The notes under the pieces: model-generated | Databases searched by the model: none | What the model was told of the DNA's origin: nothing | What the model saw: only the letters and a program-made list of their open reading frames with translations | In this document: positions 1 to 64,000 of the stretch, piece by piece | Numbering within the stretch: the stretch's first letter is position 1 | How the letters are laid out: every line of letters starts with the position of its first letter | Origin: an uncultured bacterium | Lineage (GTDB): Bacteria > Krumholzibacteriota > Krumholzibacteriia > LZORAL124-64-63 | Length of the DNA stretch: 64,000 nucleotides | Reading direction: 5' to 3' | Assembly: GCA_963727525.1 (NCBI GenBank) | Contig: CAVSGO010000006.1 | Span: forward strand, 46,906 to 110,905 | Position numbers and translations under genes: made by a program

Positions 1-1815
1 GATTTCGTGACGGCCGGCTTCCAGCGAACCGCGAACCAGGTTTGCGACCTCGCGTCCGGCCATGTCGTACACCGTCAGCGACACGGGCGCGGCCGAGTCG
101 AGGCGGAAGGCGATCAAGGTGGCCGGGTTGAACGGGTTGGGCGAGTTCTGCGCGAGGGCCACCGTGGCGCCGGCTCCTGGCACGTCGGTGATGCCGGCCG
201 TTTCGGCAAGGGTGACCGAGCGCGTCGTCTGCCCGTCCACGACACAGTGGTAGACGCCGTAGTCGGCTGCGGTCACGCCCGCGAGCGCGAGGTCGGCGGC
301 CGTTTCACCCGGGAGCGGCGCACCGTCGCGGTACCACTGGTAGCTGCTGCCGCTCAGCTCGGATTCGATCGCGAAGGTGACGACGGCGAGGCCCTGAGAT
401 CCGGCTCCGACTGCCTGATCGGTGGTGCCTGCCATCGTGATCTTGGTATTGGTGAATGCGCCCTGGTTCACGAGGTCACCCGTGGCGCGGATCCGCAGGG
501 GATAGGTGCCGTCCTGCACGGTGCCGGTGTTCTGCAGCGTGCCTTCGATGACCGCCTCGGCGCCCTGATAGTAGTCGCAGGTCACCGTGCCGACGATCGT
601 CAGCCCGGCGGTGAATGTGGTCGTGCCTGCGATCTTCGCATCGCCCAGCACGCCGTGGTCCACGGTCACGCCCGAGATGGAGCCGGACCCGGTCACGCGG
701 ATCACGTTGCCATTGGCGATCACGGTGCCCGATCCCAGACCGCCGAAGTTCGTGAACTCGAGCGAGCTCCCGGGAGCCAGTGCGAGGGTGCCGACGCCGA
801 GTCCGACGCCGCTGGCCAGGCGCAGCGGGGTGTCGGCGACGATGGTCGCCGCCTGGAACTCCGGCAGGAAGATCGGAGCCGTGCACACGGCGTCCGGGCT
901 CATGCTCAGGTGGTGGGTCGTACCCACGCCCGTGAGCTCGAGCGTCGGGTTGCTGATCGTGCCATTGTTCTCGACATCGCCTCTCACGCTGAGCGAGAAG
1001 CCGTAGTCGTCGTTGGTGATGAGCCCGTTATTGACGAGATCACCATTGACGACGACGCCACCACCGCCCGTGGCGGTGGGATTCCGCAGGCTGTTCATGA
1101 CGACCAGCCGCGTGACGACCGTCGCTCCCGCGGAGCGCGCGTCGCCGACGAAGACGACATCGTCGAGCGTGCAGGACTGGAGATACGAGTACGACTCGAA
1201 CCGCAGCTCGTTCCCGTTGGCGGCGATGGGGCCCTTGCAGATGGTGGCGGTGAGGGTGAGCGGGCAGTCGGGGGACAGGACGAGGCGGCCCCCGGTGAAG
1301 TCGATGTCGCCGCCCACACTGATGGGCGTGGTGGCGACCAGGTCGCCCGAGGCGCCGGCCGCGAACGACAGCGTCGTGTTGCAGTCGCTCCCGGCGCCCT
1401 GCGACATCATCCGCGTGGCACTTCCGGTGACGCGGGCCCGCCAGGGCGTGAAGACGCCGGAGTTGTGGAAGCTGCCGCCGAACTCGACCTCGAGATAGTA
1501 CCCATTCACGTTGCCGACGGCGCCGAGGTTTGTGAAGTCGCCGGCCACCTGCAACGTGCGCGGCGGCGCGACCAGGGCGCCGTTCACCGATCCCAGGGCT
1601 TCGACAGCGATGGTCTGGCACGGGTCGAGGCCATCGATGAGCACGGGCCCGGCGACCACGACATCGTCGCCGGCACCCGGAACGACGCCGCCAACCCACG
1701 TGGCCGCGCTCGACCAGTTGCCGCCGGCGGCAGTGGAAGTGATTGTGGCGGCCTCGGATAGCGAGGCCAGGGATATCAGGACAAGCGCCATGATGAGGAA
1801 CGAGCGAGTTCTCAT
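1..1815 (-). CDS. Secreted beta-helix/adhesin-like repeat protein, 5' partial in window (C-terminus runs off the window start); C-terminal FlgD-Ig-like/T9SS-like sorting domain begins near nt 150
   Basis: Manual reverse-complement translation from ATG 1815..1813 gives MRTRSFLIMALVLISLASLSEAATITS (signal peptide), then G/T/N-rich beta-helix-like repeats, and near the window start ...NSPNPFNPATLIAFRLDSAAPVSLTVYDMAGREV..., the same motif as the C-termini of five other proteins here. The frame is open to nt 1. The gene is absent from the supplied ORF track because no stop codon lies inside the window. Confidence 0.7.
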   Translation of the reverse strand, partial: MRTRSFLIMALVLISLASLSEAATITSTAAGGNWSSAATWVGGVVPGAGDDVVVAGPVLIDGLDPCQTIAVEALGSVNGALVAPPRTLQVAGDFTNLGAVGNVNGYYLEVEFGGSFHNSGVFTPWRARVTGSATRMMSQGAGSDCNTTLSFAAGASGDLVATTPISVGGDIDFTGGRLVLSPDCPLTLTATICKGPIAANGNELRFESYSYLQSCTLDDVVFVGDARSAGATVVTRLVVMNSLRNPTATGGGGVVVNGDLVNNGLITNDDYGFSLSVRGDVENNGTISNPTLELTGVGTTHHLSMSPDAVCTAPIFLPEFQAATIVADTPLRLASGVGLGVGTLALAPGSSLEFTNFGGLGSGTVIANGNVIRVTGSGSISGVTVDHGVLGDAKIAGTTTFTAGLTIVGTVTCDYYQGAEAVIEGTLQNTGTVQDGTYPLRIRATGDLVNQGAFTNTKITMAGTTDQAVGAGSQGLAVVTFAIESELSGSSYQWYRDGAPLPGETAADLALAGVTAADYGVYHCVVDGQTTRSVTLAETAGITDVPGAGATVALAQNSPNPFNPATLIAFRLDSAAPVSLTVYDMAGREVANLVRGSLEAGRHEI

Positions 1816-1940
1816 GATTCATCCCCTTGCTGGCGTCATATGGGTGAGGGCATGGTCGATGGCATAAAGGCTACCATAATTGTTCGTTTTAATTCAATGA
1901 AAATATGATATCAAAACCGGCGTCACGCGGCGCCGGGAGG

Positions 1941-1976
1941 ATCCTGTTGAAAACAGGATGAAAATTCATCTATAAT
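1941..1976 (+). promoter_or_regulatory. Candidate sigma-70 promoter TTGAAA-N18-TATAAT (1947-1952 / 1971-1976) overlapped by a perfect hairpin ATCCTGTT-gaa-AACAGGAT (1941-1959), upstream of the 2047 gene
   Basis: AT-rich island in a ~70% GC background; a perfect -10 hexamer with 18-nt spacing to a TTGAAA -35; the 8-bp inverted repeat over the -35/spacer could be an operator. Confidence 0.35.
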
Positions 1977-2046
1977 CCCTCATTCCATCGTGACCGCTGC
2001 ACATCCCGACGCGAAATCACGCATCTCCCTCAAAGGGAGGTCCAGG

Positions 2047-5000
2047 ATGGATACGAAGCTGCTCGTCTTGCTGGCCGCGCTCGCGCTTGCCGCGCCGGCT
2101 CTTGCCGTCACCCGGGTCGTCGATCTGGGTGGAGGTGGCGATTTCATGACCATTCAGCCGGCGATCGACGCATCCGCCAGTGGCGATGTCATCGTCGTGC
2201 ACGCCGGGACGTACACCGGCTCCGGCAACACCGGGCTCAATTTCGGTGGGCGCAATCTCACACTGCAGGCGTCGAGTGGTGCCGATGTCACCGTGATCGA
2301 CGCGGAGCAGTCGGCTCGCCTGTTCGTCTTCGCCAGCGGCGAGACCGCGGCGGCCCGGGTCGAGGGGTTCACACTCACGCATGGGCTGAGCGGGAGTGTC
2401 GGCGGGGCGGTGTACATCCAGGATGCGTCGCCAACCTTCGTGGACTGCTATCTCGTGGAGAACAGTAGCGATGCGCACGGCGGCGCCGTGTACGTGCAGG
2501 GTGGGGAACCCAGCTTCGACGGTTGCACCTTCGTGGGCAACACCACGCAGGGGCGCGGGGGCGCGCTCTGGATCGACGGCGCCGCCTTCGTCACCATCGA
2601 CCAGGCCACGATCACGGGCAACACGGCCAACCTGAGCGGCCTTTCGCACAACGGCGGTGGGCTGGTCGTTTCGGGCGATTCGCATCTCCAGCTCACGCGG
2701 TCGATTCTCTGGGGCAACCGCGCGGGCGACTTCGATGATCTCTACGTGCTCGGCACGTCGTCGGCGGCGATCTCGTGCTGCGATGTCGACAGCGGCGGGA
2801 TCGGCGGGGCAGGGGGCGTGGACTACGGCGCGGGTGTCGTCGTCAGCGATCCGCATTTCTGCCAGCCGGCCTATTGCCGCGCGTCGCCCTGGGGTGATGG
2901 CGACTATGGACTGGCCGCCAACTCGCCCTGCCTCCCCACGAACAACGCCTGCGGCGAGCGGATCGGCGCCTGGCCGCAGTCCTGTGGCGAGGTGGTGGTG
3001 TGGACCGGCGGTGCCGGCACCACGGCGTGGGAGAACCCGAACAACTGGAGCACGCACAATCTACCGGGACCGGGGGACAACGTGCAGATCACCACGGGGG
3101 ACGTGGTGCTGGCATCGACGGCCGAGATCGGTATTCTCACGCAGTGCAGTGAGAGCGACGACTCCGACCTCACGCTCACGATCACGACGGGCGGTCACCT
3201 GCTGCTCGCGTCCGGCGTCACCGACAAGGAAGTGCATGTGGCCACCGTCACTTCCGACAAGACGGTGATCGAGAACGGAGGTGAGGCGAGCACCGGCACG
3301 AACAACGTTCCGCAGCTCTGGCATCTCCTGGGCGAGTTCGATCTGAATAACGGTCACGTGAACGGCGCCCTCACCCTGGACGGTTCGGGGGCGGCCAATT
3401 CCAGTGGTAACAGTTCGCTGGGCCACGACACCAGTGTCATCAACCGCGGGCACACGCCGAACAAGGTGGCAGGCGCACCTGGTCTGAACGTGGTGAGCGG
3501 TACGCTCACGGTGGACGGCACGCTAAAGAACCACGGCGACATCAGCATCGCCGGCGGCGCCGCGCTGCAGCTCGGCGGCACGCTCGATAATCTCGCCGAC
3601 GGGGCCATCGCGCTGGAAGGCAGCATCACCGGCAACGGCAGCCTATCCAATCGCGGCGCCATGACCAAGACGGGTGCGACTGCGAGCGATGTCGTGCCCG
3701 GCGTGACCAACCTGCGCGACGCCGGTGGTGCCGGCACCATCGTCGTGAGCGAGAACGTGTGGCGCGTGGGTGGCGCGTTCAGCAACAGTGGACTCGTGGG
3801 CATCGCCGACGGCGCCACGCTGCGGCGTACGGGTACGATCACCAATGCGGCCGACGGCATCATCCAGCTTGCCGGCAACATCGGCGGTGGTGGCCTGCTC
3901 ACCAATCAGGGGCTGGTGCAGCGCAGTGGCGCCGGCACCAGTACCGTGACCGGCACCATCGCGAACACCGCCGACTTGGACACGGGCGACCGGGGTCGGT
4001 TGCTCGTGCCGACCGGGGCCTTGAACCTGACCACGCTACGCAGCGACGGCATCGTCGATGTGAGCGCGGGCGCCGCGCTCACCGTCACGAGTGAACTCAT
4101 CAGCGGCGACGACGCGCGGCTTTCCGGGGGCGGCTCCGTCGACGTGGTGACAGCCTCGTTCACCAACACCGGCCGCGTGCGGCCCGGCGCCTCGCCCGGT
4201 ACGCTCACCGTGGTGGGCGACTACCCGTCCACGCCGTCCACGCGCCTCTTCGTGGAGCTGGGCGGCACGGCGCCCGGCACCCAGTACGACCGGCTCGTCG
4301 CCACGGGCACGGCCACGCTCGGTGGTGCGATGCACGTGGCGCTGATCAACGGCTTCGTGCCCAGCGTCGGCGATACGTTCACCGTGCTCACGGCGGCGAG
4401 CGTGCTTGCGACGTTCGACTGCGTGTCCGGCCTGCCCGTGGCGCCCGGTTTGCGCCTGGTGCCGAGCGTGCTGAGCGACCGCGTGCTACTCGTGGCCACG
4501 GCGGGCGACGATGGCGATCAAGCCCCTCTGGCGGTGCGCGACGACGTGATCGTGTCCGACAGCCTACCCTCGACGTTGTCGCCGCTGGCCAACGATAGCG
4601 ATCCCGATGGCGACGGACTCACCCTGGTGAGCGTGATCGTGGCGGCCACCGCAGGCACGGCGCGGGTGAGCGTGGACGGCGAGACCATCACCTACTGGCC
4701 GCCGGCCGCGTCCACAGCGCTGGACAGCCTCGTCTACGTGGTCACCGACTGCGCCGGCGCAGTCGATTCGGCCACCGTGGTGCTGCACCTGGCCAACACC
4801 ACGGCCACGCCCGATCCGCCCGAGCCGTTGCCCGATGCGGCGTACAAGCTGTACCCGAACACGCCCAATCCGTTCAACCCGTTCACGAGCATCCGTTTCG
4901 ACGTGGCGCGGCCGGGGCCGATGCGCGTGGCGATCTACGATCTGCGCGGCCGCCTCGTGCAGACGCTCACCGATGGCTTCCACGCGGCCGGTACCTATGC

Positions 5001-5118
5001 CACGTCATGGCTCGGGCAGGACGCCCTCGGGCAGTCCGTGGCCTCGGGGGTGTACGTGGCGCGCCTCGAGGCGCCGGGCCGGGTGGTGGCCACGCGCAAG
5101 CTCACGCTCGTACGGTGA
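2047..5118 (+). CDS. Large secreted right-handed beta-helix (pectate-lyase-fold) repeat protein with a C-terminal FlgD-Ig-like/T9SS-like sorting domain (1023 aa)
   Basis: ORF 1990..5118; start moved to ATG 2047 (MDTKLLVLLAALALAAPALA signal peptide) with GGGAGG RBS 8 nt upstream. G/T/N-rich parallel beta-helix repeats (VVHAGTYTG, NTTQGRGGALWIDG...). C-terminus LYPNTPNPFNPFTSIRFDVARPGPMRVAIYDLRGRLVQTL...GVYVARLEAPGRVVATRKLTLVR. Confidence 0.85.
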   Translation: MDTKLLVLLAALALAAPALAVTRVVDLGGGGDFMTIQPAIDASASGDVIVVHAGTYTGSGNTGLNFGGRNLTLQASSGADVTVIDAEQSARLFVFASGETAAARVEGFTLTHGLSGSVGGAVYIQDASPTFVDCYLVENSSDAHGGAVYVQGGEPSFDGCTFVGNTTQGRGGALWIDGAAFVTIDQATITGNTANLSGLSHNGGGLVVSGDSHLQLTRSILWGNRAGDFDDLYVLGTSSAAISCCDVDSGGIGGAGGVDYGAGVVVSDPHFCQPAYCRASPWGDGDYGLAANSPCLPTNNACGERIGAWPQSCGEVVVWTGGAGTTAWENPNNWSTHNLPGPGDNVQITTGDVVLASTAEIGILTQCSESDDSDLTLTITTGGHLLLASGVTDKEVHVATVTSDKTVIENGGEASTGTNNVPQLWHLLGEFDLNNGHVNGALTLDGSGAANSSGNSSLGHDTSVINRGHTPNKVAGAPGLNVVSGTLTVDGTLKNHGDISIAGGAALQLGGTLDNLADGAIALEGSITGNGSLSNRGAMTKTGATASDVVPGVTNLRDAGGAGTIVVSENVWRVGGAFSNSGLVGIADGATLRRTGTITNAADGIIQLAGNIGGGGLLTNQGLVQRSGAGTSTVTGTIANTADLDTGDRGRLLVPTGALNLTTLRSDGIVDVSAGAALTVTSELISGDDARLSGGGSVDVVTASFTNTGRVRPGASPGTLTVVGDYPSTPSTRLFVELGGTAPGTQYDRLVATGTATLGGAMHVALINGFVPSVGDTFTVLTAASVLATFDCVSGLPVAPGLRLVPSVLSDRVLLVATAGDDGDQAPLAVRDDVIVSDSLPSTLSPLANDSDPDGDGLTLVSVIVAATAGTARVSVDGETITYWPPAASTALDSLVYVVTDCAGAVDSATVVLHLANTTATPDPPEPLPDAAYKLYPNTPNPFNPFTSIRFDVARPGPMRVAIYDLRGRLVQTLTDGFHAAGTYATSWLGQDALGQSVASGVYVARLEAPGRVVATRKLTLVR

Positions 5119-5140
5119 CGGCGCGCACCGGGAGGTGCCC

Positions 5141-5722
5141 ATGACGGAAGAATCGCGGGTCGACGTGACGCGCATGCTGCAGTCCATCGAAGGTTCGGCC
5201 GCCGACGAAGGCGCGGCCAATCGCCTCTTCGCGGCCGTCTATGACGAGCTGCACGGCATCGCCGCCGGGCTCATGCGCCGCGAGCGTGACGACCACACCC
5301 TGCAGCCCACGGCCCTCGTGCACGAGGCGTACATGCGCCTCGTCGACCAGACCCGGGCCGACTGGCAGAACCGTGCCCACTTCTACGGCATCGCCGCGCG
5401 CGCGATGCGCCAGATCCTGGTGGATCACGCGCGCAAGCACACCGCCGACAAGCGCGGTGGCCAGTGGCGCCGCGTGACCCTGGACGACAACGTGGCCGAG
5501 GCCGAGCAACTCTCCCTCGATATCCTCGCCGTACACGAGGCCCTCGAGCAACTCGCCCTCCGGGACGAGCGCATGGCGAAGGTGGTGGAGCTGCGCATCT
5601 TCGCGGGCCTGCACGCGCGCGAGGCCGCGCACGTGCTCGGGGTGTCGAAGCGCACCGTGGACGAGGACTGGCGCGTGGCGCGCATGCTGCTGGGCCGCGC
5701 GCTGTCGGCGGGCGCGGATTGA
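5141..5722 (+). CDS. ECF-type RNA polymerase sigma factor (TIGR02999-like sigma-70 subgroup usually paired with Ser/Thr kinases)
   Basis: MTEESRVDVTRMLQ...LVHEAYMRLVD (region 2) ...RIFAGLHAREAAHVLGVSKRTVDEDWRVARMLL (region 4 HTH). GGGAGG RBS 7 nt upstream of ATG 5141. The upstream part of ORF 4835..5722 is a read-through of the preceding gene's 3' end in another reading context. Confidence 0.85.
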   Translation: MTEESRVDVTRMLQSIEGSAADEGAANRLFAAVYDELHGIAAGLMRRERDDHTLQPTALVHEAYMRLVDQTRADWQNRAHFYGIAARAMRQILVDHARKHTADKRGGQWRRVTLDDNVAEAEQLSLDILAVHEALEQLALRDERMAKVVELRIFAGLHAREAAHVLGVSKRTVDEDWRVARMLLGRALSAGAD

Positions 5723-8382
5723 TGAACGACGAGCGCTTCGCCCGGTTGCGCGCCATCCTGCTGCATGCCGCCGACCTGCCGGTCGACGCGCGCAGTGCCT
5801 ACCTTGGCGATGCCTGCGCCGGCGACGCGGAGCTGCGGGCCGAGGTGGAGGCGCTTCTGCCCCATGACGTGGATGCGCCGTCGATCGTCGCCACGTCCGG
5901 CCTTGGCCGTCGTCTCGCCGCGGAGGCGGGGCAGGCATTCCTGCGCGCGCCGAACGCCGCACCCCCGGAGCGCATCGGTCCCTATCGTATCCTGGAGGTG
6001 CTCGGCGAGGGCGGCATGGGCGTGGTCTATCGCGCGGAGCAGGAGGAGCCCATACGCCGCGAGGTGGCGCTCAAGCTCGTGCGCTGGGGCTTCGACACCG
6101 ATCAGGTGGCCACGCGCTTCGCCGCCGAACGCCAGGTGCTGGCGCGCATGGAACACCCGCACATCGCGCGCGTGCTCGACGCCGGTCAGGACGACGCCGG
6201 CCGACCTTACTTCGTGATGGAGCTGGTGCGGGGTGTGCCCATCACGGCGTACTGCGAGCAGCACGCGCTGTCGGTCGACGGCCGGCTGGCCCTAATGCTC
6301 GCCATCTGTCGCGCCGTGCAGCATGCGCATCAGAAGGGCGTGATCCACCGCGACCTCAAGCCCTCGAACCTGCTCGTGAGCGAGAGCGATGGCGCGCCGC
6401 TGCCCAAGGTGATCGACTTTGGTATTGCCAAGGCTCTCGACCAGGCCGACGACGGTCTCACGCGCGAGGGCCAGCCCATCGGCACGGTGCGCTACATGAG
6501 CCCGGAGCAGGCGCGCGGCGTGAGCAGCGAGATCGACGTGCGCAGCGATGTGTATGCCCTCGGCGTGATCCTCTACGAGCTGCTCACCGGGGCGCCACCC
6601 TACGTCGCCGATGAGACCTCGCTGATCGGTCAGATGCGGGTGGTGATCGAGGCGCCGCCCCGGTCGTTTCGCGAGACCGCACCCGCCGATCGCCACCTCG
6701 ACGCTGACCTGGAGACGATCGTCCGCAAGGCCCTGGCGAAGGACCCGGCCGAACGCTACCAGAGCGCCGCTGCCCTGGGTGAGGACATCGAGCGCTTCCA
6801 GGCCTCGCTACCCATCCTCGCGCGCCCGCCCAGCGCCATGTATCAGCTCCGCAAACTGGTGGCGCGCAACCGCGTGCCATCGACATTGATCGCGGGCATC
6901 GTGCTGCTGATCGTGGGCTTCGGCATCTGGATGAGCGTGCTCTACGTGCGATCGGCGCGCAATCTGCGCCGCGCCGTCGTCGCCGAGAGCGAGTCGCGTC
7001 AGGTGACGGACTTCGTCACCGGTCTGTTCGAGATCTCGCATCCGAGCGAGTCGCGCGGCAATGCGGTGACGGCGCGCGAGATCCTCGACACCGGCGCCGA
7101 GAAGATCGAGACCGAACTGGGCGATCAGCCGGAGGTGCAGGAGCGGCTGCTGCACACGCTCGGCGTGGTGTACTCGGGTCTGGGGCTCTATGACAGATCG
7201 GGAGAGCTGCTGGAGGCCGCCCTCGCGCGCCGTCGCGCCGTCGGCCACGATGACAACCTCGAGGTCGCGTCGGTGCTCACCGACCTGGGCGCCATCTATC
7301 GCACGCGCGGCCAGGTCGCCCAGGCCGACACCGCCTACCAGGCTGCCCTGGACATCCGCCAGCGTCTGCTGCCCGCCACCGACTGGCGCGTGGCCGCGGC
7401 CGAGGCCAACGTCGGCGGGATCCGGGCGCTGCAGGGCCAGACCGACGAGGCGGCCCGGATGCTCGTGGACGCCGCCTCCTCGCTCGAAGCCCACGCGCCG
7501 GCCGGCTCGCTCGAGCTGCCGGCCACCTGGAACAGCCTGGCGCAGGTGCGCAAGGCGCAGCGCGATTTCGCCGCCGCCGAGTCGCTCGACACGCGGGCCC
7601 TCGCCCGTCGCGAGGAGCTGCTGCCGCCCGACCACCCGGAGATCGCCGAGTCGCTCAACAACCTCGCCGCCCTCTACTGGGCCCAGGGTCGTCTCGACGA
7701 GGCGGCACCCCTGGCCGAGCGCGCCCTCGCCATCCAGGAGAAGATCCTCGGCGCCGACCACCCCGACTTCGCCCTGGCGTTGCTCAACCAGGCCGCCATC
7801 GACCAGGACGTGGGCCGCCTCGAGATCGCCGAGCGCGAGCTGACGCGCGCGGTGGGCATTCTCGAGCGCAGCCTCGGCCCCGACGACGTGCAGGTGGCGT
7901 ACGCCCTGAACAACCTCGGCACCCTGTACCGCAAGCAGGACCGCCTGGATCTCGCCGCGTCCACCCTCGAGCGTTCCCTCGCGATCAAGCGCGCGAAGCT
8001 GGGCGACGATCACCTCTCGGTGGCTACCGCCCGCAACAACCTCGGTGAGGTGCGCCTGGCTCAGGGCCAGACCCGCATCGCCATCGCACTCTTCACCGAG
8101 GCCATGGCCATCCGCACGCAGCACTACGGCGGCGACGACGCCCGCACGGCATTGCCCATGCACAACCTCGGCCTCGCGTATCTGAAGTCCGGCCGGCTGG
8201 ACTCGGCAAGCGCCGACCTCGACCGCGCCCTCGCCATTCGCGTCGCGAAGCTGGGCCCGGTGCACGTGCGGATCGCGGAATCCCTGGAGGCCTGCGCCGA
8301 GCTGGCGCGGAAACTGGGGCAGAGTGCGAGGGCGGACTCCTTGCTGGCGCGAGCGAAGGCGGTACGGGGGAAGCTCGAGTAG
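5722..8382 (+). CDS. Membrane-spanning Hanks-type Ser/Thr protein kinase with a C-terminal TPR-repeat domain (886 aa)
   Basis: Start ATG overlaps the sigma-factor stop (TGATGA). Kinase motifs GEGGMGVVYRA, VALK, HRDLKPSNLL, DFGIAK, GTVRYMSPEQ; TM helix LIAGIVLLIVGFGIWMSVLYV; then multiple TPR repeats (LNNLAALYWAQGRLDEA, LNNLGTLYRKQDRLDLA ...). Confidence 0.9.
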   Translation: MNDERFARLRAILLHAADLPVDARSAYLGDACAGDAELRAEVEALLPHDVDAPSIVATSGLGRRLAAEAGQAFLRAPNAAPPERIGPYRILEVLGEGGMGVVYRAEQEEPIRREVALKLVRWGFDTDQVATRFAAERQVLARMEHPHIARVLDAGQDDAGRPYFVMELVRGVPITAYCEQHALSVDGRLALMLAICRAVQHAHQKGVIHRDLKPSNLLVSESDGAPLPKVIDFGIAKALDQADDGLTREGQPIGTVRYMSPEQARGVSSEIDVRSDVYALGVILYELLTGAPPYVADETSLIGQMRVVIEAPPRSFRETAPADRHLDADLETIVRKALAKDPAERYQSAAALGEDIERFQASLPILARPPSAMYQLRKLVARNRVPSTLIAGIVLLIVGFGIWMSVLYVRSARNLRRAVVAESESRQVTDFVTGLFEISHPSESRGNAVTAREILDTGAEKIETELGDQPEVQERLLHTLGVVYSGLGLYDRSGELLEAALARRRAVGHDDNLEVASVLTDLGAIYRTRGQVAQADTAYQAALDIRQRLLPATDWRVAAAEANVGGIRALQGQTDEAARMLVDAASSLEAHAPAGSLELPATWNSLAQVRKAQRDFAAAESLDTRALARREELLPPDHPEIAESLNNLAALYWAQGRLDEAAPLAERALAIQEKILGADHPDFALALLNQAAIDQDVGRLEIAERELTRAVGILERSLGPDDVQVAYALNNLGTLYRKQDRLDLAASTLERSLAIKRAKLGDDHLSVATARNNLGEVRLAQGQTRIAIALFTEAMAIRTQHYGGDDARTALPMHNLGLAYLKSGRLDSASADLDRALAIRVAKLGPVHVRIAESLEACAELARKLGQSARADSLLARAKAVRGKLE

Positions 8383-8512
8383 GAACGCGGATGACATGCC
8401 CCGGGCCCGACCTGTATCCTGGGCGAGCCAGCGGCCGCTGGAGGTGGGCGAAGATCCGATCCTGGCGTTCGTGACCCGCATGGTCGACGATAGCGCTACG
8501 GGAGGTGCGCCG

Positions 8513-9169
8513 ATGTCGATCACCGCAGACGAGGAACGCCGGATCCAGGCAACCGCCGATCAGCTCGAGGCGAGGACCGGCGTGCAGGTGCTCGCGGCCG
8601 TCATCGGGAAGGCGGATCACTATCCGGAGGTACCCTGGAAGGCGTTCGCCCTGGCCGCGGCTCTGGCGGCTTCCGTCCTCATCGTGCGAGCCTTCGTGGC
8701 TCCATCCTGGTTCGCACCCTTCGATGCCGCCATGGACGCCGTGGTCGTGCTCGGGGTCGGCATGCTCGCGGCCGTGCTGGCGGCCTGCTGGCCGCCGCTG
8801 GCCCGCCGGATCGTCGGGTCCCCACGGCTGCAGGGCGAGGTCGAGCAATATGCGCGAGCGTTCTTCCTCGAACGCGAGCTGTTCGCGACGCGCGAGCGCA
8901 ACGGCATCCTCCTGCTGATCAGTCTCTTCGAGCGCAAGGTCGTCGTGCTGCCGGACAGCGGCGTCGCGGCTCGGCTGAGCGACGGCGCCCTGGCCGGGGT
9001 GATCGATGGCATGCGCACTCCACTCGCTCGCGGTCGGCGAGCCGAGGCGGTGCTGGCGGGCCTCACGGCCCTCGAGAACGCGCTGCTCGCCGCCGGCGTG
9101 CGTGAGACAGCGGGAGGTCCGGACGAGATTCCGTCCGAGTTCGTCGAGGACAGGGGGGAGGAGCGATGA
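8513..9169 (+). CDS. TPM-domain-like membrane protein (first of a TPM pair)
   Basis: ATG 8513 with GGAGG RBS 7 nt upstream. Sequence MSITADEERRIQATADQLEARTGVQVLAAVIGKADHYPE..., hydrophobic TM stretches, and ERNGILLLISLFERKVVVLPDSG reminiscent of the TPM (TLP18.3/Psb32/MOLO-1) core. Domain assignment is tentative. Confidence 0.6.
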   Translation: MSITADEERRIQATADQLEARTGVQVLAAVIGKADHYPEVPWKAFALAAALAASVLIVRAFVAPSWFAPFDAAMDAVVVLGVGMLAAVLAACWPPLARRIVGSPRLQGEVEQYARAFFLERELFATRERNGILLLISLFERKVVVLPDSGVAARLSDGALAGVIDGMRTPLARGRRAEAVLAGLTALENALLAAGVRETAGGPDEIPSEFVEDRGEER

Positions 9170-10131
9170 GAACGCGCCTGCGCAACGCCGGCACCCTGGT
9201 CGTCACTCTCCTTGTCGTGACCATGGCCAGCGCCACGCGTGGCGAGGTGGCGGTTCCCTATCTTACCGGCCGCGTCGTCGACACGGCAGAGATCCTGGGT
9301 TCGGACGCCAGGGCACGGGTCACCGAGCACCTGCGTGCCCACGAGGAGCGTAGCGGCGACCAGATCGCAGTGCTCACGATACCCAGCCTCGAGGGCGAGA
9401 GCGTTGAAGACTTCGCCCAGCGGGTCTTCGAGGCATGGCGGCTGGGTCAAGCCGACCGCGATAACGGCGTGTTGATGGTGGTGGCCGCCGCGGATCGTCG
9501 GATGCGCATCCAGGTCGGATATGGCCTGGAGCCCACGCTCACGGATCTCGCCGCGGGGCGCATCATCCGCAACGTCATCACGCCGCCTTTCCGCGAGGGC
9601 GACTACGACGCGGGCGTCGAGGCCGGTGTGGACGCGATCGTCGCTGTTCTCGAAGGACAAGGTGCTCCTGCGGAAGCACCTGTGGCGGAGAGTCATCATG
9701 CGAATTTCCACATGGAAGGCCCCGACCTGTCGGTCATGGAACGCATTCTTTTCGGCGCCTTCATCTTCGGCATCATCGGTCTCTTCACGGTGCTCGGCGT
9801 GCTGATGCCGGGCGGCGGCTGGGCTCTCTACCCCTTCCTCATCCCCTTCTGGGCGACCTTCCCGATCGTCGTCGTCGGCGTGCGCGGGGCCTTCGTGCTG
9901 CTCATCGCCTACCTCGTGCTCTTCCCTGTTGCCAAGATCCTGGTGTCGCGGTCTCCCCGGTACCGGCACGCCCGCCACGCGCTGAAGACGAAGGGTGTCG
10001 CCCATGTCGGAGGTTTCACCTTCGGCGGCGGCGGTAGCGCCGGTTCGCATGGCTCGTGGAGCTCTGGCAGTAGCAGCTTCTCCGGCGGCGGCGGGCATTC
10101 CGGCGGCGGCGGTGCTTCCGGAAGCTGGTGA
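9166..10131 (+). CDS. TPM-domain protein (YgcG-like) with C-terminal TM helices and a Gly/Ser-rich tail
   Basis: ATG overlaps the previous stop (ATGA). Signal peptide, then PYLTGRVVDTAEILGSDARARVTEHLRAHEERSGDQIAVLTIPSLEGESVEDFAQRVFEAWRLGQADRDNGVLMVVAAADRRMRIQVGYGLEPTLTD (classic TPM domain). Three TM helices and a GGGGSAGSHGSWSSGSSSFSGGGGHSGGGGASGSW tail. Confidence 0.85.
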   Translation: MRTRLRNAGTLVVTLLVVTMASATRGEVAVPYLTGRVVDTAEILGSDARARVTEHLRAHEERSGDQIAVLTIPSLEGESVEDFAQRVFEAWRLGQADRDNGVLMVVAAADRRMRIQVGYGLEPTLTDLAAGRIIRNVITPPFREGDYDAGVEAGVDAIVAVLEGQGAPAEAPVAESHHANFHMEGPDLSVMERILFGAFIFGIIGLFTVLGVLMPGGGWALYPFLIPFWATFPIVVVGVRGAFVLLIAYLVLFPVAKILVSRSPRYRHARHALKTKGVAHVGGFTFGGGGSAGSHGSWSSGSSSFSGGGGHSGGGGASGSW

Positions 10132-10155
10132 TCTGCTGCGCTGGCCAGCAGATCC
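10130..10155 (+). terminator. Hairpin GATCTGCTG-cgctggc-CAGCAGATC immediately after the TPM gene stop (no U-tract)
   Basis: 9-bp perfect stem starting at the stop codon of the 9166..10131 gene; lacks a T-run, so intrinsic-terminator status is uncertain. Confidence 0.3.
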
Positions 10156-10337
10156 GGAATAAGTGCTGCAGCACGAGGCGCGGTTTCCGCCCGAACATCC
10201 AGGGATCAACGGAATCGGAGCGAAGTTGAGGCTGCGATGCCAGCAGGCGCGTTTGCGCCAGCGCGAATACCGGAGGATCATGGTGGCAAGGCAGGATGGT
10301 TCGACCTGCCTTCACCCTCGATCCGGAGGCGACGATC

Positions 10338-10790
10338 ATGGCGTTCGTGCACAACATGGCCGAAGACAGTGTCGGCATCGTGTGGATCTATGACGTGAAT
10401 TTCAGCGTGGGGCCCGGCCGCCGCAACCATCAGGCCGATGTCCAGCTCGTGCAGCACGGGCTCAACACGCTGCTGGCCCCGCTGGTCATCCCCGGCAAGA
10501 ACGGGTTGCCCATCAAGAACTACCTGAAGCGCGATGGTATCTACGGACGGAAGACGTCCGAGGCGATTCACGGATTCCAGAAACGGTTGCAACAGCTCGG
10601 CCTGTTCGTTGCTTCCGACGGGATCGTGAGTCCGTCCAGCCCGTCGGGCTGGAACAAGGACGGCTCCCGACAATACACCATCGTCTATCTCAACCGCATG
10701 CACCGCGATATCTATGGCACGATGATGGACGAAGAGCAGTTCCCGGAGCCGTTGAAGTCCAACGTGAAAGCGAATGCCGTCGTTGGATGA
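10338..10790 (+). CDS. Hypothetical protein with a peptidoglycan-binding-like (PG_binding_1-type) segment; locally lower GC
   Basis: ATG 10338 with GGAGG 8 nt upstream (ORF 10296..10790). DGIYGRKTSEAIHGFQKRLQQLGLFVASDGIV fits the DG.fG..T..AV..FQ...GL..DGivg PG-binding pattern. No signal peptide. Codon usage is less GC-biased than its neighbours. Confidence 0.6.
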   Translation: MAFVHNMAEDSVGIVWIYDVNFSVGPGRRNHQADVQLVQHGLNTLLAPLVIPGKNGLPIKNYLKRDGIYGRKTSEAIHGFQKRLQQLGLFVASDGIVSPSSPSGWNKDGSRQYTIVYLNRMHRDIYGTMMDEEQFPEPLKSNVKANAVVG

Positions 10791-10821
10791 CAGATGGTGA
10801 CTCGATTCGTCGCGGGCGCGA

Positions 10822-11463
10822 TCAGCGCCGATCCAGCGCCAGCCGCAGGCCGAGTCCCACGAGGACCAACCCGCATACCGCTTCCAGGCGACGACGCACC
10901 GCCGACCGCATGAGCTGGCGGCGGGCGGCGTCGGCCAGGAACGAGACGCCGGTGAGCCAGACGAGGCCCTCGGCGCCGTGGATAGCGGCCAGCAGGAGCG
11001 ACTTGCGCAGGACCGGGTCGCCGGGGCTGATGAACTGGGGCAGGAAGGCAAGGTAGAAGACGGCGACCTTCGGGTTCAGAACGTTGCAGAGAAAACCGTC
11101 GAGCAGGCATCGTCCGGTGGCTGTGGGCATCGGGACCGGCCCGTCCGGCGTCATGGCGGCGCCGTGGCGCTGACCACGGAAGGCTTCCCACAGGGACCGT
11201 GCGCCGAGCCAGACCAGGTAGCAAGCTCCCGCGAGCTTGACGGCGCCGAACAGCTCGGCCGAGCGGGTCAGGATCACGGAGACGCCGATGGCCGACAGGG
11301 TGGCGTGGACGAAGAGGCCGGCACAGATACCCCACATGGTGGCCAGTCCGTCGCGGCGACCGCCGCGCAGCACGCTGCGCAGGACGAGCATGGTGTCGGC
11401 GCCCGGCGTGATCGTCAGCACGCCGGCGACGAGGGTGAAGGCGAGGACCTGGGAGTCGAACAT
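10822..11463 (-). CDS. LysE/RhtB-family amino-acid exporter (213 aa)
   Basis: Start trimmed to ATG 11463 (MFDSQVLAFTLVAGVLTITPGADTMLVL...) with GGAAGG RBS; six-TM hydrophobic profile typical of LysE/RhtB translocators. Confidence 0.8.
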   Translation of the reverse strand: MFDSQVLAFTLVAGVLTITPGADTMLVLRSVLRGGRRDGLATMWGICAGLFVHATLSAIGVSVILTRSAELFGAVKLAGACYLVWLGARSLWEAFRGQRHGAAMTPDGPVPMPTATGRCLLDGFLCNVLNPKVAVFYLAFLPQFISPGDPVLRKSLLLAAIHGAEGLVWLTGVSFLADAARRQLMRSAVRRRLEAVCGLVLVGLGLRLALDRR

Positions 11464-11480
11464 CGCGAGGCCTTCCGTGT

Positions 11481-13718
11481 TCACACCTGGAACAGATACT
11501 GCAGCTTGAGAAAGTAGCTCCGTTCCGATAGCCGCCAGCCCGGCTGCGGCAACTCCGTCTCGCCGTAACCCCGGTAGTCCCGCGTGGACCCCACGTAGAA
11601 GATCGAGAACGGGTTGATGCGGTACGTGATCAGCGGATCCACTTCCCACAGGCGATCGAAGTCGTCGTACTGCAGCACGAGGCGTAGCGACAGCTCGCGG
11701 GTCAACTGCATGCCGAGGCGGGTGCGGGCGACCCAGCCGGAGAAGAGGGCCTCGCCGGTGCCGCGGTCGACGCTTCGCGTGAAGTCATAGGACGATTCCA
11801 GGATCAGGCGGTCCCAGGGCTTGAGGTTGAGCCACAGGCTCGTGCTGTTCTGACGACCGAGCACGAGGGCGGTGCGGGCGATGCGATGGCCGTGGGCGAG
11901 GTTGATGCCGCCGGAGACGGCGGAACTGGGCTTGGCCTCGATGTTGATGGAGGCCTGCCAGATGTCGTCGAACTGGATGTCGTGGAACAGCTCGTTGCTG
12001 TAGAGGACGTCGAGATTGATCTGGGTCTGGGCCCAGGCGAGGCGCAGGTAGAGGTGGGGATCGATCCACTCGTCCTTCTTCGTGCCGGCGAAGTTCCAGA
12101 CGCGGGCCACGTTGATCTGCGGTTGGACGCGGTCGACGAAGCCGTCGGTGTAGAACGTGTAACCCGTCCACACGCTCGTCTCGTGACGATCGTTCCGGGG
12201 CTCGAAACCGTTCTCGGCGCGGAAAGTGGGGCTGCGGCGCCAGTAGTCGAAGTCGAAGTCCCAGTGGCGAGCGCTGCGCTCGAGGCTGGCGTAGAGGCCG
12301 TGGCCCCAGAAGCGCTCGCCGTCGAAGGCGGCGGTGTGGGCGCCGCGGTCGAAGGTGAGGTCGTTGATGCCCGCGGTGAGCGTGGTGTCGTTCGGCTCGG
12401 CGGTGTGGGTGGCGAGGGCCTGCACCTCGATCTGCCAGTTGCGGTCGAGGCGCTGGCGCCAGTCGACGCCCATGAGCGAGCCGGAGCCGCCGTCGTCGTG
12501 GCGGCGATCGGTGATGACGAGGCCCACGTGGGAACCATCGCCGAGGCTGTGCTGGTAGCGTGCAAGGGTCGAGGTGCTCTTGCGGCCGGCGACGAAGACG
12601 CTGCGCTCGGCGAAGGGCAGGATGAAGGGCGAGTGCTCGTCGCGCGCCACGAGCACGGCGAGGTTATCGGCGCCGGGGCGCCCCACGAGCTTGGCGGCGA
12701 AGAGGGGGTCGTTGATCGTGCGCGTGTAGACGGTGGTGAACCAGCTTGCGAAGAGGTCGCTGCCCTCCTGGAAGAAGGGCCGCTTCTCGGAGTAGTACAG
12801 CGCGAAGGTGGAGTTGACGTCGATCTGCGCGGCGTCCGACTCCACCTGGCTGAAGTCGGGGTTGAGCGTGGCCTCGGCCGAGAGCGTGGAGCTGAGGTTG
12901 TCACGGACGCTGAGGCCGGCCTGGGCCGTGACGGCACCGTGGTCGAAGGCGCCGTCGTCCTGACGATGGGAGGCCTGCGTGGTGACCACCGAGGGCAACA
13001 CGGCGAGTCCCCTGCCTGGTTGCACGCCCGAGATGCCGCGCACCGTGCCCCACTTGCAGGGCCAGCACGGCTCGTCGCGATCGTAGGCGGCCCAGGAGTA
13101 CTGCTCGCGTACCTCGCGGGGACGGTTGCGCCAGAAGTCGACGCGCCACACCTGGTCGGTGGTGTCGGGGAAGCGCAGGCTGTTCCAGGGGATGGCCATC
13201 TCCACCTGCCAGCCGTCTGCCGTGATGCGGGAAGCGGTGGCGAAGACGAGGTCGTAGGTCAGGTCCTCGTCGCCGTTGAGCGACCAGAGCAGATCGCCCT
13301 GGATGCCGTAGGGGTTGGCGGCGATCTCGTAGGCCTGCGCCTGCTTCCCGAAGGTGTCGAGGCAGAGGATGACGTAGTCGTCGCTCCAGATACGGTCGCG
13401 CTCGGTGAAGCTGGCGCGTAGCTCGGTCGGGTCGTCGTGGCAGACGAAGGCGGCGTAGAGGTAGGTGTCGTCGTAGGTGAGCCAGGCTTCGGTGGCGACC
13501 GGCGGCTCCACCTGATCGCCCGGGTTGTGCTCGGCGAAGTTGTCGGCGCGGCCCGCGTATCGCCAGCCGGGATCGCCGAGATCGCCGTCGACGACGATGG
13601 CGGACGGCGTGCGCTGCACGGTGAGTTCGGGGTGGTAGACGGGGGTGAAGGCGCGCGCGCTGGCGGCACCGAGCACGACACCGAGCGTGGCGGCGAAAAG
13701 AAGGGCGCGGTGGGGCAT
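11481..13718 (-). CDS. Outer-membrane protein with an N-terminal CBM9-like carbohydrate-binding module and a DUF5916 beta-barrel (745 aa)
   Basis: Start trimmed to ATG 13718 (MPHRALLFAATLGVVLGAASARA signal peptide) with AGGACGA RBS. VVDGDLGDPGWRYAGRADNFAEHNPGDQ...TYLYAAFVCHDD (CBM9-like), then a long alternating-hydrophobic beta-barrel ending ...LKLQYLFQV. Confidence 0.75.
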   Translation of the reverse strand: MPHRALLFAATLGVVLGAASARAFTPVYHPELTVQRTPSAIVVDGDLGDPGWRYAGRADNFAEHNPGDQVEPPVATEAWLTYDDTYLYAAFVCHDDPTELRASFTERDRIWSDDYVILCLDTFGKQAQAYEIAANPYGIQGDLLWSLNGDEDLTYDLVFATASRITADGWQVEMAIPWNSLRFPDTTDQVWRVDFWRNRPREVREQYSWAAYDRDEPCWPCKWGTVRGISGVQPGRGLAVLPSVVTTQASHRQDDGAFDHGAVTAQAGLSVRDNLSSTLSAEATLNPDFSQVESDAAQIDVNSTFALYYSEKRPFFQEGSDLFASWFTTVYTRTINDPLFAAKLVGRPGADNLAVLVARDEHSPFILPFAERSVFVAGRKSTSTLARYQHSLGDGSHVGLVITDRRHDDGGSGSLMGVDWRQRLDRNWQIEVQALATHTAEPNDTTLTAGINDLTFDRGAHTAAFDGERFWGHGLYASLERSARHWDFDFDYWRRSPTFRAENGFEPRNDRHETSVWTGYTFYTDGFVDRVQPQINVARVWNFAGTKKDEWIDPHLYLRLAWAQTQINLDVLYSNELFHDIQFDDIWQASINIEAKPSSAVSGGINLAHGHRIARTALVLGRQNSTSLWLNLKPWDRLILESSYDFTRSVDRGTGEALFSGWVARTRLGMQLTRELSLRLVLQYDDFDRLWEVDPLITYRINPFSIFYVGSTRDYRGYGETELPQPGWRLSERSYFLKLQYLFQV

Positions 13719-13867
13719 CGCGGGTCGTCCTGATCCGGTGTGTGCGGCCGCGCCCGGGGGGCAGACGCGTCCGGTGACCGAACTCCTACGGGCGACCGGC
13801 CGGCGAGGTTTCATCGCGTCGTGGTCGTCGTCGCGACTGGGCTTGCGCCGGCCCGGAATGCCGACGT

Positions 13868-15619
13868 CTATCGCACCTTCACCACCCGTCCCGTCGCGGT
13901 CTCGACACCCGCGGTGAGCCGGTAAAGGTAGACGCCGCTCGCCATCGTGGTGCCGGCACCATTGCGGCCGTCCCAGACGAGCGTGTGCGAGCCCGCGGCG
14001 CCGTCATTCGCGACGAGTGTGCGCACGCGGCGGCCGGCGAGGTCGAAGATGTCGAGGCGGGCGGCGCCGTCGCGCGGCTGGGCGAAGCGGATCGTCGTGG
14101 TGCCGCTGAAGGGCGTCACCGCGCCGAGGAGGCGCAGGCCGCTCTTGCCGGCCACGTCGGGGGCTGGCGTGAGGGTCAGCAGCTGGCCTACGGCGGCGCC
14201 AAGGTCGGGGCGCGGGCCGATCAACTTCACCGTGTCGAGGGCGGGGATGCCCGTGTCGTGCAGGAGCGCGCGCAGCATGGCTGGCGTGAGGGCCTGGCCG
14301 AGGTTGGCCTTGGCGATGCCCTGCAGGCAGAGGGCGCTGCCGGTGATCATGGGCGATGCTCCGGAGGTGCCGCCAAAATCACTGGTGTAGCGCGTGCGCT
14401 CGGAGCCGGCCGTGTAGAGGTCGCCGTAGCCGGTGGTGACGATCGCCGAGCCCCATGCGTGTACGTCCATGCGGCTGCCATAGTTGGTGAACCACTCGGC
14501 CACGCGGCCCGTCGGTGTGCCGGCGCCCACCATGATGGCGCCCGAGTCGCGAACGTTGCGATCGAAGACGCCGTTCCAGGTGGGAGCGTCGAGGTCCTGG
14601 GACCCATTGGCGCCGGCCTCGACGCAGACCACGCCCTGCGACCAGCAGCCGGTCCAGATGACGTCGTAGTTCACCTGGAGCCACTCCATGGGCGTGGCGT
14701 CGCGGCTGGGCGGGAACATCTGCAGCTCGATGAGCCACACGTCGCCCGGTTGCAACTGGTCGACGGCTTCCTGGAAGTAGCTCGGCAGGGTGGGCCACTC
14801 GGCCCCGGGGATGCCGACGGTGCCCCACGCGACGTCGCCCGCGAAGCCGGTGACGCCGAAGCCGTTGTCCTGGGCGAGAATCTCGCCGAGCACCGCCGTA
14901 CCGTGGTCGCGGTAGCCTTCGATGTCGTTGCTGAAGCCGCCCTGATAGAACTGGCGCAGCGTGTCGAAATCCTCGTGGTCCCACACCCAGTCGAGTTCCA
15001 CGTCGACGAAGTGCATGCCCGCGCCGTGGCCGCCGGCCTGGGCCCAGGCGGCCGGAGCGGCCAGGCCCACGGGCGGATCATAGAGGTAGTCCTGCTGGCC
15101 CGTGAAATCGGGCGTGGGCAGCCACGCCGGCAGGAGGGGCTCCGCCACGGGGGCGATGACGGCGGGCTCGCACACCGGTGCCGGGTGCGCGATCTCCACC
15201 GCAGGCAACGCGTTGAGGGCGTTGATCACGTCGGCCAGGTGGGCGCGGCCGGTGGGAAGCTGCACGTCGTACCAGAGAGAGAGGTCGGGGCCGGTCTGGC
15301 CGCTGGCCAGTTCGCCCGCGTGCTTGCGCGCGCGCAGCACGTCAGGATCGCCGGCGAAGGTGCGACGCATGATGAGAGCATCGGCGAGGATATCGTTCAC
15401 GTTGGAGAGATCACGCCCGGCCGTGTCGGCGAAGCGTCCGCTCGCGAGCGACACGCGGGAGCCCTCTACGAATTTCAGGTGGAGCCAGGCGGGGTCGAAG
15501 CGGTCGAGGCCGGCGGTCGTCCAGGTGACGACGGGGCCGACGGGGCGGGTGGCCGTATCGAGAGCCGCGGCGGGCAAGGCCACGAGCAGGGCGAGGGCGA
15601 GAAGCCAGGGATAGCGCAT
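13868..15619 (-). CDS. Secreted subtilisin-like S8 serine peptidase with a C-terminal FlgD-Ig-like/T9SS-like sorting domain (583 aa)
   Basis: Start trimmed to ATG 15619 (MRYPWLLALALLVALPAAA) with GGAGG RBS. Catalytic-triad contexts DHGTAVLGEI and FGGTSGASPMITG. C-terminus ...FSGTTTIRFAQPRDGAARLDIFDLAGRRVRTLV...SGVYLYRLTAGVETATGRVVKVR. Confidence 0.85.
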   Translation of the reverse strand: MRYPWLLALALLVALPAAALDTATRPVGPVVTWTTAGLDRFDPAWLHLKFVEGSRVSLASGRFADTAGRDLSNVNDILADALIMRRTFAGDPDVLRARKHAGELASGQTGPDLSLWYDVQLPTGRAHLADVINALNALPAVEIAHPAPVCEPAVIAPVAEPLLPAWLPTPDFTGQQDYLYDPPVGLAAPAAWAQAGGHGAGMHFVDVELDWVWDHEDFDTLRQFYQGGFSNDIEGYRDHGTAVLGEILAQDNGFGVTGFAGDVAWGTVGIPGAEWPTLPSYFQEAVDQLQPGDVWLIELQMFPPSRDATPMEWLQVNYDVIWTGCWSQGVVCVEAGANGSQDLDAPTWNGVFDRNVRDSGAIMVGAGTPTGRVAEWFTNYGSRMDVHAWGSAIVTTGYGDLYTAGSERTRYTSDFGGTSGASPMITGSALCLQGIAKANLGQALTPAMLRALLHDTGIPALDTVKLIGPRPDLGAAVGQLLTLTPAPDVAGKSGLRLLGAVTPFSGTTTIRFAQPRDGAARLDIFDLAGRRVRTLVANDGAAGSHTLVWDGRNGAGTTMASGVYLYRLTAGVETATGRVVKVR

Positions 15620-15812
15620 CGTGAGCCTCCGGTTCGGGGGGCGGGGGGCAGGCATCGCGCCGGGATTATACCACGACGCGCGCCAGGTGCGCGAAGGAAA
15701 CGAGACGAGGAAGGCATGCGATACGGTGAACACGGCGGACCTGGCCGGTCGTGGTGCCGGCGTCATCGCCGTCGACCTGCAGGTCACGGCGGTGCGCAGG
15801 ATAGCGAATGGG

Positions 15813-16835
15813 CTACCCGATTTGCCCGCTGGCGTGGAGCTGTGCCGCCACACGGTAGAACGTGAAGGACGAGCACGTGGTGCCGCCGCAGACCTCGTCG
15901 AGCAGTCGGTCCTGCTTCAGGGCCACGAGGATGGCCTTGGCGATGTCGAGCGTGCAATCGTCGTCCCACTTCAGCTTCTTGGTCATGGCGCCATAGACCT
16001 TGGTGTCTGCCTGGAGCTGGTGCTTGATCTCGGCCAGTTCGTCGGCGCGGCGCATGGCCTCCATCATGAGGTGCACGGTGGGAACGGCGATCTCGACGGC
16101 GCTCACGGAATCAGGGTCCGACTCGGCCTGACTGCGGAAATAGAACTCTCCGTCGTCGCGGTGCAGGAAGATCTCGTGGAAAGCCTCCTCGCCCTCGAGT
16201 CCGGCGCAGCGGGCGCGATCGACCTGGCCGCCACGCAGCAGCACCTGGGCGAAGATCTCCTGCGTATCGTTCACCATGGCGAGGAGGCCGGTCTGGCCGG
16301 AATTGATGAGCGTCTGCACGACCGTGGGCATGTCGAAGTAACGGAGCTTGCCCGTCAGCTCGCGCCGTCGCGCCTGGCGCCGCATGTGGGTGATCATGTC
16401 CTGCAGACGCCGCGCGAACATGCGGGTCAGCTCCATGCCGTAGTCCGGAATGTCGCGCGCGAGCTGGTCGAACTGGGCGCGCGTGAGCGACCACACCCGG
16501 GCGTACTCGGGCACGCGACCGTCGGAACGGCGCGGGCTGCCGGTGAACAGGGCCATGTCGCCGATCAGCTCGCCGGGCGTGATGTAGGCCACCGGGACGG
16601 GCTCGGGACTCTCGGCGGTCGAACGTACGATCTCGATGGCGCCGTCGAGCAGCAGGTGCACGCAATCCGACGCTTCGCGGGTACGGAACAGGTACTCGCC
16701 CCGCTGGTACTCCTGGATCTGTCCCGCCGCGGCCGTTTCGCGGACCATGGCCTCGGACAGCATCTCGAACAGTTCGGTATTGCGAAGGGCATCAATGATT
16801 TCCTGGAGTTCGCAGGTCACGGTCTTCATCGCCAT
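15813..16835 (-). CDS. Cyclic-nucleotide-binding domain protein fused to a DUF4388 domain (probable start at the second ATG, 16829)
   Basis: cNMP-binding fold (ELFEMLSEAMVRETAAAGQIQEYQRGEYLFRTREASDCVHLLLDGAIEIVR...GELIGDMALF) followed by TVVQTLINSGQTGLLAMVNDTQEIFAQVLLRGGQV (DUF4388-like). A GAGGAG RBS sits 7 nt before the second ATG. Confidence 0.8.
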   Translation of the reverse strand: MAMKTVTCELQEIIDALRNTELFEMLSEAMVRETAAAGQIQEYQRGEYLFRTREASDCVHLLLDGAIEIVRSTAESPEPVPVAYITPGELIGDMALFTGSPRRSDGRVPEYARVWSLTRAQFDQLARDIPDYGMELTRMFARRLQDMITHMRRQARRRELTGKLRYFDMPTVVQTLINSGQTGLLAMVNDTQEIFAQVLLRGGQVDRARCAGLEGEEAFHEIFLHRDDGEFYFRSQAESDPDSVSAVEIAVPTVHLMMEAMRRADELAEIKHQLQADTKVYGAMTKKLKWDDDCTLDIAKAILVALKQDRLLDEVCGGTTCSSFTFYRVAAQLHASGQIG

Positions 16836-17098
16836 ACTCCTCTGCCATGACGTCGGATCCGCCCGCGGGGCGATCGGTTGTGCCGTATGTCCGCCCGGTC
16901 AGGTTCGGCAGCTCGTACGGGCATGTTAGGAATATCGAGCGCGATGGAAACCTCAGTAAGCAATGCCTTTACTCGATTTTCACTAAGGTCCGACGTCGAG
17001 TAGCCGATCGCTGAGGTCATGATTAGCCCGGGGGGCTGGGAGAGGCAGCAGATCGTTATGCCATACGCGCGGGATCTCGAAGCCATGTCGGTGCTGTG

Positions 17099-19087
17099 AT
17101 GGGGACTCCGTCCACCAGCACCCACGAACTCTCGACCGCCGTCGATCCCCAGGCGGCAGCCGACCTCATGGCCGCGATCGAGCGCGTGTTCAAGATCGGT
17201 GTCTATTACCCATCCGGTCACGCCCTCTGCGACCAGGCGGCCGACGTGTTTCTCACCGCGCTGGGCCGTGTGGTCGGCAAGGCGCCCACGTTGCGATTCA
17301 AGCTGAGCCAGGATGTCCTCACCGTGCAGGGGTTCGAACTGGACCCGACGCTCCGCGGCGTGCAGGGCTTCCGCGACCTCCTGAAGGAACTGGGCGTGGC
17401 GGCGGTCGACGTCGACAGCACCGTGGATGCGGCCGACCTGCACGTCTTCGTCACGCAGCTCCTCGCCTATCGCAATCGCGTGAAGGGCACCCATTCCTTC
17501 CAGCAGGTGGTCGTGGAGGGCATGCCGCCCACCATCGGCGTGGAGCATCTCGAATTCATCGCGCGCGAGGTCTACGGCGACGAGAATACCGAGGGCGGCG
17601 ACCCTTCGAACCCCAGCGTCGAGGCGTTGCTCGCCACGCTCGCCCGGCATGGACTCGGTCCCGAGGAGATCGATCGCTGCCGCCGCCTGCTGGAATCCAT
17701 CCCTGGGTACCTCGAGAACCGTGAGGGCGGCGGTGGGGCGCTCCCGCACGTGACCTGGGCCGACGTGGAGGCGCTGCTGGTGCGGGCGGCGCGAGAGCCG
17801 ATCGACCCCGAGAGGTCCGGGGCGACCGGACGGCGCTCGTCGCACGCGAGTCTGGACGCGCTGGCCGCGATCTTCGAGGCCCTGGGCAAGCGCGTGAAGA
17901 CATCGGGATCGCGCGAGGCCATCGACCTGTTGCTCTCGATCTCGCGACGCGACGAGGCGGCGACCGACGCGAACGCCAGCGAGAACGCGCCTTCGCCGGC
18001 GTCGCCCACGCCGCCGCCGAAACCGGCGCCGCCGCGTGAGGCGCAGGAGGCGCCGCTGAGCGCGCTGTACGATCAACTCGCCGCGTGCCGTGCGGCTGCG
18101 CCCGGGACGCCGACGCTGGCAACCGCCAATCGCTGCGAGGACCTCACGATCCTGTTCCAGATGTTCACACGGGATCAGACGCCGCAGGCCCAGCTGCGGA
18201 TCCAGAAGAGGATCCGCGACATCCTGCGCACGCCCCTGCAATCGTCGGAGTGGGACGTCGTGGTCGCCGGTACGCGCCAGCTCGTGGAGCTGGACGACCG
18301 GGAACACCTCACCGGGCCGCTGCGCATGGTGCTCGAGGCGCTGCGCGCCTCGGAATTCGCTTCGACATTGCGATACCTCGCCGACATCGGCCGCGGCCTC
18401 ACGCCCGAACGATTCATGGTGGTGTGGCCCCACCTCGTCAACGAATTGCTCATCGGAGGCCCCGGCGCCGATCCCGAAGTCTTCGCCGAGGTTGGCGCCA
18501 TGGTTTGCCGCCCGACGCATGCGGACATGGAGACGGCGTTGCCGATGCTGGAGTCGCTGGACGCGTTGCGGGATCGTCGCTGCGCGCGTGCGCTCTTCTC
18601 GCCGCCGCCGGTGGAACTGTATCCGGTGTTCGCGGCGCTGCTGCAGTCGCCACATGCCCCGTTCATCGGCAATCTTCTGCTCAGTGGCATGCGTTTCCGA
18701 CCGCTCAACTGGTTGAGCGAATCGGTGCTACCCTTGCTCGGACATTTCCAGCCGCAACATCGGCGATTCCTGGTCGACCTGCTCAATCTCGGCGCCCTCG
18801 ATACGCCGCCCCGCAGCACGGCCGAGATGGCCGGCAAGATCATCGCCGTTGCCCTGCCGCAGCTTCCGCGCTCGCGTCGCAACGAACCGTGGGTGGCGAC
18901 GTCGGTGCGCGCACTCGGAAAGCTCCCGACGCCCCGCGCCGGTCGAGTACTGCGTCAGATCGTCCGGGCCAGGCGGCTCTGGCTGATCCCGGAATGGCCG
19001 GATGCCGCGCGGCAAGCGGCGCGCCAGACGCTCGACCGTTTCCACGCGCTGACTGACGACGAGATCGATGAGACACCGAAAGAGTGA
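17099..19087 (+). CDS. Hypothetical 662-aa protein (no recognisable domain), immediately upstream of and co-directional with the HD-GYP gene
   Basis: Protein-like composition on the + strand, whereas the overlapping 609-aa reverse ORF is Arg-rich junk. Contains a Pro/Ala-rich linker (ENAPSPASPTPPPKPAPPREAQEAP). Stop codon abuts the next gene's start. Confidence 0.7.
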   Translation: MGTPSTSTHELSTAVDPQAAADLMAAIERVFKIGVYYPSGHALCDQAADVFLTALGRVVGKAPTLRFKLSQDVLTVQGFELDPTLRGVQGFRDLLKELGVAAVDVDSTVDAADLHVFVTQLLAYRNRVKGTHSFQQVVVEGMPPTIGVEHLEFIAREVYGDENTEGGDPSNPSVEALLATLARHGLGPEEIDRCRRLLESIPGYLENREGGGGALPHVTWADVEALLVRAAREPIDPERSGATGRRSSHASLDALAAIFEALGKRVKTSGSREAIDLLLSISRRDEAATDANASENAPSPASPTPPPKPAPPREAQEAPLSALYDQLAACRAAAPGTPTLATANRCEDLTILFQMFTRDQTPQAQLRIQKRIRDILRTPLQSSEWDVVVAGTRQLVELDDREHLTGPLRMVLEALRASEFASTLRYLADIGRGLTPERFMVVWPHLVNELLIGGPGADPEVFAEVGAMVCRPTHADMETALPMLESLDALRDRRCARALFSPPPVELYPVFAALLQSPHAPFIGNLLLSGMRFRPLNWLSESVLPLLGHFQPQHRRFLVDLLNLGALDTPPRSTAEMAGKIIAVALPQLPRSRRNEPWVATSVRALGKLPTPRAGRVLRQIVRARRLWLIPEWPDAARQAARQTLDRFHALTDDEIDETPKE

Positions 19088-20476
19088 GTGACCATGCAAG
19101 GAAATCTCGACAAGCTCGTCATCCTGCTCAGCAGCGGCTTCGCGCAGCGTCGCCTCTACTTCGCCGACCACCCGAAGGTGGCCGGCCATAGCCGGGAGTT
19201 CGTCGCTCAGCTCGGTCGTTATCTCGACGAGGTCGATCAGGACGAGATCTTCCTCGGCGTGATCGACGGCAAACTCGTCCACAATGGCCGTTACCTAATC
19301 GGACCGAGCATCGCCGGCGGCCCGCTCATCGAATTCGTGACCCGCATGCACGGTGGTGGACTCGCCTTCACGCGCCTCACCACGGATGCCGAGGTGCGGG
19401 CTCTCTTCTCCATGGCGGCGGAGCTGCGCGAACCGACGTCGGGCCTGACGGAGGCGCGGGCACTGCTGGCATCACGCGGCATCACCACCATTCACGTGGC
19501 GGCACCATACCATGAGGCATCCGGCCTGATGCCGGAGGACGCCCAGGTCTCGTGGCAGGGCAAGGATCAGGGCGGCGGGGGGCTCGAATCGCCGTTGCTC
19601 GTCTATCAGGCGCTCTTCGATGTCGTCACGGCCGCCCACGGCAATGCGTCGCTGAGTCGTGCGCTGGATATCGAGAGCACGCGTTCGGTGAGCGAGTATC
19701 TCCTGCACAGCACTCGTGCCAACTTCACCGACATCATGCATCTGATGCATTACCCGGACTTCGATTCTTACACGGTGGGGCATTCGGTACGCGTGGCCAC
19801 GCTGGCCGTGTTCGCGGGCGACCGGCTCGGATTGTCCGACGAGCACCTCCTCGATCTGGGCACCGCCGGACTGCTGCACGATGTCGGCAAGAGCAAGATC
19901 CCCGACGAGATCCTCTACAAGCCCGGCCGCCTCGACGCCGGCGAATTCGCGATCATGCAATCCCACGCGGCCATCGGCGCGGAGATCCTGCTCGAGCACA
20001 AGACCGCCACGCAGCTCGACGTCGCCGCGGCCTGGGGACACCACATCCGTCACGACGGCGGCGGTTACCCCAAGACGCCACCGTGGGGCGCGCGCAACAA
20101 GATCACGGCGCTCTTGCAGATCTGCGACGTCTTCGAGGCGTTGACGGCGGTACGTCCCTACAAGGCGCCGATGACACCACGCACCGCGTTCGAGATCATG
20201 CTGAAAGACCAGGGCGCCTTCGATCCTGGTCTGCTGGCCGTATTCGTGAACACGCTGGGTCTCTACCCGCCCGGAAACGTCGTACGCCTCAACGACGGCA
20301 CCTACGGCAGCGTTGTCGCCGCCACCGCCGACATCGAACGTCCACGGGTTCGCTTGACGCACGACCCCGAGGGCAAGCCGCTCCCCGACGAGAGCCGGGT
20401 CGAGTGCGACCTCACGAGCACGCCGGAGTGCAGCGTGGCCGAGCTCGTCCTCGAGCCGGACACGGTGCTGGCCTGA
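19088..20476 (+). CDS. HD-GYP domain phosphohydrolase (c-di-GMP phosphodiesterase family) with an N-terminal DUF3391-like region
   Basis: HSVRVATLAVFAGDRLGL...LGTAGLLHDVGKSKIP...FAIMQSHAAIGAEIL...HHIRHDGGGYPK (HD ... GYP signature). GTG 19088 or ATG 19094 as start. Confidence 0.85.
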   Translation: MTMQGNLDKLVILLSSGFAQRRLYFADHPKVAGHSREFVAQLGRYLDEVDQDEIFLGVIDGKLVHNGRYLIGPSIAGGPLIEFVTRMHGGGLAFTRLTTDAEVRALFSMAAELREPTSGLTEARALLASRGITTIHVAAPYHEASGLMPEDAQVSWQGKDQGGGGLESPLLVYQALFDVVTAAHGNASLSRALDIESTRSVSEYLLHSTRANFTDIMHLMHYPDFDSYTVGHSVRVATLAVFAGDRLGLSDEHLLDLGTAGLLHDVGKSKIPDEILYKPGRLDAGEFAIMQSHAAIGAEILLEHKTATQLDVAAAWGHHIRHDGGGYPKTPPWGARNKITALLQICDVFEALTAVRPYKAPMTPRTAFEIMLKDQGAFDPGLLAVFVNTLGLYPPGNVVRLNDGTYGSVVAATADIERPRVRLTHDPEGKPLPDESRVECDLTSTPECSVAELVLEPDTVLA

Positions 20477-20576
20477 GTCGCGCCTTGCTGGGCTCGCACG
20501 CGCCGTGGTAGAGTGAGTCGACGCGGCCGATGCCCGGCCGTCCCGTCAACGGCGTCTATCTCGAGAGCCAGGATCG

Positions 20577-21464
20577 TTGGTCATGGTTCGCGTTTCGCGG
20601 GTATTCCTCGTCGCTCTCGCGGGCTTCGTTCTGGCTGCGGCCCCAGCCGTCGCGGCGGTGTCGGCGGCCGATGCCGACTCGGTGGACATCGCATTCGTAC
20701 TCATACCCGCGGGATCCTACGTGAGCGGTAGCCCGGGCGACGAGTGGGGAAGCCGTGTCGACGAGAAACAGCACCGCGTCACGTTGAGCCACGCGTTCTA
20801 CCTCTCGACGACGGAGATCACCCAGACAATGTGGCGCGCGGTCATGGGCAACAACCCGAGCTATCTCTACGATTGCCCGCGATGCCCCGTGGAAGGCCTG
20901 AGCTGGTTCGACGCGATCGCCTTCTGCAACGCATTCTCGCAGCAAGCCGGTTTGGCGCCGGTCTACGCGATCCGCGACACACTCGTCACGTGGGACCGCA
21001 CTGCCGACGGCTACCGTCTGCCGACCGAGGCGGAATGGGAGTATGCGTGTCGTGCCGGCAGCGCCACGGCGTTCCACACGGGCGACTGCCTCGGTACCGA
21101 CAAGGCGAACTACAAGGGCTATGAACCGCAGGAAGGCTGCGCCAGCGGTCTCTGGCGCGGCCAGACGATCGACGTCGGGTCGTTTGCCGCCAATAACTGG
21201 GAGCTCTGCGACATGCACGGAAACGTCGGGGAATGGTGCTGGGACCGCTGGGACTTCTATCCGGACACCGCCACGGTGGATCCAGCCGGACCGGACCGCG
21301 GCGACGAGCGGGTCATCCGCGGCGGCAACTTCGATCGGCCGGCCTGGGACTGCCGTTCGGCCGCGCGCACCATGGCCCGTCCCCGGGCGTGGTTCCGGGA
21401 TGTGGGCGTACGTCTCGCGCGTACGGCCTTCACGGCGGCAGACATCCAGGGGGGCAGCCCATGA
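20577..21464 (+). CDS. Secreted formylglycine-generating-enzyme (FGE/SUMF1) family protein
   Basis: Signal peptide VSRVFLVALAGFVLAAAPAVAAV. YRLPTEAEWEYACRAGSATAFHTGD...HGNVGEWCWDRW...RVIRGGNFD (FGE-sulfatase fold motifs). Stop overlaps the sulfatase start (ATGA). Confidence 0.85.
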   Translation: MVMVRVSRVFLVALAGFVLAAAPAVAAVSAADADSVDIAFVLIPAGSYVSGSPGDEWGSRVDEKQHRVTLSHAFYLSTTEITQTMWRAVMGNNPSYLYDCPRCPVEGLSWFDAIAFCNAFSQQAGLAPVYAIRDTLVTWDRTADGYRLPTEAEWEYACRAGSATAFHTGDCLGTDKANYKGYEPQEGCASGLWRGQTIDVGSFAANNWELCDMHGNVGEWCWDRWDFYPDTATVDPAGPDRGDERVIRGGNFDRPAWDCRSAARTMARPRAWFRDVGVRLARTAFTAADIQGGSP

Positions 21465-22855
21465 GCGACGTCTCACGCCGCGACGCGTTGAAACTGATCG
21501 GCGCCGGCGCCGCCGCGCTGACGCTGCCTCGGCTGCTCGGATGCGGCGCCAAAGATATTGCGGGGCGACGCCCCAACGTCGTCGTCATCCTCGCGGACGA
21601 CCTGCGCTACGACGCCATCGGCTGCGCCGGAGATCGGCGCTTGCAGACGCCGAACATCGACCGCCTCGCCGGCGAAGGCGTGCGCTTCACGAACGCATTC
21701 GTGACCACGAGTCTCTGCAGCCCGTCGCGCGCGGCCTTTCTCACCGGTTGCTACGCCCATACCCAGGGCGTCTTCTACAACGAGATGCGCGATCCCCTGC
21801 CGTCGGTGCCCATGTTTCCCGAGCTGCTGCAACGCGCGGGCTACGAGACGGCGTTCGTCGGCAAGTGGCATATGCTGCGACGCGCCACGCCGAGACGCGG
21901 CTTCGATCACTGGGTGGCGTTCAATGGTCAGGGCGCGTACTTCCGGAATACCCTGAACGTCGACGGCGACTGGGTCTACTCCGAGAACTATATCACCGAC
22001 GAGCTCACGTCCCGCGCCGTGAACTACCTGGTGCGGGACCACGAGAAGCCGTTCTTCCTCATGCTCAGCCACAAGGCCGTGCACGCGCCATTCGTGCCGG
22101 CGCCGCGCCATGCGAATCGCTACGGCGACGTGACCTACACGTCCCGGGACGACAGTCGCGACCGGCTCGATGCCAAACCCGCCTGGGGTGGACGTGCCGC
22201 GGACGAGAACGTCGCTTCCGAGATGCGGAATTACCACCGCACGGTGCTGGGCATCGACGAGAGCGTGGGCACGATACGTGCCACCCTGCAGGAGCAGGGC
22301 GTGCTCGATGACACACTGGTGGTCTTTACCAGCGACAACGGCTACCTGTTCGGCGAGCACGGCGGACTCATGGACAAGCGTGCGGCCTACGAGCCGTCGA
22401 TCCGTATCCCGCTGATCCTGCGCTACCCGCCCCAGGGGGGCGCCGGAACGATCTGCGACGGGCTGGCGTTGAACATCGATCTCGCTCCCACCCTGGTCGA
22501 GCTGGCGGGCGCGCCGGCTTCCCCGACCATACAGGGCCAGAGCCTGATTCCGCTACTGCGCGGGGAGCCGGGTCGCGATGCGTTCCTCTACGAGTACTTT
22601 CATGAACTGGGCACCGTGCCCACGGCGCTGGCGGTTCGTACGCGCGAATGGAAGTACGTCACGTATCCCGACGACCCGGACCTGCCGTCCGAACTGTACG
22701 ACCTGCGGGCCGACCCCGGCGAGCTACGCAACCTCGCCGACCAGGCGACGCTCTCCGAAAAGCAGACCGAACTCGAGGAACGCCTGGCCGCCCTGCTCCG
22801 TGCGACGAACTTCAGAATGCCGGGACCACCGCGCCGCTCGCTGAGTCAGGGGTGA
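21461..22855 (+). CDS. Cys-type sulfatase with a twin-arginine (Tat) signal peptide (464 aa)
   Basis: MSDVSRRDALKLIGAGAAALTLPRLLG (Tat RR motif). PNVVVILADDLRYD...TTSLCSPSRAAFLTGCY (C-x-P-x-R formylglycine motif). GKWH. C-terminal sulfatase fold. Confidence 0.9.
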   Translation: MSDVSRRDALKLIGAGAAALTLPRLLGCGAKDIAGRRPNVVVILADDLRYDAIGCAGDRRLQTPNIDRLAGEGVRFTNAFVTTSLCSPSRAAFLTGCYAHTQGVFYNEMRDPLPSVPMFPELLQRAGYETAFVGKWHMLRRATPRRGFDHWVAFNGQGAYFRNTLNVDGDWVYSENYITDELTSRAVNYLVRDHEKPFFLMLSHKAVHAPFVPAPRHANRYGDVTYTSRDDSRDRLDAKPAWGGRAADENVASEMRNYHRTVLGIDESVGTIRATLQEQGVLDDTLVVFTSDNGYLFGEHGGLMDKRAAYEPSIRIPLILRYPPQGGAGTICDGLALNIDLAPTLVELAGAPASPTIQGQSLIPLLRGEPGRDAFLYEYFHELGTVPTALAVRTREWKYVTYPDDPDLPSELYDLRADPGELRNLADQATLSEKQTELEERLAALLRATNFRMPGPPRRSLSQG

Positions 22856-22857
22856 TC

Positions 22858-24084
22858 ATGAACGCGCAACCATTCACGCTCCTCGTCAAGCCGGCTGGAG
22901 CCGCCTGCAACCTGCATTGCGCCTACTGCTTCTACTTGCCAACGGCACAGCTCCATGCGCACGAAACCCACCGCTGCATGACCCCGCTGATCCTGCGCCG
23001 ACTCGTCACCGGCTACCTGGCCACGCGTCAACCGGTGTACGGCTTCTGCTGGCAGGGGGGCGAACCGACGCTGATGGGCCTCGATTTCTACGTGCAGGCC
23101 ACGAAGCTGCAGGAGCGCCTCGGCCGCACCGGTCAGCTCGTGAGCAACAGCCTGCAGACCAACGCGCTGCTGATCGACGACGCTTGGGCCGAACACCTCG
23201 CGCGCTATCGCTTCCTCGTGGGGTGCAGCCTCGATGGCCCCGCGGCGATGCACGATCGGTACCGCACGGCCGCCAATGGCGAGGCGAGCCACGCGCGCGT
23301 GCTGCACGGGATACGAACGTTGCAACGCCACGGCGTGGCCGTGAATGTGCTCGTGCTGGTGAGTCAGGCCAACGTGCGCCGTGCCGGCGAGGTGTTCGGC
23401 TACTTGCGCGATCTCGGACTCCTGCACCAGCAGTACATCCCATGTCTCGACGTCGACGACGATGGGGCGCCGCGGCCGTATGCGATCGGCAGCGAGGAAT
23501 GGGGCGCGTTCCTCGACGCGCTCTTCGTGGCCTGGGCGGCCGACGGGGAACGCGCCGCGATCCGCAATCTCGACGCTCTCGTGGGCCAGCTTCTGGGCGA
23601 TCCCCCCGCGGAATGCACGCTGGGGCAGGACTGTCGACAATACGTGGTGGTGGAGCACAACGGCGCCATCTATCCCTGCGATTTCTATGTGCGCGAGGAC
23701 CTGTGCCTGGGCAACGTGATGGACGTAGCGTGGGACACCGTGCTGGCGTCACCGGCGCATCGCCGGTTCGGGGCGACCAAGGCTGCCTGGCCCGAGGCGT
23801 GCGCCACCTGCGATTGCCTCGACCTCTGCGCCGGTGGCTGTCCGCGGCACCGCACGGGCAGTGCGGCCGAACCCAGCCGGCTTTGTGCGGGTTTGCGCGG
23901 ATTCCTGCGCGTGCGGCGGGAAGAATTGACGCGGATCGCGGCCCGGCGCGCCGGCGAACGCGCCGCCCGCCCCTTCGCGGTCATGACCGGTGCCAGAGCA
24001 GGCGGCGCGGCCGTCCAGTCCCGCAACGAACCGTGCCCGTGCGGCAGCGGGCGCAAGTTCAAGAAGTGCTGCGGCGGCGGTTGA
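22858..24084 (+). CDS. Anaerobic sulfatase-maturating enzyme (radical-SAM/SPASM) with a C-terminal SEC-C zinc-binding motif
   Basis: ATG 22858 (MNAQPFTLLVKPAGAACNLHCAYCFY = CxxxCxxC radical-SAM cluster). SPASM-like Cys clusters (CTLGQDCRQY...YPCDF...CATCDCLDLCAGGCP). Terminal CPCGSGRKFKKCCGGG (SEC-C motif). Confidence 0.85.
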   Translation: MNAQPFTLLVKPAGAACNLHCAYCFYLPTAQLHAHETHRCMTPLILRRLVTGYLATRQPVYGFCWQGGEPTLMGLDFYVQATKLQERLGRTGQLVSNSLQTNALLIDDAWAEHLARYRFLVGCSLDGPAAMHDRYRTAANGEASHARVLHGIRTLQRHGVAVNVLVLVSQANVRRAGEVFGYLRDLGLLHQQYIPCLDVDDDGAPRPYAIGSEEWGAFLDALFVAWAADGERAAIRNLDALVGQLLGDPPAECTLGQDCRQYVVVEHNGAIYPCDFYVREDLCLGNVMDVAWDTVLASPAHRRFGATKAAWPEACATCDCLDLCAGGCPRHRTGSAAEPSRLCAGLRGFLRVRREELTRIAARRAGERAARPFAVMTGARAGGAAVQSRNEPCPCGSGRKFKKCCGGG

Positions 24085-24115
24085 GCACCACCGCCGCCGC
24101 ACCACCGTACGCGCG

Positions 24116-27100
24116 TCACCGCACCAACATCATCTTGTGCAACATCGTCTCGCCCGTCGCTTCGAGGCGGCAGAAGTAGAGACCGCTCGCCGTCTCGCGC
24201 CCGGATCCGTCCCGTCCATCCCAGCGCACCTCGTGCCGGCCCGCCGGCAACACGTCGGCGACCAGCCTGCGCACCCGTACGCCGCGCACGTCGTAGATTT
24301 CGAGCTGTATGGGGCCGGGTGCGGCGAGGTCGAACGCGATCACCGTCTGGGGGTTGAAGGGATTCGGGGCGTTGCCCACGACCCGGGTGACGGTGGGGAG
24401 CGTCGCCGGCGCCGCCGTGGCGGTGGCGCTGCCGACCAGCAGGTTCAGTCCCCACGTCTGGAACGCGCCGAGCGCGCCGAAGGCGGTGTCGGCCACGAAG
24501 ATGGTCCAGTCGCCCTGAGGGTCCGCGCCCAGGAAGTCATCGAGTGATCCGGGACCGTCGACCACGAGGTTGGCGGGCCAGTTGCCCACGATGTCGTCGT
24601 TGATGCTGCCCGAGTGGTCGTGCAGCGTGACCACCGTACCCTGCGGATTCGTGAGCGTGACGACGAGCTGGCCGATCGAGGGATGCGTGATGGCGATGTC
24701 CACCGAAACGCCGAGCAGCGCGCCGGTGTCGCCGACGTTGATGTTGCTGGTCATGCCGGCGGGGTTGTTGTCGGGAATCGGCAGGTTCACGCTGGCTGTC
24801 TCGTGCACGGCGACCACGGGGAAGAGCGTGAAGTCCACGCCGGAGAGCGTCTGTCCGTCAGCCAGCGCCACGGTGCGAGTCGCTGGCGCGTAGCCGTCGC
24901 GGCTCACGGTCATCGCGTAGTTGCTCGCCCACAGACCGGCGATCGTGTAGGCCCCATCGGAACCGGTGTTGGCGCTGTGGAAGGGGCCCGCCGTGACGGT
25001 GATGCCGGACGCGTCACCGCCGTCCTCCAGGCTCACCACCCCGGAGATCGACGAGGTGCCGGGCGACTCGGGCGCCGTCAGGTAGGCCAGCGCGTTTTCA
25101 GTGAGCAAGCGGGCCTGATCCGGGTTCAAGTAGCCGAAGTCGAAGGGGAGGAAGACGATCTGTCCCGCGTCCGGCCCGGAGTTGTCGTCATAGAGGAGCA
25201 CGCCGGCGGAATCGATGCTGAACACGGAATGCATGATCACGAGCGCGTCGGCCGTCGGCAGTGCGAGGTCGCACGCTCCCACGTCGAAACCGGCATCCAC
25301 GCCGGTTTCGATGTCGTCGGGAAGGCGGTGCGGCCGGTTCAGGAACAGGTGGTGATCCTCATCCGGATTGGGCACGAGCAACGTGCCCGAATCACCCCAC
25401 CAGTCCGCGGTGTGCAGGACCGTGCGGGTGAAGGCGTCGCTGAACGGAGGACTCTGGTAGGCGCGGTACACGATATCGCCGCCCTCGATCATCAGACGGC
25501 CACCGCTCTGTACCCAGGCCAGCAGGCGGTCGCGCAACTCCGGATTCTGCAGGGGCTGTTGATTGTTGCCACACGAGATCACCACGGCATCGTGTCCGGG
25601 CAGACTGTTCTGGCCGACATCGGCCGCGTCCACCTGATCGACGACATAACCGGCATCGATCAGCCACTGCGCGATGTCCGCGGCCGAGGTGGCGGGTTCG
25701 ACGGGAACACCGCGGGGGGAGCCCGATGGCTCCTGCTCTCGCGCCGCGTAGTTGAAGAGGTTGTCGATCACGAGCACGCGGGCCAGGGCGGCGACCACGG
25801 TAAAGGTGAATGGGCCGGCGGTGGTCGTGTTGGGGATGGCGGCCACATCCTGTGCCGCCAGGCGGTACGTCACGGTGTCGCCCACCTGCAGCGATCCGGC
25901 CGCGAGCGGGAAGTCCACACCGTAGCCATCACCGTCGGGCGCCAGCGCGACGGGCCCTTGCTGCGCGCCACCGTTCACTGCGAACGTGAGCGTGACGTCG
26001 GCGATGCCGATGTTGTCGGATGCCAGCGCGAAGACCCGCGGCGGCCACGTTGCCAGGGTCTGGTCGATGAGCGGCGCGTGGAAGAGTTGCGGCGCGATGG
26101 TATCGACCCCGATACCGAAGCCGTACACGCCGGTGGGCGCGTTCAGCGGTGCCCGGATGGTGATGCCCTGTGCGTCGCTCGCCTCGAGGTAGTAGTCGAC
26201 GATGCCACCCGCCTGACCAGGGATCTCGCCCGTGTAGGCGTCGCCGCCCGCGGGGGTCAGTGGCGCCGTTTGCCAGGGGCCGCCATCCACGCGCCACACC
26301 AGGGAGAGCGTGGCGCCGGCCAGACCCTGGCGGTCGGTGATCGTCGCCGTGACGACGTATGGTCCCACAGTGTCCTCGGTGTCCACGAGCGGCGTGTGCG
26401 CGATGGAGGGGCCCCAGTAGGTGACGGCCGCGTAGGCGTCGACGATGCCCCAGCCGTAGTCGTTGTCGGGGTTGTCCGTGCGGTCGGCGGTGGCCTTGAG
26501 CGCGTCGCGCACCTGGGCCGGTGTGAGCGAGGGCACCCGCTCCAGAATGAGGGCGGCCACGCCCGCCACGAGCGGTGTCGCGAAACTGGTGCCGTCCACG
26601 GCAGAGTAGCCCGTCGCGCCGTCCCAGTAGGCCACGATGTTACTCACGCCCTGGGCGCTGAGGTCGGGCTTGATGCGGCCGTCGTAGGTGGGACCGGGCG
26701 AGCTGAACGAGGCGATGTTGCCGTCGAGGTCCACCGCCGCGAGGGCCAGCACGTTGTGGCCATCGGCAGGGGGCAGGATGTGGGGGAAGTCGGAATTCTG
26801 CCGCTCGTTGCCGGCGCTATTGAAGACGCAGACGCCCAGATCGAACGCCATGTCGGCCGCGATGGTGGTGACGGCCGTGTCGCCGTCGAGGTCGCTGAAG
26901 TCGTACCAGTAGTAGTAGCCCAGACTGCTGGTGACGACGTCCACGCCGAGCGACTCCTCCCACTCGATGCCCGCGACCCAGTTGTCCTCCTCGATGGGCG
27001 TCTCGCTCTCGATGTCCTCGGTCTTGGCGAGGATCGCCGAGGCGCCATAGGCCGTGCCGATCAGCTCGCCGTTCTTGAAGCCCATGACGAGTGAGAGCGT

Positions 27101-27886
27101 CTCGGTGCCGTGCCGGGCCTGCTGGAAGTAGTCGCCGGGTTCCTGCGCCACGATGGTGTCGTTGTCGACGAAGTCGTACTGGGCGATGACGTCGATGTTC
27201 TGCAACGCCATGTGGGTGCGGTTGAAGCCGGAGTCGAGCATACCCACGATCACGCCGTGTCCGCTGAGGCCCAGCTCGTGGGCGGGCGGCACGTCGATCT
27301 GCTCGAGGGTGGCCAGACTGGAGCCATAGCTGAGTTGCCAGCGATCTCCGGACGCGGCCCTGGCCGCATCGTTGCGGGCGGCAGCCCGGGCCTCGTCGGC
27401 TGGCGACACGGCCAGCTCGGGGCGGACGAACTTCGCCACCAGGTCCACCCTGGTCACGAAGGGCAAGCGCGCGATGGCGGCGATCTGGTCCGGCCTGGCG
27501 TTCACGCTGATGGCATCGAGCCAGCGCGACGTCCGGCGTAGGGCCGCGCCGGTGGCCGTGACGGCGCGCACGTAGGCGGCGTCCACGGGCAGGTCGTGGG
27601 TGTCCACGAGGCGGGACCCCGCCGGTTTCACCCTGGCGCGACGGGCCAGCGCGCGCGCCGTCAGGCGCTGCTCCTCGCGGTCGAGGGCGGCCGGCAGGTC
27701 GGATGCGCTCACGCCCTTGTCGGTGAACGAGACCCAGATGGCCCAGGTGCCGTCGGCCTGACGCAGGGGCGCTGCGGGATCGGTGAGCGCGTGGGCGAGG
27801 CGCGGCGAAACTTCGGCGCGCGCCGCGCTCGGCACGACCAGGACCACGGTCACGGCGAGGATCAGCGTCATCAGGAAACGGCGCAT
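24116..27886 (-). CDS. Large secreted subtilisin-like S8 peptidase with a proprotein-convertase-type P domain and a C-terminal FlgD-Ig-like/T9SS-like sorting domain (1256 aa)
   Basis: AAGGAG RBS. Signal peptide MRRFLMTLILAVTVVLVVPSAARA. S8 contexts HGTETLSLV and GTSFATPLVAGVAALI. P-domain-like QLVVTLTNPQGTVVTLHDH. C-terminus NAPNPFNPQTVIAFDLAAPGPIQLEIYDVRGVRVRRL...SGLYFCRLEATGETMLHKMMLVR. Confidence 0.9.
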   Translation of the reverse strand: MRRFLMTLILAVTVVLVVPSAARAEVSPRLAHALTDPAAPLRQADGTWAIWVSFTDKGVSASDLPAALDREEQRLTARALARRARVKPAGSRLVDTHDLPVDAAYVRAVTATGAALRRTSRWLDAISVNARPDQIAAIARLPFVTRVDLVAKFVRPELAVSPADEARAAARNDAARAASGDRWQLSYGSSLATLEQIDVPPAHELGLSGHGVIVGMLDSGFNRTHMALQNIDVIAQYDFVDNDTIVAQEPGDYFQQARHGTETLSLVMGFKNGELIGTAYGASAILAKTEDIESETPIEEDNWVAGIEWEESLGVDVVTSSLGYYYWYDFSDLDGDTAVTTIAADMAFDLGVCVFNSAGNERQNSDFPHILPPADGHNVLALAAVDLDGNIASFSSPGPTYDGRIKPDLSAQGVSNIVAYWDGATGYSAVDGTSFATPLVAGVAALILERVPSLTPAQVRDALKATADRTDNPDNDYGWGIVDAYAAVTYWGPSIAHTPLVDTEDTVGPYVVTATITDRQGLAGATLSLVWRVDGGPWQTAPLTPAGGDAYTGEIPGQAGGIVDYYLEASDAQGITIRAPLNAPTGVYGFGIGVDTIAPQLFHAPLIDQTLATWPPRVFALASDNIGIADVTLTFAVNGGAQQGPVALAPDGDGYGVDFPLAAGSLQVGDTVTYRLAAQDVAAIPNTTTAGPFTFTVVAALARVLVIDNLFNYAAREQEPSGSPRGVPVEPATSAADIAQWLIDAGYVVDQVDAADVGQNSLPGHDAVVISCGNNQQPLQNPELRDRLLAWVQSGGRLMIEGGDIVYRAYQSPPFSDAFTRTVLHTADWWGDSGTLLVPNPDEDHHLFLNRPHRLPDDIETGVDAGFDVGACDLALPTADALVIMHSVFSIDSAGVLLYDDNSGPDAGQIVFLPFDFGYLNPDQARLLTENALAYLTAPESPGTSSISGVVSLEDGGDASGITVTAGPFHSANTGSDGAYTIAGLWASNYAMTVSRDGYAPATRTVALADGQTLSGVDFTLFPVVAVHETASVNLPIPDNNPAGMTSNINVGDTGALLGVSVDIAITHPSIGQLVVTLTNPQGTVVTLHDHSGSINDDIVGNWPANLVVDGPGSLDDFLGADPQGDWTIFVADTAFGALGAFQTWGLNLLVGSATATAAPATLPTVTRVVGNAPNPFNPQTVIAFDLAAPGPIQLEIYDVRGVRVRRLVADVLPAGRHEVRWDGRDGSGRETASGLYFCRLEATGETMLHKMMLVR

Positions 27887-27908
27887 GGGGGGGCTCCTTG
27901 TCGGGCGC

Positions 27909-27936
27909 GGGCTCCGCCGTGGCGACGACGGAGCCC
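27909..27936 (-). terminator. Hairpin GGGCTCCG-N12-CGGAGCCC downstream of the HAF-repeat gene (no clear U-tract)
   Basis: 8-bp GC stem between the convergently oriented stop (27969) and the next start (27886) on the same strand. Confidence 0.25.
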
Positions 27937-27968
27937 GCTGGGGTGGAACGCGCGTGTGGAAGAGCGAC

Positions 27969-29342
27969 CTAGCGGACCAGCATCATCTTGCTGGCGCGTA
28001 CGGCCGTATCCGTCACCATCTGCAGCATGTAGGTGCCCGACGGCACGGCGCGGCCGGTCGTGTCGGTGCCCGGCCACAACAGCGCATGCTCGCCGGCGTC
28101 AAAAAGCTCGTTGGCTAGCTCGGTGACCTTGTGCCCGTGCATGTCGAACACGGTGAGGCGCACGTTCTGCGGCTGCGCGAGGCTGAACTTCACGTTCGTC
28201 ATCGGGTTGAACGGGTTCGGCGACGCGCCGAGCAGAGCCGTGGCCGGCTGCGGGGTGTCCTGGGGCTGGGTCTGGCCGTGGTCCTCGGTGCTTACCGAAT
28301 TGTCGAGGCGCGCCATGAAGGCGAGATTGAGGAAGCCGCCTTCCTCCACGTAAGACCCGGTGATCGTGTTGCCGTCGCCGGAAATACTCATCGCCCTCGT
28401 AAGCGTCAGACCATCGGCGCCCACCACGTTGTGCCCGGCGAAGTAGTCGGATAGGGTCTGCAGACCCTCGTCCACGGTCCAGATGATCGCCGTGACCGAG
28501 CTGAAGAACGGGTCGCCGCTGAAACCCACGACCTTGCCGTCGTCCGAAATGCTCAGGCCGGTGCTGCCGTAGGGCTCGTCACCCGGCAGCGTGCCGATCG
28601 GCACCACACCGACGACGTTGTCCCAGTAGAACGCCTCGTTGTTGATGACGCCCGTCATCTTGGTGCCGTCGCTGCTCACGGCATAGACCTCACCCGGCAA
28701 GTCGGGGTCGGCGAGCAACTGAGGGCCGCTGACGTCATCCGTCCAGAAGGCCGCTCGGCGGAAGCCCATGGTTGGATGTTCGTCGAAGCCCACCGTCACC
28801 GTGCCGTCGTCGGAAATATCGGTGGCGCGACTGCTGTTGCCCGAGGAGCCCAGGTTGACGGTGCCGACACCCTGGGTCCACTTGAAGGCCACGGCGTCGC
28901 AGCTGATCCAGCCGAGGCCCACGCCGATCGAACCGTCGAAGTTCAGCGCGTAGCCTGAGCTGAGATCGGAACCGCACGGGGCGCCACCGGGCATTTCGTC
29001 CATGAAGACGAAGCCGCCGGCGGGCGTCCAGTAAGCGGCAGCGTTGAGCCCGTCACTGTTCGGGCGCGTGAAGCACAGCGTGGAACCGTCGCCGGAGATG
29101 GTGCCGCCGCTCGTGGAGAGGCCGCCGGTGTCGATCGTCATGAAGCCGTCGGCCTCGGTCCAGTAAAAGTAGTCGTTCCAGGCGCCGCCCATGGCCTGGC
29201 CGTCGTACGACAGGTAGAGGGTGCCGCCAAAGAACGATCCAGGCAGGTCGGTCAACGGGATGAACGTACCGGTCGCGAACGCTCCGGTCGCGCCGATCGC
29301 GATGAGCGCGACCACACTCAGGATCATGAGCAGTTTCTTCAT
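27969..29342 (-). CDS. Secreted HAF-family extracellular-repeat protein with a C-terminal FlgD-Ig-like/T9SS-like sorting domain (457 aa)
   Basis: GGAGG RBS. Signal peptide MKKLLMILSVVALIAIGATGAFA. Repeated ...A(V/I)S.DG(T/K).(T/V)G... units (ATDISDDGTVTVGF, VYAVSSDGTKMTGV, LSISDDGKVVGF, MSISGDGNTITGS) as in TIGR02913 HAF repeats. C-terminus ASPNPFNPMTNVKFSLAQPQNVRLTVFDMHGHKV...GTYMLQMVTDTAVRASKMMLVR. Confidence 0.8.
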   Translation of the reverse strand: MKKLLMILSVVALIAIGATGAFATGTFIPLTDLPGSFFGGTLYLSYDGQAMGGAWNDYFYWTEADGFMTIDTGGLSTSGGTISGDGSTLCFTRPNSDGLNAAAYWTPAGGFVFMDEMPGGAPCGSDLSSGYALNFDGSIGVGLGWISCDAVAFKWTQGVGTVNLGSSGNSSRATDISDDGTVTVGFDEHPTMGFRRAAFWTDDVSGPQLLADPDLPGEVYAVSSDGTKMTGVINNEAFYWDNVVGVVPIGTLPGDEPYGSTGLSISDDGKVVGFSGDPFFSSVTAIIWTVDEGLQTLSDYFAGHNVVGADGLTLTRAMSISGDGNTITGSYVEEGGFLNLAFMARLDNSVSTEDHGQTQPQDTPQPATALLGASPNPFNPMTNVKFSLAQPQNVRLTVFDMHGHKVTELANELFDAGEHALLWPGTDTTGRAVPSGTYMLQMVTDTAVRASKMMLVR

Positions 29343-29488
29343 GATTGCCTCCAGGGGACATGGCTGGGATTGCCTTGGACACGGATGTGCGATTGGCCGA
29401 AGATCTTGCCAAGTGCCGCAGATCCTAGCAAAATCGGATGGGTCCTAGCAGATTTTCCGGATGGCGTTGACGTTTATGATTTAACAGA

Positions 29489-29524
29489 ATTGGCCGGCGT
29501 CACGGGGTCGCGACGCCGGCCAAT
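29489..29524 (-). terminator. Rho-independent terminator candidate for speA: perfect 13-bp stem ATTGGCCGGCGTC-N10-GACGCCGGCCAAT followed (on the minus strand) by TCTGTTAAATC
   Basis: Lies 9 nt downstream of the speA stop (29533) on the coding strand. GC-rich stem with a moderately U-rich tail. Confidence 0.55.
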
Positions 29525-29532
29525 GGGGCGGC

Positions 29533-31437
<1,905 letters not shown>

Positions 31438-31517
31438 CGTGCCTCCGGCTTCCTTCTCGCGTCCACGTGGTGTCTGGTGAGCGGGATATCTTAATACGAT
31501 TTCGGTCCGCGGTCAGG

Positions 31518-33308
31518 TCAAGATTGGGCGTCCAGCTCGGTCCAGCGGCTGTACAGCGCGGCGAGCTGACCCTCGAGGCCGGCGAGGGTGTCGCGCAGTC
31601 CGGCCACCGTGTCGCCGGCGTCCCGGTAGAGGTGCGGGTCGGCGAGGCGGGTCCGCACCCTGGCTTGCTCGATCTCGAGCGCCTCGATCCGTCCGGGCAG
31701 GGCCGCCAGCTCCTGCTGCTCCCGGTAACCGAGGCGCCGCGGCTTCGCGGCAAGGGACGGCGTGGGACGCGTCTTGCGCTCGCCGCGCTCGGCTCGGGGC
31801 TCGGCACTGGCCCGGGCGGTGCGCAGCCAGTCGCTGTACCCGCCCACCGTCTCCACCACGCGGCCGTCGCCGGCCAGGGCCAGGGTGCTGGTGGTGACAT
31901 TGTCGAGGAACTCGCGGTCGTGGCTCACCAGCAGGATCGTGCCCGCGAAGGTGCCGAGCAGTTCCTCGAGCAGCTCGAGCGTTTCCAGATCGAGGTCGTT
32001 CGTGGGTTCATCGAGCACCAGCAGATTGGCCGGCCGGGCGAAGAGGCGTGCCAGCAGGAGGCGGTTGCGCTCGCCTCCTGAGAGGCGGGTGATGGGGGCC
32101 CGGGCACGGTCGGGCGAGAAGAGGAAGCTGCCGAGGTAGCTGATGATGTGCACCGGCCTGCCGTCCACGATCACGGTATCGCCCTCGGCGCCCACGTTCT
32201 CCTGTACGGTGGCTGTTTCGTCGAGCTGGGCGCGTTGCTGGTCGAAGTAGGCGATCGCCAGGTTGGTGCCGTGGTGCACCTGGCCGCCGGCCGGGCTCAG
32301 TTCGCCCAGCAGCAAGCGCAGCAACGTCGTCTTGCCCGAGCCGTTGGGGCCGAGGATACCCACCTTGTCGCCGCGCAGCACCGTGCCGGAGAAGTCGTCC
32401 ACGACCGTTCGGTCCCCCCACGCGAAGTTCACGCGCTCCGCCCGGATTACCAGGCGACCGCTGCGGTCGGCCTCCTGCAGCGGCATCTGCACGTCGCCGG
32501 TTTGCACGCGTCGGTCGCGCCGCTCCTCGCGCATCTGCATCAAGGAGCGCACCCGTCCCTCGTTGCGCGTACGACGCGCGAGGATGCCCTGCCGGATCCA
32601 TGCCTCCTCCTGGGCGAGCTTCTTGTCGAACTGCGCCCACTGTTGCCGTTCGGTCTGCATCACGGCGTCGCGTCGCACCAGGAAGGTGGGATAGTCGCAG
32701 GCCCAGTCGCGCAGCCGGCCGCGGTCCAACTCGACGATACGTCCGGCGAGGCCGCGCAGGAACGCGCGATCGTGGGTGACGAAGAGCAGAGTGCCGCGAA
32801 AGCGTTGCAACTCGCTCTCGAGCCAGGTGATGGCCTCGACGTCGAGATGATTGGTGGGCTCGTCGAGCAGCAGCACGTCGGGGTCGATCACCAGGGCGCG
32901 TGCCAGGAGGGCACGACGTTTGGCCCCGGTGGACAGGGTGGCGAAGTCGGCGTCCATGGCCAGACCGGCCCGGGTGACGGCCTGCTCCACGAGGTGCTGC
33001 ATCTCCCAGGGCGTGTCGCCTCCCGGGAGGTCGGCGAGGGCAGCCGCCACCACCTGGCCCACCGTACCGCCGAGATCGGCCGGTACCTCCTGCGGCATCA
33101 ACCCTATCCGCAGCCCAGCCGTGCGCAAGATCTCGCCGCTGTCGGGCGCCAGCGCGGCGGAGAGCAGCCTCAGCAGTGTCGACTTGCCCTCGCCGTTGCG
33201 GCCCAGCAGCGCGATGTGATCCCCCTTCTCCACGCGCAGGTCGACGTCCACGAGCACGGGCGGCCCGCCGAGCGAGAGCGTCACGGACTTCAGCTCGAGT
33301 ATTGCCAT
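31518..33308 (-). CDS. ABC-F family ATPase (tandem ABC ATPase domains, no TM domain; Uup/YheS/EttA-like) (596 aa)
   Basis: Start trimmed to ATG 33308 (MAILELKSVTLSLGGPPVLVDVDLRVEKGDHIALLGRNGEGKSTLL). Two Walker A motifs (GRNGEGKS, GPNGSGKT) and two signature motifs (LSTGAKRR, LSGGERNR). The upstream 108 codons of ORF 31518..33632 are non-coding read-through. Confidence 0.85.
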   Translation of the reverse strand: MAILELKSVTLSLGGPPVLVDVDLRVEKGDHIALLGRNGEGKSTLLRLLSAALAPDSGEILRTAGLRIGLMPQEVPADLGGTVGQVVAAALADLPGGDTPWEMQHLVEQAVTRAGLAMDADFATLSTGAKRRALLARALVIDPDVLLLDEPTNHLDVEAITWLESELQRFRGTLLFVTHDRAFLRGLAGRIVELDRGRLRDWACDYPTFLVRRDAVMQTERQQWAQFDKKLAQEEAWIRQGILARRTRNEGRVRSLMQMREERRDRRVQTGDVQMPLQEADRSGRLVIRAERVNFAWGDRTVVDDFSGTVLRGDKVGILGPNGSGKTTLLRLLLGELSPAGGQVHHGTNLAIAYFDQQRAQLDETATVQENVGAEGDTVIVDGRPVHIISYLGSFLFSPDRARAPITRLSGGERNRLLLARLFARPANLLVLDEPTNDLDLETLELLEELLGTFAGTILLVSHDREFLDNVTTSTLALAGDGRVVETVGGYSDWLRTARASAEPRAERGERKTRPTPSLAAKPRRLGYREQQELAALPGRIEALEIEQARVRTRLADPHLYRDAGDTVAGLRDTLAGLEGQLAALYSRWTELDAQS

Positions 33309-33343
33309 GGCACCATATGCGTCGCGGAAGGAAAGGCGTCCGC

Positions 33344-33889
33344 TCAGATGCTCCAGTTGACGAGCGGCAGCACCGGGAGCTTCGACTTGCTCTGGATGAT
33401 GTTCAGCACCCCGATCTGCAACCCGTGCATTTTCTGGGCGACGTTCACCACGCCGACCTGGACGCCGTTGAAATCGTCGGACACGTTCACGAGACCCCAC
33501 TGCAGGCCCTCGGCCCGCCGGTTCACGTTGACGGCGCCTGACTGCACACCCTGCAGGAAGCCGTCGGTCCGGCTGTAGAACCCGGCCTGCCAGCCGCTGA
33601 AGTCGCCGTCGGTGAGTCCCACGAGAGCCCACTGCACGCCGACCTGGTCGCCGTGCGCGACGGTGATCAGGCCCCAGTCGAGTCCCTTGACGTCGCGGTT
33701 CACGCCATAGAGCAGGGCGAGACGCAGTGCGCTCACCGACGTCTCCTCGCCGGTGGTCTGGACCGGGCTGAACAGCGCGAGATTGAGCGGGCTGCGGGCC
33801 TCGTCGGCCGCGGCGGCCGTGGTCGGTGCGACCACGGCCGGCGTGGCCAGGGCGAGAACGAGGAACGCGTGGGCGAGCGCGTGTCTCAT
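33344..33889 (-). CDS. Secreted hypothetical protein with degenerate G-x-Q-x-G-x-x-N-V repeats
   Basis: Signal peptide MRHALAHAFLVLALATPAVVAP. Repeats GVQWALVGL, GLQWGLVNV, GVQVGVVNV, GLQIGVLNI. Confidence 0.6.
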   Translation of the reverse strand: MRHALAHAFLVLALATPAVVAPTTAAAADEARSPLNLALFSPVQTTGEETSVSALRLALLYGVNRDVKGLDWGLITVAHGDQVGVQWALVGLTDGDFSGWQAGFYSRTDGFLQGVQSGAVNVNRRAEGLQWGLVNVSDDFNGVQVGVVNVAQKMHGLQIGVLNIIQSKSKLPVLPLVNWSI

Positions 33890-33911
33890 GATCGGATCCT
33901 GTCGTTGCGAA

Positions 33912-34703
33912 CTATAGCGCGTCGCGCGTGACCGTGGCGTTCTCCACGATGACGTCGTACGCGTAACCCGCGCCGAAATCCTTGTTCGTGGCGACGGTGC
34001 CCTTGATCAGGACCACGTCGCCGACCTTGGCGTCGCCGTCGGTGGTGACGGTGAGGTCGCCGTCGGCGCCGTTGCTGCTGCCGTCCTGGATGTGCAGCCA
34101 GTTCTTGCCCATCACGTTGCCGGTGCGCTTGACCACCTGGCCGCGCACGAGCACCTGCTTGCCGGCGAGCTTGGCGGCATCGGCGTGGATCTCCGCCACG
34201 GTCACGCCACCGGCAGCCTTGGCCACGCTGCCGGCCGCCACGGTGACGTCGGCCTGATTCAGACCGGAGTGCGGATTGCTGCCACCGCTCATCGCGCCGC
34301 CGCCCATGGAGGCCGGCATGTTCGATGCGCCGCCCTTCTGGATGGCGTTGACGAAGTAGATCTCCGGGAAAGTGCGGTCGAGCGTCTTGCTGGCGAAGTC
34401 CTTCATCACCATGCCGGCGGGCATGGTCACCTCATCGCCCACGGCCACCTCGGTGGTGGGGCCGGCCGCCCAGACGTCGCCATCGGCGGTCTTCACGTGG
34501 ACGTAGGTATAGCCGCCGGAATCCATCGTCTCGGTGACCTCGCCGCTGATGCTGGCCGGGGTCGCGGACGGAGGCGCGGCCTGCTGGCCCTGCGCGGGGG
34601 TGTTCGCGCTGGCCTGCTGCTGGGCGCTGGTGTCGCTCTTGCCCCCGCAGCCGGCGAGCAGGGCGATCAAGGCGATGGCGGCAAGTAACGTACGGACCAT
34701 CAT
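33912..34703 (-). CDS. Lipoprotein of unknown function (263 aa)
   Basis: Start trimmed to ATG 34703 (GGGAGG RBS 6 nt upstream). MMVRTLLAAIALIALLAGC lipobox, Q/A/P-rich linker, then a Gly-rich soluble domain. Confidence 0.7.
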   Translation of the reverse strand: MMVRTLLAAIALIALLAGCGGKSDTSAQQQASANTPAQGQQAAPPSATPASISGEVTETMDSGGYTYVHVKTADGDVWAAGPTTEVAVGDEVTMPAGMVMKDFASKTLDRTFPEIYFVNAIQKGGASNMPASMGGGAMSGGSNPHSGLNQADVTVAAGSVAKAAGGVTVAEIHADAAKLAGKQVLVRGQVVKRTGNVMGKNWLHIQDGSSNGADGDLTVTTDGDAKVGDVVLIKGTVATNKDFGAGYAYDVIVENATVTRDAL

Positions 34704-34771
34704 CGTGAGCCTCCCAAGGGTTTCGAGATTGCCTAGCATGGCCACAAGATAGACCGTACGGGTGGTATTTC

Positions 34772-34954
34772 AACCCACCTAATTCATGCTGTCGCGTAGC
34801 GAGGCGAGTGGAACGGTCTCTGTGAGCGGGATCTCGCAGGGTTTGTGAGGGAGCCGTACCCGCTGGGGTACGGTGACCGCAGCAAACCCGAGAAAGCCCG
34901 CTCACAGAGACCCGTGACGCCGCCGCAGTAGCGATAGCATGAATTAGGTGGGTT
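34772..34954. repeat. ~183-bp imperfect inverted repeat (long hairpin) in the divergent intergenic region between the lipoprotein gene and the CDF transporter gene
   Basis: Arms pair symmetrically about nt 34863/34864: AACCCACCTAATTCATGCT (34772-34790) with AGCATGAATTAGGTGGGTT (34936-34954); GGTCTCTGTGAGCGGG (34815-34830) with CCCGCTCACAGAGACC (34898-34913); apical hairpin CCGTACCC-gctg-GGGTACGG (34854-34873). Intervening segments pair only partly. No other copy in the window. Confidence 0.7.
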
Positions 34955-35068
34955 CAAGTCGGGCGAGAACCCCCAGGTGCCCAGTTTCGCGCTTGTCGTG
35001 GCGGGACCGATGCCGTTTGCTAGAGTCTCCCGGTAGCCGCGACGGCGCCGGCCACGAGGGAGTGCGCC

Positions 35069-36487
35069 TTGTCCAGTCCGGTCGACCCGGCCGCCGTGCA
35101 TGCCAAGACCCGCGCCGCGACCATGTCCGTCATGGCGGCGGTCCTGCTCACCGTCTTGAAACTCACCGTCGGACTCGCCACCGGCAGTCTCGGTCTCCTG
35201 GCCGAGGCGGCGCACTCGGGCCTCGATCTCGTGGCGGCCATCGTCACCTACTTCGCCGTGCGCATCTCGGACCGGCCCGCCGACCACGTTCACCAGTACG
35301 GCCACGGCAAGGTGGAGAACCTGTCGGCGCTGTTCGAGACGGTCCTGCTGCTCGTGACCTGTGTGTGGATCGTCTTCGAGGCGGTGCAGCGCCTGGCGTA
35401 CAAGCACGCCCACGTGGAGGCTACGGTGTGGGCCTTCGTCGTGATCATGACGTCGATCGTGGTGGACATCAATCGCTCGCGTATGCTCTACCGCGCTGCT
35501 CGCGAGCACCATAGCCAGGCCCTGGAAGCCGACGCGCTCCATTTCTCCACCGACATCTGGAGTTCTGCCGTCGTCCTGGTGGGGTTGGCCCTGGTGTGGC
35601 TGAGCGGCCGCCTCGGACCCGACTGGCTCTGGCTCGCCAAGGCCGACGCCGTGGCGGCGCTGGGCGTGGCGTGCATCGTCGTCGTGATCAGCATTCGACT
35701 CGGCCAGCGCGCGGTGAACGTGCTGCTCGATGCCGCGCCGCACGGGCTGGTCGCTCGTATCGAGGCCGAGGTGGTGCAAGTGCCGGGCGTGCGCGAGGTG
35801 CGGGACACGCGTGTGCGTCAGAGCGGGGCCGCCACCTTCGTCGATCTCACCGTCGAGGTGGAGCGCAGCGTCGCCCTCGAGGAAGCGCACCGTATCGCCA
35901 CCGAGGTCCAGGAGGCCGTGGCGCAACTCGTGCCGCGCAGCGACGTGGTGGTGCACGTCGATCCGGTGCGGCCGCGCGGCGAGATCCTTCCCGACACCGT
36001 GAGCGCCATCGCCACGCGGATGGGGCTGCGTACCCACGACGTGGTGCTCCACGAGATCCGCGGCAGGTTCTACCTGGACATGCACGTCGACGTGCCGGCC
36101 GATCTCTCCCTCGCCGATGCGCACGTGGAGGTGTCCCGCCTGGAGGAGGCGATCCGGGCCGAGCTGCCGCATGGCACCACCATCAACAGCCACATCGAGC
36201 CGTACCACTCCACCACCCCGCGCGTGGCGGCGCTGGGCGCCGACACCGAGGCGCTCCTGCGTGACCGCATCCTGGCCGCAATGTCGCGTGTACCGGGCTT
36301 GCGTGGCTGCCACGCCTGCCATCTCCGCGCCGGGCTCACCGGCTACGACGTCGTGCTCGATTGCCACGCTCCCGCCGAGCTGTCGGTGGATGAGGCCCAT
36401 CGCCTCACCGAGATCGCGGAGTCGCGCTTGCGGGAAGAGATCCCGGGCATCGGGCAGGTCCTCATCCACGTCGAACCCGCCTCCTGA
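35069..36487 (+). CDS. Cation diffusion facilitator (CDF) family divalent-metal efflux transporter with an extended/duplicated C-terminal cytoplasmic domain (472 aa)
   Basis: TTG 35069 with GAGGGA RBS 8 nt upstream. LKLTVGLATGSLGLLAEAAHSGLDLVAAIVTYFAVRISDRPAD..HQYGHGKVENLSALFE (CDF TM signature with HxxxD metal site). Two successive C-terminal regulatory-domain-like segments (VREVRDTRVRQSG...VHVDP ; CHACHLRAGLTGYDVVLDCHA...IHVEP). Confidence 0.85.
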   Translation: MSSPVDPAAVHAKTRAATMSVMAAVLLTVLKLTVGLATGSLGLLAEAAHSGLDLVAAIVTYFAVRISDRPADHVHQYGHGKVENLSALFETVLLLVTCVWIVFEAVQRLAYKHAHVEATVWAFVVIMTSIVVDINRSRMLYRAAREHHSQALEADALHFSTDIWSSAVVLVGLALVWLSGRLGPDWLWLAKADAVAALGVACIVVVISIRLGQRAVNVLLDAAPHGLVARIEAEVVQVPGVREVRDTRVRQSGAATFVDLTVEVERSVALEEAHRIATEVQEAVAQLVPRSDVVVHVDPVRPRGEILPDTVSAIATRMGLRTHDVVLHEIRGRFYLDMHVDVPADLSLADAHVEVSRLEEAIRAELPHGTTINSHIEPYHSTTPRVAALGADTEALLRDRILAAMSRVPGLRGCHACHLRAGLTGYDVVLDCHAPAELSVDEAHRLTEIAESRLREEIPGIGQVLIHVEPAS

Positions 36488-36492
36488 CGCGG

Positions 36493-36936
36493 TCAGGGCT
36501 TCGGTGTGGCGGTCGTGCCCAGGCACAGCGGTGACGCGCCCGCCGAGCGATCGATGAGATCGACGATCGGTGTGCTGCCCATGGCCTCCTCGATGTGGGC
36601 CATGGCGTCGTCGAGCTTGCGGTGCAGGGGGCAGAGCTGCGAACCATGCGCGGGGATGCCCAGTGGGCAGCCATCGAGCCGAGGGATGGGATCGATGGCG
36701 TTGATCACGTCCAGCGGCGTGATCGTCAGCGGGTCGCGCGCGAGCGTGAAGCCGCCGTGCAGTCCACGCTGCGAGTTCACGAGTTTCGCGCGCACGAGGC
36801 TTTGCATCACCTTGGCGAGGTAGCCCGCCGGGATCTTCGTGGCGTCCGCGATCGCCCTGGTGGTCTGCGGGGCGTCGCCACGGCTGGCGATCCATACGAT
36901 CGTGCGGAGGGCGTACTCGGCAGTCCGGGAAATCAA
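36493..36936 (-). CDS. Rrf2-family transcriptional regulator (IscR/NsrR-like, three conserved Cys) (147 aa)
   Basis: Probable TTG start at 36936 with GGAGG 7 nt upstream (ORF extends to 37008). ISRTAEYALRTIVWIA...TKIPAGYLAKVMQSLVRAKLVNSQRGLHGGFTLAR (wHTH). Cys residues in DGCPLGIPAHGSQLCP.... Confidence 0.8.
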   Translation of the reverse strand: MISRTAEYALRTIVWIASRGDAPQTTRAIADATKIPAGYLAKVMQSLVRAKLVNSQRGLHGGFTLARDPLTITPLDVINAIDPIPRLDGCPLGIPAHGSQLCPLHRKLDDAMAHIEEAMGSTPIVDLIDRSAGASPLCLGTTATPKP

Positions 36937-37046
36937 CGCGCAGCCTCCGTCTTTCTGCTTACTGGACCTTGACATCCACAATGTGCCCGCTATCGTTGCC
37001 CCTGTCAAGAGGACAAAAGCATCCAGATATCGAGTGAGGCTTCCAG

Positions 37047-38132
37047 ATGGAGGCTGTGGTCATGCAAGGCACCGAGAACACGTCGGATACGATTCAAGCC
37101 ACCAGCCGGCCGCGTCGGCGTTCCCGGCCGCGCCGCGCCTACGGACCGCGCCTGGCCGTGCAACTCGTCACCCTCGGCATCTGCGTCGCGATGGGCGTCC
37201 AGTTCGGCACCTGGGTCGGTCGTCTCGAGGCTGGCTCCATCGCGGGTGTCCGGCCGCCAGGCGTGGAGGGTTTCCTGCCCATCTCGGGACTCATCAGCCT
37301 GCGCCAACTGATCGCAACGGGCGAGTTCTCGATGATCCATCCCGCGGCGCTGGTGATCCTCGCTCTCGCCTGCCTGAGCGCACTGCTGCTCAAGAAGTCG
37401 TTCTGCTCCTGGCTATGCCCCGTTGGCACGGTGTCGGAGTACGCGGCGCGTCTCGCGCATCGGGTGACGGGCTGGCGGGTGAAGCTGCCGCGCTGGCTCG
37501 ACTACCCGCTGATGGGCATCAAGTACCTGCTTCTGATCTTCTTCCTCCACGCGATCTTCTTCCGGATGGCGACGGCCGACGTGACGGCGTTCCTGCTCTC
37601 GCCGTACAACAAGGTCGCCGACATCAAGATGTTCTACTTCTTCGCCCATATCTCCGCGCTGGCGATCAAGGTCATCTTGGCACTCGTGGCGCTCAGCCTG
37701 GTGGTGCCGTATTTCTGGTGCCGCTACCTCTGCCCGTACGGCGCGCTGCTCGGGGCACTGTCCTGGTTCTCGCCCCTGAAGATCCGCCGCTCGCCCCTCG
37801 ACTGCACGAGCTGCGGCCGCTGCGCTGCCGTCTGTCCCGCGTTCTTGCCCGTCGACCTCAAGCTCGTGATCAACTCGCCCGAGTGCACCGGTTGCATGGA
37901 ATGCGCGGCGCATTGCCCGGTGCCCACCGCGCTGGCCTTCGGTCCACCGCCGCGCTGGCATCGCAAGGTGAAGCCGGCGGCGGTGGCCGTGCTCGTAATC
38001 GTGCTCTTCTACGGCGGCATCGGCGTGGCAAAGCTCGCCGGTCGCTGGCATTCGCGGGTCGATCCCGTGGAGTTGCAGCAGCGCGTGCAGCACGGACTGA
38101 ACGGGCCCGACTACGGGCATTTCGGGCGCTAG
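37047..38132 (+). CDS. Membrane polyferredoxin-like 4Fe-4S protein (NapH/MauN/NosR-C-like)
   Basis: TM helices with paired CxxxCP motifs (FCSWLCPVG, CRYLCPYG) plus two ferredoxin CxxCxxCxxxCP clusters (CTSCGRCAAVCP, CTGCMECAAHCP). Alternative start ATG 37062 (GGAGG RBS). Confidence 0.75.
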   Translation: MEAVVMQGTENTSDTIQATSRPRRRSRPRRAYGPRLAVQLVTLGICVAMGVQFGTWVGRLEAGSIAGVRPPGVEGFLPISGLISLRQLIATGEFSMIHPAALVILALACLSALLLKKSFCSWLCPVGTVSEYAARLAHRVTGWRVKLPRWLDYPLMGIKYLLLIFFLHAIFFRMATADVTAFLLSPYNKVADIKMFYFFAHISALAIKVILALVALSLVVPYFWCRYLCPYGALLGALSWFSPLKIRRSPLDCTSCGRCAAVCPAFLPVDLKLVINSPECTGCMECAAHCPVPTALAFGPPPRWHRKVKPAAVAVLVIVLFYGGIGVAKLAGRWHSRVDPVELQQRVQHGLNGPDYGHFGR

Positions 38133-38168
38133 AGCCCAGCGCGGCGGCGTTGGCCGGCCGGGCGCTGG

Positions 38169-38197
38169 CCCGCGGATACCGGCCGCGGGTGTTCTCC
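38169..38197 (+). terminator. Hairpin CCCGCGG-ataccgg-CCGCGGG followed by TGTTCTCC, downstream of the polyferredoxin gene
   Basis: 7-bp GC stem 37 nt after the stop, with a weak T-rich tail. Confidence 0.3.
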
Positions 38198-38306
38198 AAG
38201 CCTGTCGGCGACTGAAACCTCGCCTGGACGCGGTTTCGCGACTAGCTTGAACGGCAATCGTGCCACCCCGCCGATCGTCGATGACCATTCCGCCGAGCGA
38301 GAAGCC

Positions 38307-39359
38307 ATGCCGCATCTCATCGCCGTATCCACAGCGTCGCCCCCGCACCGGGTCGACCAGAGCGAAGCGCGGGAATTCGCGAGCAACCTCTTTCGCGAGC
38401 ACCTCTCGCACCTCGACCGGTTGCTGCCGGTGTTCACCAATGCGGGCATCGAGACGCGCTACTTCGCGATGCCGCCCGCCTGGTTTCGCGATCCGCCGCC
38501 CTTCGCCGAGAAGAACGCCATCTTCGTGGAGCAGGCCACAGCGCTCAGTGCGCGCGCCGTACGCCAGCTCCTCGAGACGACGGAGCTGAAACCCGGCGAC
38601 ATCGACATGATCATCTTCATCAACACCACGGGTCTGGCAACGCCGTCGATAGACGCGCGCCTGATCAACGTGCTCGGTCTGCGCACCGACGTGCGCCGCA
38701 CGCCGATCTGGGGCCTCGGCTGCGCGGGGGGCGCCGCGGGCCTGGCGCACGCCTATCACCATGCACTCGGCCATCCGCGCGAGCGCATCCTCGTGGTGGC
38801 CTGCGAGCTGTGCGGCCTCACCTTCCTGGCCGACGACTACACGAAGAGCAACCTCGTGGCCTGCGCCCTCTTCGCGGACGGCGCCGCTGCCGCACTCATA
38901 TGTGGCGACGATGTCGGCGCGCAGGGGCTGGAGTTGCTGGGCACCCAGTCGCGCTTCTATCCCGACTCGCTCGAGGTCATGGGCTGGAACATCGTCGCCC
39001 GCGGCATGCAGGTGGTGTTCGATCGCCGCATCCCCGACATCGTGACGCAGCACGCGGCCGACGAGCTGGACACCTTCCTCGCGCACCACGGCCTCGCGCG
39101 CGCCGGCGTGGCGGAGTACCTCTACCATCCCGGCGGTATCAAGGTGCTCGAGGCCTATGTCAACGCGTACGGTGTGGAGCCGGGCGCCCTGCGCTACTCG
39201 CGCGAGGTGCTGCGCGATTTCGGCAACATGTCGTCGGTCACGGTGCTCTACGTCCTGGCCCGCTACCTCAGCGAGCACCGTCCTGGCCGCGGCGTGCATG
39301 GCGTGATCTCGGCGCTGGGGCCGGGCTTCTCCTCGGAATCGTTGCTGGTGCGGCTGTAG
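38307..39359 (+). CDS. Type III polyketide synthase (chalcone/stilbene synthase family) (350 aa)
   Basis: ATG 38307 (MPHLIAVSTASPPHRV). Active-site Cys context GLGCAGGAAGLAHA; C-terminal FGNMSSVTVLYVL and GPGFSSESLLVRL. Confidence 0.85.
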   Translation: MPHLIAVSTASPPHRVDQSEAREFASNLFREHLSHLDRLLPVFTNAGIETRYFAMPPAWFRDPPPFAEKNAIFVEQATALSARAVRQLLETTELKPGDIDMIIFINTTGLATPSIDARLINVLGLRTDVRRTPIWGLGCAGGAAGLAHAYHHALGHPRERILVVACELCGLTFLADDYTKSNLVACALFADGAAAALICGDDVGAQGLELLGTQSRFYPDSLEVMGWNIVARGMQVVFDRRIPDIVTQHAADELDTFLAHHGLARAGVAEYLYHPGGIKVLEAYVNAYGVEPGALRYSREVLRDFGNMSSVTVLYVLARYLSEHRPGRGVHGVISALGPGFSSESLLVRL

Positions 39360-39365
39360 ATTTCG

Positions 39366-39381
39366 CTGGTGCCGGCACCAG
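39366..39381. terminator. Perfect 16-bp palindrome CTGGTGCCGGCACCAG between convergent genes (possible bidirectional terminator hairpin)
   Basis: Located between the PKS stop (39359) and the Crp-family gene stop (39409). Confidence 0.35.
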
Positions 39382-39408
39382 AATCGAGGAAGCGCGTGCT
39401 GGCCGTCG

Positions 39409-40086
39409 TCAGCCGGCGGCCAGCATCGCGCGCAACACCGTCTCGCGCTCGAGGATGATGCGGCCGCGGGCCAGCTTTACCGCGCGGGCGCGCTCGAAGT
39501 CCTTCAGCAGACGACTGATGACCTCGCGGGCCGAGCCGAGATCGGCCGCGATGCGTTCGTGGGTCACCGCCAGTTCGCGCACGGGTTCGCCATCGCCGAA
39601 GAAGCGCTTGCCGAGATACTCTGCGAGGCGGCGATCCATGCGCTTGAACGCCACCTCCTCCACCAGGGACATGATGCCCGCGATGTGCGTGGAGAGCAGC
39701 GTGAACACGTACGTACGCAGCACCGGGTTGAGGTCGATCCAGCGCCGGAAATCGGGACCGCGGAATGCCACGGCCTGCACGTCCTCCTCGACGACGGCCG
39801 ACGCCGGACACGGCTCGCCTGACAGGAGGCACGACAGGTTGAGCAGGCACACCTCGCCGGCCTGGACGTGGTAGAGGGTGATCTCGCGTCCGGTGTCACC
39901 CAGCTTGTAGACACGCAGCTTCCCCTGACCGACCAGGGCGATCACCTCGGAATGCCGTCCCTCGGAGGCGTAGTGCGTGCCCCGTTTGAGTTCGGTGCGG
40001 ACGCCGACCGCGAGCATCTCCTTCTGGAACGCCGGGTCGCAATCGCGGAAGAATGGGTAGTGCTCGAGGATCCGTCGCTTGTCCAT
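39409..40086 (-). CDS. Crp/Fnr-family transcriptional regulator (no N-terminal Fnr-type Cys cluster evident)
   Basis: cNMP-binding beta-roll (GQGKLRVYKLGDTGREITLYHVQAGEV) and C-terminal HTH (RIAADLGSAREVISRLLKDFERARAV). Confidence 0.8.
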   Translation of the reverse strand: MDKRRILEHYPFFRDCDPAFQKEMLAVGVRTELKRGTHYASEGRHSEVIALVGQGKLRVYKLGDTGREITLYHVQAGEVCLLNLSCLLSGEPCPASAVVEEDVQAVAFRGPDFRRWIDLNPVLRTYVFTLLSTHIAGIMSLVEEVAFKRMDRRLAEYLGKRFFGDGEPVRELAVTHERIAADLGSAREVISRLLKDFERARAVKLARGRIILERETVLRAMLAAG

Positions 40087-40300
40087 GGGCGTCGCTTTCG
40101 CATGGGCGTGAGGGGCGGCGGTCCCGGCGCTGTCGGCGGGCTGCAGGACGCAACCTGCGGTACCAACGGGTCGCGCCGGAATGAAGATATTCTATGTCAC
40201 GATTTGCGTTCCGGCAACGTACCTGGCGTGAGTGACCGGGATCACAGACGTCAGTCGCACCGATCCTGATCATGAAGACACCGGAGGTCGGAGGTGCCGT

Positions 40301-41413
40301 CTAATCTGGGTGGGGCGGACGGCGCTTCCGATCGTCCGGATCGAGATCCCCATCGTCCGTGAAGATACGCAGGTCCCGCGGGGCGACATACATGACGTCG
40401 CCGGCGACCACGTTCAGCTCCTGGAATCGCTCCGGCGCGACCGCGGCCTCGAACTGCTCGCCGGTCGGTGTCCGCAATGCGAGCCTCACCGTAGGCCCCG
40501 CCGCGTGGACCGCCATGACCTCGGCCCGCAGGCTCGGGACCATTGGGGGGTGCCTTTCCAGGGTCAGTTCGTGCGGCCTGATGAAGACACGCACCGCGCT
40601 CGCGGATCGCGCCTGGTGAGCCGGCGCGTCCAGCACGACACTCGCGAACATCACCTTGCCGTCGGCCACGCGACCCCGGAACACGTTGACGTCTCCAAGG
40701 AAGTTCATCACGAATTCCGTCGCCGGTTCGTGGAATACAGCGTCGGGCTTCCCGACCTGTTCGATGTGGCCCTCGTTCATCACGACGATGCGATCGGCCA
40801 CCTCGAGGGCTTCGTCCTGGTCGTGGGTGACGAAGACGCTGGTGACGTGGATATGTTCGTGCAACTGTCGCAACCAGATGCGAAGCTGCTTGCGCACGCG
40901 TGCGTCGAGCGCGCCGAAGGGTTCGTCGAGCAGCAGCACGCGCGGCTCCACGGCGAGCGCCCGCGCCAGGGCCACCCGCTGGCGCTGGCCTCCGGAGAGC
41001 TGAGCCGGGAAACGATCGGCCATGGGTTCGAGCTGAACGAGTTGTAACAACTCCTGCACGCGCGCCGCGATCGCGCGGCGCGAGGGCCGTTCGCCTCGTG
41101 GCCTCACTCGCAGGCCGAAGGCCACGTTCTCGAACACCGTCAGGTGCCGGAACAGCGCGTAATGCTGGAACACGAATCCCACGCGGCGCTCCTGCACGCG
41201 CCGCCCGGCGACGTCCTGATCGTGGAAACGGACGGGACCGCTGCCGGCATCGGGAAGCTCGAGGCCGGCGATGATACGCAGCAACGTGGTCTTGCCGGAG
41301 CCGGAGGGTCCGAGCAACGCGGTGAGCTCGCCGGCCGGCAGGGTGACGCTCACGTTGCGCAACGCCGTGAACGTGCCATAGGTCTTGCTGACGTGTTCGA
41401 TGGTGATGCCCAT
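40301..41413 (-). CDS. cysA: Sulfate/thiosulfate ABC transporter ATP-binding protein
   Basis: Start trimmed to ATG 41413 ([13 protein letters not shown]). Walker [10 protein letters not shown], signature [15 protein letters not shown], Walker B LLLDEP, C-terminal TOBE-like domain. Confidence 0.85.
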
Positions 41414-41414
41414 G

Positions 41415-42296
41415 TCATGCGACCTCCGTCGCGCCATCGTGGCTGTGGACCTGCGCGGCTTGCGGTTCACCGGTCTGCTGTTCCATCAGCGCCCTGGCGG
41501 CCAGCGTCGCCAGAGCCAGGAGCGCGAGGAGCGAAGCTGCCGCGAAGGCGGCGACGAAGTTGTACTCGTTGTAGAGGATTTCTACCTGAAGCGGCAGCGT
41601 AATGGTCTTGCCGCGAATGTGGCCGGAGACCACCGAGACCGCTCCGAACTCGCCCATGGCGCGCGCATTGCAGAGAATCACGCCATAGAGCAGGGCCCAC
41701 TTCACGTTGGGAATGGTCACCCGCCACAGCGTTTGCCAGCCCGAGGCTCCGAGCGTGAGCGCGGCTTCCTCGTCGTCGGTGCCCTGGGCCGCCATGAGCG
41801 GGATCAGCTCGCGTGCCACGTATGGCAGCGTCACGAAGACCGTCGCCATCACGATGCCGGGCACCGCAAAGATCACCTGCAGATCGTGCGCGGCCAGCCA
41901 CGGGCCCAACCAGCCATGAAGGCCGTACACCAGCACGTAGACGAGGCCCGAGATCACGGGCGAGATGGCTAGCGGCAGGTCGATCAAGGTCGTCAGCACG
42001 GTCTTGCCGCGGAACTCGAACTTGGCGACGGCCCACGCCGCCGCGAGGCCGAACACCAGGTTCACGGGCACGGCGATCGCCGCGACGAACAGCGTGAGTC
42101 GGATCGCGGCGCGTACGGCCGGGTCGCCGAAGCTCGCCACGTAGGCGCGCGCACCGCGACGCAGGGCCTCGGCGAAGACGGCGGCCAGGGGCGCCAGCAG
42201 GAAGACCGCGAGAATCACCAGCGTTGCCGCCAGGGCCAGCCGGCGCGCCCAGCGAGGATCGGCGATGGCGACGCGCGGCGTCGATGCAACGGGCAT
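41415..42296 (-). CDS. cysW: Sulfate ABC transporter permease
   Basis: Start trimmed to ATG 42296 (MPVASTPRV...). Permease EAA-like loop [16 protein letters not shown]. The upstream 230 codons of ORF 41415..42998 are antisense/read-through junk. Confidence 0.8.
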
Positions 42297-42298
42297 GA

Positions 42299-43132
42299 TC
42301 AGACTCTCCCGCGCCGGGCCCAGCGCTGTAGCAGATTGATCGTCAGCAACAGGCCGAACGAGACGGCAAGCAGCGCCACCGCGATCGCCGTGGCGCCCGC
42401 CTCGTCGTACTGCTCGAGCTTGGTCACGATCAGGAGCGGCGCGATCTCGGTACGCATGGGAAGATTGCCGCTGATGAAGACCACGGAACCGTACTCGCCG
42501 AGCGCCCGTGCCAGGGCCAGACCGAAGCCGGTGAGCACGGCCGGCGCAAGGCCGGGCAGTACGACATATCGCAGGGTCTGTCGACGCCGCGCGCCGAGGC
42601 TGGCGGCGGCCTCCTCCATTTCGGGATCGAGGTCCGCCACGGCAGGCTGGAGTGTCCGAACGACGAAAGGTAGACCAACGAAGGCGAGCGCGATCACCAC
42701 GCCCAGGGGCGAGAACGCTGCTCGGATGCCCACATGTGCCAGCAAGCCGCCGAGCCAGCCCGTGGGAGCATAGATGGTTGTGAGTGCGATCCCGGACACT
42801 GCCGTGGGCAGGGCGAAGGGCAGGTCGATGAGGGCGTCGAGGATCCGTTGGCCGGGAAAGCGATATCGCACGAGCGCCCACGCCACCACCGTACCGCACA
42901 GCGTGTCGACGAATGCGGCGATCAGGGCGCTGCCGATGCTGAGCCGGCACGCCGCGACGACCCGCGGCGCGGTCACGATGTCCCAGAATCCGGTCCAACC
43001 AAACGTCGCGGAGCGCAGAACCAGCGCCGCCAGCGGCACGAGGGCCACGACCGAGAGCGTGAACAGCGTGACACCGAGCGTCAGCTCGAAGCCGGGAAGC
43101 ACCGTATGCTTGCGCGCCAGGAGGGCCATCAT
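42299..43132 (-). CDS. cysT: Sulfate ABC transporter permease
   Basis: MMALLARKHTVLPGFELTLGVTLFTLSVVALVP... ; EAA-like loop SLGARRRQTLRYVVLP; six-TM profile. Confidence 0.8.
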   Translation of the reverse strand: MMALLARKHTVLPGFELTLGVTLFTLSVVALVPLAALVLRSATFGWTGFWDIVTAPRVVAACRLSIGSALIAAFVDTLCGTVVAWALVRYRFPGQRILDALIDLPFALPTAVSGIALTTIYAPTGWLGGLLAHVGIRAAFSPLGVVIALAFVGLPFVVRTLQPAVADLDPEMEEAAASLGARRRQTLRYVVLPGLAPAVLTGFGLALARALGEYGSVVFISGNLPMRTEIAPLLIVTKLEQYDEAGATAIAVALLAVSFGLLLTINLLQRWARRGRV

Positions 43133-43139
43133 GGTTGCC

Positions 43140-44226
43140 TCATCGCCGCGCGGCCATCATCGCATCGAAGACGCCGCCGTCGACGAAATGCGTCTGCTGC
43201 GCGACTGTCCAGCCACCGAAGACATCATCGACGCTCATGCGCTGCAACGCCGGGAAGCGCGCGAGATCGGCCGGGTCGGCATTCGTGGGATCGACCGGCC
43301 GGTAGTAATGCTTCGCTGCGAGCCGCTGAGCGACGGGCGAGTACAGCCACTGCAGGTAGGCCGTGGCCACCGCACGCGTGCCGTGCTTGTCGGCCCACGA
43401 ATCCACGAGGGCCACGGGCGGTTCCGCGAGGATGCTCACCGATGGCACGACGATGTCGACGCGGTCGGGGCCGAACTCGTTGACCGCGAGAAATGCCTCG
43501 TTCTCCCAGGTGAGGAGCACGTCGCCGATGCCGCGCGCCACGAATGTGCCGGTGGCGCCTCGAGCCCCCGAATCGAGCACCGGCACGTGGGCGTAGAGCG
43601 CGGCGACGAAGGCGCGCGCGCTGTCCTCGGCCGCGGCAACGGCGCCGGCGGCGGCCGTGTCGTGCAGCCGTGCGAGGTCGCCGAGCTGCCGCTGCAGCGC
43701 CGCCGCCCACGCGGCGAGGTAGATCCAGCGCGCACCCCCCGAGGTCTTGGGATTGGGGGTGATCACCGTCACGCCCGGCGCGAGCAGGTCTGCGCCAATC
43801 GTGGATGCCGCGGGGATTCCCCTTGCGCACCAGGAACACCACGGTCGAGGTGTACGGCGTGCTGCCGTTCGGTAGCCGCTGTCGCCAGTTCCCGGGCAAG
43901 GTGCCGGCATGTGAGGCGATCGCGTCGATATCGTGGGCCAGCGCCAGCGTCACGACGTCGGCTTCCAGCCCCTCGATCACGGCCCGCGCCTGGGCGCCGG
44001 AGCCGCCATGCGACATCGCGATCGTCACTGTCTGCCCGGTCTCCAGCCGCCAGTGCTCCGCGAACGTCGAGTTGACGTCCCTGTAGAATTCGCGGGTCGG
44101 ATCGTAGGAGACATTGAGCAGGGTGAGCGGCCTTTCCGATGCCGCGGCGGGCTCGCTCCGACGGCACCCGATCGGGAATGTCATGATGGCCAGCAGCGCC
44201 AGGATCATGAGGGATGCGCGGGACAT
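43140..44226 (-). pseudogene. sbp: Periplasmic sulfate/thiosulfate-binding protein (Sbp/CysP), split by a +1 frameshift near nt 43785-43803
   Basis: N-terminal part (ATG 44226, AGGAGG RBS, lipoprotein-like signal [21 protein letters not shown] ... [19 protein letters not shown]) lies in the ORF 43225..44364 frame. The C-terminal part ([29 protein letters not shown] ... LTWENEA ... FGGW) lies in the ORF 43140..43910 frame. Removing one base from tggCgcagacctg restores ...HDWADLLAPG.... Confidence 0.75.
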
Positions 44227-44263
44227 GTTGCCTCCTTCCGGTGGGTTCTCCAGCAGATAAGAG

Positions 44264-44278
44264 GCAAATGATGGGCCA
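44264..44278 (-). promoter_or_regulatory. Sigma-54-type promoter candidate TGGCCCatcatTTGC (GG-N10-GC) 38 nt upstream of sbp
   Basis: Minus-strand reading of 44278..44264 gives TGGCCC-N5-TTGC, which matches the TGGCAC-N5-TTGC consensus at the -24 GG, the -12 GC and the TTGC element. Confidence 0.45.
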
Positions 44279-44382
44279 ATCGCATGATGATATACAACTT
44301 GTTGCCGCACAATAAATAGCTTATTTAGTATGCCGTATACCGTGAAATGTGGTAGCTTTGCCATGAAATATCATGGTATGAT

Positions 44383-44400
44383 CCGTGATATATCACGGAG
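44383..44400. promoter_or_regulatory. Perfect 18-bp palindrome TCCGTGATATATCACGGA (with nearby CCATGA-aata-TCATGG, 44361-44376) in the divergent sbp / sigma-54-activator intergenic region; candidate activator (UAS) or autoregulatory site
   Basis: Seen directly. Lies about 105 bp upstream of the putative sigma-54 -24 element of sbp and abuts the RBS of the activator gene. Confidence 0.45.
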
Positions 44401-44410
44401 GAGGCCTGCC

Positions 44411-45976
44411 ATGGCGACCGATTCCTGGCTGCTCGACGTCTGGCGAGAAGCCTGCCAGCATCTTGACCTCGGCGAGCTGATCGCGCGGCTCGCCCCGCTC
44501 GTCAAATGCCGCTGGCCCGTGAGCGCGGTCGCCGTGGCGCGCCAGTCGCCCGACGCCAAGGTGATGGAACTTGTCGGCCCGCTTGGCGACGGCGACGTCG
44601 CGGCGGACCAGCGCCGCGAGCTGACGTCTGCCGATTCCCGCTTGCTCGGCGCCTGGCTTGCACAGGGGCAGACGGAGATCATCGCGAACGACGGCCGGGT
44701 GCCGTCCGGTGTGGCCACGCTTCTGCCCGCTGCGTACACCCGGGCCGGTACCGTCATCGCGCCGCTCACCTCGTCCGATGAGGCGCGCGGGCTACTCGTG
44801 GTCGTACCCGCGGATTCCGAGGCGCCGCACGGGGTGCTTCCGGCTGTCGAGCAGCTGCGGGCTCCGCTCGCCGCAGCCCTGGCGAACGACCGTCGGTTGC
44901 GTGAGCTGGTGGATCTGCGCCGGGCTGCCGAAGCCGATCGGCGATCCTTGCTCACGCGTCTCGGCCGCGACGAGTTGCTCGAGACCATCGTCGGCGCCGA
45001 CGGCGGCCTGCGTGGTGTGATGGCACGCGTCGCCATGGTCGCGGCGTCGGACATACCGGTGCTGATCCTGGGCGAGACCGGTGCCGGCAAGGAGGTCGTG
45101 GCGCGCGCCGTGCACGCGCGGTCGCGACGCGCGCACGGGCCGTTCACGCGCGTGAACTGCGGTGCCATCCCGCCAGAGCTGGTGGATTCCGAACTCTTTG
45201 GCCACGAGAAGGGGAGCTTCACCGGCGCCATGTCCCGCCGCCGCGGCTGGTTCGAGCGCTCGGACCAGGGCACCCTGTTGCTCGACGAGGTCGGCGAACT
45301 GCCGAAAGCGGCGCAGGTGCGGTTGCTACGAGTGATCCAGGACGGCATGCTCCAGCGTGTGGGGGGGGAGTCGATGCTCCGGGTCGACGTGCGGATCATC
45401 GCAGCCACCCATGCCGATCTTGCCGCCATGGTGCAGCGCGGCGAGTTTCGCGAGGACCTGTGGTACCGGCTCGCTGTTTTTCCGCTGGTGTTGCCTCCCC
45501 TGCGTGAACGGACCGAGGATATTCCCGACCTCGTTGCCATGCTCGCGCGACGCGCCTCGCGACGATTCGGCCTCAGGCCGCAGCGACCGACGGCTGCCGA
45601 TCTCGCCCTGCTTGCGGCCTATCCGTGGCCGGGAAACGTCCGGGAACTGGGTTCGGTAATCGATCGTGCCGCCATCCTGGGCGATGGCAAGTGTCTGGAT
45701 ATCGCGAAGGCGCTCGGCAGCGGCGGTCCCGGCATGCACGCGGGGGCATGGGCGTCGTCGCCACGTGCGACGAGCGCGACGCCCGAGGCGCTCGCGTCGC
45801 TGGACGCGGCGATGGCTGCGCACATTCGCGCCGCCCTCATTGCCTGCGATGGTCGTATCGAGGGGGCGCAGGGCGCGGCCGTTCTCCTGTGCATCAACCC
45901 GCACACGCTGCGCGCGCGCATGCGAAAGCTCGGTCTCGAGTGGGCCCGATATCGGGTCCATCGATCCACAGGCTGA
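44411..45976 (+). CDS. Sigma-54-dependent transcriptional activator (bacterial enhancer-binding protein): N-terminal GAF-like sensor, AAA+ sigma-54 interaction domain, C-terminal HTH
   Basis: ATG 44411 with GGAGGAGG RBS. Walker A GETGAGKE, sigma-54 contact motif GSFTGA, RVDVRIIAATH, PWPGNVREL, C-terminal HTH (AQGAAVLLCINPHTLRARMRKLGL). Confidence 0.85.
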   Translation: MATDSWLLDVWREACQHLDLGELIARLAPLVKCRWPVSAVAVARQSPDAKVMELVGPLGDGDVAADQRRELTSADSRLLGAWLAQGQTEIIANDGRVPSGVATLLPAAYTRAGTVIAPLTSSDEARGLLVVVPADSEAPHGVLPAVEQLRAPLAAALANDRRLRELVDLRRAAEADRRSLLTRLGRDELLETIVGADGGLRGVMARVAMVAASDIPVLILGETGAGKEVVARAVHARSRRAHGPFTRVNCGAIPPELVDSELFGHEKGSFTGAMSRRRGWFERSDQGTLLLDEVGELPKAAQVRLLRVIQDGMLQRVGGESMLRVDVRIIAATHADLAAMVQRGEFREDLWYRLAVFPLVLPPLRERTEDIPDLVAMLARRASRRFGLRPQRPTAADLALLAAYPWPGNVRELGSVIDRAAILGDGKCLDIAKALGSGGPGMHAGAWASSPRATSATPEALASLDAAMAAHIRAALIACDGRIEGAQGAAVLLCINPHTLRARMRKLGLEWARYRVHRSTG

Positions 45977-46044
45977 ACTCCCATGTTTTTTGTAAGTGAT
46001 GTATGTCTTTATATTTACACGAATCGGCACATGCGATTTTATTT

Positions 46045-46058
46045 GTTAAATTTTTAAC
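46045..46058. promoter_or_regulatory. AT-rich palindrome GTTAAA-tt-TTTAAC within the AT-rich promoter island (45980-46124) upstream of the cytochrome-rnf gene string
   Basis: Perfect 6-bp arms with a 2-nt spacer. The island also contains TTTACA-N17-TTTTAT (46012-46040) as a possible sigma-70-like promoter. Confidence 0.25.
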
Positions 46059-46124
46059 CTATGACTAGGTTACATCACGAGCACGTTCCCTGAACACAGG
46101 CCGCACACGATGCGAGGTGGTCTC

Positions 46125-46598
46125 ATGACTTCTGACACGCCCTCCAATGGCGACCACTGGGAATGCATGGTCTGGGAGAAGCACCGGTACAATGACCGTA
46201 CTGTCATCAAATCCGGTTCCTATCTCCGCGCATCCTGTCCCTACTGCGCGGAATGTCTGATTGCCGAGGGCATGATCCGCCTCGCGTCCGTCTCGCGAGA
46301 CGGGCGCAAGGGCTGGGTGGAACTGAGTCCGTACCTCAACGTCTTCGAGCGGCGCAGCGACATCCACCTTTCCGAGACCGCCGACTTTTCGGACCTGGTC
46401 TGTCCCCACTGCCACCGCTCGCTCAGGGTCCCGGAGCGCAAGTGCGGACGCGGCGATGCGAGCGTCGCCGTGGTGATGGTGGGCATCTCCACGATCAACG
46501 TGCCCTTCTACTTCTGCATGCAGACGGGCTGCACATGGCACCTCATCGATCCAGAGGACGAGCACCGGATCATCCTGGACGACAGCCTGGAATGGTGA
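46125..46598 (+). CDS. Cys-rich hypothetical protein (paired CxxC zinc-ribbon-like motifs, including CPHCH) (157 aa)
   Basis: ATG 46125 with GAGGTGG RBS. CPYCAEC ... CPHCHRSL ... CMQTGC. No signal peptide. First gene after the AT-rich island. Confidence 0.6.
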   Translation: MTSDTPSNGDHWECMVWEKHRYNDRTVIKSGSYLRASCPYCAECLIAEGMIRLASVSRDGRKGWVELSPYLNVFERRSDIHLSETADFSDLVCPHCHRSLRVPERKCGRGDASVAVVMVGISTINVPFYFCMQTGCTWHLIDPEDEHRIILDDSLEW

Positions 46599-46602
46599 CG
46601 CG

Positions 46603-47256
46603 ATGCCCTTCGCTGGACGCGATGATCATGGTTCGCCGGTTCGCGGTCACGCTCGCAGCAATGCGGTGCTGATCGTCGTTGCGGTCGTGGCCGCCGCCGT
46701 CGCCGCCGGCGGATACTTGCGGGGGGCGCCGCCGCCGACGACTGATCGCATCTACCTGCGCAGCATCGGCGGCGCGGTTGTCTTCGGACATGCGGAGCAC
46801 CAGGCTCGGGTCGCAAGCTGCCTGCCCTGCCACCATGAACTGATCCTGGGCGATCCGATCGCCTGCGCCACGTGCCACGATGCGGATGTCACGTTCGATC
46901 TGGCGTCGCATGACGAACTCGTGCAGATCGATGGCCACACCTGCGACGGCTGTCACGCGAGCGCAGATGCCACGGGTGCGCGCAACTGCCGCGCCTGCCA
47001 TGCCTCTGAGGTCGAAGGCGCAACGAGCGTGCATGCCTGCAGCGATTGCCACGATGATGCGACATACGGGCCGGCGACGTTGCCGCACGCGAGTCTCGTG
47101 ACCATCGAAGGACACAGTTGCGATGGGTGCCACACACCTCGCGCCCTTGCAGAAGCGTACCACGCGACCTGCAACGGCTGTCACCTGCGAGCCGCCCCGC
47201 AGCGATTCGCTGCAGCCGATGGTGGCGCGACGTGCGCAGCGTGCCACCTGAAGTGA
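46603..47256 (+). CDS. Membrane-anchored octahaem c-type cytochrome (cytochrome c3-like) immediately upstream of rnfC
   Basis: N-terminal TM/signal-anchor AVLIVVAVVAAAVAAGG. Eight CxxCH motifs (CLPCH, CATCH, CDGCH, CRACH, CSDCH, CDGCH, CNGCH, CAACH) in 217 aa. Confidence 0.85.
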   Translation: MPFAGRDDHGSPVRGHARSNAVLIVVAVVAAAVAAGGYLRGAPPPTTDRIYLRSIGGAVVFGHAEHQARVASCLPCHHELILGDPIACATCHDADVTFDLASHDELVQIDGHTCDGCHASADATGARNCRACHASEVEGATSVHACSDCHDDATYGPATLPHASLVTIEGHSCDGCHTPRALAEAYHATCNGCHLRAAPQRFAAADGGATCAACHLK

Positions 47257-47272
47257 AACGCGGAGGTCGATC

Positions 47273-48577
47273 GTGAGCTTGCTCAACCTGTTCAAGACAC
47301 CCGCGGCTCGCGTCCCCCGCGTGGCGCTCGGGTCCACGGCGATCGTCGACCTGCCCGATCCCGACCACGTGGTGATCCCCCTCGAGTATCCCGGTCAGAT
47401 TCGCTTTCGACCCGCGGTCCAGGCCGGAGACTCCGTGGCGCGCGGGCAGGTGATCGGCCGTTCCGAACTGGGCAACTGCGTGCACGCCTCGATCAGCGGG
47501 CTGATCAAGGAGATCCGGACAATCTGGTCGGCTAGTGGCTACCACGTTCCGGCGGTCGTCATCACCCGCGGCGACGCACCCGCGCTCACACCCACCGAGT
47601 GCCTCGGACAGTGCGGGCTCGATCTGGCCTCGGCGACACGCATCGCATTGCTCAAAGCGGGCGGTGTGATTTCCCCGTGGACCACGCCGGGCCAGGACCA
47701 CCGAGAAGCGGACATCGGCGAGTTCCCGGACATCCAGCACATCGTCGTGAAGGGGCTGAACGAGGAGCCCACGATCGTAAATTTCGAGCTGCTCATGGTG
47801 GAGGGAGCCGGCAGGCTGAAGGACGCGTTGCAACGGCTGTGCGATTTCGTGCCCCGCGCCACGATATGGTTGACGGTGGCGCGCCGCCTCGAGCCGTGGG
47901 CGCGCGAGACCTTCGAGGACCTCGTACGCGTGGTGGGCCTCGCCGAGGAGTATCGCCATCGCATCGAGCGGATGGTGGTGCCGCGCGTGACGGGCGTGGC
48001 CATTGCGAATACCGAGGCGTTCCGGTCGCGCGGTGTCGCCGTGCTCTCCGTCGAACACCTGCTGACCGCGGCCGATGCGCTTGCCGGCAAGCCATTCACG
48101 CACAAGACGGCGACGATAGCCGGAGGCCTTCTGCGCGAGCCGGTGACCGTGCGCACACCGGTCGGAACGACGATCGGGACCTTGCTCGCGAGCCAGGGCA
48201 TGAGCGCCGCCGACTACGGTCGTCTGATCGTCGGCGGCCCGATGCGCGGCATGACGCAGTATACCGACGAGACGCCGTTGAGCAAGTTCCAGCACGGCGT
48301 ATTGGTGATGGCAGCGTCCGAGCTGCCGGCGGAGCTGAACCGTACCTGTGTGAACTGCGGCCGCTGCACGCGCGCCTGTCCCGTGCACCTGCAGGTGCAC
48401 CTCATCGGGCGTTGCGTGGAGTACAACCTGCTTGCCGAAGTGCCTTCGCGCCACCCAGAGGCCTGTCACGAGTGCGGGCTCTGCGCCTTCGTCTGTCCGG
48501 CTCATCGGCCCCTGGTGCAGATGATGAAGATCGCCAAGCGTGCGGGCGTGACCGAGACGAGCGAGGCGGTGGCATGA
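47273..48577 (+). CDS. rnfC: Rnf electron-transport complex subunit C
   Basis: GTG 47273 with GGAGG RBS. RnfC_N-like N-terminus, IVGGPMRG, C-terminal 2x[4Fe-4S] (CVNCGRCTRACP, CHECGLCAFVCP). Not evaluated: no canonical GGxGFP FMN/NADH motif was seen by eye. Confidence 0.8.
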   Translation: MSLLNLFKTPAARVPRVALGSTAIVDLPDPDHVVIPLEYPGQIRFRPAVQAGDSVARGQVIGRSELGNCVHASISGLIKEIRTIWSASGYHVPAVVITRGDAPALTPTECLGQCGLDLASATRIALLKAGGVISPWTTPGQDHREADIGEFPDIQHIVVKGLNEEPTIVNFELLMVEGAGRLKDALQRLCDFVPRATIWLTVARRLEPWARETFEDLVRVVGLAEEYRHRIERMVVPRVTGVAIANTEAFRSRGVAVLSVEHLLTAADALAGKPFTHKTATIAGGLLREPVTVRTPVGTTIGTLLASQGMSAADYGRLIVGGPMRGMTQYTDETPLSKFQHGVLVMAASELPAELNRTCVNCGRCTRACPVHLQVHLIGRCVEYNLLAEVPSRHPEACHECGLCAFVCPAHRPLVQMMKIAKRAGVTETSEAVA

Positions 48578-49608
48578 TCCCGACGATCATCGACACGCGG
48601 CCGGCGACCGACCAGGCGCCCAGGAACGATCGCGACGCTCAGCACGACCACAAGCTGAGCGTAGCCGAGGGGCCGCACTGGCACGACGGCAGTTCGCTCA
48701 CGCGGACACAGATTCTCTGGCTTATGGCGCTGCTTCCCGCGGGCGTGGCGAGCGGCGTCATGCTCGGCGCACCGGCGTTGCGGGTGATGGCGCTGGCGGT
48801 CGCGGCCGCGATCGCCTTCGATGCCCTCGCCAACCGCGTGATGTCCCTGCCGGATGCCACCTCGAACGGCAGCAGCATCACTCTCGGCCTGCTGCTCGCC
48901 TTTCTCCTGCCGGTCGACGCGCCGTGGTGGTTGGTGGTCGTGGGCTGTTTCCTGACCATCGTGATCGGCAAGAAGCTCTTCGGTGGCTGGGGCGGCTATC
49001 CCGTGCATCCGGTGGCGCTGAGCTACGCGATGCTCGTCGTGTCGTGGCCAGCGCGGATGGACGTCACGGCGTCGCTCGTGCACGCGACCTGGCGCGCCGC
49101 ACCGGTGGAACCTCTACGGCTCGTCAAGACCCTCGGCGCGGCCGCCGCCGCGCAATACGACCTCCACGACCTCCTGCTCGGCGTGCAGACCGCTGGCGTG
49201 GGCGACGCGATGGTGCTGTGGCTTCTCGCGGGCGGTGTCTTCCTATTCCTCGTCCGGCAGGTGCCCTGGCAGATTCCGATCGGTGTCGTCGCCGGCGTGG
49301 TGCTCTGCGCCTGGCTGCTCGGCATGGCCGACCCCGGGCGCACGGCCACGCCGGCCTTCCAGCTCCTGGCGGGCGGTACGGTGTTCATGGCGTTCTTTCT
49401 GGCGCCGGAGCACACGACATCGCCGGTCAACCCGTGGCCGATGTTCCTCTACGGGTGGTTGGGCGGCGTGTTGCTCGTGCTGATCCGCGCGTTCTCGAGT
49501 CACATCGACGGCACGGTATTCGCCGTGCTGCTGATGAACGTCGCCTGTCCGCTGCTCGACCGCCTGGGGCCCCGGATCGTCGGCCTGGAGGTGCCACGCG
49601 ATGCGTGA
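48574..49608 (+). CDS. rnfD: Rnf complex subunit D (NqrB-like integral membrane subunit)
   Basis: ATG overlaps the rnfC stop (ATGA). Polytopic membrane profile with the conserved GGWGGYPVHPVAL-type segment and the FMN-attachment-region context (TSPVNPWP). Confidence 0.8.
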   Translation: MIPTIIDTRPATDQAPRNDRDAQHDHKLSVAEGPHWHDGSSLTRTQILWLMALLPAGVASGVMLGAPALRVMALAVAAAIAFDALANRVMSLPDATSNGSSITLGLLLAFLLPVDAPWWLVVVGCFLTIVIGKKLFGGWGGYPVHPVALSYAMLVVSWPARMDVTASLVHATWRAAPVEPLRLVKTLGAAAAAQYDLHDLLLGVQTAGVGDAMVLWLLAGGVFLFLVRQVPWQIPIGVVAGVVLCAWLLGMADPGRTATPAFQLLAGGTVFMAFFLAPEHTTSPVNPWPMFLYGWLGGVLLVLIRAFSSHIDGTVFAVLLMNVACPLLDRLGPRIVGLEVPRDA

Positions 49609-50206
49609 AATCGGTCGCCTGGTGCTGGTGCTCGGGCTCATCGGCGTGGTGAGCGCGTCGTCGCTGGCATACGTGCGCACGACCCTCGCTCCCCGGATCG
49701 AGCGGCAGAACGATTTCTACGTGCGCGGGCCGGCGCTCGAACGGCTGTTCCAGCAGCCGGCACGCACTCTCCTGGGCAACAAGGTGACGCTGGATGCGGC
49801 CGGCACCCGCTACCTGATCTTCTTTCGGCGAGTGGACGGCGACGTCACGGGTCTCGCCGTGGAAGCGCCTGGCCACGGCGGCTACGCCGGCGACGTGGTG
49901 ATGATGGTCGGACTCGATCTTGTCACCGAACGGATGCTCGGCGTGGAGATCGTCTCGCACGGCGAGACCCCGGGCGTGGGTGCCCGGATCGAGAGACCGA
50001 CATTCCGCAAGCAGTGGCGAGGCTTGCCGATGGACGACACGCTGAATCTGCGCACTGCGGGCGGCAACATCGACGCGATCAGCGGTGCCACCTTCTCGTC
50101 GCGTGCCATGATCGACGGCACCAACCAGGTCGATGGCCCTGATGCGGGATCACAGGGCCGACATCCTGGCGCGCATAGCCGGGAACTAGACGGAGAGCGG
50201 TCATGA
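49601..50206 (+). CDS. rnfG: Rnf complex subunit G (FMN-binding); last ~20 codons possibly frameshifted
   Basis: N-terminal TM anchor ([19 protein letters not shown]), FMN-binding-domain motif [14 protein letters not shown]. From about nt 50130 the +1 frame reads ...[18 protein letters not shown] (protein-like, RnfG-like C-terminus), whereas the called frame reads [23 protein letters not shown]. Confidence 0.7.
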
Positions 50207-50815
50207 CGTTCAGGCAGGCACTCACTCACGGGTTCTGGCGAGACCTGCCGCCTTTCCGGCTGGTGCTTGGCCTCTGCCCGGCTCTGGCCGTCACCTCGGC
50301 CGCGCCCAACGGGCTGGGCATGGGGTTGGCGGTGACCTTCGTGCTGATCTTCTCCAACATGTTCATCTCGCTGCTGCGCCGGGTGATCCCCGAGCGAGGT
50401 ACGGATCGCCAGCTACATCGTGGTGATCGCCAGCCTCGTGGTGCTCGTGGAACTGGGCATGAAGGCGTTCTTCTTCTCGCTCTCCCAGCAGTTGGGGATC
50501 TACATCCCGCTCATCGTCGTGAACTGCATCCTGCTGGGGCGCGCCGAGGCGTTCGCCTCGCGCAATCCTGTGCTGCTGTCCGTGGCCGACGGGGTGAGCG
50601 TGGGGCTGGGCTACACGGTCTCGCTCACGTTGATGGCGTCGGTGCGCGAGGTCCTGGGCGCCGGCACGTGGTTCGGCCATACAGTGTTCGGACATGGTTT
50701 CGAGCCCTTCGGTTTCATGGTCAGGGCGCCGGGGGCGTTCCTCTGCCTGGGCCTGCTCCTCGGACTGATGAATGCCTGGAGCCGCAAGCGCGGCGAGTTC
50801 TTCGTGCAGACGTGA
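50203..50815 (+). pseudogene. rnfE: Rnf complex subunit E, interrupted by a +1 frameshift at about nt 50392-50404
   Basis: ATG 50203 (GGAGAG RBS): [64 protein letters not shown], then junk in-frame. The conserved continuation (E)[43 protein letters not shown]... is in the next frame (ORF 50420..50815). Removing one G from gagcgaGgtacgg joins them. Confidence 0.8.
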
Positions 50816-50829
50816 CGGGAGACCGTGCC

Positions 50830-51405
50830 ATGAACCTGATTCTGCTGACCGTGAGTGCGATCTTCGTACACAACATCCTGCTGGCGCAATACCTGGGCAA
50901 CTGCCCGTTCTGCGGCGTATCGAAGAGGATCGAAACCGCGACCGGCATGGCGGTGGCCGTGGTATTCGTGACCACTCTGGCGTCGATCTTCACCTGGGGC
51001 ACGTATCACCAGATTCTCGTGCCATTGCACCTGGAGTACCTGCAAACGCTGGTCTTCATCCTGGTGATCGCGGCCCTCGTGCAGTTCGTGGAGATCTTCC
51101 TCAAGAAGAAGAGCCGTTCCCTCTACAACGCGCTCGGGATCTACCTGCCACTGATCACCACGAACTGCGCCGTGCTGGGGATCGCGTTGCTCAATATCAA
51201 GAACAACTTCGGCTTCGTGCACATGGTGGTGTATTCCGCCGCCAGCTCGGCGGGATTCGGCCTTGCCATCGTGCTGTTCGCCGGGGTGCGCGAGCGCCTC
51301 TTCCTGTCGCCGGTGCCGCGGTCCATGCAGGGGACGGCGATCGCCCTCGTCACGGCCGGCATCATGTCGCTCGCGTTCCTGGGGTTCGCGGGCATGGTCG
51401 AGTAG
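50830..51405 (+). CDS. rnfA: Rnf complex subunit A
   Basis: ATG 50830. [27 protein letters not shown]...[19 protein letters not shown] (RnfA/RnfE family signature). Confidence 0.85.
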
Positions 51406-51420
51406 CCACGGAGACGCACC

Positions 51421-53511
51421 ATGTGGATCCCCGCTGTCGTCCTCGGAGGTATCGCCGCGATCGCGGCGGTGGTGCTGGGCATTGCGGCGCGCGTCTTCCA
51501 CGTTCAGGAAGATCCGCGGATCAAGGCCGTCAATGACCTGCTCGCCGGCGCCAACTGCGGGGGCTGCGGCTACGCGGGCTGCGTCGCCTGTGCGGAGGCG
51601 ATCGTCCGCGGCGAGGTGGAGCCCAACGCATGCGTGGTCGGTCAGGCCGATGTGGCGCGCGCCGTCGCCTCGTTTCTGGGCATGGAACTGGCCGACACGG
51701 AGCCGCAGATCGCGTGCCCCGACTGCCAGGGAGGGTTGCGCGCCTCGCGCAAGTACGCCTACGCCGGCTTTGACGACTGCCGCGCTGCTATGCTCTATTT
51801 CCACGGCCCCGTGTCATGCCAGCACGGATGCCTCGGGCTGGGCACCTGCATCCGCGCCTGCAAGTTCGGGGCGATCACGATGGGGCCCGCCGGGTTGCCC
51901 CTCTTCGATCCTACGCGCTGCGTGGCCTGCGGCGCCTGCGCTCGCGCTTGCCCCAAGGGCATCATCTCGATCATTTCCGAGACGACCAAGATCCTGCACT
52001 GGAATCGCTACACCGAATGCCTGGCCCCGTGCCGGCAGAAGTGTCCGGCGCAGATCAACATCCCCAAGTACATCGAGCACCTGAAGCGCGGCGAGTTCGC
52101 CGAGGCGTTGCTGACGATCAAGGAGAGCAACCCGCTACCGCTCTCCACGGGCCGGGTATGCCCCGAGCCGTGTGCCCTGGCCTGCCGGCGACATATCGGC
52201 GACGAACCGGTAGCGATCAACTATCTCAAGCGCTTCGCGGCCGACTGGGAAATGAGCTCGGGGCGCCGCCTGCACATCCCTGTGCTTCCGGATACCGGCC
52301 GGAAGGTCGCGGTGATCGGAGGCGGGCCAGCCGGACTGTCCGCGGCCTACTTCCTGCGCCGCCTCGGCCACGCCGTCACCATCTATGATCAGATGCCGGC
52401 GCTCGGCGGCATGCTGCGCTACGGCATTCCGGAGTACCGTCTTCCCAAGCGTGTTCTCGACTGGGAGATCGAGGGCATCCTGGCACTCGGCATCCAGGCC
52501 GCGACCGGTGTCGCTCTGGGCAAGGACTTCACCATCGATTTCCTGCGCGCCAATGGTCACGACGCGATCTTCCTCGCCGTGGGTGCATGGCGCGACAATG
52601 GCCTTGGCCTCGAGGACGACGGCGTCTCTGGTATCGTGAGCGGCATCGAGTTGCTGCGGCGCATGCAGACGTCCGCGCCGATCCCCTTACGTGGACACGT
52701 GATCGTGATCGGCGGCGGCAACACCGCCATCGATGCCGCGCGCACCGCCCTGCGAGCCGGCGCGAGTCGGGTGAGCATCGTGTATCGCCGTTCGCGCGAC
52801 GAGATGCCGGCGAATCCGGCCGAGATCGTGGCCGCTGACGAGGAGGGCGTGCGATACCGCTTCCTCAGCGCGCCCAACCGCATCGTATCCGACGCCGGCC
52901 ACGTCACCGGGCTCGAGATTCTGCGCATGGAGCTGGGCGAACCCGATCCCAGCGGTCGGCGAAGGCCCGTGGCGATCGCGGGATCGGAAGAGACGATCCC
53001 GTGCGACCTGATCATCGAGGCCGTGGGCCAGATGCCCGACATCGATTTCCTTGCGGTGCCGGGCATGCCGTCGTTGCCGACAACGCGCTGGAACACGATC
53101 GACGCCAGCGAGGACACGCTACAGACCGATGTGCCCTACATCTTCACCGGTGGTGATTGCTTCACGGGACCCTCGCTCATGGTCAACGCGATCGGTGCTG
53201 GTCGGTATGCGGCACGATCGATCCACTATTACGTGACCGAGGGCAGGATTCCGCCAATCGAGCACCGACAGACCGAACTCATCAGCGACTCGCTCTACGA
53301 GTCCATCGCGGGTGTGGCACCCCGCCCTCGGGTGCACGAGCCCGTCGTGACGCTGCAGGACCGCCTCGGCACTTTCAATGAGGTCGAGGGCACGATCGAC
53401 GAAGAGGATGCCCTCTACGAGGCCGCGCGTTGCCTGCATTGCGGCACCTACTGCTATGACCACGATCTGGAGCAGGAACGTCTGCGGCAGGAGACCGAGC
53501 AGCCGGCGTGA
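51421..53511 (+). CDS. rnfB: RnfB (N-terminal membrane anchor + Fe-S/ferredoxin domains) fused to a GltD/NfnB-like NAD(P)H-dependent FAD oxidoreductase (696 aa)
   Basis: GGAGA RBS. MWIPAVVLGGIAAIAAVVLGIAA, NCGGCGYAGC (RnfB cluster), two 4Fe-4S ferredoxin motifs (CIRACKFGAI / CVACGACARACP); then KVAVIGGGPAGLSAAYFL (FAD GxGxxG) ... VIVIGGGNTAIDAARTA (NAD(P) GxGxxA) ... TGGDC as in glutamate-synthase small-subunit-like flavoproteins. Confidence 0.8.
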   Translation: MWIPAVVLGGIAAIAAVVLGIAARVFHVQEDPRIKAVNDLLAGANCGGCGYAGCVACAEAIVRGEVEPNACVVGQADVARAVASFLGMELADTEPQIACPDCQGGLRASRKYAYAGFDDCRAAMLYFHGPVSCQHGCLGLGTCIRACKFGAITMGPAGLPLFDPTRCVACGACARACPKGIISIISETTKILHWNRYTECLAPCRQKCPAQINIPKYIEHLKRGEFAEALLTIKESNPLPLSTGRVCPEPCALACRRHIGDEPVAINYLKRFAADWEMSSGRRLHIPVLPDTGRKVAVIGGGPAGLSAAYFLRRLGHAVTIYDQMPALGGMLRYGIPEYRLPKRVLDWEIEGILALGIQAATGVALGKDFTIDFLRANGHDAIFLAVGAWRDNGLGLEDDGVSGIVSGIELLRRMQTSAPIPLRGHVIVIGGGNTAIDAARTALRAGASRVSIVYRRSRDEMPANPAEIVAADEEGVRYRFLSAPNRIVSDAGHVTGLEILRMELGEPDPSGRRRPVAIAGSEETIPCDLIIEAVGQMPDIDFLAVPGMPSLPTTRWNTIDASEDTLQTDVPYIFTGGDCFTGPSLMVNAIGAGRYAARSIHYYVTEGRIPPIEHRQTELISDSLYESIAGVAPRPRVHEPVVTLQDRLGTFNEVEGTIDEEDALYEAARCLHCGTYCYDHDLEQERLRQETEQPA

Positions 53512-53541
53512 TCCGGCCGCCATGCAGAAAGGTACGGCAAG

Positions 53542-53949
53542 GTGTATCTACGGACCGCGCGAAATCGCCTGCAGTTCGTGCTCTGGCTCGTCGCGGTGCA
53601 CTCTGCCGCCGTTGCCGTGGGACTCATGGCGCATCCCGTAGCGCTGCTGGAACGCCTCGGCTTCGCCGCCGTGGGCGAGCCGTTCTTCCCGACCCAGGGC
53701 GGCGTCTTCCATCTGGTCATGGCGGTAGGCTACGCGATGGCTGCCTGGTCGCCGGATCGCAACCGCTGCCTGGCCGTGTTCTCGATCGTGGTCAAGGTTC
53801 TGGCCACGCTCTTTCTGCTCGTCTATTGGTTCGTGATCTCTCGTCTACCGGCGGTGCTGCTTTCCGGCCTGGTCGACGGCGCCATGGCGGTAATGATCGC
53901 GCTCGCGTACGCGGCATGGCGACGCGAGCAAGCACGCGAGGTGTCGTGA
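53542..53949 (+). CDS. Small hydrophobic membrane protein of unknown function (135 aa)
   Basis: GTG 53542. Four predicted TM helices (FVLWLVAVHSAAVAVGLMA..., VFHLVMAVGYAMAAW..., VFSIVVKVLATLFLLVYWFVI..., VDGAMAVMIALAYAAW). Stop overlaps the next start (GTGATGG). Confidence 0.5.
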   Translation: MYLRTARNRLQFVLWLVAVHSAAVAVGLMAHPVALLERLGFAAVGEPFFPTQGGVFHLVMAVGYAMAAWSPDRNRCLAVFSIVVKVLATLFLLVYWFVISRLPAVLLSGLVDGAMAVMIALAYAAWRREQAREVS

Positions 53950-55619
53950 TGGACACGAAGCTGCCCGGAATCGTCGTGACCGGCGCCTCCGGCTTCATCG
54001 GTCGGCACTTCCTGGCCAGTGCGGCCGGACGCTACCGGCTGTTCTGTCTGGCGCGCCGCTCGCGCGAGGAGTCGCAGATTCCCGCCTACGAAAACCTGCA
54101 TTGGTCGCAGGTTGACGTTGCGCGCTGGGACGACCTACGCGAGGTCGTGCATTGCGTGAAGAGCCATGGAGGCGCGTCTGCCGTGCTTCATCTCGCCGGC
54201 TACTACGACTTCCACAACATGGAGCACCCCGAATACGAACGCACGAACGTGAAGGGGACCCGCAACGTTCTCAAACTGGCGCGTCAGCTCGGTGTCGGTC
54301 GCTTCATCTTCGCCAGCTCCCTGGCCGCGTGCCGGTTTCCGCCGGCGGGCCTGGCGATCACCGAGGATTCGCCGGCCGACGCCGGATTCGCCTATGCCCG
54401 GAGCAAGCGCGACGCGGAGGAACTCATCTGCGCGCATACCCAATGGATCCCAGCGTCCATCGTGCGCCTCGCTGCGGTCTATAGCGACTGGTGCGAGTAT
54501 CCACCGCTCTATGTCTTCCTGAAGACGTGGCTATCGGACGGCTGGAACGCCTGCATTCTCGGGGGGCGCGGCGAATCGGCGGTGCCGTACATTCACGTCC
54601 AGGATCTGGTGAAGCTCTTTCATGTGATCCTCGAGCGCAGCGCTACGCTGCCGCGACTGGCCGTGTACAACGCCAGCCCGAATTCAGTGGCCAGCCATCG
54701 GGATCTGTTCCAGATGGCGACGCGTGCATACTACGGCACGGACATCCAGCCGCGATGCGTGCCGCGCGTACTGGCGGTACCGGGCGTGTTCCTGCGCTGG
54801 TGGCTCGGCAAGGCCCGAGGGGCGGCGCCGTTCGAGGCGCCCTGGATGATGCGGTATGTGGACGCGCAGCTCCGGGTCGATGCCAACCGCACCCATGCGG
54901 CGCTCGATTGGCGCCCGGCGCCGCGCATGGACGTCGTACGACGGCTACTGGTGATGATCGAGAATATGAAGACGCACTCCGAAATATGGCATCAGCGCAA
55001 TGAGGCGGCTCTACGGCGCGTGGCATACCGTCCCAATCTCGTCATCGCCCGGATCCTCGACGACCTGCGCGAGGAGTTGATCGCCCGGATCGCCGAACGG
55101 GTGAATTCACCGGATCTGGCCTCGCAATTCGCCGGATATCACGACATGGAGCGCGAGACGCTCCGCTGGTACCTCGCGTTGCTCTACCAGGTGCTCGTGG
55201 CGTCCGTGCGCACGCGCGACCGGCAGCTCATCCGGCACTACGCCCAGGTCATCGCCACGAGACGCCAGCAGGAGGGTTTCTCGTCCGACGAAGTGCGCGA
55301 CTTCCTGATCCTGGTGGGCAAGATCGTGACTGAGACGTTGCGCACGCATGCCGAGCTTGTGGGGCACGAGCAGCCCATTCACGACAATGTCGGTCTGGCG
55401 TTCCAGCTCGCGGTCGACGGCATCGAGGACGTCTACGAAGCTCACGAGGCGCTCAATCCGGAATTGATTGCGCGGGGGCAGGGCTTCGCGGAACTGGGCT
55501 CGAACCGCGACCTCGAGCATATGGTTCACCAGCTCCGCGATCTCTGTGGCGATGTGTTCCCGACGCCCGGTGTCCACGCGAACACGGCCACGACGGATCG
55601 TCCCGTCATCGGACCATGA
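53949..55619 (+). CDS. NAD-dependent epimerase/dehydratase (extended SDR) family protein with a ~250-aa C-terminal helical extension (556 aa)
   Basis: ATG 53949 (MDTKLPGIVVTGASGFIGRHF = GxxGxxG Rossmann). YARSKRDAEE (YxxxK). The upstream part of ORF 53508..55619 is read-through. Confidence 0.8.
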   Translation: MDTKLPGIVVTGASGFIGRHFLASAAGRYRLFCLARRSREESQIPAYENLHWSQVDVARWDDLREVVHCVKSHGGASAVLHLAGYYDFHNMEHPEYERTNVKGTRNVLKLARQLGVGRFIFASSLAACRFPPAGLAITEDSPADAGFAYARSKRDAEELICAHTQWIPASIVRLAAVYSDWCEYPPLYVFLKTWLSDGWNACILGGRGESAVPYIHVQDLVKLFHVILERSATLPRLAVYNASPNSVASHRDLFQMATRAYYGTDIQPRCVPRVLAVPGVFLRWWLGKARGAAPFEAPWMMRYVDAQLRVDANRTHAALDWRPAPRMDVVRRLLVMIENMKTHSEIWHQRNEAALRRVAYRPNLVIARILDDLREELIARIAERVNSPDLASQFAGYHDMERETLRWYLALLYQVLVASVRTRDRQLIRHYAQVIATRRQQEGFSSDEVRDFLILVGKIVTETLRTHAELVGHEQPIHDNVGLAFQLAVDGIEDVYEAHEALNPELIARGQGFAELGSNRDLEHMVHQLRDLCGDVFPTPGVHANTATTDRPVIGP

Positions 55620-57078
55620 CCATCTTGCGCGTGAGCACGTGGCCCGCCTGCTCGAGGCGGTACACGTAGACCCCGGCCGGCATCGCGGCGCCTTGGTCGT
55701 CGGTGCCGGCCCACATCGTCACGTGGTGGCCGCCGTCGCGTTCGGCGTCGACGAGGGTCCGTATCCGTCGGCCGCGCTGGTCGAAGATGGCAAGTGTGAC
55801 GTGATCTCCGCCGCGCCGCACGTCGTACCCGATCGTGGTCTGGGGATTGAAGGGGTTGGGAATGTTCTGCTCGAGGGCGATGGCGTTGGGCACGCTGTCG
55901 ATGTTGACCGTGGTGCCCGTGATGCGGTAGACCGTATCGCCGCCGACGTCGACCACGTACAGTTCGCCGAGCCCATCCTGGCCGATCGACGCGAGCCCGC
56001 CGAAGCCGCCCGGCGGCGTGATCTGGTCGGTCCAGTCCGTGACCGGTCCGAATCCGCTCGCTGCCGACCACGCGCCACTCCAGATCTGACCGCTGCAGTA
56101 ATCGGCGAAAAAATACTGGCCGGCAAGCGCCGGTAAGGCGTCGCCGCGATAGACGTAGCCGCCTGAGATGGAGCATCGAAACGGGGTGCCGCCGTGCGAG
56201 TACTCGTGGACCGGCAACACCAGGGTGCCGTCGTTGCAATCACTCGGCGGATCGTAGCAACTCGTGCCTTCCATCAGGTGCCAACCGTAGTTCTCACCAC
56301 CGCTCGAGCTGGCGGGTTGGACGTCGATTTCCTCCAGCTCACCCTGGCCCACGTCGGCGATGTAGAGATCTCCGGTCTGTCGATCGAAGGAGAAGCACCA
56401 GGGGTTGCGCAGGCCGTAGGCCCAGATCTCGTCACGCCCGGGCTGGCCCACCAGGGGATTCGAGGGCGGATTGGTGTAGCCGGGTGCCATGGCCACGTTG
56501 ATGCGCAGGATCTTGCCCAGCAACAGGTCGACATTCTGCGCCCTGTTCTGCGGGTCGCCGGCTGAGCCACCGTCGCCCAGGCCGATGTAGAGCATGCCGT
56601 CCGGCCCGAACTGCAGGCACCCGCCGTTGTGGTTGCTGTACGGCTGTGTCACCGAGATCAGGTGCTCGGCGCTCGTGGGGTCGGCGACGTCGGGATCGGC
56701 GCTGACATGGTAGCGTACGATCTGCGTGTCGCCGTTGACGTCGGTGTAGTCGACGTAGAAGCGACCCGAGATGTCATAGTCGGGCGCGAAGGCGAGCCCC
56801 AGGAGTCCACGTTCGCTCCCCGTGCCGACCAGATCGGAGATGTCGAGGAAGACATCGAGTCGGTTGCCGCCCTGGTCGTAGACCTCGATACGTCCACCCT
56901 GCCGCACGACGAAGAGGCGAGGATCGCCATCCGGCGCGACGAGCCGCACGGGCTGAGCGATGTTCGTGATCACCGGTTCAACCGCAAGGACGGCCGCAGC
57001 CAACTGCGGGCGCATGGTTATCGCAACGAGGATGATAACGAGCGCGGCCAGTACGGGCCGCGAGAATGTGCGTAGCAT
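55606..57078 (-). CDS. Secreted PQQ-dependent sugar dehydrogenase (soluble glucose/sorbosone dehydrogenase family beta-propeller) with a C-terminal FlgD-Ig-like/T9SS-like sorting domain (490 aa)
   Basis: GGAGG RBS. Signal peptide. GLLGLAFAPDY, HNGGCLQFGPDGMLYIGLGDGG, YGLRNPWCFSFD, ENYGWHLMEG (sGDH-family motifs). C-terminus QNIPNPFNPQTTIGYDVRRGGDHVTLAIFDQRGRRIRTL...GVYVYRLEQAGHVLTRKMVMVR. Confidence 0.85.
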   Translation of the reverse strand: MLRTFSRPVLAALVIILVAITMRPQLAAAVLAVEPVITNIAQPVRLVAPDGDPRLFVVRQGGRIEVYDQGGNRLDVFLDISDLVGTGSERGLLGLAFAPDYDISGRFYVDYTDVNGDTQIVRYHVSADPDVADPTSAEHLISVTQPYSNHNGGCLQFGPDGMLYIGLGDGGSAGDPQNRAQNVDLLLGKILRINVAMAPGYTNPPSNPLVGQPGRDEIWAYGLRNPWCFSFDRQTGDLYIADVGQGELEEIDVQPASSSGGENYGWHLMEGTSCYDPPSDCNDGTLVLPVHEYSHGGTPFRCSISGGYVYRGDALPALAGQYFFADYCSGQIWSGAWSAASGFGPVTDWTDQITPPGGFGGLASIGQDGLGELYVVDVGGDTVYRITGTTVNIDSVPNAIALEQNIPNPFNPQTTIGYDVRRGGDHVTLAIFDQRGRRIRTLVDAERDGGHHVTMWAGTDDQGAAMPAGVYVYRLEQAGHVLTRKMVMVR

Positions 57079-57229
57079 GCCGTTCCTCCGGATTTCGGTC
57101 GAGATTCCGTCAATACGACGATCGTCAAGTCAGATATTTATACAGGATATTACTCGTCATGTATGGCGCCAGGCAAGTTTTTGACCGGTGGCGGGAAGAT
57201 CTTGCCCGATCACGATCAGAACACGCCAT

Positions 57230-57247
57230 TGCGACGTGCGACGCACG
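57230..57247. promoter_or_regulatory. Tandem TGCGACG TGCGACG overlapping the perfect palindrome CGTGCG-a-CGCACG, ~190 bp upstream of the sigma-54-type promoter; enhancer (UAS) candidate
   Basis: Seen directly within the 410-bp AT-rich intergenic island 57079-57488. Confidence 0.3.
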
Positions 57248-57423
57248 ATCTCTCCCCGTCCTGGTCGGCACAATTCGAGGAGCGAGTAGAGCGCGAAACC
57301 TCTACCTGTATTACGAAACGGAAAAAGACGACTTTGGTCATGATAACTGATTGCAATATCGCTCGTTACAGCAATATTTTCTCAGTAATTTCTTCATTTT
57401 CTTCTTTCTCCGAGCGATACTAT

Positions 57424-57439
57424 TGGTGTACGTTTTGCA
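57424..57439 (+). promoter_or_regulatory. Sigma-54-type promoter TGGTGTacgttTTGCA (GG 57425-57426, GC 57437-57438, 10-nt spacing) ~50 nt upstream of the decahaem cytochrome gene
   Basis: Matches TGGCAC-N5-TTGCA at the TGG, spacing and TTGCA elements. A/T-tract between it and the upstream repeats (possible IHF bend). Direct repeats CAACACCT x2 (57439-57470) in the leader. Confidence 0.5.
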
Positions 57440-57488
57440 ACACCTGTCAGCGTATCAACACCTTGATGACCCTGTTCAAGGAGACGGC

Positions 57489-58457
57489 ATGCGCACGAAC
57501 GGCGGATCACCAACCTTCCACGTGATGGCCTTGGCCACGTGCACGGTGCTCTGCCTGGGCCTGATCGCCCTCCTTCCCGGAGTGGCAACGGCCCAGGACG
57601 CGATGCGAACGACCGAGACCTGCCTCGGATGCCACGACGGTCAGGCCGCGAACCTGGTGGGGAGTCCTCACCAGATCACGGCACTGACGGACGCGGCCGG
57701 GGCACGCATTGCTTGCACCGACTGTCACAAGGGCCCTGCCAGCCACTGGGAGGACGACCCCGAATCGAATCCAATGGGCAATCCGGCCACGGTCTCGGCC
57801 GATGCGGCGGCGAAGCTTTGCGCCGGTTGCCACGTCAACCCTCACCAGCAATCGATGATGACCGGCGATCCGCACAACACCGCCGGCGTGTCCTGCACGA
57901 GCTGCCACCAGGTGCATGGTGGAGCGAACCGCGCCGATCTGCTGAAGCAGCCGGAGCCCGGTCTCTGCTACAGCTGCCATGGCGCCGTGCAGGGGCAATT
58001 CGCGCAGCCGTCGCGTCATCCCGTCGCCGATGGGGTCATGACGTGCAGCGACTGCCACCTCAAGTCTGCGGACGCGCGCGGTGCGCTCACATGGTCGGGC
58101 ACCAACGCGATGTGCGTGAGCTGCCACGACCAGTTCCAGGGACCGTTTCCCTTCGAGCACCAGGCAACCATGGACTTCTCCACGGAAGAGGGCGGATGTC
58201 TGAGCTGTCACGACCCGCACGGATCGGCCCTGCCGCGTCTGCTCAAGCAGCCGTACGAGTCGCCTCACTACAACCTCTGTACCCAGTGCCACGCGGTTCC
58301 CAAGCACAACTTCAATCAGGAGCACGGCACCGCCTGGGCGGGCGTGGCCTGCACAGAGTGTCACGTCGACGTTCACGGATCCTACGAGAACCGGCTGTTC
58401 CTGACGCCGGCTCTGCGGGCTCAGGGCTGTTCCGCCGTGGGCTGCCACCATTTCTAG
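57489..58457 (+). CDS. Periplasmic decahaem c-type cytochrome (MtrA/OmaB-like size and haem density) (322 aa)
   Basis: ATG 57489 with AGGAGA RBS. Signal peptide MALATCTVLCLGLIALLPGVATAQDA. Ten CxxCH (CLGCH, CTDCH, CAGCH, CTSCH, CYSCH, CSDCH, CVSCH, CLSCH, CTQCH, CTECH) plus a terminal CSAVGCH (Cx4CH). Confidence 0.85.
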   Translation: MRTNGGSPTFHVMALATCTVLCLGLIALLPGVATAQDAMRTTETCLGCHDGQAANLVGSPHQITALTDAAGARIACTDCHKGPASHWEDDPESNPMGNPATVSADAAAKLCAGCHVNPHQQSMMTGDPHNTAGVSCTSCHQVHGGANRADLLKQPEPGLCYSCHGAVQGQFAQPSRHPVADGVMTCSDCHLKSADARGALTWSGTNAMCVSCHDQFQGPFPFEHQATMDFSTEEGGCLSCHDPHGSALPRLLKQPYESPHYNLCTQCHAVPKHNFNQEHGTAWAGVACTECHVDVHGSYENRLFLTPALRAQGCSAVGCHHF

Positions 58458-58469
58458 AAGGGGCGACCA

Positions 58470-60038
58470 ATGCGACGATCGACTGCGACGACAACCTGTC
58501 TGGCTCTGTTGCTGGGCCTGTTGTACGCGGCGCCCGTCCACTGCGCGACGCTGAATGGAACGCTCACGCTCGGAAACATCAGTCTGGACGAGGATGCCGG
58601 CGATCTGTCCGCGATGCAGGAGACGTACAACATCCACGACGGATTCTCCGTCTCGCAGATCCTGCTCAACGGCCAGCTCAGCGACCGGAACATGTTCCAG
58701 CTCGACCTGCGTGAGATCAACCTGGACAGCCGCAAGGGGCTCTTCACCTACCGGCTGGCCGACGTCGGCGACGTGACGGTGCGCTATGACCAGCATCGGC
58801 AGCTCTTCGATGCCGATGGTGCCGTCAGTTCCGAGCGCAAGGATCTGCGCATCGGAGCCAGGGCGGCCATGACACCGTGGCTGCGCGTGTCGGGCAACTA
58901 CAATCACCAGACGCGCGCGGGCGACCGACTGGGCTATCCAGCCGGCAACATCGGCTGGCTGGGCAACGGCTACGACTACACGCTGCAGACCGGCCGCGTG
59001 GAGGCCGAGGTGCATGACCACGTCCGCGGTCTGGCCGTGGGCTACGAGATGTCGGACTATGCCGACACTGAGCACAACGGTACCGACCGCCAGGGCCATG
59101 TGGTCTCGGTGCGTGGTCACATGCCCTGCCTGTTCTTGCCCGATCACGTGTCGCACTACGTGCGCGCGGCGTTCGGCCAGCAGGAACTGGTGGGCAGCGG
59201 CCTGCAGTACGACATGGCGTCATTCCAGTACGTGGGCGTGGTCAAGCCGGTGGATCAGTTCAAGTTCAAGTACGACCTGTACCTGAGCCGCGTGGACGAC
59301 GACGCCACCGATCTGAAGACGGACGACATCCGCAACAACTTCGACCTGACCTACTTCTTCAAGTACGGCCAGGTCTTCGGTGGTTATAGCTACGTGACTG
59401 CCGACGACGACCGCACCCTCACCAGCTCCAATGTCTGGCGTGTGGGAGCGGCGGGCGGCTATCACCATGCGATCCGCGCCAAGGTGAGCTACGCCACGTC
59501 GGACAAGACCGACACCGAGCAGCTCACCTTGCTCAAGGACGTGGAGCAGGACCGTTTCCGGGCGAGCCTGCAGTCGCAACCGGTTGAGAATCTGACGGTC
59601 GGCGCGTCCTATGCCGACCGCACGCGGGAGTTCCCTGTCATCAACGTGAAGGCCACCGGCAAGCAGGTGAGCACCTTCGCGCGGGTGACGGTGCCCGGCT
59701 GGGGCGGCTTCGGTGCCGACTACACCTATAGCCGTGACGAGTATGACGACCTGGTGGCGGGATACGACGCCGAGAGCAACGTCGTGACCGGCCGTGTCGA
59801 CGTGGATTACATCAAGAATCTGCGTCTGTCCGCCGCCGTGTCCTATCTGGATATCGGAAAGGACCTCGATATCGAGAAGTCGATCCTCTCCTTCGAGGGG
59901 CGTTACAACCTGCTCGACGACTATCACATCGAGGTCAAGTACAACGTCTACAACTACGACGACTACATCCTGCTGGACCGCTACTACACGGCCAACGTCG
60001 TGTGGGTGAACATCGGTTACGATTTCTCGGTGGAGTAG
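58470..60038 (+). CDS. Predicted outer-membrane beta-barrel protein (porin-like, MtrB/OmbB-type role inferred from context) (522 aa)
   Basis: AAGGGG RBS. Signal peptide MRRSTATTTCLALLLGLLYAAPVHCA. Long series of amphipathic Y/D/T-rich beta-strand-like segments (VSVRGHM, KFKYDLYLSRV, DLTYFFKYGQVFGGYSYVT, KVSYATSD, HIEVKYNVYNY, ANVVWVNIGYDFSVE). Confidence 0.65.
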   Translation: MRRSTATTTCLALLLGLLYAAPVHCATLNGTLTLGNISLDEDAGDLSAMQETYNIHDGFSVSQILLNGQLSDRNMFQLDLREINLDSRKGLFTYRLADVGDVTVRYDQHRQLFDADGAVSSERKDLRIGARAAMTPWLRVSGNYNHQTRAGDRLGYPAGNIGWLGNGYDYTLQTGRVEAEVHDHVRGLAVGYEMSDYADTEHNGTDRQGHVVSVRGHMPCLFLPDHVSHYVRAAFGQQELVGSGLQYDMASFQYVGVVKPVDQFKFKYDLYLSRVDDDATDLKTDDIRNNFDLTYFFKYGQVFGGYSYVTADDDRTLTSSNVWRVGAAGGYHHAIRAKVSYATSDKTDTEQLTLLKDVEQDRFRASLQSQPVENLTVGASYADRTREFPVINVKATGKQVSTFARVTVPGWGGFGADYTYSRDEYDDLVAGYDAESNVVTGRVDVDYIKNLRLSAAVSYLDIGKDLDIEKSILSFEGRYNLLDDYHIEVKYNVYNYDDYILLDRYYTANVVWVNIGYDFSVE

Positions 60039-60075
60039 CATTCGCGTTCTCGAGTACGAGGCAAGGAGGAAGACA

Positions 60076-61101
60076 ATGTCCGCTCTCAGGAATCTCAGTC
60101 TAATCACGATCGTGCTACTGCTCCTGGTCGGTGTGACCGCATGCGACCGCACGATCACCCGTGTCGAGCAGGTGGCGGATCAGCCCAGCAGCTGCTTCAA
60201 CTGCCATGGCGACGACAACACCGCGCTCATCTCGGCCCAGCTGGCATGGGAGAACTCGCGCCACGCGAGCGGCCTCAATACCAACCGGGCCACGGCCGAC
60301 TGCTCCGGTTGCCATACCGGCGACGGCTTCATCGCGCGCGCCGAAGGGAACATCCCCGAGGCCTACGACAACCCGTCGGTCATCCATTGCTTCACCTGCC
60401 ACGCGCCGCACAGCAACGGCGACTTCGGTCTGCGCTGGACGGAAATGGCCACGCTCGAGGACGGCACCACGTTCGATCTCCACGCTGGCAACCTCTGCGT
60501 GGCTTGCCACCATGCGCGCGACGACGTCAACACCTTCGTGCGCACGGGCGGCGACGTGACGATCAGCAGCACCCACTGGGGTCCGCACCATGGCCCGCAG
60601 GGCGACATGCTGCTGGGCTCCAACGGCTACGAGTACGACAGCTACGGCTACGAGCAGACGCCATACCACCGCACCCTCACCCAGGACGGCTGCGTGGACT
60701 GCCACTTCAAGACCACGCGCAACTTCGTGGTGGGCGGCCACTCGTTCAACATGGAGGCCGATCTCGAGGGCTCCACGGTGCGCAACACCGCGGCCTGCGC
60801 GGCGTGCCACACCGGCCTCAGCGATTTCAACTACAACTCCGTGCAGGACAGCGTGGCCACCATGCTGACGACGCTGGAGACTTCGCTCGAGGATGCGGGC
60901 CTGTTCACCAGTGGCCACCCGGTCGCACAGACCGTGGCCGAGGCCGACGCGGGCGCCATGTGGAACTACCTGCTGGTCGAGGAAGACCGCAGCATGGGCG
61001 TTCACAACTCGAAGTACATCATCGGACTTCTTGACTCTTCCATTCAATATTTGGCGGACAAGAAGTCGGTTGCACCGCTGGCTCTGGTTGACCAAGATTA
61101 G
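60076..61101 (+). CDS. Lipoprotein hexahaem c-type cytochrome (341 aa)
   Basis: AAGGAGGA RBS. Lipoprotein signal LLLLVGVTAC. Six CxxCH (CFNCH, CSGCH, CFTCH, CVACH, CVDCH, CAACH). Confidence 0.85.
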   Translation: MSALRNLSLITIVLLLLVGVTACDRTITRVEQVADQPSSCFNCHGDDNTALISAQLAWENSRHASGLNTNRATADCSGCHTGDGFIARAEGNIPEAYDNPSVIHCFTCHAPHSNGDFGLRWTEMATLEDGTTFDLHAGNLCVACHHARDDVNTFVRTGGDVTISSTHWGPHHGPQGDMLLGSNGYEYDSYGYEQTPYHRTLTQDGCVDCHFKTTRNFVVGGHSFNMEADLEGSTVRNTAACAACHTGLSDFNYNSVQDSVATMLTTLETSLEDAGLFTSGHPVAQTVAEADAGAMWNYLLVEEDRSMGVHNSKYIIGLLDSSIQYLADKKSVAPLALVDQD

Positions 61102-61145
61102 ACCAGACCAGTAGGACTGCGCGAGCAGCATACTCGCTGAATCAC

Positions 61146-61180
61146 ACACGGGCGGGGACGGTCTCCGCCCGTGTTTTCTG
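61146..61180 (+). terminator. Rho-independent terminator: ACACGGGCGG-ggacggtct-CCGCCCGTGT followed by TTTTCTG
   Basis: 10-bp GC-rich perfect stem and T-run, 45 nt after the hexahaem cytochrome stop and 13 nt before the next gene's RBS. Confidence 0.7.
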
Positions 61181-61192
61181 AGAGGGATCACC

Positions 61193-63814
61193 GTGAACTT
61201 GAGAGCTTCACTGCGTGCGCTGGCCGTGTTTATTCTCGCCGCGACACTGTCCAGCATCACCTCTCTCTCCTCGGCGTACGCCGACAACGACACGTGCTTC
61301 ATGTGCCACGACGATGCGTCGCTCAAGAGCGAGTCGGGCAAGTCCGTCGGCGTTCTGGCGAAGTTGTTCGATGCGAGTGTTCACGCCGGCCTGGAGTGCA
61401 CCGACTGCCACACGCAGGACGCGAACTTCGATGACGTGCCGCATTTCTCGCGTTACCAGCCGGTCAATTGCGCGATGTGCCACGAGGACGCGGCGCACAG
61501 CTTCGGATTGAATTTTCACGCCAAGGCGGCTACCCAGGGCAACACCAATGCTCCGAACTGCAAGGACTGCCACGGCGTCGACGGCAATCCCCACGCGATG
61601 CGCGCCCTTACCGCGCGCACGGCGGAGTCGGCGTGCCGACGGTGCCACGCTTCGGAAGCCAAGATCTATGACACCGGTGTGCATGCGATCGCCGACAAGG
61701 GTGGTCGCGAGAGGGCCGGATGCGTGACCTGCCACCAGTCGCACGGCCCGGGTCTGCCGCCCTCGTCCGGCGCCGTGAACGGCCTCTGCGAGAAGTGCCA
61801 CAAGGGCGCCATGGAGGACGTCCAGCGCGGTGGCCACGTGGCCATTGGCGAGGGACTCAACCAGACGCTGAACTGCGCTTCGTGCCACGACGTGCATGGC
61901 ACGCACAAGCCGCACCTGTCCGCGCGCGTGGCCCAGGCGTGCGTCACCTGCCACCAGAAGGAACGCGATGCCTTCATAGGGTCGGTACACGAGACGCTCA
62001 TCGCCGGCGGCACGATGCATTGCCTTTCCTGTCACAGCACGCACAAGGACGAGGCGGCGGCGCGGCAGTACGACGCGGGCTGCGGCAGTTGCCACGGCGA
62101 CGTGGAAAAGATCTACCGCGGTAGCGTGCACCGTTTCGGCCGCTTGCGCGGCGATGACGGTGCCGCGACGTGTGCCAACTGTCACCACGGACACCATATC
62201 CTCCCGGCGACCGATCCGGCGTCGCCGACGAATCGCTTGAACATTCCCAGCACCTGCGGCGAATGCCACACCGATGAGAGCATCGTCACCAAGGACTTCG
62301 TGCGTCTGCCGATCACGCTGCCAAACTACATGAACTCGGTGCACGGCAAGGGGCTCGTGGCGGGCAAACCCACCGCGACCTGCACCGACTGCCATGGCAC
62401 GCACGACCTGCAGACCGCCCAGGATCCGAATTCGAAGATCAATCGGTTCCACATCGCGCAGACGTGCAGCAAGTGCCACGCGGATATCGCGGAGAAATAC
62501 GAGAACTCGATCCACGGCAAGGCTGTGCAGGTGGGTATCGAGGATTCGCCGACCTGCATCGATTGCCACGACGAGCACCTGATCAAGGACGTCAAGGACC
62601 CCACCGCGCGGCAGAATCCAGAGAACATCGCGCGCGAGCTGTGCGGTGACTGCCACAACAACTCGGACATGGTGTCGAAGTACGGCATCGCCGCGGGCGT
62701 CGTGAGCAGCTATCTCGACAGCTACCACGGGTGGGCGATCAGCCGCGGGGGAACCCTCGTGGCCACCTGCGTCGATTGCCACACGACCCACGAGATCCGG
62801 GCCCCGCAGGATCCCGAGTCGTCGGTCTTCGTGGACAACGTGACAAAAACGTGCGGCAAGTGCCACGCGAATGCCAACGAGACGTTTTCCCGCTCTTACA
62901 CGCACGCGGGCGCGCTAGCGGCGCGCGGGCCGCACGGCTGGGCGAAGCTGATCTACCTCATCCTGATCGCCGTGGTGCTTGGCGGCATGGCGCTGCACAA
63001 CTTCGTGATCGCGCGCTTCGAGATCATCAAGCACCGCGTGCGCCGGCGCCGGGAGGCGTACGTCGTGCGCTGGCAGCGCGTGGAGCGCGTGCAGCACCTG
63101 ATCCTGCTCACGTCGTTCTTCGGCCTGGCCATCACCGGCTTCGCGCTGCGCATGCACGACGCCTGGTGGGTCAAGGTGATCGGCCTCGGTGGCTCCGAGT
63201 CGGTGCGCGCCAACCTGCACCGCGCGCTGGCCGTGATCCTCACCGGAGCAGCGTTCTTCCACCTGTGGTGGATCATCGCCACCCGGCGCGGTCGTTACGC
63301 CGTCAAGGAGATGGCGCCCGGCGCGCACGACATCGTGCACTTCATCAAGAACATGGGCTTCCACCTGGGCTTCACGTCCGAGCGACCGAAGTTCCGACGG
63401 TTCGATTACACGCAGAAGGCGGAGTACTGGGCGGTCGTCTGGGGCACCATGGTCATGGCTCTCACCGGGCTCGTGCTGTGGTTCCCCGTGCTGGTGACCA
63501 CCTGGACGCCCGCCTGGGTGGTGCGCGTGGCCGAGGTGGTGCACTACTACGAGGCCATCCTCGCGGTCTCGGCCATCATCATCTGGCACTTCTTCTACGT
63601 CATCTTCATGCCATCGGAGTACCCGGTGAGCACCGTGTGGCTCGACGGCCGCATGCCGGAGCACGACTGGAAGGAATTCCACGCGGCCGAGCACGAGACC
63701 GACGGCGACGCAGTGGTGCAGCAGCCCGGGCCCAGCACCGATCTGCCCGGCATCGCGGTGTTCGTGCCCAAGGCGTTGCGCAGCAAGCGTCCTCCCGACC
63801 CGAAACACGGGTGA
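61193..63814 (+). CDS. Fusion of a 19-haem periplasmic c-type cytochrome domain with a C-terminal membrane dihaem cytochrome b (FdnI/HydC-like); CbcL-like inner-membrane quinol:cytochrome oxidoreductase candidate (873 aa)
   Basis: GTG 61193 with GAGAGGGA RBS. Signal peptide. 19 CxxCH motifs (CFMCH ... CGKCH). Then four TM helices with conserved Arg/His (VVRWQRVERVQHLILLTSFFGLAITGFALRMHD..., HRALAVILTGAAFFHLWW..., EYWAVVWGTMVMALTGLVLWF..., HYYEAILAVSAIIIWHFFYVIF), as in cytochrome b subunits of formate dehydrogenase / NiFe hydrogenase. Confidence 0.85.
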   Translation: MNLRASLRALAVFILAATLSSITSLSSAYADNDTCFMCHDDASLKSESGKSVGVLAKLFDASVHAGLECTDCHTQDANFDDVPHFSRYQPVNCAMCHEDAAHSFGLNFHAKAATQGNTNAPNCKDCHGVDGNPHAMRALTARTAESACRRCHASEAKIYDTGVHAIADKGGRERAGCVTCHQSHGPGLPPSSGAVNGLCEKCHKGAMEDVQRGGHVAIGEGLNQTLNCASCHDVHGTHKPHLSARVAQACVTCHQKERDAFIGSVHETLIAGGTMHCLSCHSTHKDEAAARQYDAGCGSCHGDVEKIYRGSVHRFGRLRGDDGAATCANCHHGHHILPATDPASPTNRLNIPSTCGECHTDESIVTKDFVRLPITLPNYMNSVHGKGLVAGKPTATCTDCHGTHDLQTAQDPNSKINRFHIAQTCSKCHADIAEKYENSIHGKAVQVGIEDSPTCIDCHDEHLIKDVKDPTARQNPENIARELCGDCHNNSDMVSKYGIAAGVVSSYLDSYHGWAISRGGTLVATCVDCHTTHEIRAPQDPESSVFVDNVTKTCGKCHANANETFSRSYTHAGALAARGPHGWAKLIYLILIAVVLGGMALHNFVIARFEIIKHRVRRRREAYVVRWQRVERVQHLILLTSFFGLAITGFALRMHDAWWVKVIGLGGSESVRANLHRALAVILTGAAFFHLWWIIATRRGRYAVKEMAPGAHDIVHFIKNMGFHLGFTSERPKFRRFDYTQKAEYWAVVWGTMVMALTGLVLWFPVLVTTWTPAWVVRVAEVVHYYEAILAVSAIIIWHFFYVIFMPSEYPVSTVWLDGRMPEHDWKEFHAAEHETDGDAVVQQPGPSTDLPGIAVFVPKALRSKRPPDPKHG

Positions 63815-63842
63815 ACGCCCGCTGATTAGTCGCATTCCTCAA

Positions 63843-63878
63843 TGAGGCCCCGGAGATCCTTACCGGGGCCTCTTGATA
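63843..63878 (+). terminator. Rho-independent terminator: GAGGCCCCGG-agatccttac-CCGGGGCCTC followed by TTGATATTCC
   Basis: 10-bp perfect GC stem 29 nt after the stop of the 873-aa cytochrome gene, with a T-rich tail. Confidence 0.6.
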
Positions 63879-64000
63879 TTCCGTTGTCACAGCTGCTGCC
63901 CGGACTCGTAATCTGTGATACCCTGGAGAGCGCCGCGCCTATCGGGAGCGGCGACCTCGCCGGCCTGATGGTGGATCACCCCAATGAAAGGCCACATGAT

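Follow-up and report, generated by a model that had tools for sequence, protein, structure and literature searches.

A GAF-fold sigma-54 activator as the likely regulator of a divergent sulfate ABC transporter operon in an uncultured bacterium

Sulfate uptake in the uncultured bacterium studied here is likely governed by a sigma-54 circuit. Judging from the sequence and its relatives, a divergently encoded sigma-54-dependent activator (bEBP) would control the operon sbp-cysT-cysW-cysA according to a sulfur-limitation logic. A first-pass annotation had proposed an EBP/sigma-54 circuit for sulfate uptake, and this proposal is supported: transporter, activator, linkage, promoter and sites are each backed by comparison. 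The analysis yielded the domains of the activator, a conserved geometry and orientation of promoter and sites, and a linkage to sulfate and other anion transporters. The activator is a member of a widespread, apparently uncharacterised bEBP family whose proteins carry a GAF-fold sensor followed by an AAA+ domain and a putative Fis-type HTH.

Organization of the sulfate-import locus

The locus was analysed within a window of 64,000 nucleotides, by which we mean the whole stretch of DNA under study. An intergenic spacer (44227-44410) with a GC content of 0.46, compared with 0.67 for the whole window, parts sbp-cysT-cysW-cysA on the minus strand from the gene of a 521-aa sigma-54 activator on the plus strand (44411-45976). 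Its length is exactly 184 bp, because the start codon of sbp occupies 44226-44224 (minus strand) and the activator ATG begins at 44411. The coordinates and base composition thus bear out the divergent arrangement around a 184-bp AT-rich spacer that had been described initially.

Judged by profile scores and operon order, Sbp-CysTWA is a genuine sulfate/thiosulfate ABC transporter, in agreement with the identity first assigned to it, with the four components scoring over NCBIfam cut-offs. These are the permeases CysT (42299..43132, minus strand; TIGR02139, 376.6 bits against a cut-off of 246.1) and CysW (41415..42296, minus strand; TIGR02140, 387.3 against 329.1), the ATPase CysA (40301..41413, minus strand; TIGR00968, 379.4 against 342.75), which also carries CysA_C_terminal and TOBE_3, and the C-terminal part of the periplasmic sulfate-binding protein Sbp (232.1 bits against a curated cut-off of 155.5). 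The genes are closely packed: the cysW start overlaps the cysT stop (TGATCATG), and cysA starts 1 nt past the cysW stop.

The sbp gene (43140..44226, minus strand) has a Shine-Dalgarno sequence, GGAAGGAGG, at 44239-44231 and encodes a lipoprotein-type signal peptide. Both parts of its product match the Sbp profile, but a +1 frameshift near 43794 splits the gene. Upstream of it, the frame of 44226 encodes the N-terminal part, which matches profile positions 20-144; the C-terminal part is an ORF in another frame (43140..43910) matching positions 132-327. Once a single base is removed, the reading frame yields a 361-aa Sbp that can be aligned over its full length with homologues. Because of this frameshift, the operon may be non-functional in the source organism, or there may be an assembly error.

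Just downstream of cysA lies a cNMP-binding/HTH_Crp_2 gene of the CRP/FNR family (39409-40086, minus strand). Respiratory genes (Rnf, multihaem cytochromes) also neighbour the locus. The Rnf/cytochrome operon downstream of the activator was considered as a target of the activator and rejected, because the 133-bp AT-rich region before it (45977-46109) has neither a site nor a -24/-12 element and because the genes downstream of the activator are not conserved in the related loci inspected.

A GAF-fold activator of sigma-54 RNA polymerase

Two observations support the start of the activator gene at 44411: a Shine-Dalgarno sequence (GGAGGAGG) lies 6 nt before it, and the N-termini of homologues coincide with it. 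Its central part, an AAA+ sigma-54 interaction domain plus lid (residues 194-432; 44990-45706), matches PF00158 over residues 194-359 with 220.5 bits (cut-off 20.2) and AAA_lid_14 over residues 365-432. The GAFTGA loop, which contacts sigma-54, is present as the variant GSFTGA (45212-45229). This form is the family consensus, retains the F and T, and is probably functional. Towards the C-terminus, a candidate Fis-type HTH (residues ~471-507; 45821-45931) is matched weakly by HTH_8 (E=0.012; 15.8 bits, under the cut-off of 22). PF02954 is precomputed for some homologues, and the segment GINPHTLRARMRKLG is highly conserved. The best NCBIfam matches of the activator are NifA and NorR, both under cut-off.

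The N-terminal domain (residues about 1-172; 44411-44926) had been called a GAF domain from the start. No Pfam or NCBIfam family matched it, even at E<=10, so the assignment depends on the predicted fold and on a profile search, which bear it out. The AF2 model of the domain (pLDDT 89.7, pTM 0.88) gave 24 Foldseek matches in the PDB at E<=0.001, with TM scores of 0.55-0.72. Nearly all of these are annotated as GAF domains, the GAFs of cyanobacteriochromes and phytochromes among them, and a profile of the domain family matches repeated units in giant multi-GAF proteins. A WREAC(R/Q)H motif is conserved in the activator family. A search of the 64-kb window revealed no RpoN box; the intact activator is what suggests that the source genome carries rpoN.

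Linkage of the activator family to sulfate transporters

Relatives of the N-terminal domain were found in 447 GTDB species, mostly Planctomycetota, and the loci nearest to that of the window come from uncultured MAGs. Complete genomes with a family member include OY969623.1 and CP070772.1. A comparative set of 85 non-redundant loci, with flanks of up to 10 kb, was drawn from this domain family. In 36 of these loci sbp is the first divergent gene, and in 7 it is an OprO/P-type porin gene with sbp-cysTWA behind it. A further 7 loci have TauE/TSUP in this position, 3 have a DASS Na/sulfate-type symporter and 3 have another SBP, whereas in about a fifth the divergent gene is unidentified or not a transporter. 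The pairing with sulfate or other anion transporters therefore recurs across phyla, and non-sulfate genes (cupin, TonB-dependent receptor, DUF1559 proteins) stand opposite some members. The family member of Bremerella cremea JCM 17758 (L066), for instance, is next to a cupin gene.

These non-sulfate neighbours bear on the signal. The circuit could operate as described and yet respond to redox, energy or nitrogen/carbon status, or to an oxyanion such as thiosulfate, selenate or molybdate, rather than to sulfur limitation. GAF domains of other bEBPs sense NO, 2-oxoglutarate or formate, some family members face cupin, TonB-dependent receptor or DUF1559 genes instead of sulfate genes, and Rnf and multihaem cytochrome genes are next door in the window. 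Against this, what unites the divergent genes of different phyla is the import of sulfate or sulfur anions through transporters of four types (ABC, TSUP, DASS and anion porin), and the neighbours downstream of the activator are not conserved. We therefore regard a signal other than sulfur limitation as unlikely.

A conserved sigma-54-type promoter element upstream of sbp

The sigma-54-type element noted earlier upstream of sbp, TGGCCC-N5-TTGC (TGGCCCATCATTTGC), lies on the minus strand at 44264-44278, with the GG at 44277-44276, the GC at 44265-44264 and a gap of 37 nt between its last base and the sbp ATG. The position predicts a transcription start near 44252 and a leader of about 26 nt. The promoter scan that had been suggested thus recovered the element, but the window contains 8 instances of the -24/-12 pattern at up to one mismatch where 4.7 would be expected by chance. 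The match is therefore not significant by itself, and the case for the promoter rests on comparative data.

An equivalent element is present in 65 of the 85 related loci, and its logo, TGGCAYG-N4-TTGC, is classical. On the strand facing outward to the divergent gene, an element scoring >=17.5 was found in 76% of the loci; the corresponding figures were 16% for the opposite strand and 3% for shuffled sequences. In addition, the promoter accompanies the candidate enhancer even in units displaced from the activator gene. Scanning the 184-bp spacer for the alternative of a sigma-70 consensus promoter revealed none. The same scan found no terminator, and it did not locate the activator's own promoter.

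It could still be argued that the sigma-54 match is fortuitous, that the sbp operon is transcribed from a sigma-70 promoter that escaped recognition and answers to a regulator of the CysB type or some other kind, and that the activator controls other genes. The pattern count in the window (8 against 4.7) would allow this, as would the off-consensus -24 hexamer, which has a C (TGGCCC) where 57 of 65 relatives have an A. The conservation of position and orientation in 76% of the loci, compared with 3-16% in the controls, speaks the other way. So do the classical logo, the spacer lacking a sigma-70 consensus and the promoter that stays with the enhancer when the unit is displaced. We thus give a chance match very little credence.

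Between the promoter and the candidate enhancer is an AT-rich stretch (44279..44339) that contains an imperfect inverted repeat (44307-44333). A search of the spacer for IHF sites gave nothing better than one-mismatch matches, one of them at 44311-44323 within this stretch, which may be a bending region.

Tandem palindromes as candidate enhancer sites

Three related CCGT-N8-ACGG sites, with centres 21 and 22 bp apart, occupy the activator-proximal part of the spacer. Site 1 (CCGTGATATATCACGG, 44383..44398; PWM score 23.7 bits) matches the family consensus CCGTnAnATnTnACGG and ends 12 nt before the activator ATG. The perfect 18-bp palindrome TCCGTGATATATCACGGA at 44382-44399, present as the first-pass annotation reported, is built around this site. 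Site 2 (CCATGAAATATCATGG, 44361..44376; 18.9 bits), 22 bp centre-to-centre from site 1, has perfect 6+6 arms, but its centre is not palindromic. Site 3 (CCGTGAAATGTGGTAG; CCGTGAAAT..., 44340..44355) is a degenerate copy 21 bp from site 2 with a good left half-site, and it had been missed at first. With up to three mismatches, the palindrome motif occurs 3 times in the window against 0.51 expected, twice in the spacer and once inside speA (30548).

Across the 85 loci, at least one such site is found in 73, at least two in 51 and three in 14, over a background of 0.035 per kb. One set of loci served both to train the PWM and to count the sites; the spacing and metagenome results are independent of that. 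Spacings between neighbouring sites form two clusters, one at 20-23 bp (37 cases) and the other at 41-45 bp (22 cases), and the 14 three-site arrays keep the same spacing as the window. The outer CCGT/ACGG and the central AT are conserved, the inner A8 and T9 although they were not used for selection, while positions 5 and 12 vary freely. The sites keep a fixed distance to the activator start codon, whatever the target gene.

When metagenomes were scanned with the tandem-site DNA pattern alone, the activator gene followed a few bp past the site in 16 of 34 matches, and one porin-sbp-cysT locus was also retrieved. Half of the 34 matches lack an activator. Several of these represent another repeat, CCGTAACATGTGACGG or CCGTCAAATCTGACGG, which lacks a sigma-54 element and in some cases falls within an ORF, and we excluded them as unrelated. 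Among the activator-less matches, the sole apparent secondary targets are L119 and, less convincingly, L093, L094 and L100. Second enhancer-plus-promoter units away from the activator gene were observed in L028 and L041, upstream of sbp-containing or associated operons.

That the palindromes are operators of another regulator, for example the CRP/FNR-family protein encoded at 39409-40086 (minus strand), is very unlikely: the gene adjoins the operon and the window sites contain GTGA...TCAC, a candidate because CGTGA-N4-TCACG resembles the layout of FNR-type half-sites, but the conserved bases are CCGT/ACGG and the central AT with the G of GTGA (positions 5 and 12) free to vary, the distance to the activator start is fixed independently of the target gene, none of the related loci inspected has the CRP-family gene, and the DNA pattern alone retrieves the activator gene.

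Proposed mechanism

We infer site binding by the activator, activation of sbp, the nature of the signal and autoregulation as follows. Activator dimers would bind two or three CCGT-N8-ACGG palindromes, two helical turns apart, directly upstream of their own start codon, and in the active state the bound dimers would assemble into an ATPase ring. Looping across about 90-115 bp of AT-rich DNA, the ring would reach sigma-54 RNA polymerase at TGGCCC-N5-TTGC and open the promoter, so that sbp-cysT-cysW-cysA is transcribed. Most likely, a metabolite that reports sulfur status acts through the GAF domain to gate the ATPase, and we propose that sulfate uptake would therefore be turned on under sulfur limitation. 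The activator probably also autoregulates negatively, because the sites overlap its own leader or promoter.

Comparison with known regulators

The mechanism looks canonical and resembles that of NorR. In the norR-norVW systems of Escherichia coli and Ralstonia eutropha, a regulator with GAF, AAA+ and HTH domains is encoded divergently from its target operon, with three inverted-repeat enhancer sites beside the regulator gene and a sigma-54 promoter about 100 bp away. The present locus shares the domain order, the divergent layout, the three intergenic inverted repeats and the promoter distance. It likely also shares the logic by which the GAF domain keeps the ATPase repressed in the absence of its ligand, together with negative autoregulation. 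In contrast, the activator scores 314.6 bits against the NorR model (NF003451; cut-off 476), with only residues 146-428 aligned and the GAF domain outside. The site is GT-N7-AC in NorR and CCGT-N8-ACGG here, and the target is NO detoxification there and sulfate import here.

NifA and FhlA are likewise GAF-containing bEBPs. NifA provides the closest solved structure (9qq6), the best PDB sequence match (E 8.7e-75, residues 127-436), and ties with NorR as best NCBIfam match (TIGR01817; 314.8 bits, below the cut-off of 528.85), while FhlA scores 284.4 bits against a cut-off of 830. The N-terminal domains of both are not alignable by sequence with that of the activator, and binding site and regulon differ.

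In enterobacteria and pseudomonads, the LysR-type regulators CysB and Cbl control sbp, cysPTWA and the cys regulon. The contrast with CysB drawn in the first annotation agrees with what is known of these regulators, and the literature searched contained nothing contrary to it. Like CysB/Cbl, the activator would induce a sulfate/thiosulfate ABC importer, presumably by sulfur status via a small molecule. However, CysB and Cbl act as LysR tetramers on sigma-70 promoters, whereas here an AAA+ activator would act on a sigma-54 promoter; the regulator adjacent to sbp is a bEBP and not a LysR protein, and the spacer has no sigma-70 consensus. The DNA sites and taxa differ as well. Sigma-54 activators do occur elsewhere in sulfur metabolism. 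SfnR of Pseudomonas serves sulfur acquisition through dimethylsulfone utilisation and is itself under CysB, and FisR of Cupriavidus serves sulfide oxidation. These two control organosulfur or sulfide-oxidation genes, unlike the activator described here, which faces a sulfate importer.

Implications for sulfur acquisition

What is understood of how bacteria control sulfate assimilation comes mainly from Proteobacteria (CysB/Cbl), Firmicutes (CymR, CysL) and Actinobacteria. We know of no sulfate-assimilation regulator for Planctomycetota and many uncultured lineages, and none turned up for them in our literature search. Nor did the literature searched contain a paper on sigma-54/EBP control of sbp-cysTWA or on this activator family, an absence that is not proof. 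The recurrence of promoter and sites in hundreds of mostly uncultured bacteria points to an undescribed, mechanistically ordinary switch for sulfate uptake. Because the mechanism itself is textbook, the advance lies in the assignment and not in the principle.

A further step, tentative and rather less probable than the circuit itself, would make the GAF-AAA+-HTH family a master regulator of sulfur limitation in Planctomycetota and several other phyla, an analogue of CysB with a sulfur-metabolite-sensing GAF domain. If so, its range would extend to Myxococcota, Gemmatimonadota, Hydrogenedentota, Fibrobacterota-like bacteria and others. The GAF ligand would naturally be a nucleotide such as APS or PAPS, with O-acetylserine, or sulfide/persulfide acting via the WREAC(R/Q)H motif, as alternative signals. 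The regulon would then reach the enigmatic, massively expanded DUF1559 pseudopilin-like proteins of planctomycetes, which suggests a sulfur-related role for them, and a cysteine-desulfurase-like enzyme.

For the family as a whole, a regulator present in at least 447 species-level genomes gains a probable function, a predicted binding motif (CCGTnAnATnTnACGG, with about 21.5-bp phasing) and a promoter type. Regulon prediction thereby becomes possible in these genomes, with a testable entry point to the signal that is sensed. Sigma-54 is classically tied to nitrogen, and the circuit proposed here would link it to primary sulfur acquisition.

Sulfate transporter operon and divergent activator

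The region 40301-45976 of the window consists of two divergent transcription units. The minus-strand unit comprises sbp (44226..43140, split by a frameshift), cysT (43132..42299), cysW (42296..41415) and cysA (41413..40301), the last three assigned with NCBIfam models (TIGR02139, 376.6 against a cut-off of 246.1; TIGR02140, 387.3 against 329.1; TIGR00968, 379.4 against 342.75). CysA_C_terminal and TOBE_3 domains were also found in CysA. Consecutive genes abut or overlap at their stop and start codons, as expected of a single operon. Gene order and curated model scores agree with the first-pass annotation, which had placed sbp-cysT-cysW-cysA back-to-back with a sigma-54 activator.

The frame from 44226 covers only positions 20-144 of the Sbp profile, and positions 132-327 are covered by an ORF in a different frame (43140..43910). 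At the break the DNA reads GAT TGG C GCA GAC CTG, where homologues have D-W-A-D-L, and removal of one base at ~43794 yields a 361-aa product with a full-length alignment to homologues (58-74% identity). This indicates a +1 frameshift in sbp (43785-43800, minus strand), located outside any homopolymer run and representing either a true pseudogene, with the rest of the operon intact, or an assembly error. The window's own sbp copy may therefore be inactive.

The activator (521 aa; 44411..45976, plus strand) contains an AAA+ sigma-54 interaction domain (PF00158, 220 bits) with a GSFTGA loop, an AAA lid and a weak Fis-type HTH match at the C-terminus (E = 0.012). Its best family matches, NifA and NorR, are both far under cut-off and align only from ~residue 146; the nearest solved relative is NifA (9qq6). 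No Pfam model matched residues 1-188, even at E<=10. An AlphaFold2 model of this N-terminal domain, based on an alignment of 22 family members, was confident (pLDDT 89.7, pTM 0.88), and Foldseek returned 24 PDB matches at E<=0.001 (TM ~0.55-0.72), nearly all annotated as GAF, including cyanobacteriochromes, PDE5, adenylyl-cyclase GAFs and the GAF of the Aquifex bEBP Nlh2. A profile search with the domain retrieved 1,890 cluster representatives at E<=1e-10, and the C-terminal half of the profile also matched repeat units of giant multi-GAF proteins. From these structural and profile matches, the N-terminus is predicted to be a divergent GAF domain; the GAF assignment made in the first pass was thus supported by fold and profile, and not by Pfam. 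Family-invariant residues include W11-R12-E13 and H17 in helix 1 (WREAC(R/Q)H motif), W82 and P118-L119, and the linker helix ALENDRRLRE is likewise family-specific and invariant.

Across 45977-53511, the activator stop is followed first by a 133-bp AT-rich region (~47% GC), with neither a CCGT-N8-ACGG site nor a -24/-12 element, and then by a respiratory-type operon. Its products are a 162-aa protein that matched no family, a cytochrome c of the multihaem type (46603-47256), a protein resembling RnfC (47273-48577), membrane subunits of the RnfE/RnfA type (50203-51405) and a fusion of RnfB with a GltD-like NAD(P)-binding oxidoreductase (51421-53511). An ~870-aa protein (61193-63814) with decahaem c-type cytochrome motifs and a cytochrome-b domain (Ni_hydr_CYTB / formate dehydrogenase gamma-like) is also found near the activator in its closest relatives (L001, 11844-14456; L003, 13346-15958).

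Conservation of the gene arrangement

Relatives of the activator number in the thousands; the best 120 align over 71-100% of its length, in most cases 97-99%, with identities of 53-71%. Among five relatives inspected for gene context, four are divergent from sbp-cysTWA (two at 61-62% identity, one from Phycisphaerae and one Krumholzibacteriia protein); the fifth, from an assembly labelled Halomonas elongata, is not. Locus L006 (GCA_046098145.1, labelled Halomonas elongata) holds a family member of 54% identity beside small unknown ORFs and a pyruvyl-transferase-like gene. It has a good sigma-54 element, TGGCATGGAGCTTGCT, on the outward strand (pointing away from the activator gene), without a sulfate transporter, and could reflect horizontal transfer or an assembly that is contaminated or wrongly labelled.

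A GTDB scan (one genome per species, two N-terminal signature peptides as query) gave a confirmed relative in 447 species, mostly Planctomycetota, but also Myxococcota, ‘Deltaproteobacteria’, Gemmatimonadota, Hydrogenedentota, Verrucomicrobiota, Acidobacteriota, Binatota and one Fibrobacteraceae-labelled MAG. The best 80 loci were combined with the earlier ones into 85 non-redundant loci. On the divergent side of the activator, the first gene was sbp in 36 of these and an OprO/P-type anion porin followed by sbp-cysTWA in seven. The remainder were a TauE/SafE (TSUP) permease (seven), a DUF1559 pseudopilin-like protein, in some cases with sbp-cysT further on (four), a DASS (Na+/sulfate symporter-type) permease (three), an NMT1-type SBP (two), and a PBP_like_2 SBP, a BON-domain protein followed by sbp-cysT, a cupin and a TonB-dependent receptor (one each); 18 loci had a gene without assigned identity and four had too short a flank. 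Genes downstream of the activator showed no conservation among relatives.

Judged from predicted gene functions, the recurring theme among the divergent genes is uptake of sulfate or of related sulfur anions by four unrelated transporter types. This regulon content argues for sulfur status as the signal sensed, and a signal unrelated to sulfur is considered improbable. Which compound might report sulfur status is speculation, with O-acetylserine / N-acetylserine, APS / PAPS and sulfide/persulfide as candidates.

Palindromic sites upstream of the activator

The spacer between sbp and the activator (44227-44410) has the size of 184 bp and the AT-rich character first ascribed to it (46% GC vs 67% across the window), and a simple scan detected in it neither a sigma-70 consensus promoter nor a terminator. 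It contains three CCGT-N8-ACGG sites, which are putative enhancers: CCGTGATATATCACGG (44383-98), the core of the perfect 18-bp palindrome seen in the first pass; CCATGAAATATCATGG (44361-76); and a degenerate copy beginning CCGTGAAAT at 44340. The centres of neighbouring sites are 21 and 22 bp apart, and 12 nt separate the end of the last site from the activator ATG. The motif has three matches in the window against 0.51 expected, two in the spacer and one inside speA (arginine decarboxylase, 29533-31437); the speA match, CCGTCATAGTCCACGG (30548-30563, 3 mismatches), was taken as chance.

When selected by the outer CCGT/ACGG alone (<=1 mismatch), sites were present in 53 of the 85 upstream regions vs 11% of control windows. 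The inner, unselected positions were strongly conserved (A8 68/79, T9 63/79, also A6 and T11), giving the consensus CCGTnAnATnTnACGG. A PWM from these sites (background 0.035 matches per kb at 10 bits) was applied to the 220 bp preceding the activator start and found one or more sites in 73/85 loci, two or more in 51/85 and three in 14/85, counts that are partly circular because the same loci served for training and testing. Free of this circularity are the spacings of neighbouring sites, which show clusters at 20-23 bp (n = 37) and 41-45 bp (n = 22), i.e., two or four helical turns, and a metagenome scan with the DNA pattern CCGTNANATNTNACGG-N5-7-CCGTNNNATNNNACGG, made without protein information. 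Of the 34 loci retrieved, 16 have an activator-family gene beginning a few bp past the site, and one further match, at the end of a contig, is a porin-sbp-cysT locus. Several of the other matches were excluded, as their repeat is a different one and no sigma-54 element accompanies it. Loci L088, L091, L106, L115 and L116 (also L096, L098 and L120) carry a different 16-bp palindrome in tandem, CCGTAACATGTGACGG or CCGTCAAATCTGACGG, in some cases within ORFs and without sigma-54 element or activator; these seem to belong to an unrelated family of repeats or operators that matches the scan pattern by accident.

A CRP/FNR-family gene (cNMP_binding + HTH_Crp_2; 39409-40086, minus strand) is located directly downstream of cysA, and its product might instead bind the palindromes. 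This is unlikely, since the conserved site bases differ from the CRP/FNR GTGA/TCAC, the sites track the activator gene, no CRP/FNR-family gene was seen in the related loci inspected, and the DNA pattern alone retrieves the activator.

Sigma-54 promoter and detached units

The sigma-54-type element reported upstream of sbp is present on the minus strand as TGGCCCATCATTTGC (44264-44278), its last base 37 nt ahead of the sbp ATG. The -24/-12 pattern (<=1 mismatch) has eight matches in the window against 4.7 expected, and the match alone is unremarkable. The promoter scan proposed in the first-pass annotation was applied to the 300 bp upstream of the activator start in the 85 loci, using a simple weighted consensus (score >=17.5). 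The outward strand had an element in 76% of loci, the inward strand in 16% and shuffled sequence in 3%. The logo of the 65 promoter-positive loci, TGGCAYG-N4-TTGC, is the classical consensus; the window's TGGCCC variant is common to a few relatives. This conservation across loci excludes a fortuitous promoter match at sbp.

Some GTDB loci have a second enhancer-plus-promoter unit that stands apart from the activator gene: three sites and CTGGCACGCGACGTGCA upstream of DUF1559-BON-sbp-cysT in L028 (3650-4116), and two sites and TTGGCACGCGGGTTGC upstream of two DUF1559 genes in L041 (7565-7694 and 8035-10169). The putative enhancer and the sigma-54 promoter thus travel as one unit. In Planctomycetota, DUF1559 genes lie behind the same units, often between activator and sbp (L041 and L028; also L009, L022, L032, L042, L044, L065, L074 and L077), and the proteins have a prepilin-type N-terminal methylation motif and SBP_bac_10. 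This placement suggests that the hugely expanded DUF1559 family is co-regulated with sulfate uptake. In metagenome locus L119 (955-1094), tandem CCGT-N8-ACGG sites occur with a perfect TGGCAC-N5-TTGC ~70 bp away and no activator gene nearby; the class-V aminotransferase (cysteine-desulfurase-like) gene 17 nt beyond this element, a single example, is a possible secondary regulon member.

Proposed regulation of sulfate uptake

The evidence, all of it computational, fits the canonical bEBP scheme; no RpoN box was detected within the 64-kb window. Activator dimers would occupy the two or three sites, with the GAF domain keeping the ATPase inactive pending its signal; the assembled ring would then reach sigma-54 polymerase at 44264-44278 by looping of the AT-rich spacer, and transcription would start near 44252. 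In nearly all loci the sites are 12-70 nt ahead of the activator's start codon, a position that makes it likely that the activator also represses its own gene (negative autoregulation).

In the NorR-norVW system, the target is divergent, three phased inverted repeats lie by the regulator gene and the sigma-54 promoter is ~100 bp off. The activator locus is closely similar in domain order, divergent target, repeat layout and promoter distance. SfnR and FisR are sulfur-related sigma-54 activators with targets other than sbp-cysTWA. A literature search, which took in a comparative survey of sigma-54 (PMC3162934) and the Desulfovibrio EBP regulome (PMC4641369), returned no account of the activator family or of sbp-cysTWA being controlled by sigma-54 and an EBP. 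As a mechanism this is ordinary; what appears to be new is the regulator family, with its motif and its link to primary sulfate uptake.

Follow-up and report, generated by a model that had tools for sequence, protein, structure and literature searches.

A cytochrome-linked Rnf gene cluster of the large-RnfB type, with an RnfB-GltD fusion and a degenerate RnfC, in an uncultured bacterium

A cytochrome-linked Rnf type with a large RnfB has been on record in sulfate reducers since 2016. The architecture analyzed here was described by Wöhlbrand et al. 2016 (Proteomics), whose account Dörries et al. 2016 summarise, as the Desulfobacula toluolica Tol2-type Rnf (PMC5109826). Subunits of the Desulfococcus multivorans Rnf2 have been detected by proteomics, and complexome or proteomic evidence that the Rnf subunits form a membrane complex has been reported only for D. 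toluolica and D. multivorans (PMC5109826). Dörries et al. also stated that RnfC must exchange electrons with some partner besides NAD(H) (PMC5109826). The Rnf of Methanosarcina acetivorans does not use NAD(P), and its electrons go from RnfG to a cytochrome (PMC4023990). The Desulfovibrio enzyme is treated in the literature as a ferredoxin:NAD+ pump. In D. alaskensis, Rnf is required for growth on H2 and for syntrophy, and the operon is induced on H2; ion gradients driven by Fd:NAD+ were not demonstrable in vesicles, and a dhcA mutant was not impaired in fitness on H2, formate or ethanol (PMC4841214). Rnf enzymes are reversible (review PMC12174285). Finally, a stand-alone NfnB-like protein is a working, non-bifurcating ferredoxin:NADP+ oxidoreductase (PMC12221290).

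We analyzed a stretch of 64,000 nucleotides from an uncultured bacterium, here called the window, in which positions 46125-53511 carry, on one strand (+), a Cys-rich gene, a cytochrome gene, rnfC, D, G, E, A and a large rnfB. All six Rnf subunit genes (A, B, C, D, G, E) were assigned by Pfam and NCBIfam, and their order, C-D-G-E-A-B, is the one that the initial annotation had read. The features are the following.

46125..46598, + strand: Cys-rich protein, 157 aa, first gene of the cluster
46603..47256, + strand: octahaem c3/c7-type cytochrome c, 217 aa, with an N-terminal membrane or signal anchor
47273..48577, + strand: RnfC', 434 aa (Pfam RnfC_N and Fer4)
48574..49608, + strand: RnfD', 344 aa, full-length membrane subunit (Pfam NQR2_RnfD_RnfE, E 1.9e-73)
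49601..50206, + strand: RnfG (Pfam FMN_bind; top NCBIfam match RnfG_DVU2794)
50203..50815, + strand: RnfE, in two frames in the window (two Rnf-Nqr halves in different frames)
50830..51405, + strand: RnfA, 191 aa (TIGR01943, 248.7 bits, above the cut-off)
51421..53511, + strand: large RnfB (RnfB-GltD), 696 aa, a single uninterrupted frame
53542..55619, + strand: co-directional pair downstream, encoding a 3-TM protein of 135 aa and an SDR/epimerase-like protein of 556 aa

It is uncertain whether the downstream pair is part of the Rnf system. The pair, or the epimerase-like gene alone (the C-terminal half of whose product is uncharacterised), lies 3' of the large rnfB in loci L082, L087 and L088, and neither was found there in L084 and L086. 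ApbE (rnfF) is absent from the window's cluster, and is encoded divergently, upstream of the cluster, in L084 and L088. An apparent outward-directed porin-cytochrome/CbcL-like module lies 5 kb downstream in the window.

All genes of the initial annotation are present at the coordinates given, but two of them are frameshifted as they stand in the window. An extra C in a CCCC run at 50388 splits rnfE over two frames, and an extra A at 50133 shifts the 3' end of rnfG, whose true stop is near 50189. We compared the window with an independent Logan assembly of run ERR11594398 (L001), which is 99.93% identical over 11.2 kb. Both single-base insertions are missing there, and RnfE (203 aa) and RnfG (195 aa) are intact. 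Among the six substitutions between the two assemblies, four are synonymous, one is Y->F and one is V->I, a pattern that indicates purifying selection. Because L001 lacks the indels, and because the substitutions appear to reflect selection, the indels are probably consensus errors, and not marks of a pseudogene.

The large RnfB begins with a TM helix, which is followed by the RnfB FeS domain (residues 41-72) and a 2x[4Fe-4S] ferredoxin domain (Fer4, 135-183), and then by Fer4_20 (194-280) and Pyr_redox_2 (295-594), as delimited by Pfam. Against solved complexes, the first 190 aa match RnfB (9eri_B, 7zc6_B), and for residues 197-679 the match is to the NfnB-like module found in NfnABC/StnABC (9bov_A, E 1e-134). 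This NfnB/GltD-like module carries the FAD site GGGPAG, a second dinucleotide site (GGGNTAID...VYRRSRDEMPA) and TGGDC, and the C-terminal extension has an invariant Cys triad (C671/C674/C678). More than 120 clusters of full-length homologues exist, in several phyla, and the fusion junction, KGIISIISETTKILHWNxYTECLAPCRQKCPAQ, is near-invariant in full-length homologues of 54-79% identity. Judged by this conservation and by the number of full-length homologues, the in-frame fusion proposed in the initial annotation is genuine and under selection, and is not an assembly artefact. The full-length homologues across phyla and the conserved junction likewise rule out a mis-joined gene as its source.

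The initial annotation had reported no obvious FMN/NADH motif in RnfC, and our analysis agrees. A Pfam scan of RnfC' gave only RnfC_N and Fer4, with no match to Complex1_51K or SLBB at E<=0.01. The canonical G-x-GGA-x-FPT and ECEPY motifs of solved RnfC structures were not found in RnfC': it reads GGVISPWTTPG at the position of GMGGATFPT, and NEEPT at that of ECEPY. Canonical RnfC proteins score 170-190 bits with Complex1_51K, Methanosarcina-like ones 60-83 and those of the fused type 0-25, and the window's RnfC' is below the threshold. In place of the FMN motif stand a new conserved motif, GVxSPWTxPG, and E165. The eight Fe-S Cys, which make up both [4Fe-4S] motifs, are invariant in 39 family members, and an AF2 model (pLDDT 85.5) has RnfC as its top fold match (9eri_C, E 2e-30) and NqrA as its second. 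From motifs and the predicted fold, then, RnfC' is an RnfC that keeps its fold and Fe-S ligands and has lost its FMN/NADH site. Thus neither of the two outcomes named beforehand as contrary to the initial annotation, a canonical RnfC site and a mis-joined gene, was found.

The sites for other cofactors are affected unequally. RnfD' has APVEPL where an alignment places TTATPL of A. woodii RnfD, and is without the Thr of the (S/T)xATPL motif, the carrier of covalent FMN; this xATPL flavinylation motif is missing in all fused-RnfB loci compared. Loss of the flavin-attachment Thr does not prove that RnfD' is free of flavin. In RnfG, the covalent-FMN motif (S/T)GAT is present in the window (ISGATFSS), and SGAT is conserved across loci. 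The two Cys of RnfA and the two of RnfE are ligands of the intramembrane [2Fe-2S] cluster, a role established by solved Rnf and NQR structures, and all four occur in the window and in 60-66 aligned homologues. The RnfD flavin-site loss was not in the initial annotation, which also made no mention of the 2016 description of this Rnf type.

We then considered the 29 fused-RnfB and 26 unfused-RnfB loci among the matches listed in the genome scan. Among these matches, the RnfC GxGGAxFP (NADH/FMN) motif occurs in none of the 29 fused loci versus 22 of the 26 unfused ones. Fisher's test of fusion against motif loss gives p of about 1e-11, a value that ignores relatedness and that shared ancestry inflates. 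A multihaem cytochrome is encoded directly 5' of rnfC in 25/29 fused versus 3/26 unfused loci among the matches listed, and two of those three unfused loci are Methanosarcina (MmcA), the system to which the initial annotation had likened the window's cytochrome. No cytochrome adjoins rnfC in the other four fused loci of this set. The window's clade is found in MAGs labelled Krumholzibacteria, Zixibacteria, Acidobacteriota, Calditrichaceae, Geopsychrobacteraceae and Desulfocapsaceae.

The upstream cytochrome has eight CXXCH motifs and one N-terminal hydrophobic helix (residues 21-39), as expected of the membrane-anchored octahaem protein described initially. It matches Pfam Cytochrome_C7 and, weakly, NCBIfam HmcA and TmcA, and its homologues, the cytochromes encoded in related clusters, include two that have a lipobox-like IGC and no helix. 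The Cys-rich protein does head the gene string, and its length is fixed across 30+ homologue clusters. Its seven invariant Cys (C38/C41, C93/C96, C107, C131, C136) and near-invariant H139 suggest two metal sites; it has no signal peptide. Its gene is strictly linked to clusters of the window's own clade, and none of the 40+ Desulfobacterota loci with this Rnf type carries it.

Given these features, we infer an electron route, ion coupling and an in vivo direction, as well as roles for RnfC', RnfD' and the Cys-rich protein. The most likely function, to which we assign a probability of roughly 0.55, is that of a reversible, ion-coupled NAD(P)H (possibly also ferredoxin):cytochrome c oxidoreductase, whose NAD(P)H-binding part would have moved from RnfC to the flavoprotein fused onto RnfB and to which a multihaem cytochrome would be attached. 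The FAD of the NfnB/GltD-like module would be the site where NAD(P)H gives up electrons or NAD(P)+ accepts them, with VYRRSR suggesting a preference for NADPH. Single electrons would travel along the two clusters of Fer4_20 and then the three of RnfB before entering the [2Fe-2S] that RnfA and RnfE hold within the membrane; they would move on to the covalent FMN of RnfG at the outer face, and from there to the haems of the membrane-anchored cytochrome c, which would link the complex to acceptors in the periplasm or the membrane. Ferredoxin may still trade electrons with the RnfB clusters. Like other Rnf/NQR enzymes, the complex is expected to work in both directions and to couple its reaction to the movement of Na+ or H+. 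The fusion, the RnfC loss and the cytochrome linkage lend support to the cytochrome-coupled, NAD(P)H-linked variant proposed initially, as a predicted function. Also in its favor are the kept RnfG motif and RnfA/E and RnfC ligands alongside the RnfD loss, the likeness of the GltD half to NfnB-like NADPH modules, the M. acetivorans precedent (PMC4023990) and the D. alaskensis vesicle result (PMC4841214). Counting against it are the four fused loci with no cytochrome next to rnfC and the lack of a defect in the dhcA mutant.

It is important to consider other functions for the same genes. That none of the eight Fe-S Cys of RnfC' varies argues for a continued flow of electrons to this subunit, which the route from RnfG to the cytochrome leaves unexplained. 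RnfC' might instead be the cytoplasmic end of the chain: a non-covalent RnfD' flavin would connect the GltD NAD(P)H site with the RnfC' clusters, RnfC' would pass electrons to a cytoplasmic partner (in this clade, the 157-aa two-metal-site protein or a ferredoxin-like carrier is a candidate), and the cytochrome would be a mere side branch. The retained RnfC fold, the GVxSPWTxPG motif and E165 in place of the FMN motif, the strict linkage of the Cys-rich gene to the window's clade and the non-NAD(H) partner required by Dörries et al. (PMC5109826) all fit. However, the Cys-rich gene is missing from the 40+ Desulfobacterota loci, and therefore its product cannot be the general partner; moreover, that product may be a zinc protein or an assembly factor rather than redox-active, and RnfD lacks its flavin-attachment Thr. 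On balance we find this arrangement doubtful. A somewhat better, though still tentative, possibility is that the same machine runs mainly in reverse, with the ion gradient pushing electrons of the periplasmic cytochrome pool, derived from H2, formate or extracellular donors, onto NAD(P)+ and/or ferredoxin. Such operation agrees with the reversibility of Rnf enzymes (PMC12174285) and with the need for Rnf on H2 and in syntrophy, and its induction by H2, in D. alaskensis (PMC4841214). Yet the window's organism and several other lineages of its clade are not known sulfate reducers, the porin-cytochrome/CbcL-like module appears to be directed outward, and the G20 dhcA mutant has no phenotype on H2 (PMC4841214).

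Among solved structures, the GltD half is closest to the bifurcating modules in NfnABC and StnABC, which also share the C-terminal extension with its invariant Cys triad. One could therefore propose flavin-based electron bifurcation at the membrane, in which the NfnB-like FAD would split the two electrons of NADPH, sending one uphill to ferredoxin at the RnfB clusters and the other downhill via the membrane to the cytochrome. We regard this as improbable, as the cluster encodes no NfnA-like or HydBC-like partner to serve as a second, high-potential branch, both routes would be forced through the same Fe-S chain, and stand-alone NfnB-like proteins are simple, non-bifurcating Fd:NADP+ oxidoreductases (PMC12221290). 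The frameshifts in rnfE and at the rnfG 3' end might also be read as signs of an ordinary or dead locus, i.e., either a classical ferredoxin:NAD+ Rnf whose oddities stem from noise in the annotation or from a mis-joined gene, or else a pseudogenised operon. We give this very little credence: both genes are intact in L001, the differences from which point to purifying selection, and conservation across phyla extends to the fusion as well as to the degenerate state of RnfC and RnfD.

Under the preferred reading, a reversible NAD(P)H:cytochrome c oxidoreductase, the donor side would resemble Na+-NQR and the acceptor side the Methanosarcina Rnf-MmcA complex. The flavoprotein module itself aligns end to end (residues 197-679) with its NfnB-like counterparts in 9bov_A, 9n5u_A and 8oh5_C (E 1e-134 to 1e-114), with which it shares the segment VYRR(S/T)xxEMPA, and its best matches listed in a library of 1.8 billion proteins are mostly proteins of 1,100-1,250 aa with an NfnB-like module. 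Unlike in NfnAB, NfnABC and StnABC, the module is tethered to the membrane via RnfB; it has no NfnA, HydBC-like or formate-dehydrogenase-like partner domain, and neither the window's cluster nor related clusters encode an NAD(H)-binding partner of the NfnA or HydBC-like kind. In Na+-NQR the logic is the same, leading from a cytoplasmic NADH flavoprotein through an RnfA/E-type [2Fe-2S] to the FMN of RnfG/NqrC, and NqrA, the RnfC homologue and second-best fold match of RnfC', also lacks an NADH site. However, the flavoprotein of Na+-NQR is an NqrF-type 2Fe-2S/FNR protein, while the window has an NfnB/GltD-like one joined to RnfB; two [4Fe-4S] clusters remain in RnfC' and NqrA has none; covalent FMN is kept in NqrB and not in RnfD'; and the likely acceptor is the cytochrome rather than ubiquinone. 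The cluster does not encode a Na+-NQR, given its GltD/NfnB-like flavoprotein, the eight Fe-S Cys of RnfC' and NCBIfam Nqr models that score far below their cut-offs.

In M. acetivorans, whose Rnf-MmcA is a ferredoxin:methanophenazine oxidoreductase, a multihaem cytochrome gene precedes rnfCDGEAB, the RnfC NADH/FMN site is degenerate, the RnfD xATPL region is missing and the RnfG FMN is kept, all as in the window. Unlike the window's, the short RnfB of Methanosarcina, of about 266 aa, lacks a flavoprotein module, and the Methanosarcina RnfC still scores 60 bits with Complex1_51K versus none for RnfC'. MmcA has 5 haems and about 500 aa, and no relation between the Methanosarcina and window cytochromes was detected by BLASTP at E<=1e-5. 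The Desulfovibrio DhcA-Rnf (D. alaskensis G20, D. vulgaris) is also cytochrome-first, with a decahaem cytochrome directly 5' of rnfCDGEAB, and RnfG_DVU2794 as the top model for the window's RnfG is a further Desulfovibrio likeness; the G20 operon ends with ApbE (rnfF), in contrast to the window's cluster. The suggested parallel with DhcA is supported by four Desulfovibrionaceae loci (L003, L007, L044, L054) that combine the same fused RnfB and a degenerate RnfC with a 10-haem cytochrome in the position of D. alaskensis dhcA.

The nearest likeness lies with the Tol2-type Rnf and D. multivorans Rnf2, which share with the window a small cytochrome c in the cluster and the order cyt-rnfCDGEA-B. 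In the window, the 696-aa RnfB with FeS, Fer4, Fer4_20 and Pyr_redox_2, the cytochrome c gene, and the Pfam domains and Complex1_51K score of RnfC' are those of this type, and by its domain content the cluster is a member of the 'large-RnfB' (Desulfobacula toluolica Tol2-type) Rnf class. Within the class it belongs to a clade separate from Desulfobacterales, with RnfC identities of 23-33% to that group versus 40-65% within its own clade, and the 157-aa Cys-rich gene at the head of that clade's clusters is lacking in Desulfobacterales and Desulfovibrionaceae loci. Relative to the type as described, three points are possibly new: its occurrence outside Desulfobacterota, the conserved Cys-rich gene at the head of the cluster, and the RnfD flavin-site loss.

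The nine genes at 46125-53511 are tightly packed in one direction, and the last of them encodes a large RnfB in which a complete RnfB is joined to a flavoprotein resembling NfnB/GltD. The membrane-anchored, 8-haem character that the initial annotation assigned to the cytochrome is borne out by its motifs. The features that matter for our analysis are as follows.

44330-45976, just upstream of the cluster: gene for a sigma-54-dependent activator
46125-53511 (+), first gene: Cys-rich protein, 157 aa
same cluster (+): cytochrome c, 217 aa, with eight CXXCH motifs and a single N-terminal hydrophobic helix
same cluster (+): RnfC (434 aa), RnfD (344 aa), RnfG, RnfE and RnfA (191 aa)
51421-53511 (+): large RnfB, 696 aa; an ordinary membrane-tethered RnfB (TM helix, PF04060 FeS domain, 2x[4Fe-4S] ferredoxin domain) takes up the first ~190 residues, residues ~194-680 are an NfnB/GltD-type flavoprotein (Fer4_20, GGGPAG, GGGNTAID...VYRRSRDEMPA, TGGDC), and a C-terminal extension has three invariant Cys
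53542-55619, downstream of the large rnfB: 3-TM protein (135 aa) and epimerase-like protein (556 aa)

The G+C content of the window is ~66%, and the nearest relatives bearing a label are Krumholzibacteria MAGs.

The fusion proposed in the initial annotation is genuine. A search of 5.8 billion proteins yielded full-length homologues in more than 120 clusters (90% identity level); they are 690-715 aa long and 54-79% identical, and the junction between RnfB and the flavoprotein ranks among the best-conserved stretches. A mis-joined gene is rejected because the fusion is conserved in the family. Labels of the homologues include Krumholzibacteria, Gemmatimonadales, Thermoanaerobaculales, Zixibacteria, Marinimicrobia, Calditrichaceae and Desulfobulbaceae, the last with the isolate Desulfopila sp. 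IMCC35006. Clustering at 50% identity leaves only about seven clusters of full-length fusions among the best 150 matches; the others of these 150 are NfnABC/StnC-like proteins of 1,100-1,250 aa that match residues ~190-680 only. PDB matches for the N-terminal part are RnfB subunits of solved Rnf complexes; those for residues 197-679 are the NfnB-like modules of NfnABC (C. saccharolyticus and T. sibiricus) and StnABC (S. ovata), with E 1e-134 to 1e-114. A scan of one genome per species, in which the top identity among the matches listed was 54%, found cytochrome-rnfCDGEA clusters that end in the fusion in Desulfosarcina alkanivorans PL12, Desulfocarbo indianensis and Salidesulfovibrio brasiliensis, and also in Pseudodesulfovibrio, Geopsychrobacteraceae and one Fibrobacteraceae MAG. 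Closer contexts were found via contigs encoding homologues.

Gene arrangements vary around this theme. At one locus (L013), the large rnfB is found upstream of cytochrome-rnfCDGEA rather than behind it. Another group of large RnfB-GltD-like genes, which share the domain order and show 30-35% identity across the GltD half, has no rnf neighbours (L029-L038, L041, L043, L046 and L047, e.g., L035:9884-12025; Desulfotignum, Desulfobacula and relatives). These lone genes fit the published cluster of Desulfotignum phosphitoxidans, which consists of cytochrome c and rnfCDGEA without rnfB (PMC4046663).

The suspected loss of the FMN/NADH motif from RnfC also held up. Aligned to solved structures, the window protein has GGVISPWTTPG in place of GMGGATFPT and NEEPT in place of ECEPY, and Pfam finds neither Complex1_51K nor SLBB in it. 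In a panel scored alike, Complex1_51K gives 170-190 bits for canonical RnfC, 60-83 bits for RnfC of Methanosarcina and two Thermodesulfobacteriota, and 0-25 bits for loci with fused RnfB. This motif-less subunit (RnfC') is nevertheless predicted to keep the RnfC fold: its AlphaFold model (pLDDT 85.5) matches RnfC best (E 2e-30) and NqrA second (E 2e-18). Among 39 RnfC' family members, all eight Cys of both [4Fe-4S] motifs are invariant, as are W136 and E165, a Trp and a Glu that are new in the one-time flavin region. In other RnfD and NqrB proteins, covalent FMN is attached to the Thr of the (S/T)xATPL motif. The window's RnfD (RnfD') has lost this Thr, with APVEPL standing opposite TTATPL of A. 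woodii RnfD. The SGAT motif of RnfG is kept, and the four Cys of RnfA/RnfE are present. A divergent ApbE flavin-transferase gene lies upstream of the cluster in Zixibacteria (L084:8498-9523) and Acidobacteriota (L088:6476-7552), which is consistent with RnfG still requiring flavinylation; no ApbE was found among the checked genes adjoining the cluster in the window.

We compared at least 55 loci having rnfC, rnfD and rnfB. Among the loci listed, and in counts uncorrected for shared ancestry, the RnfC motif occurs in 0/29 loci with fused RnfB versus 22/26 with short RnfB, and in alignment the RnfD motif splits the same way. The four short-RnfB exceptions lacking the motif are two Methanosarcina and two Thermodesulfobacteriota loci; the Methanosarcina Rnf does not use NAD(P) (PMC4023990). 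The association with a multihaem cytochrome noted initially is common in this type: a gene for one (4-11 haems) directly precedes rnfC in 25 of the 29 fused loci listed and in three of the 26 unfused ones. In one Krumholzibacteria locus (L082:10479-10886), this cytochrome is cut to 135 aa and four haems; the central part is lost, and of the haem motifs in the window's protein it retains the first, the fourth and the final two.

In the window, rnfE is broken across two frames and the 3' end of rnfG is out of frame. An independent Logan assembly (L001, run ERR11594398; 11.2 kb, 99.93% identity) has neither the extra A at 50133 nor the extra C in the CCCC run at 50388, and encodes intact RnfG (195 aa) and RnfE (203 aa). 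A pseudogenised operon is rejected because this independent assembly is intact. Of the six substitutions that separate the assemblies, four are synonymous, one is Y to F and one V to I, which indicates purifying selection on the genes. Judging from the sequences, consensus errors or strain mixing explain the two indels better than operon decay does, and the clustering of six of the eight differences in 50133-50515 suggests local strain mixing in the consensus.

The Cys-rich protein was rightly singled out as heading the cluster: its gene comes first in every close relative examined, namely in Krumholzibacteria (L082, L083), Zixibacteria (L084), L086, Calditrichaceae (L087), Acidobacteriota (L088) and Geopsychrobacteraceae (L002). 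A profile search found it in 0 of 40+ Desulfobacterales and Desulfovibrionaceae loci. The family has a fixed length of 157 aa, seven invariant Cys (CPxC...CxxC plus C107/C131/C136) and a near-invariant His. Pfam and NCBIfam give nothing significant for it, and databases annotate it only as a hypothetical or generic Zn-ribbon protein. The all-beta model of the protein (pLDDT 76.6) has no significant neighbour in the PDB.

As for regulation, the 130-bp AT-rich gap before the Cys-rich gene (45977-46124) has no sigma-54 site (TGGCAC-N5-TTGCW, at most two mismatches), and matches across the window are at chance level (27 observed versus 25.7 expected). Scans of 45900-55800 for sigma-70 promoters and terminators gave none above shuffled controls. 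A gene for a sigma-54-dependent activator, here PAS-containing, is also found upstream of the Calditrichaceae cluster (L087:4634-6361). In the window, the activator gene directly adjoins a sulfate/thiosulfate ABC transporter operon on the opposite strand (40301-44364 (-); binding protein, two permeases and CysA with a C-terminal regulatory domain). After the large rnfB, a 3-TM protein of ~135-146 aa and/or an SDR/epimerase-like protein of ~550 aa, whose C-terminal ~300 aa are without assignment, is encoded in the window, L082, L087 and L088; this neighbourhood thus recurs in MAGs labelled Krumholzibacteria, Calditrichaceae and Acidobacteriota. Elsewhere, a FlgD_ig-type domain forms the C-terminus of at least five large proteins predicted to be secreted (1951-5118, 13868-15916, 24116-27982, 27969-29444 and 55606-57129). 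Among them are subtilases, an Ig/cadherin-repeat protein and a glucose/sorbosone dehydrogenase-like protein, and their shared ends suggest a common sorting or anchoring signal in the host.

The usual annotation of Rnf is a ferredoxin:NAD+ pump, a reaction that metabolic reconstructions of MAGs adopt. For organisms with the large RnfB, this reaction and its energy yield are probably wrong, because RnfC has lost its NAD(H) site and RnfD its covalent-flavin site, and an NAD(P)H flavoprotein sits on RnfB beside a cytochrome. Dörries et al. 2016 (PMC5109826) summarise the Tol2-type Rnf of Wöhlbrand et al. 2016, named after Desulfobacula toluolica Tol2, with an RnfB of ~700 aa that has NAD+-binding sites and a mode of action that "awaits experimental verification". 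Since this type has been described, our core finding is a new member of a described, uncharacterised type. D. multivorans has two complexes, Rnf1 of the A. woodii type and Rnf2 of the Tol2 type; the latter has a 15-kDa cytochrome, and proteomics detected five of its subunits (PMC5109826). The large-RnfB type goes unmentioned in a 2025 review of RNF/NQR pumps (PMC12174285), and we found nothing relevant on RnfB joined to GltD, glutamate synthase or NfnB under those names. In the literature, the Desulfovibrio Rnf, whose associated cytochrome is DhcA, is treated as a ferredoxin:NAD+ pump, an activity that was not demonstrable in vesicles (PMC4841214). Several uncultured phyla have the type, and so do cultured sulfate reducers (Desulfosarcina alkanivorans, Desulfocarbo indianensis, Salidesulfovibrio brasiliensis and Desulfopila), which opens its mechanism to direct testing.

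The retained sites make an unbroken chain, along which electrons could pass from the FAD of the GltD module via the Fer4_20 clusters, the RnfB clusters and the RnfA/E [2Fe-2S] to the FMN of RnfG at the outer face; a gene for a membrane-anchored cytochrome lies in the same cluster. The canonical continuation (RnfD FMN, RnfC FMN, NAD+) is degraded. We favour, with a probability of roughly 0.55, a reversible, ion-coupled NAD(P)H:cytochrome c oxidoreductase that possibly accepts ferredoxin too. Its donor side would be NQR-like, and its acceptor side would resemble the Rnf of Methanosarcina, with its cytochrome MmcA. The VYRRSR segment is common to the large RnfB and NADPH-dependent relatives and hints that NADPH may be the nucleotide. 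The Desulfobulbaceae branch (Desulfopila, Desulforhopalus) has FRFSR at this position (near window residues 452-460 in the alignment of fused RnfB), which may reflect a differing NADH/NADPH preference.

It is important to consider that the route from FAD through RnfG to the cytochrome leaves over the Fe-S ligands of RnfC'. Because their invariance is unexplained by that route, we keep alive the alternative that RnfC' passes electrons to a cytoplasmic partner. The same complex run in reverse and flavin-based bifurcation are further rivals to the NAD(P)H:cytochrome c reading. Three same-direction genes 5 kb downstream (58458-63814) encode a 526-aa protein without a Pfam match (beta-barrel-like sequence, putative outer-membrane barrel), a 363-aa lipoprotein-like cytochrome with six CXXCH and an MtrC-like domain, and an 899-aa protein in which 19 CXXCH are fused to a cytochrome b561 (Ni_hydr_CYTB) membrane domain. 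The trio looks like machinery for extracellular electron transfer, with a porin-cytochrome conduit and an inner-membrane cytochrome of the CbcL kind; from adjacency, its products are possible downstream partners of the periplasmic cytochrome.

A wider proposal, which we think unlikely, sees the clade represented here (Cys-rich protein, cytochrome c, RnfC'D'GEA and RnfB-NfnB) as a respiratory entry point that needs no quinone and that gene transfer has carried into at least five phyla. Its complex would pump ions as an NAD(P)H:periplasmic-cytochrome oxidoreductase and feed multihaem/extracellular chains directly, and the 157-aa protein would be a new, two-metal subunit docking on the flavin-less RnfC'. 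If true, this would be a second, independent "NQR-like" remodelling of Rnf.

Follow-up and report, generated by a model that had tools for sequence, protein, structure and literature searches.

Probable consensus error behind an rnfE gene split between two reading frames in the Rnf operon of an uncultured bacterium

Sequence analysis of a 64,000-nucleotide stretch of DNA from an uncultured bacterium (hereafter the window) revealed that its rnfE gene, located within a complete Rnf operon, is distributed over two reading frames. Judged from sequence comparisons, the interruption is probably a consensus error that entered the assembly where strains of the population differ, and the rnfE of the organism would then be ordinary and functional. 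The preliminary description of this locus had offered two explanations, i.e. an assembly or sequencing indel, or a genuine pseudogene. That framing was right, and the evidence leans to the first of the two: an independent contig carries an intact rnfE, the inspected orthologues show no shift, the 3′ part of the gene is undamaged, and two more insertions were found in the window.

The Rnf operon and the identity of rnfE

The operon for the Rnf complex, a ferredoxin:NAD+ oxidoreductase, is encoded on the plus strand of the window, which has a G+C content of 67%, and its genes are arranged in the order rnfC-D-G-E-A-B. The rnfE gene is ordinary, and the operon is ordinary as well, though interestingly built. 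Coordinates of the operon genes, of the neighboring loci and of all distinguished sequence differences are summarized in Table 1.

Table 1. Features distinguished in the window and its differences from independent contig L003 (ERR11594398_158359).
Feature	Position in the window	Strand	Remarks
sulfate-binding protein gene (sbp/cysP)	43140-44226	-	one-base frameshift inside TGGCGCAGAC (43797-43788)
sigma-54-dependent activator	44330-45976		upstream of rnfC
157-aa ORF	46125-46598		no family match; upstream of rnfC
multihaem c-type cytochrome	46603-47256		217 aa; weak matches to HmcA, TmcA and cytochrome c7; upstream of rnfC
rnfC	47273-48577	+	intact; identical in L003
rnfD	48574-49608	+	intact; one F/Y difference at 49493
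rnfG	49601-50189	+	frameshifted by an extra A at 50133; restored product of 195 aa, stop TAG 50187-50189
rnfE, 5′ part (codons 1-63)	50203-50391	+	frame of ATG 50203; invariant metal-ligand Cys25 in motif LGLCP
CCCC run with the most likely extra base	50388-50391	+	CCC in L003
rnfE, 3′ part (+1 frame)	50393-50815	+	SEVRIASY... to TGA 50813-50815; invariant Cys108 in motif VVNCI
rnfA	50830-51405	+	intact; same frame as the rnfE 5′ part, no stop between them
rnfB fused to GltD-like NAD(P)-binding flavoprotein domain	51421-53511	+	696 aa; intact
variable tract	49493-50515	+	1,023 bp; 7 of 8 differences (5 substitutions and both insertions)
difference in sigma-54 activator	45647		synonymous
difference in rnfD	49493		F/Y; window allele T
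difference in rnfG	50133		extra A in the window (GTCGATGG vs GTCGTGG)
difference in rnfE	50217		synonymous; window allele G
difference in rnfE	50346		synonymous; window allele G
difference in rnfE	50388-50391		extra C in the window (CCCC vs CCC)
difference in rnfE	50417		I/V; window allele A
difference in rnfE	50515		synonymous; window allele C

The RnfC and RnfD proteins scored under the curated TIGRFAM cut-offs (176.6 bits vs 245.95 and 183.1 bits vs 207.05, respectively); by context, they are clearly the right subunits. The Rnf lineage of the window appears, from its sequences, fairly divergent from that of model organisms. The predicted RnfB is composed of an N-terminal Fe-S module (residues ~1-260) and a GltD-like part of ~490 aa, and it reached 500.9 bits with model NF009410, just below the cut-off of 516. 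In relatives, from Krumholzibacteriia to Desulfobacterota, more than 35 loci retain this RnfB-flavoprotein fusion over its full length.

Removal of one base from the assembled rnfE yields a protein of 203 aa. The repaired RnfE exceeded the cut-offs of two RnfE models, NF009070 (RsxE/RnfE; 255 bits vs 184) and TIGR01948 (227.1 bits vs 213.4), and remained below those of the NqrD and RnfA models. Its residues 1-196 align to residues 1-195 of the solved chain 9eri_E (E = 8e-61), and it also aligns to 7zc6_E and 8ahx_E. These curated cut-offs and solved RnfE chains, together with the rnfC-D-G-E-A-B gene order, bear out the identification as rnfE made in the preliminary description.

In the solved Rnf complex, Cys26 and Cys109 of RnfE (Clostridium tetanomorphum numbering) and two cysteines of RnfA bind an intramembrane metal center (PMC9588780). 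The corresponding residues of the window RnfE, C25 and C108, are invariant in the alignment of RnfE orthologues. The frameshift falls between their codons, and the assembled sequence places the two cysteines in different frames.

Approximately 100 orthologues sharing 74-87% identity with the repaired protein were distinguished in Krumholzibacteriia, Zixibacteria, Calditrichota and related uncultured lineages. They are 203-204 aa long, almost all of them exactly 203 aa. A scan of relatives restricted to one genome per species gave 80 RnfE loci, all with at most 86% identity, and each of the 80 matched RnfE nearly full-length in a single segment. At the site of the window frameshift, the 33 loci that were inspected encode the motif I-P-[DENSG]-[KEQDR]-[VI]-R-I, and the frame stays open for 203 codons or more. 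The comparison with orthologous genes of related genomes, which had been proposed as a check, thus found the frame open through the site in 33 of 33 inspected relatives, with no frameshift in any of them.

An intact allele in the same population

An independent sequence of the same population was found by exact-product look-up with the RnfA, RnfB and RnfC proteins of the window. This Logan contig, ERR11594398_158359 (L003), is 11,226 bp long, 99.93% identical to positions 45200-56427 of the window, and carries an uninterrupted rnfE of 203 aa and an rnfG of 195 aa. The disruption of rnfE is therefore not reproduced in the only independent contig found for this gene. Two more contigs of run ERR11594398 are 100% identical to the window at positions 40973-42831 (1,859 bp) and 33186-34821 (1,636 bp). 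In all, eight differences were identified over 14,723 compared bases, i.e. a divergence of ~0.05%.

The differences are unevenly distributed. The 13.7 kb compared outside the variable tract contain one difference, and the density within the tract is ~100 times that of its flanks. Four of the six substitutions are synonymous, vs ~25% expected if they were random (P ~0.04), and the other two are F/Y and I/V exchanges. At both amino acid differences (RnfD F307 and RnfE I72) the window has the residue that is conserved in relatives. From this pattern the substitutions look like real polymorphism under purifying selection, and the variable tract resembles either a second haplotype of the population or a segment that has undergone recombination.

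Exact-pattern scans of JGI metagenome contigs revealed no further independent copies. Exact-product look-ups gave no match for the 201-aa RnfG, the 131-aa RnfE fragment or the 256-aa Sbp fragment, nor for RnfD, CysT and two other gene products of the window. The Logan contig proves only that the intact allele exists in ERR11594398, where the frameshifted allele may coexist with it.

Position of the additional base in rnfE

The assembled rnfE has its start codon at ATG 50203 and its stop at TGA 50813-50815, with a switch into the +1 frame close to codon 63. Translation from ATG 50203 gives MTFRQ...LLRRVIPE, after which the resemblance to RnfE is lost. The +1 frame opens past TGA 50384-50386 and continues to the terminal TGA. 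The phase of high third-position G+C flips at the frame change, and in a codon-usage Viterbi path the switch falls at 50404/50405, the outgoing frame being without a stop until 51403. These data confirm the earlier observation that two pieces of RnfE lie in different frames, as well as the sign of the shift: the window has one base too many, and the 3′ part is in the +1 frame.

The interval can be narrowed with the orthologue alignment. Two invariant residues bracket the change, as Pro63 is encoded in frame 0 and Val66 in frame +1; since the +1 frame has a stop at 50384-50386, the shift is confined to 50387-50399. The uninterrupted frame characteristic of RnfE is thus lacking in the window, with a change between 50387 and 50399, and is present in L003. 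Downstream of the change the gene is undamaged: over 141 codons the 3′ part has no internal stop, its third-position G+C is 0.96, and every invariant residue of the family is retained.

In the intact allele the site reads ATC CCG AGC GAG GTA, encoding I-P-S-E-V. The simplest account of the frameshift, judged from the two alleles, is most likely one C too many in the run at 50388-50391. The removal of a G (50398/50399), proposed in the preliminary description, did not hold, as L003 has one C fewer in this run, which lies 7-11 nt upstream of the G in question. The extra base is accordingly placed, in a likely reading of the alleles, just 5′ of the interval 50392-50420 to which the interruption had been assigned. 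Removal of the G would restore the frame as VIPERVRIASY, nearer to the orthologue consensus VIPDKVRIASY; the intact sister sequence is different, and this repair was rejected.

The G-removal product is relevant to another explanation, a compensated frameshift caught half-way. An ancestor with CCC GAG CGA GTA (P-E-R-V) would have acquired a G insertion, giving the window sequence, and a later C deletion would have produced the P-S-E-V of L003. The E-R pair of the ancestor is chemically like the D-K of the consensus, and the S-E of L003 is unusual; both points speak for this scheme. However, passing from the CCC GAC AAG GTG of relatives to the CCG AGC GAG GTA of L003 takes five substitutions, and the route through indels requires the same five plus two indels. 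The scheme also leaves the insertions in rnfG and sbp (see below) unexplained, and we consider it very improbable.

Phase variation and transcriptional slippage were also considered as causes of the split frame. A C-run of 3-4 bases would be too short for either process, and both were rejected.

Frameshifts in rnfG and sbp

Two other genes of the window are frameshifted. In rnfG as assembled, the stop is moved to TGA 50204-50206, and a nonsense tail of 24 residues takes the place of the C-terminal helix. This helix is conserved in relatives, and the family match of the assembled RnfG stops at residue 176 of 201. The third gene, sbp, is located upstream of cysT-cysW-cysA. A frame scan flagged a shift at ~43791-43794, with the 5′ and 3′ parts of the gene in different frames; following the removal of one base, the product matched the sulfate-binding family end to end (438.6 bits vs a cut-off of 288). 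The sbp frameshift is known from the window sequence alone.

There are thus three frameshifted genes among the ~55 of the window, each repaired by the removal of one base and all located within ~7 kb (~6.6 kb). The insertions in rnfG and rnfE are 255 bp apart. Of the three inserted bases, two do not duplicate an adjacent base, and a homopolymer is present at one site only, where it is short (3 to 4 bases). Non-duplicative inserted bases are atypical of replication slippage.

Ribosomal frameshifting at the rnfE site

The split gene could in principle be expressed by programmed or tolerated +1 ribosomal frameshifting, in which tRNA-Pro would move from CCC (50389-50391) to CCG (50390-50392) and translation would continue with AGC GAG GTA. 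CCC-N sites are prone to +1 slippage. The candidate slip site is ATCCCCGAG. The geometry works on paper, the product would be the protein of the intact allele, and the site is overlapped by GGTGATCC, which is complementary to the anti-Shine-Dalgarno sequence.

Several observations nevertheless make such recoding exceedingly improbable. No shift is needed in the allele of the same population or in the 33 inspected relatives (of 80 near-full-length loci). The A site holds neither a zero-frame stop nor a rare codon, and the next stop in the zero frame is at 51403. The frameshifts of rnfG and sbp are without such a site. Searches for stimulatory elements were negative: no Rfam element matched at the shift site, the predicted downstream structure was no better than that of shuffled sequence (z = -0.82), and the SD-like octamer GGTGATCC was not enriched (seven found vs 3.5 expected, a number reached by 7% of shuffles).

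Origin of the insertions

In the mechanism that we propose for a consensus error, the fourth C of 50388-50391 would have been added during consensus building, where two closely related haplotypes differ (49493-50515). The same tract would have gained a second spurious base, the A at 50133, disrupting the end of rnfG, and a third insertion of the same kind would have broken sbp, ~6.6 kb upstream. Such insertions may arise in consensus building or polishing, e.g. when long reads come from mixed strains, and each of them could represent both alleles of one SNV kept side by side: CCG/CCC, GTG/ATG and CGA/CGC. The predicted pairs would correspond to a synonymous change of Pro, a V/M exchange and a synonymous change of Arg, respectively.

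The location of the indels within the polymorphic tract would follow if the consensus mixes reads from two haplotypes that occur together. For long-read assemblies, indels in the consensus are a documented source of frameshifts in called genes (PMC9262707), and the source contig is long (378,181 bp). Arguments can also be raised against an artefact. If the source contig is a short-read de Bruijn assembly, all of its k-mers were present in the reads; some cells would then carry the frameshift allele, and a real null haplotype would become more probable. Furthermore, indels beside true polymorphisms could equally mark a real second haplotype.

The main alternative is a genuine, very recent and unfixed loss-of-function haplotype, i.e. 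a variant tract of ~1 kb, perhaps imported by recombination, with real insertions in rnfG and rnfE; we regard it as possible, though doubtful. The frameshift is present in the deposited sequence, and the indels sit exactly in the tract of polymorphism-like substitutions. The presence of two lesions in a single operon would be consistent with decay that followed an initial inactivating one. As the shift separates the two metal-ligand cysteines, whose counterparts Cys26 and Cys109 are invariant and essential to the RnfA/E center (PMC9588780), a real frameshift would create a null allele. According to PMC12718326, there are conditions under which Rnf is dispensable, and Bacteroides can gain an advantage from losing it.

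The remaining evidence argues against a real haplotype. The intact allele occurs in a nearly identical background. None of the signs of relaxed selection that would mark a pseudogene (extra stops, lost conserved residues, an excess of non-synonymous changes) was found: the window haplotype has no derived amino acid changes, and the 3′ part of rnfE is unblemished. A haplotype without relaxed constraint is a poor fit with two disruptive indels. Two frameshifts 255 bp apart, together with the one in sbp, greatly exceed the mutational expectation at 0.05% divergence. Moreover, all three indels are insertions, two of them non-duplicative.

It is rather unlikely that the frameshifts are real and that a natural Krumholzibacteriia-like population segregates a linked rnfG and rnfE null haplotype beside the intact allele, perhaps softened by +1 slippage. 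If so, the first 63 residues translated from ATG 50203 would be correct, followed by missense and, in the same frame, RnfA. The separation of C25 and C108 would leave those cells with an inactive Rnf complex; should tRNA-Pro slip at CCC-C, the exact wild-type RnfE sequence would occasionally be recreated. Real frameshifts would amount to an ordinary strain-level null allele of modest interest.

Consequences for annotation

The practical consequences concern the assembled sequence. The frame of the rnfE 5′ part has no stop before rnfA, which lies in the same frame, and this creates a chimeric ORF of 400 aa (50203-51405). Gene callers applied to this sequence would miss rnfE, fragment it or report the chimera as a spurious “RnfE-RnfA fusion”, and metabolic reconstruction would wrongly conclude that the organism has no functional Rnf complex. 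From the sbp frameshift, the binding protein for sulfate uptake would similarly seem to be missing. That three frameshifts occur within 7 kb calls for caution as to the local consensus quality of the contig.

Comparison with known systems

The window gene resembles the family of the Rnf membrane subunit E, RnfE/RsxE (PF02508; TIGR01948, NF009070; 9eri, 7zc6, 8ahx) in length, in passing the model thresholds, in colinearity with the solved chains, in both cysteines and in its rnfCDGEAB operon. It differs in being split between two frames at codon 63/64, and is otherwise indistinguishable from the orthologues of Krumholzibacteriia, Zixibacteria and Calditrichota, with which it shares 75-87% identity. 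The layout of the region, with an activator, an ORF and a cytochrome gene preceding the rnf genes, is reminiscent of the rnf operons that are linked to cytochromes in sulfate reducers.

Like genes with prfB-type programmed +1 frameshifting, the locus requires a +1 shift, and its slippery Pro codon could in principle re-pair in that frame. Unlike prfB, it has no zero-frame stop at the site, no conservation of the shift and no detected stimulator, and the same population harbors an intact allele.

There is also a likeness to the consensus indels of long-read or mixed-strain assemblies (PMC9262707): single-base indels in otherwise perfect conserved genes, several per window, absent from an independent assembly and carried by a long source contig (378 kb). 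The classic long-homopolymer error is different, since here two of the three sites are not homopolymers and the run at the third is short. A further distinction is that all three events are insertions.

Follow-up and report, generated by a model that had tools for sequence, protein, structure and literature searches.

A conserved but weak sigma-54-type candidate in the promoter region of a multihaem cytochrome operon, and the association of a nearby activator gene with a sulfate transporter locus

Control of respiratory cytochromes by sigma-54 is already known from Geobacter sulfurreducens, in which the cbcBA genes are paired with the sigma-54 activator BccR (bioRxiv 10.1101/2021.04.15.440034; RpoN regulon, PMC2725144). 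In that system the promoter is of the -24/-12 type, and it takes an AAA+ activator that senses a signal to switch the genes on. The locus described here resembles cbcBA in that a -24/-12 promoter, in the present case a candidate, precedes genes for multihaem respiratory cytochromes of extracellular electron transfer. Several differences are apparent. Whereas the Geobacter promoters fit TTGGCACGGTTTTTGCT, the candidate carries TGGTGT in its -24 half and is known from sequence alone. BccR has a receiver domain and is encoded divergently beside its operon, whereas no activator gene adjoins the cytochrome operon within the window, by which we mean the whole stretch of 64,000 nucleotides analysed. 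Furthermore, cbcBA encodes an inner-membrane bc-type complex, whereas the present operon encodes an MtrA-type decahaem cytochrome and a putative outer-membrane partner.

The second relevant system is that of Shewanella, where the mtrCAB and mtrDEF operons are sigma-70 and CRP-cAMP dependent. The gene content found here is of the same type, with genes for a decahaem protein that would be periplasmic, a putative partner in the outer membrane and a multihaem cytochrome that would lie on the outside. The gene block spans 57489-63814 on the plus strand. Its first gene (57489-58457) starts with the ATG at 57489 and encodes an MtrA/DmsE-like protein with 10 CXXCH motifs; in a departure from the Shewanella proteins, its DmsE-family score of 170.9 bits is below the cut-off of 192.2 bits. 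The second gene (58470-60038) encodes a secreted protein of 522 amino acids with a signal peptide. As compared with the Shewanella partner this protein has no Pfam family match. It is followed by a 341-residue cytochrome with six CXXCH motifs and a match to the MtrC/MtrF domain (60076-61101), and by a fusion of a 19-haem cytochrome with cytochrome b561 (61193-63814), all on the plus strand.

The divergent control region and its conserved block

The region from 57079 to 57488 is an ordinary divergent promoter region. It separates a GSDH/PQQ-type (sugar) dehydrogenase gene on the left (55606-57078, minus strand) from the decahaem cytochrome operon on the right, and its GC content is 48.3% as compared with 66.9% across the window, which bears out an earlier description of it as AT-rich. 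The best explanation of its layout is a sigma-70-type promoter for the dehydrogenase gene at the left end and, in the right 88 nt (57401-57488), a conserved block from which the decahaem/porin-cytochrome operon takes its core promoter and a short leader. The candidate for the dehydrogenase gene is TTGCCT-N18-TAATAT (57147-57176, minus strand); adjoining it is an 11-mer, ATACAGGATAT, that is common to the related locus L078. A search made through the dehydrogenase gene found no conservation of its neighbourhood. All the sequence features that the earlier note had listed for the region are present where it placed them, and their statistical weight is modest.

Closer relatives were sought by a genome scan (76 loci, at most 59% identity), by a metagenome scan (65 loci, at most 58% identity) and by exact look-ups for six decahaem homologues; the P0002 contig begins at the gene itself. 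The sole relative with an alignable upstream region is L078, whose decahaem protein is 66% identical. The 88 nt that run up to the ATG on the plus strand, with a ribosome-binding site AAGGAG (57478-57483) inside them, are 83% identical to L078, as compared with 73% for the coding region. Directly upstream of the two overlapping core-promoter candidates discussed below lies a T-rich tract (57376-57410, plus strand). At 74% A+T it corresponds to the A/T tract reported before; it is kept in part in L078 (TTCTTCTTT) and could bend the DNA or work in the manner of an UP element. A conserved 9-mer, AACTGATTG (57345-57353, plus strand), precedes the predicted starts by about 100 nt, and CTGATTGCA is found in L081 too. 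When L081 was added to the alignment, the result was too ambiguous for its sigma-70 promoter to be positioned relative to the window.

The sigma-54-type candidate upstream of the cytochrome operon

Within the conserved block lies TGGTGTACGTTTTGCA (TGGTGTA-CGTT-TTGCA; 57424-57439, plus strand), with the GG at 57425-57426, the GC at 57437-57438 and a predicted start at about 57449-57452. The GG-N10-GC geometry and the TTGCA -12 element that had been proposed here were confirmed. The site is on the sense strand and its GC lies 50 nt before the ATG, which is within the 27-154 bp found upstream of genes for 29 ChIP-supported sigma-54 sites of Salmonella (PMC3844500). Like the sites of that set, it also has a T next to the GG on its upstream side, a T-rich run leading into the GC and an A at -11. 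Its -12 half is good. The -24 half, TGGTGT, is missing the C-A after the GG and has T-G instead, unlike the 29 Salmonella sites, all of which have C-A after GG (or GT) and in which the A:T pair is a direct sigma-54 contact (PMC3844500). Nine of the 13 positions of the consensus YTGGCACG-N4-TTGCW are matched, which is the level of the weakest Geobacter promoters validated by primer extension (PMC2725144).

Among 720 compiled promoters, TTGGTGT and CTGGTGT are both found zero times, and the pentamer counts of the compilation put TGGTG at about 2% or less (S2 Table of PMC12316311). The same table lists a TGGTGC-N5-TTGCA site for zraS of Desulfovibrio desulfuricans G20 (TCTGGTGCGTTGCTTGCAT; RegPrecise), an entry that rests on comparative inference. 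This site shares with the present candidate the rare TGGTG -24 element, the TTGCA -12 element and the spacing between them, but it has C rather than T at the sixth position and it adjoins the zraSR activator system.

A sigma-54 matrix scan, which the earlier note had suggested as a check, gave a divided answer. With a lenient consensus matrix the site scored 11.4 bits and ranked ninth in the window, and only 17 of 2000 local shuffles of the region reached its score (p ~0.009). When all intergenic DNA of the window was shuffled, at least one equally good match appeared in 35% of the shuffles; in the true intergenic DNA the site and the sulfate-binding-protein site described below are the two top scorers. 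The matrix trained on the 29 Salmonella sites, in contrast, gave it 4.9 bits, where the training sites themselves span 14.1-20.2 bits, a score of 4.9 bits being reached in 256 of 2000 shuffles (p 0.13) and exceeded at 24 or more other positions in the window. TGG-N8-TTGCW matched five times in the window against 2.2 expected, and the spacing control TGG-N9-TTGCW, which misses the 57424 site, matched four times against 2.2 expected. The pattern TGGCAC-N5-TTGCW was discarded: at up to two mismatches it had no discriminating power (27 matches against 25.7 expected), and the 57424 site needs three.

The comparison with L078 kept 15 of the 16 bases of TGGTGTACGTTTTGCA, and the lone change, C57431 to G, falls in the free spacer. 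With 94% identity the 16-mer is the best-conserved segment of the region, its flanks being at 83% and 80%. The conservation is not specific to the motif, however, because it extends over the entire block as far as the ATG. In the upstream DNA of 108 orthologous decahaem genes, GG-N10-GC sites are over-represented on the sense strand: the lenient matrix found 12 on the forward strand and one on the reverse, with 1.5 in shuffles, and a strict matrix found eight and one, with 3.5 in shuffles; three or four of these apparently enriched sites have no GG. Good examples of the type are TGGCATAGTCGTTGCC in L102, GGCAYGGCnnTCGCW in L088, L099 and L101, and AGG-N8-TATTGCT in L009, L027 and L061. In most relatives the orthologous operon is preceded by clear TTGACN-N17-TAnnnT promoters. 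An activator gene, 38-44% identical, is found nearby in 7 of 148 loci with decahaem relatives, and in all seven the decahaem gene lacks a sigma-54-type site upstream.

An enhancer had been proposed at 57230-57247, where a tandem TGCGACG repeat (57230-57243) overlaps the palindrome CGTGCGaCGCACG (57235-57247), 184-194 nt upstream of the -24 element. This proposal found no support, since the repeats are at chance level and the stretch, about 38% identical in L078, is not conserved. The 441 nt searched held eight repeat families and eight inverted repeats, and both 7- or 8-base repeats and palindromes with 6-bp arms are expected by chance. GC-rich near-palindromes like that at 57235-57247 also occur inside genes, and the 57230-57247 sequence does not resemble the ATATTTCACGG-type repeats described below, which are the sole activator-associated repeats of the window. 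The direct repeat CAACACCT is indeed present twice in the leader (57438-57445 and 57456-57463, plus strand), as the earlier note had it, but it too is at chance level and is not conserved, the first copy being CAGAACCT in L078. An inverted repeat, TATCGCTCG/CGAGCGATA (57357-57365 and 57411-57419), was rejected as not conserved in L078. The sequence TATCAACACCTTG (57453-57465) fits the IHF core WATCAANNNNTTR; as an IHF site it was set aside, being downstream of the promoter and degraded in L078. The comparison with L078 revealed no conserved enhancer upstream of the cytochrome operon.

The activator gene and the sulfate transporter operon

A sigma-54 enhancer-binding protein is encoded at 44411-45976 on the plus strand. 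Its product has an AAA+ domain (PF00158, 1.4e-65, residues 194-359) in which a GSFTGA loop is found at residue 268. The match to a Fis-type HTH is weak (HTH_8, E = 0.011), and the N-terminus is divergent and putatively GAF-like. It had been described as a GAF sigma-54 activator and as the sole activator of the window. It is the only one detectable there, whereas the GAF label derives from homologues: no Pfam GAF match was obtained for the window copy at E<=1, and among 28 full-length homologues GAF_3 was detected in eight and HTH_8 in 24.

Judging from the conserved arrangement of the locus, the gene almost certainly serves the neighbouring sbp-cysT-cysW-cysA sulfate ABC transporter operon (40301-44226, minus strand). 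This operon is its conserved divergent partner, for orthologues of the activator are divergent neighbours of sbp-cysTWA in three genomes (the window, L152 and L153). The sulfate-binding-protein gene has a sigma-54-type promoter of its own, TTGGCCCATCATTTGCC (44263-44279, minus strand), 37 nt before its ATG at 44226, and equivalent GG-N10-GC sites occur at the same place in L152 (ATGGCTCAAGACTTGCG) and L153 (CTGGCATCTCATTTGCG), with the spacer free. In the window three phased ATATTTCACGG-type repeats (44340-44398, minus strand) start at 44340, 44361 and 44383, 21-22 nt apart. Such phased repeats lie upstream of the sbp site, 60-120 nt away, in both the window and L152, and at up to one mismatch they occur nowhere in the window but at 44340-44398, and in L152 only in the equivalent spacer. 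The repeats are likely the binding sites of the 44411 activator. The intact GSFTGA loop of the activator and the conservation of the sigma-54-type sbp site in three genomes give, from 64 kb of a 378-kb contig, indirect support to the presence of rpoN and the use of sigma-54 in the host genome.

The earlier note had paired this activator with the cytochrome operon. That pairing is contradicted by the conserved partnership with sbp-cysTWA, which has its own sigma-54-type promoter, and by the ATATTTCACGG motif, which at up to two mismatches is absent from 57079-57488 and from the L078 intergenic region. We consider the full model, in which the 44411 activator binds 57230-57247, loops the DNA and activates a sigma-54 promoter at 57424, to be highly improbable. 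It has in its favour that the 44411 product is the only activator in the window, that a candidate palindrome lies at the distance from the -24 element given above, and that in L152 a gene 70% identical to the last cytochrome gene of the window lies 2.3 kb downstream of the orthologous activator gene. Besides the conserved sulfate partnership and the missing repeats, however, the model has to contend with the lack of conservation of 57230-57247 in L078, with the lack of any copy of that sequence beside the activator gene (near 44227-44410), and with the separation of the activator from the cytochrome operon by about 11 kb, in which ten or more genes lie, a complete rnf cluster among them. The sbp-cysTWA locus has an adjoining activator, a GG-N10-GC site kept in three genomes and phased repeats in the window and L152, and it illustrates a supported sigma-54 locus of this lineage. 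The cytochrome region, in contrast, has the core motif only, with no adjoining activator, no conserved repeats and one informative relative.

Readings of the conserved core and their meaning for the electron conduit

The single most likely reading of the conserved core is a sigma-54-dependent promoter, although our confidence in it is somewhat less than even. As to the earlier proposal of such a promoter, the geometry, position, orientation, -12 half and near-complete preservation in L078 speak for it, whereas the -24 half without C-A, the weak score with the Salmonella matrix and an overlapping, equally conserved sigma-70-type sequence speak against it. The latter is a minimal candidate, TTCTCC-N17-TACGTT (57406-57434, plus strand; -35 at 57406-57411, -10 at 57429-57434), with a predicted start at about 57440-57443. 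It is a real but doubtful possibility that the operon is read from this weak promoter, with UP-like help from the T-rich tract and probably a conventional activator too, and that the TGG...TTGCA match is a coincidence. At the aligned positions L078 has TTGTCC-N17-TAGGTT, so that the shared form TTsTCC-N17-TAsGTT is as conserved as the sigma-54 motif, and the L078 version holds all six key bases, TTG...TA...T. The hexamers TACGTT and TAGGTT also serve as -10 elements, with a TTGACG -35, before the orthologous gene in L016 and L019, and sigma-70-type promoters are what most relatives use here. It is established that sigma-70 promoters greatly outnumber sigma-54 ones in any genome, which we counted for this alternative. 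On the other hand, the candidate agrees with the sigma-70 consensus at 6 of 12 positions in the window, where the G of the -35 element is missing, and at 7 of 12 in L078; a minimal site of this kind arises in 13% of cases when the last 150 nt are shuffled; and a consensus scan at a threshold of 9/12 returned nothing in 56900-57700. Weak matches are the rule in the window, however, where 2 of 21 upstream regions reach 9/12, and because of this we dropped the absence of a strong sigma-70 promoter as an argument. What a sigma-70 promoter leaves unexplained is the invariance of TTGG and TTGCA on either side of the -10 hexamer. An ECF-type promoter was rejected, as CGTT becomes GGTT in L078 and no AAC-type -35 is present. 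A Bacteroidetes-type promoter, TTTG-N20-TAnnTTTG, was not kept apart because its geometry is identical to that of the sigma-70-type candidate, and the relatives show canonical TTGACN/TAnnnT.

It is improbable, in our view, that the conserved block functions chiefly as leader or operator and not as a promoter. In that case 57416-57488 would bind a repressor or would fold, within the 5' UTR, into a structure hiding the start codon, and the promoter would be an upstream one such as TTGCAA-N18-TATTTT (57351-57380), with a start near 57387. That sequence is the best sigma-70 match on the plus strand (8/12), the conservation does run up to the ATG itself, and the AUGCGC of the start codon has a possible pairing partner in GCGUAU (57450-57455), a pairing that GCGCAU keeps in L078. 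The upstream candidate is not conserved, however, with no site of 8/12 or better in 523 nt of L078, and the leader fold is not unusually stable (z = -1.8 and -0.8). An Rfam search of 56900-57700 gave no match, and a small upstream ORF showed no protein-level conservation against L078.

Returning to the sigma-54 reading, the analysis shows the geometry, position and conservation of the motif and the real partner of the 44411 activator, and from these we infer that sigma-54 is used, where transcription starts and that a further activator exists. The core would combine a weak -24 element (TGGTGT) with a strong, T-rich -12 element (TTTTGCA), and transcription would start near 57450, giving a leader of about 39 nt. 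As in all sigma-54 promoters, there would be no transcription before the closed complex has been remodelled by an enhancer-binding protein at the expense of ATP. Since the 44411 protein is almost certainly the dedicated regulator of the sulfate operon, the activator of the cytochrome operon would be a different protein encoded outside the window.

The earlier note had added that sigma-54 control of the conduit operon would imply signal-dependent regulation, for example by redox state or a metabolite. The 44411 activator, about 12 kb away, almost certainly belongs to a sulfate-uptake operon and is unfit for inferring redox or metabolite control of the cytochromes. Our own proposal is tentative, and we regard it as possible rather than probable: an uncultured, high-GC bacterium of the Fibrobacterota-Chlorobiota-Bacteroidota (FCB) group, with Krumholzibacteria, Eisenbacteria and Gemmatimonadota as neighbours, would gate an outer-membrane electron conduit through sigma-54, by means of a non-canonical TGGTGT -24 element and a distant activator, and several related lineages would do likewise with more canonical sites. 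Such a reading would be an incremental extension of what is known from Geobacter and not a new principle. If it is right, the conduit operon would be strictly off until its specific activator fires, so that metal or electrode respiration would have an environmental trigger that could be identified, in a lineage other than the well-studied Geobacter and Shewanella models, and a rare -24 variant would be added to the known range of promoters. Under the wider proposal, a dedicated signal would turn on extracellular electron transfer in the FCB group, and general catabolite or oxygen control would not.

The divergent region and its genes

The stretch at 57079-57488, with a GC content of 48.3% against 66.9% for the window, separates two divergent genes and is an ordinary divergent promoter region. 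On the minus strand lies the gene for a GSDH/PQQ-type sugar dehydrogenase with a C-terminal FlgD_ig domain (55606-57078), and on the plus strand the decahaem gene (ATG at 57489), whose 322-aa product has ten CXXCH motifs and similarity to the DmsE/MtrA family. The latter opens a putative electron-conduit operon that continues on the same strand with a secreted protein of 522 aa without a family match, a 6-haem cytochrome similar to the MtrC/MtrF domain and, as fourth gene (61193-63814, plus strand), a 19-haem cytochrome that carries a fused cytochrome b561 domain. Two relatives (L081 and L151; L-numbers denote loci from other genomes or metagenomes) have the decahaem operon without the fourth gene, which may therefore be transcribed separately. 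Among named relatives, those nearest to the operon proteins are from genome bins of Krumholzibacteria, Eisenbacteria and Gemmatimonadota, and the highest identity of the decahaem protein to any relative found was 66%. At least five secreted proteins of the window carry a terminal FlgD_ig-type domain (1990-5118, 13868-15853, 24116-27886, 27969-29342 and 55606-57078), and this resembles a C-terminal sorting tag typical of the lineage.

Among the relatives gathered (148 loci plus look-ups of individual homologues), only L078, a 2-kb Logan contig whose decahaem protein is 66% identical to that of the window, had an alignable upstream region. The dehydrogenase gene has a sigma-70-type candidate, TTGCCT-N18-TAATAT (57176 to 57147, minus strand), and an 11-mer adjoining it is common to the window and L078. 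An Rfam search of the region gave no match. In a leader hairpin (57450-57495; 547-594 in L078), GCGUAU can pair with the start-codon sequence AUGCGC, and L078 keeps the pairing with GCGCAU, a G-U pair becoming G-C; the stability of the hairpin was not significant (z = -1.8 and -0.8).

A sigma-54-type motif overlapping a sigma-70-type site

The earlier note had proposed a sigma-54 promoter for the decahaem operon, with an upstream enhancer and an activator encoded 12 kb away. All the sequence features it listed were found where it placed them, including TGGTGTACGTTTTGCA at 57424-57439 with GG-N10-GC spacing (the 16-mer), two copies of CAACACCT in the leader and a T-rich tract between the upstream repeats and the motif. 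Different models disagree on whether the 16-mer exceeds chance. The window holds 5 copies of the pattern TGG-N8-TTGCW, where 2.2 would be expected. A lenient matrix, hand-written after the Barrios consensus (quoted in PMC2725144), gave the 16-mer 11.4 bits and rank 9 over both strands of the window. Shuffling the region 2000 times matched this score 17 times; when the 3.9 kb of the window that is truly intergenic was shuffled, 35% of the sets held at least one comparable match and 7% held two. With a strict matrix trained on 29 intergenic ChIP-supported Salmonella sites (PMC3844500), the 16-mer scored 4.9 bits versus 14.1-20.2 for the training sites, at least 24 other window positions outscored it, and 256 of 2000 local shuffles reached its score. 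The low strict score arises because the -24 half alone is deficient, with T-G where Salmonella has C-A; C-A is present in 29 of 29 Salmonella sites, and its A:T pair contacts sigma-54 directly (PMC3844500). Counting pentamers across the 720 promoters tabulated in PMC12316311 gave TGGCA 393, TGGCC 80, TGGCG 46, TGGTA 32, TGGCT 31 and TGGTG, the variant in the 16-mer, 16; neither TTGGTGT nor CTGGTGT occurs in the table. A likeness is offered there by the Desulfovibrio zraS site, TGGTGC-N5-TTGCA.

Identity to L078 was about 40% over 57079-57300, 62% over 57345-57400, 83% over 57401-57423, 94% over the 16-mer (57424-57439), 80% over 57440-57488 and 73% in the coding region. The sequence is therefore under constraint; the 16-mer, differing only by C57431 to G within the spacer, is the best-kept segment, yet the conservation is not specific to the motif. 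The tandem TGCGACG pair (57230-57243) overlapping the palindrome CGTGCGaCGCACG is present as described, but its proposed role as an enhancer is not borne out by conservation: 57230-57247 has no conserved counterpart in the L078 alignment, and L078 carries a different GC-rich palindrome near that place. The first CAACACCT copy reads CAGAACCT in L078. A repeat finder reported eight families of direct repeats and eight inverted repeats. The repeats and the palindrome do not exceed what 441 nt would be expected to hold.

The activator and the sulfate transporter

A tblastn search with the activator found a single copy in the window, at 44411-45976 (plus strand); its sigma-54 interaction domain is a strong match, and a GSFTGA loop is present. 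Its N-terminus gave no match to GAF, the domain after which the earlier note had named it, and its HTH_8 was sub-threshold. The activator has full-length homologues at 55-62% identity; in a set of 28 full-length homologues, 8 score for GAF and 24 for HTH_8, which makes the name acceptable on grounds of homology. The minus strand of the window encodes further regulators: an Rrf2-family protein (36493-37008), a CRP/FNR-family protein (39409-40086) and a cNMP-binding DUF4388 protein (15813-16835).

The genes on the divergent side of the activator were confirmed as a sulfate transporter, and the activator orthologues in L152 (62%) and L153 (Krumholzibacteriia, 57%) are again divergent from sbp-cysT-cysW-cysA (window 40301-45976; L152 3995-9515; L153 3896-9554). 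A GG-N10-GC site whose spacer is free stands about 35-45 nt ahead of the ATG of all three sbp genes: TTGGCCCATCATTTGCC in the window (44279 to 44263, minus strand), ATGGCTCAAGACTTGCG in L152 and CTGGCATCTCATTTGCG in L153. Three phased repeats, ACATTTCACGG, ATATTTCATGG and ATATATCACGG, lie upstream of the window site at 44340, 44361 and 44383, and L152 has two perfect copies of ATATTTCACGG. With up to one mismatch, this motif is confined to these places in the window and in L152, and within two mismatches it is absent from 57079-57488 and from the L078 upstream region. Judged from sequence, the sbp locus is a textbook case of a predicted activator with an adjacent target. This adjacent target and the motif distribution leave no positive evidence for the proposed tie between the activator and the cytochrome operon. 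The case for sigma-54 control seems stronger for sulfate uptake than for the flagged cytochrome promoter; we know of no described regulon of this kind.

In L152, a counterpart of the last cytochrome gene of the window, 70% identical, follows 2.3 kb past the activator (L152 10148-15033; window 61193-63814) with no sigma-54-type site before it. L152 is otherwise syntenic with 37-46 kb of the window; relative to it, the cytochrome c7, rnf, epimerase, dehydrogenase and decahaem-operon genes intervene in the window. The proximity in L152 looks like a common chromosomal neighbourhood, not common control. After the window activator, an 8-haem cytochrome c7-like gene and an rnf cluster occupy 46603-53511. 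In this cluster RnfE is fused to RnfA (50203-51405), and RnfB is joined to a GltD-like NAD(P)H oxidoreductase (51421-53511). The window sulfate-binding-protein gene (43140-44226, minus strand) changes reading frame near 43760: of the L152 orthologue, residues 21-152 match one frame and residues 133-348 another. This frameshift reflects either a pseudogene or a fault in the assembly. A cluster of formylglycine-generating enzyme, sulfatase and radical-SAM/SPASM maturase lies 16 kb from the transporter (20577-24084).

Promoters of the operon family and the competing readings

Upstream DNA of 108 non-redundant decahaem orthologues held more sense-strand sigma-54-type sites than the controls: 12 forward against 1 reverse and 1.5 in shuffles with the lenient matrix (threshold 11), and 8 against 1 and 3.5 with the strict matrix (threshold 8). 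Three to four of them read TGTCAY-N5-CTTGCA, without GG; others include TGGCATAGTCGTTGCC in L102, GGCAYGGCnnTCGCW in the L088/L099/L101 group and AGG-N8-TATTGCTTTAC, the spacer of which varies freely, in a Krumholzibacteriia group. No activator gene was found in the fetched flanks of the site-bearing loci. In L020, L028, L036, L042 and L059, TTGTCAY-N5-CTTGCA is conserved with a freely variable spacer about 150-235 nt 5' of the decahaem gene, upstream of a separate sigma-70 promoter; the element looks like a sigma-54 site in which GT takes the place of GG, as in the Salmonella clpP site. A perfect palindrome, GTTAAAAAATTAAC, abuts AGG-N8-TATTGCTTTAC in L009, L027/L144 and L061, 40-100 nt 5' of the decahaem gene (TGATAAAAAATTATCA in L038), and in L039, L041 and L116 the element next to a similar palindrome is a TTGACG -35.

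The operon's core promoter could also be TTCTCC-N17-TACGTT (57406-57434), a sigma-70-type site that overlaps the 16-mer and predicts a start only about 8 nt from the sigma-54 one. At the aligned position L078 has TTGTCC-N17-TAGGTT, with all six key sigma-70 bases; in L016 and L019 these -10 hexamers stand upstream of the orthologous gene together with a TTGACG -35, and most relatives have clear TTGACN-N17-TAnnnT promoters. A minimal site of this kind appears in 13% of shuffles, the same order as in the strict sigma-54 test. The missing strong sigma-70 match is uninformative because just 2 of 21 upstream regions in the window reach 9/12. We rate this sigma-70 reading at roughly a third. A leader or operator with transcription starting further upstream is unlikely.

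For sigma-54, a rough Bayesian estimate took a prior of about 5-10% for the operon family, a likelihood ratio of about 100 for a rightly placed TGG/TTGCA geometry, an approximately threefold cut for the rare T-G at -23/-22 and an extra discount for a chance match window-wide, leading to a value roughly between three tenths and a half. A sigma-54 promoter at 57424-57439 is accordingly a candidate with somewhat less than an even chance; the complete scheme joining it to the 44411 activator and an enhancer at 57230-57247 is very improbable. Sigma-54 control of electron-transfer cytochromes is established in Geobacter (cbcBA with BccR; RpoN regulon, PMC2725144), and the idea is therefore not new. 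The one moderately interesting possibility would be a non-canonical sigma-54 promoter driving an electron-conduit operon in an uncultured lineage.
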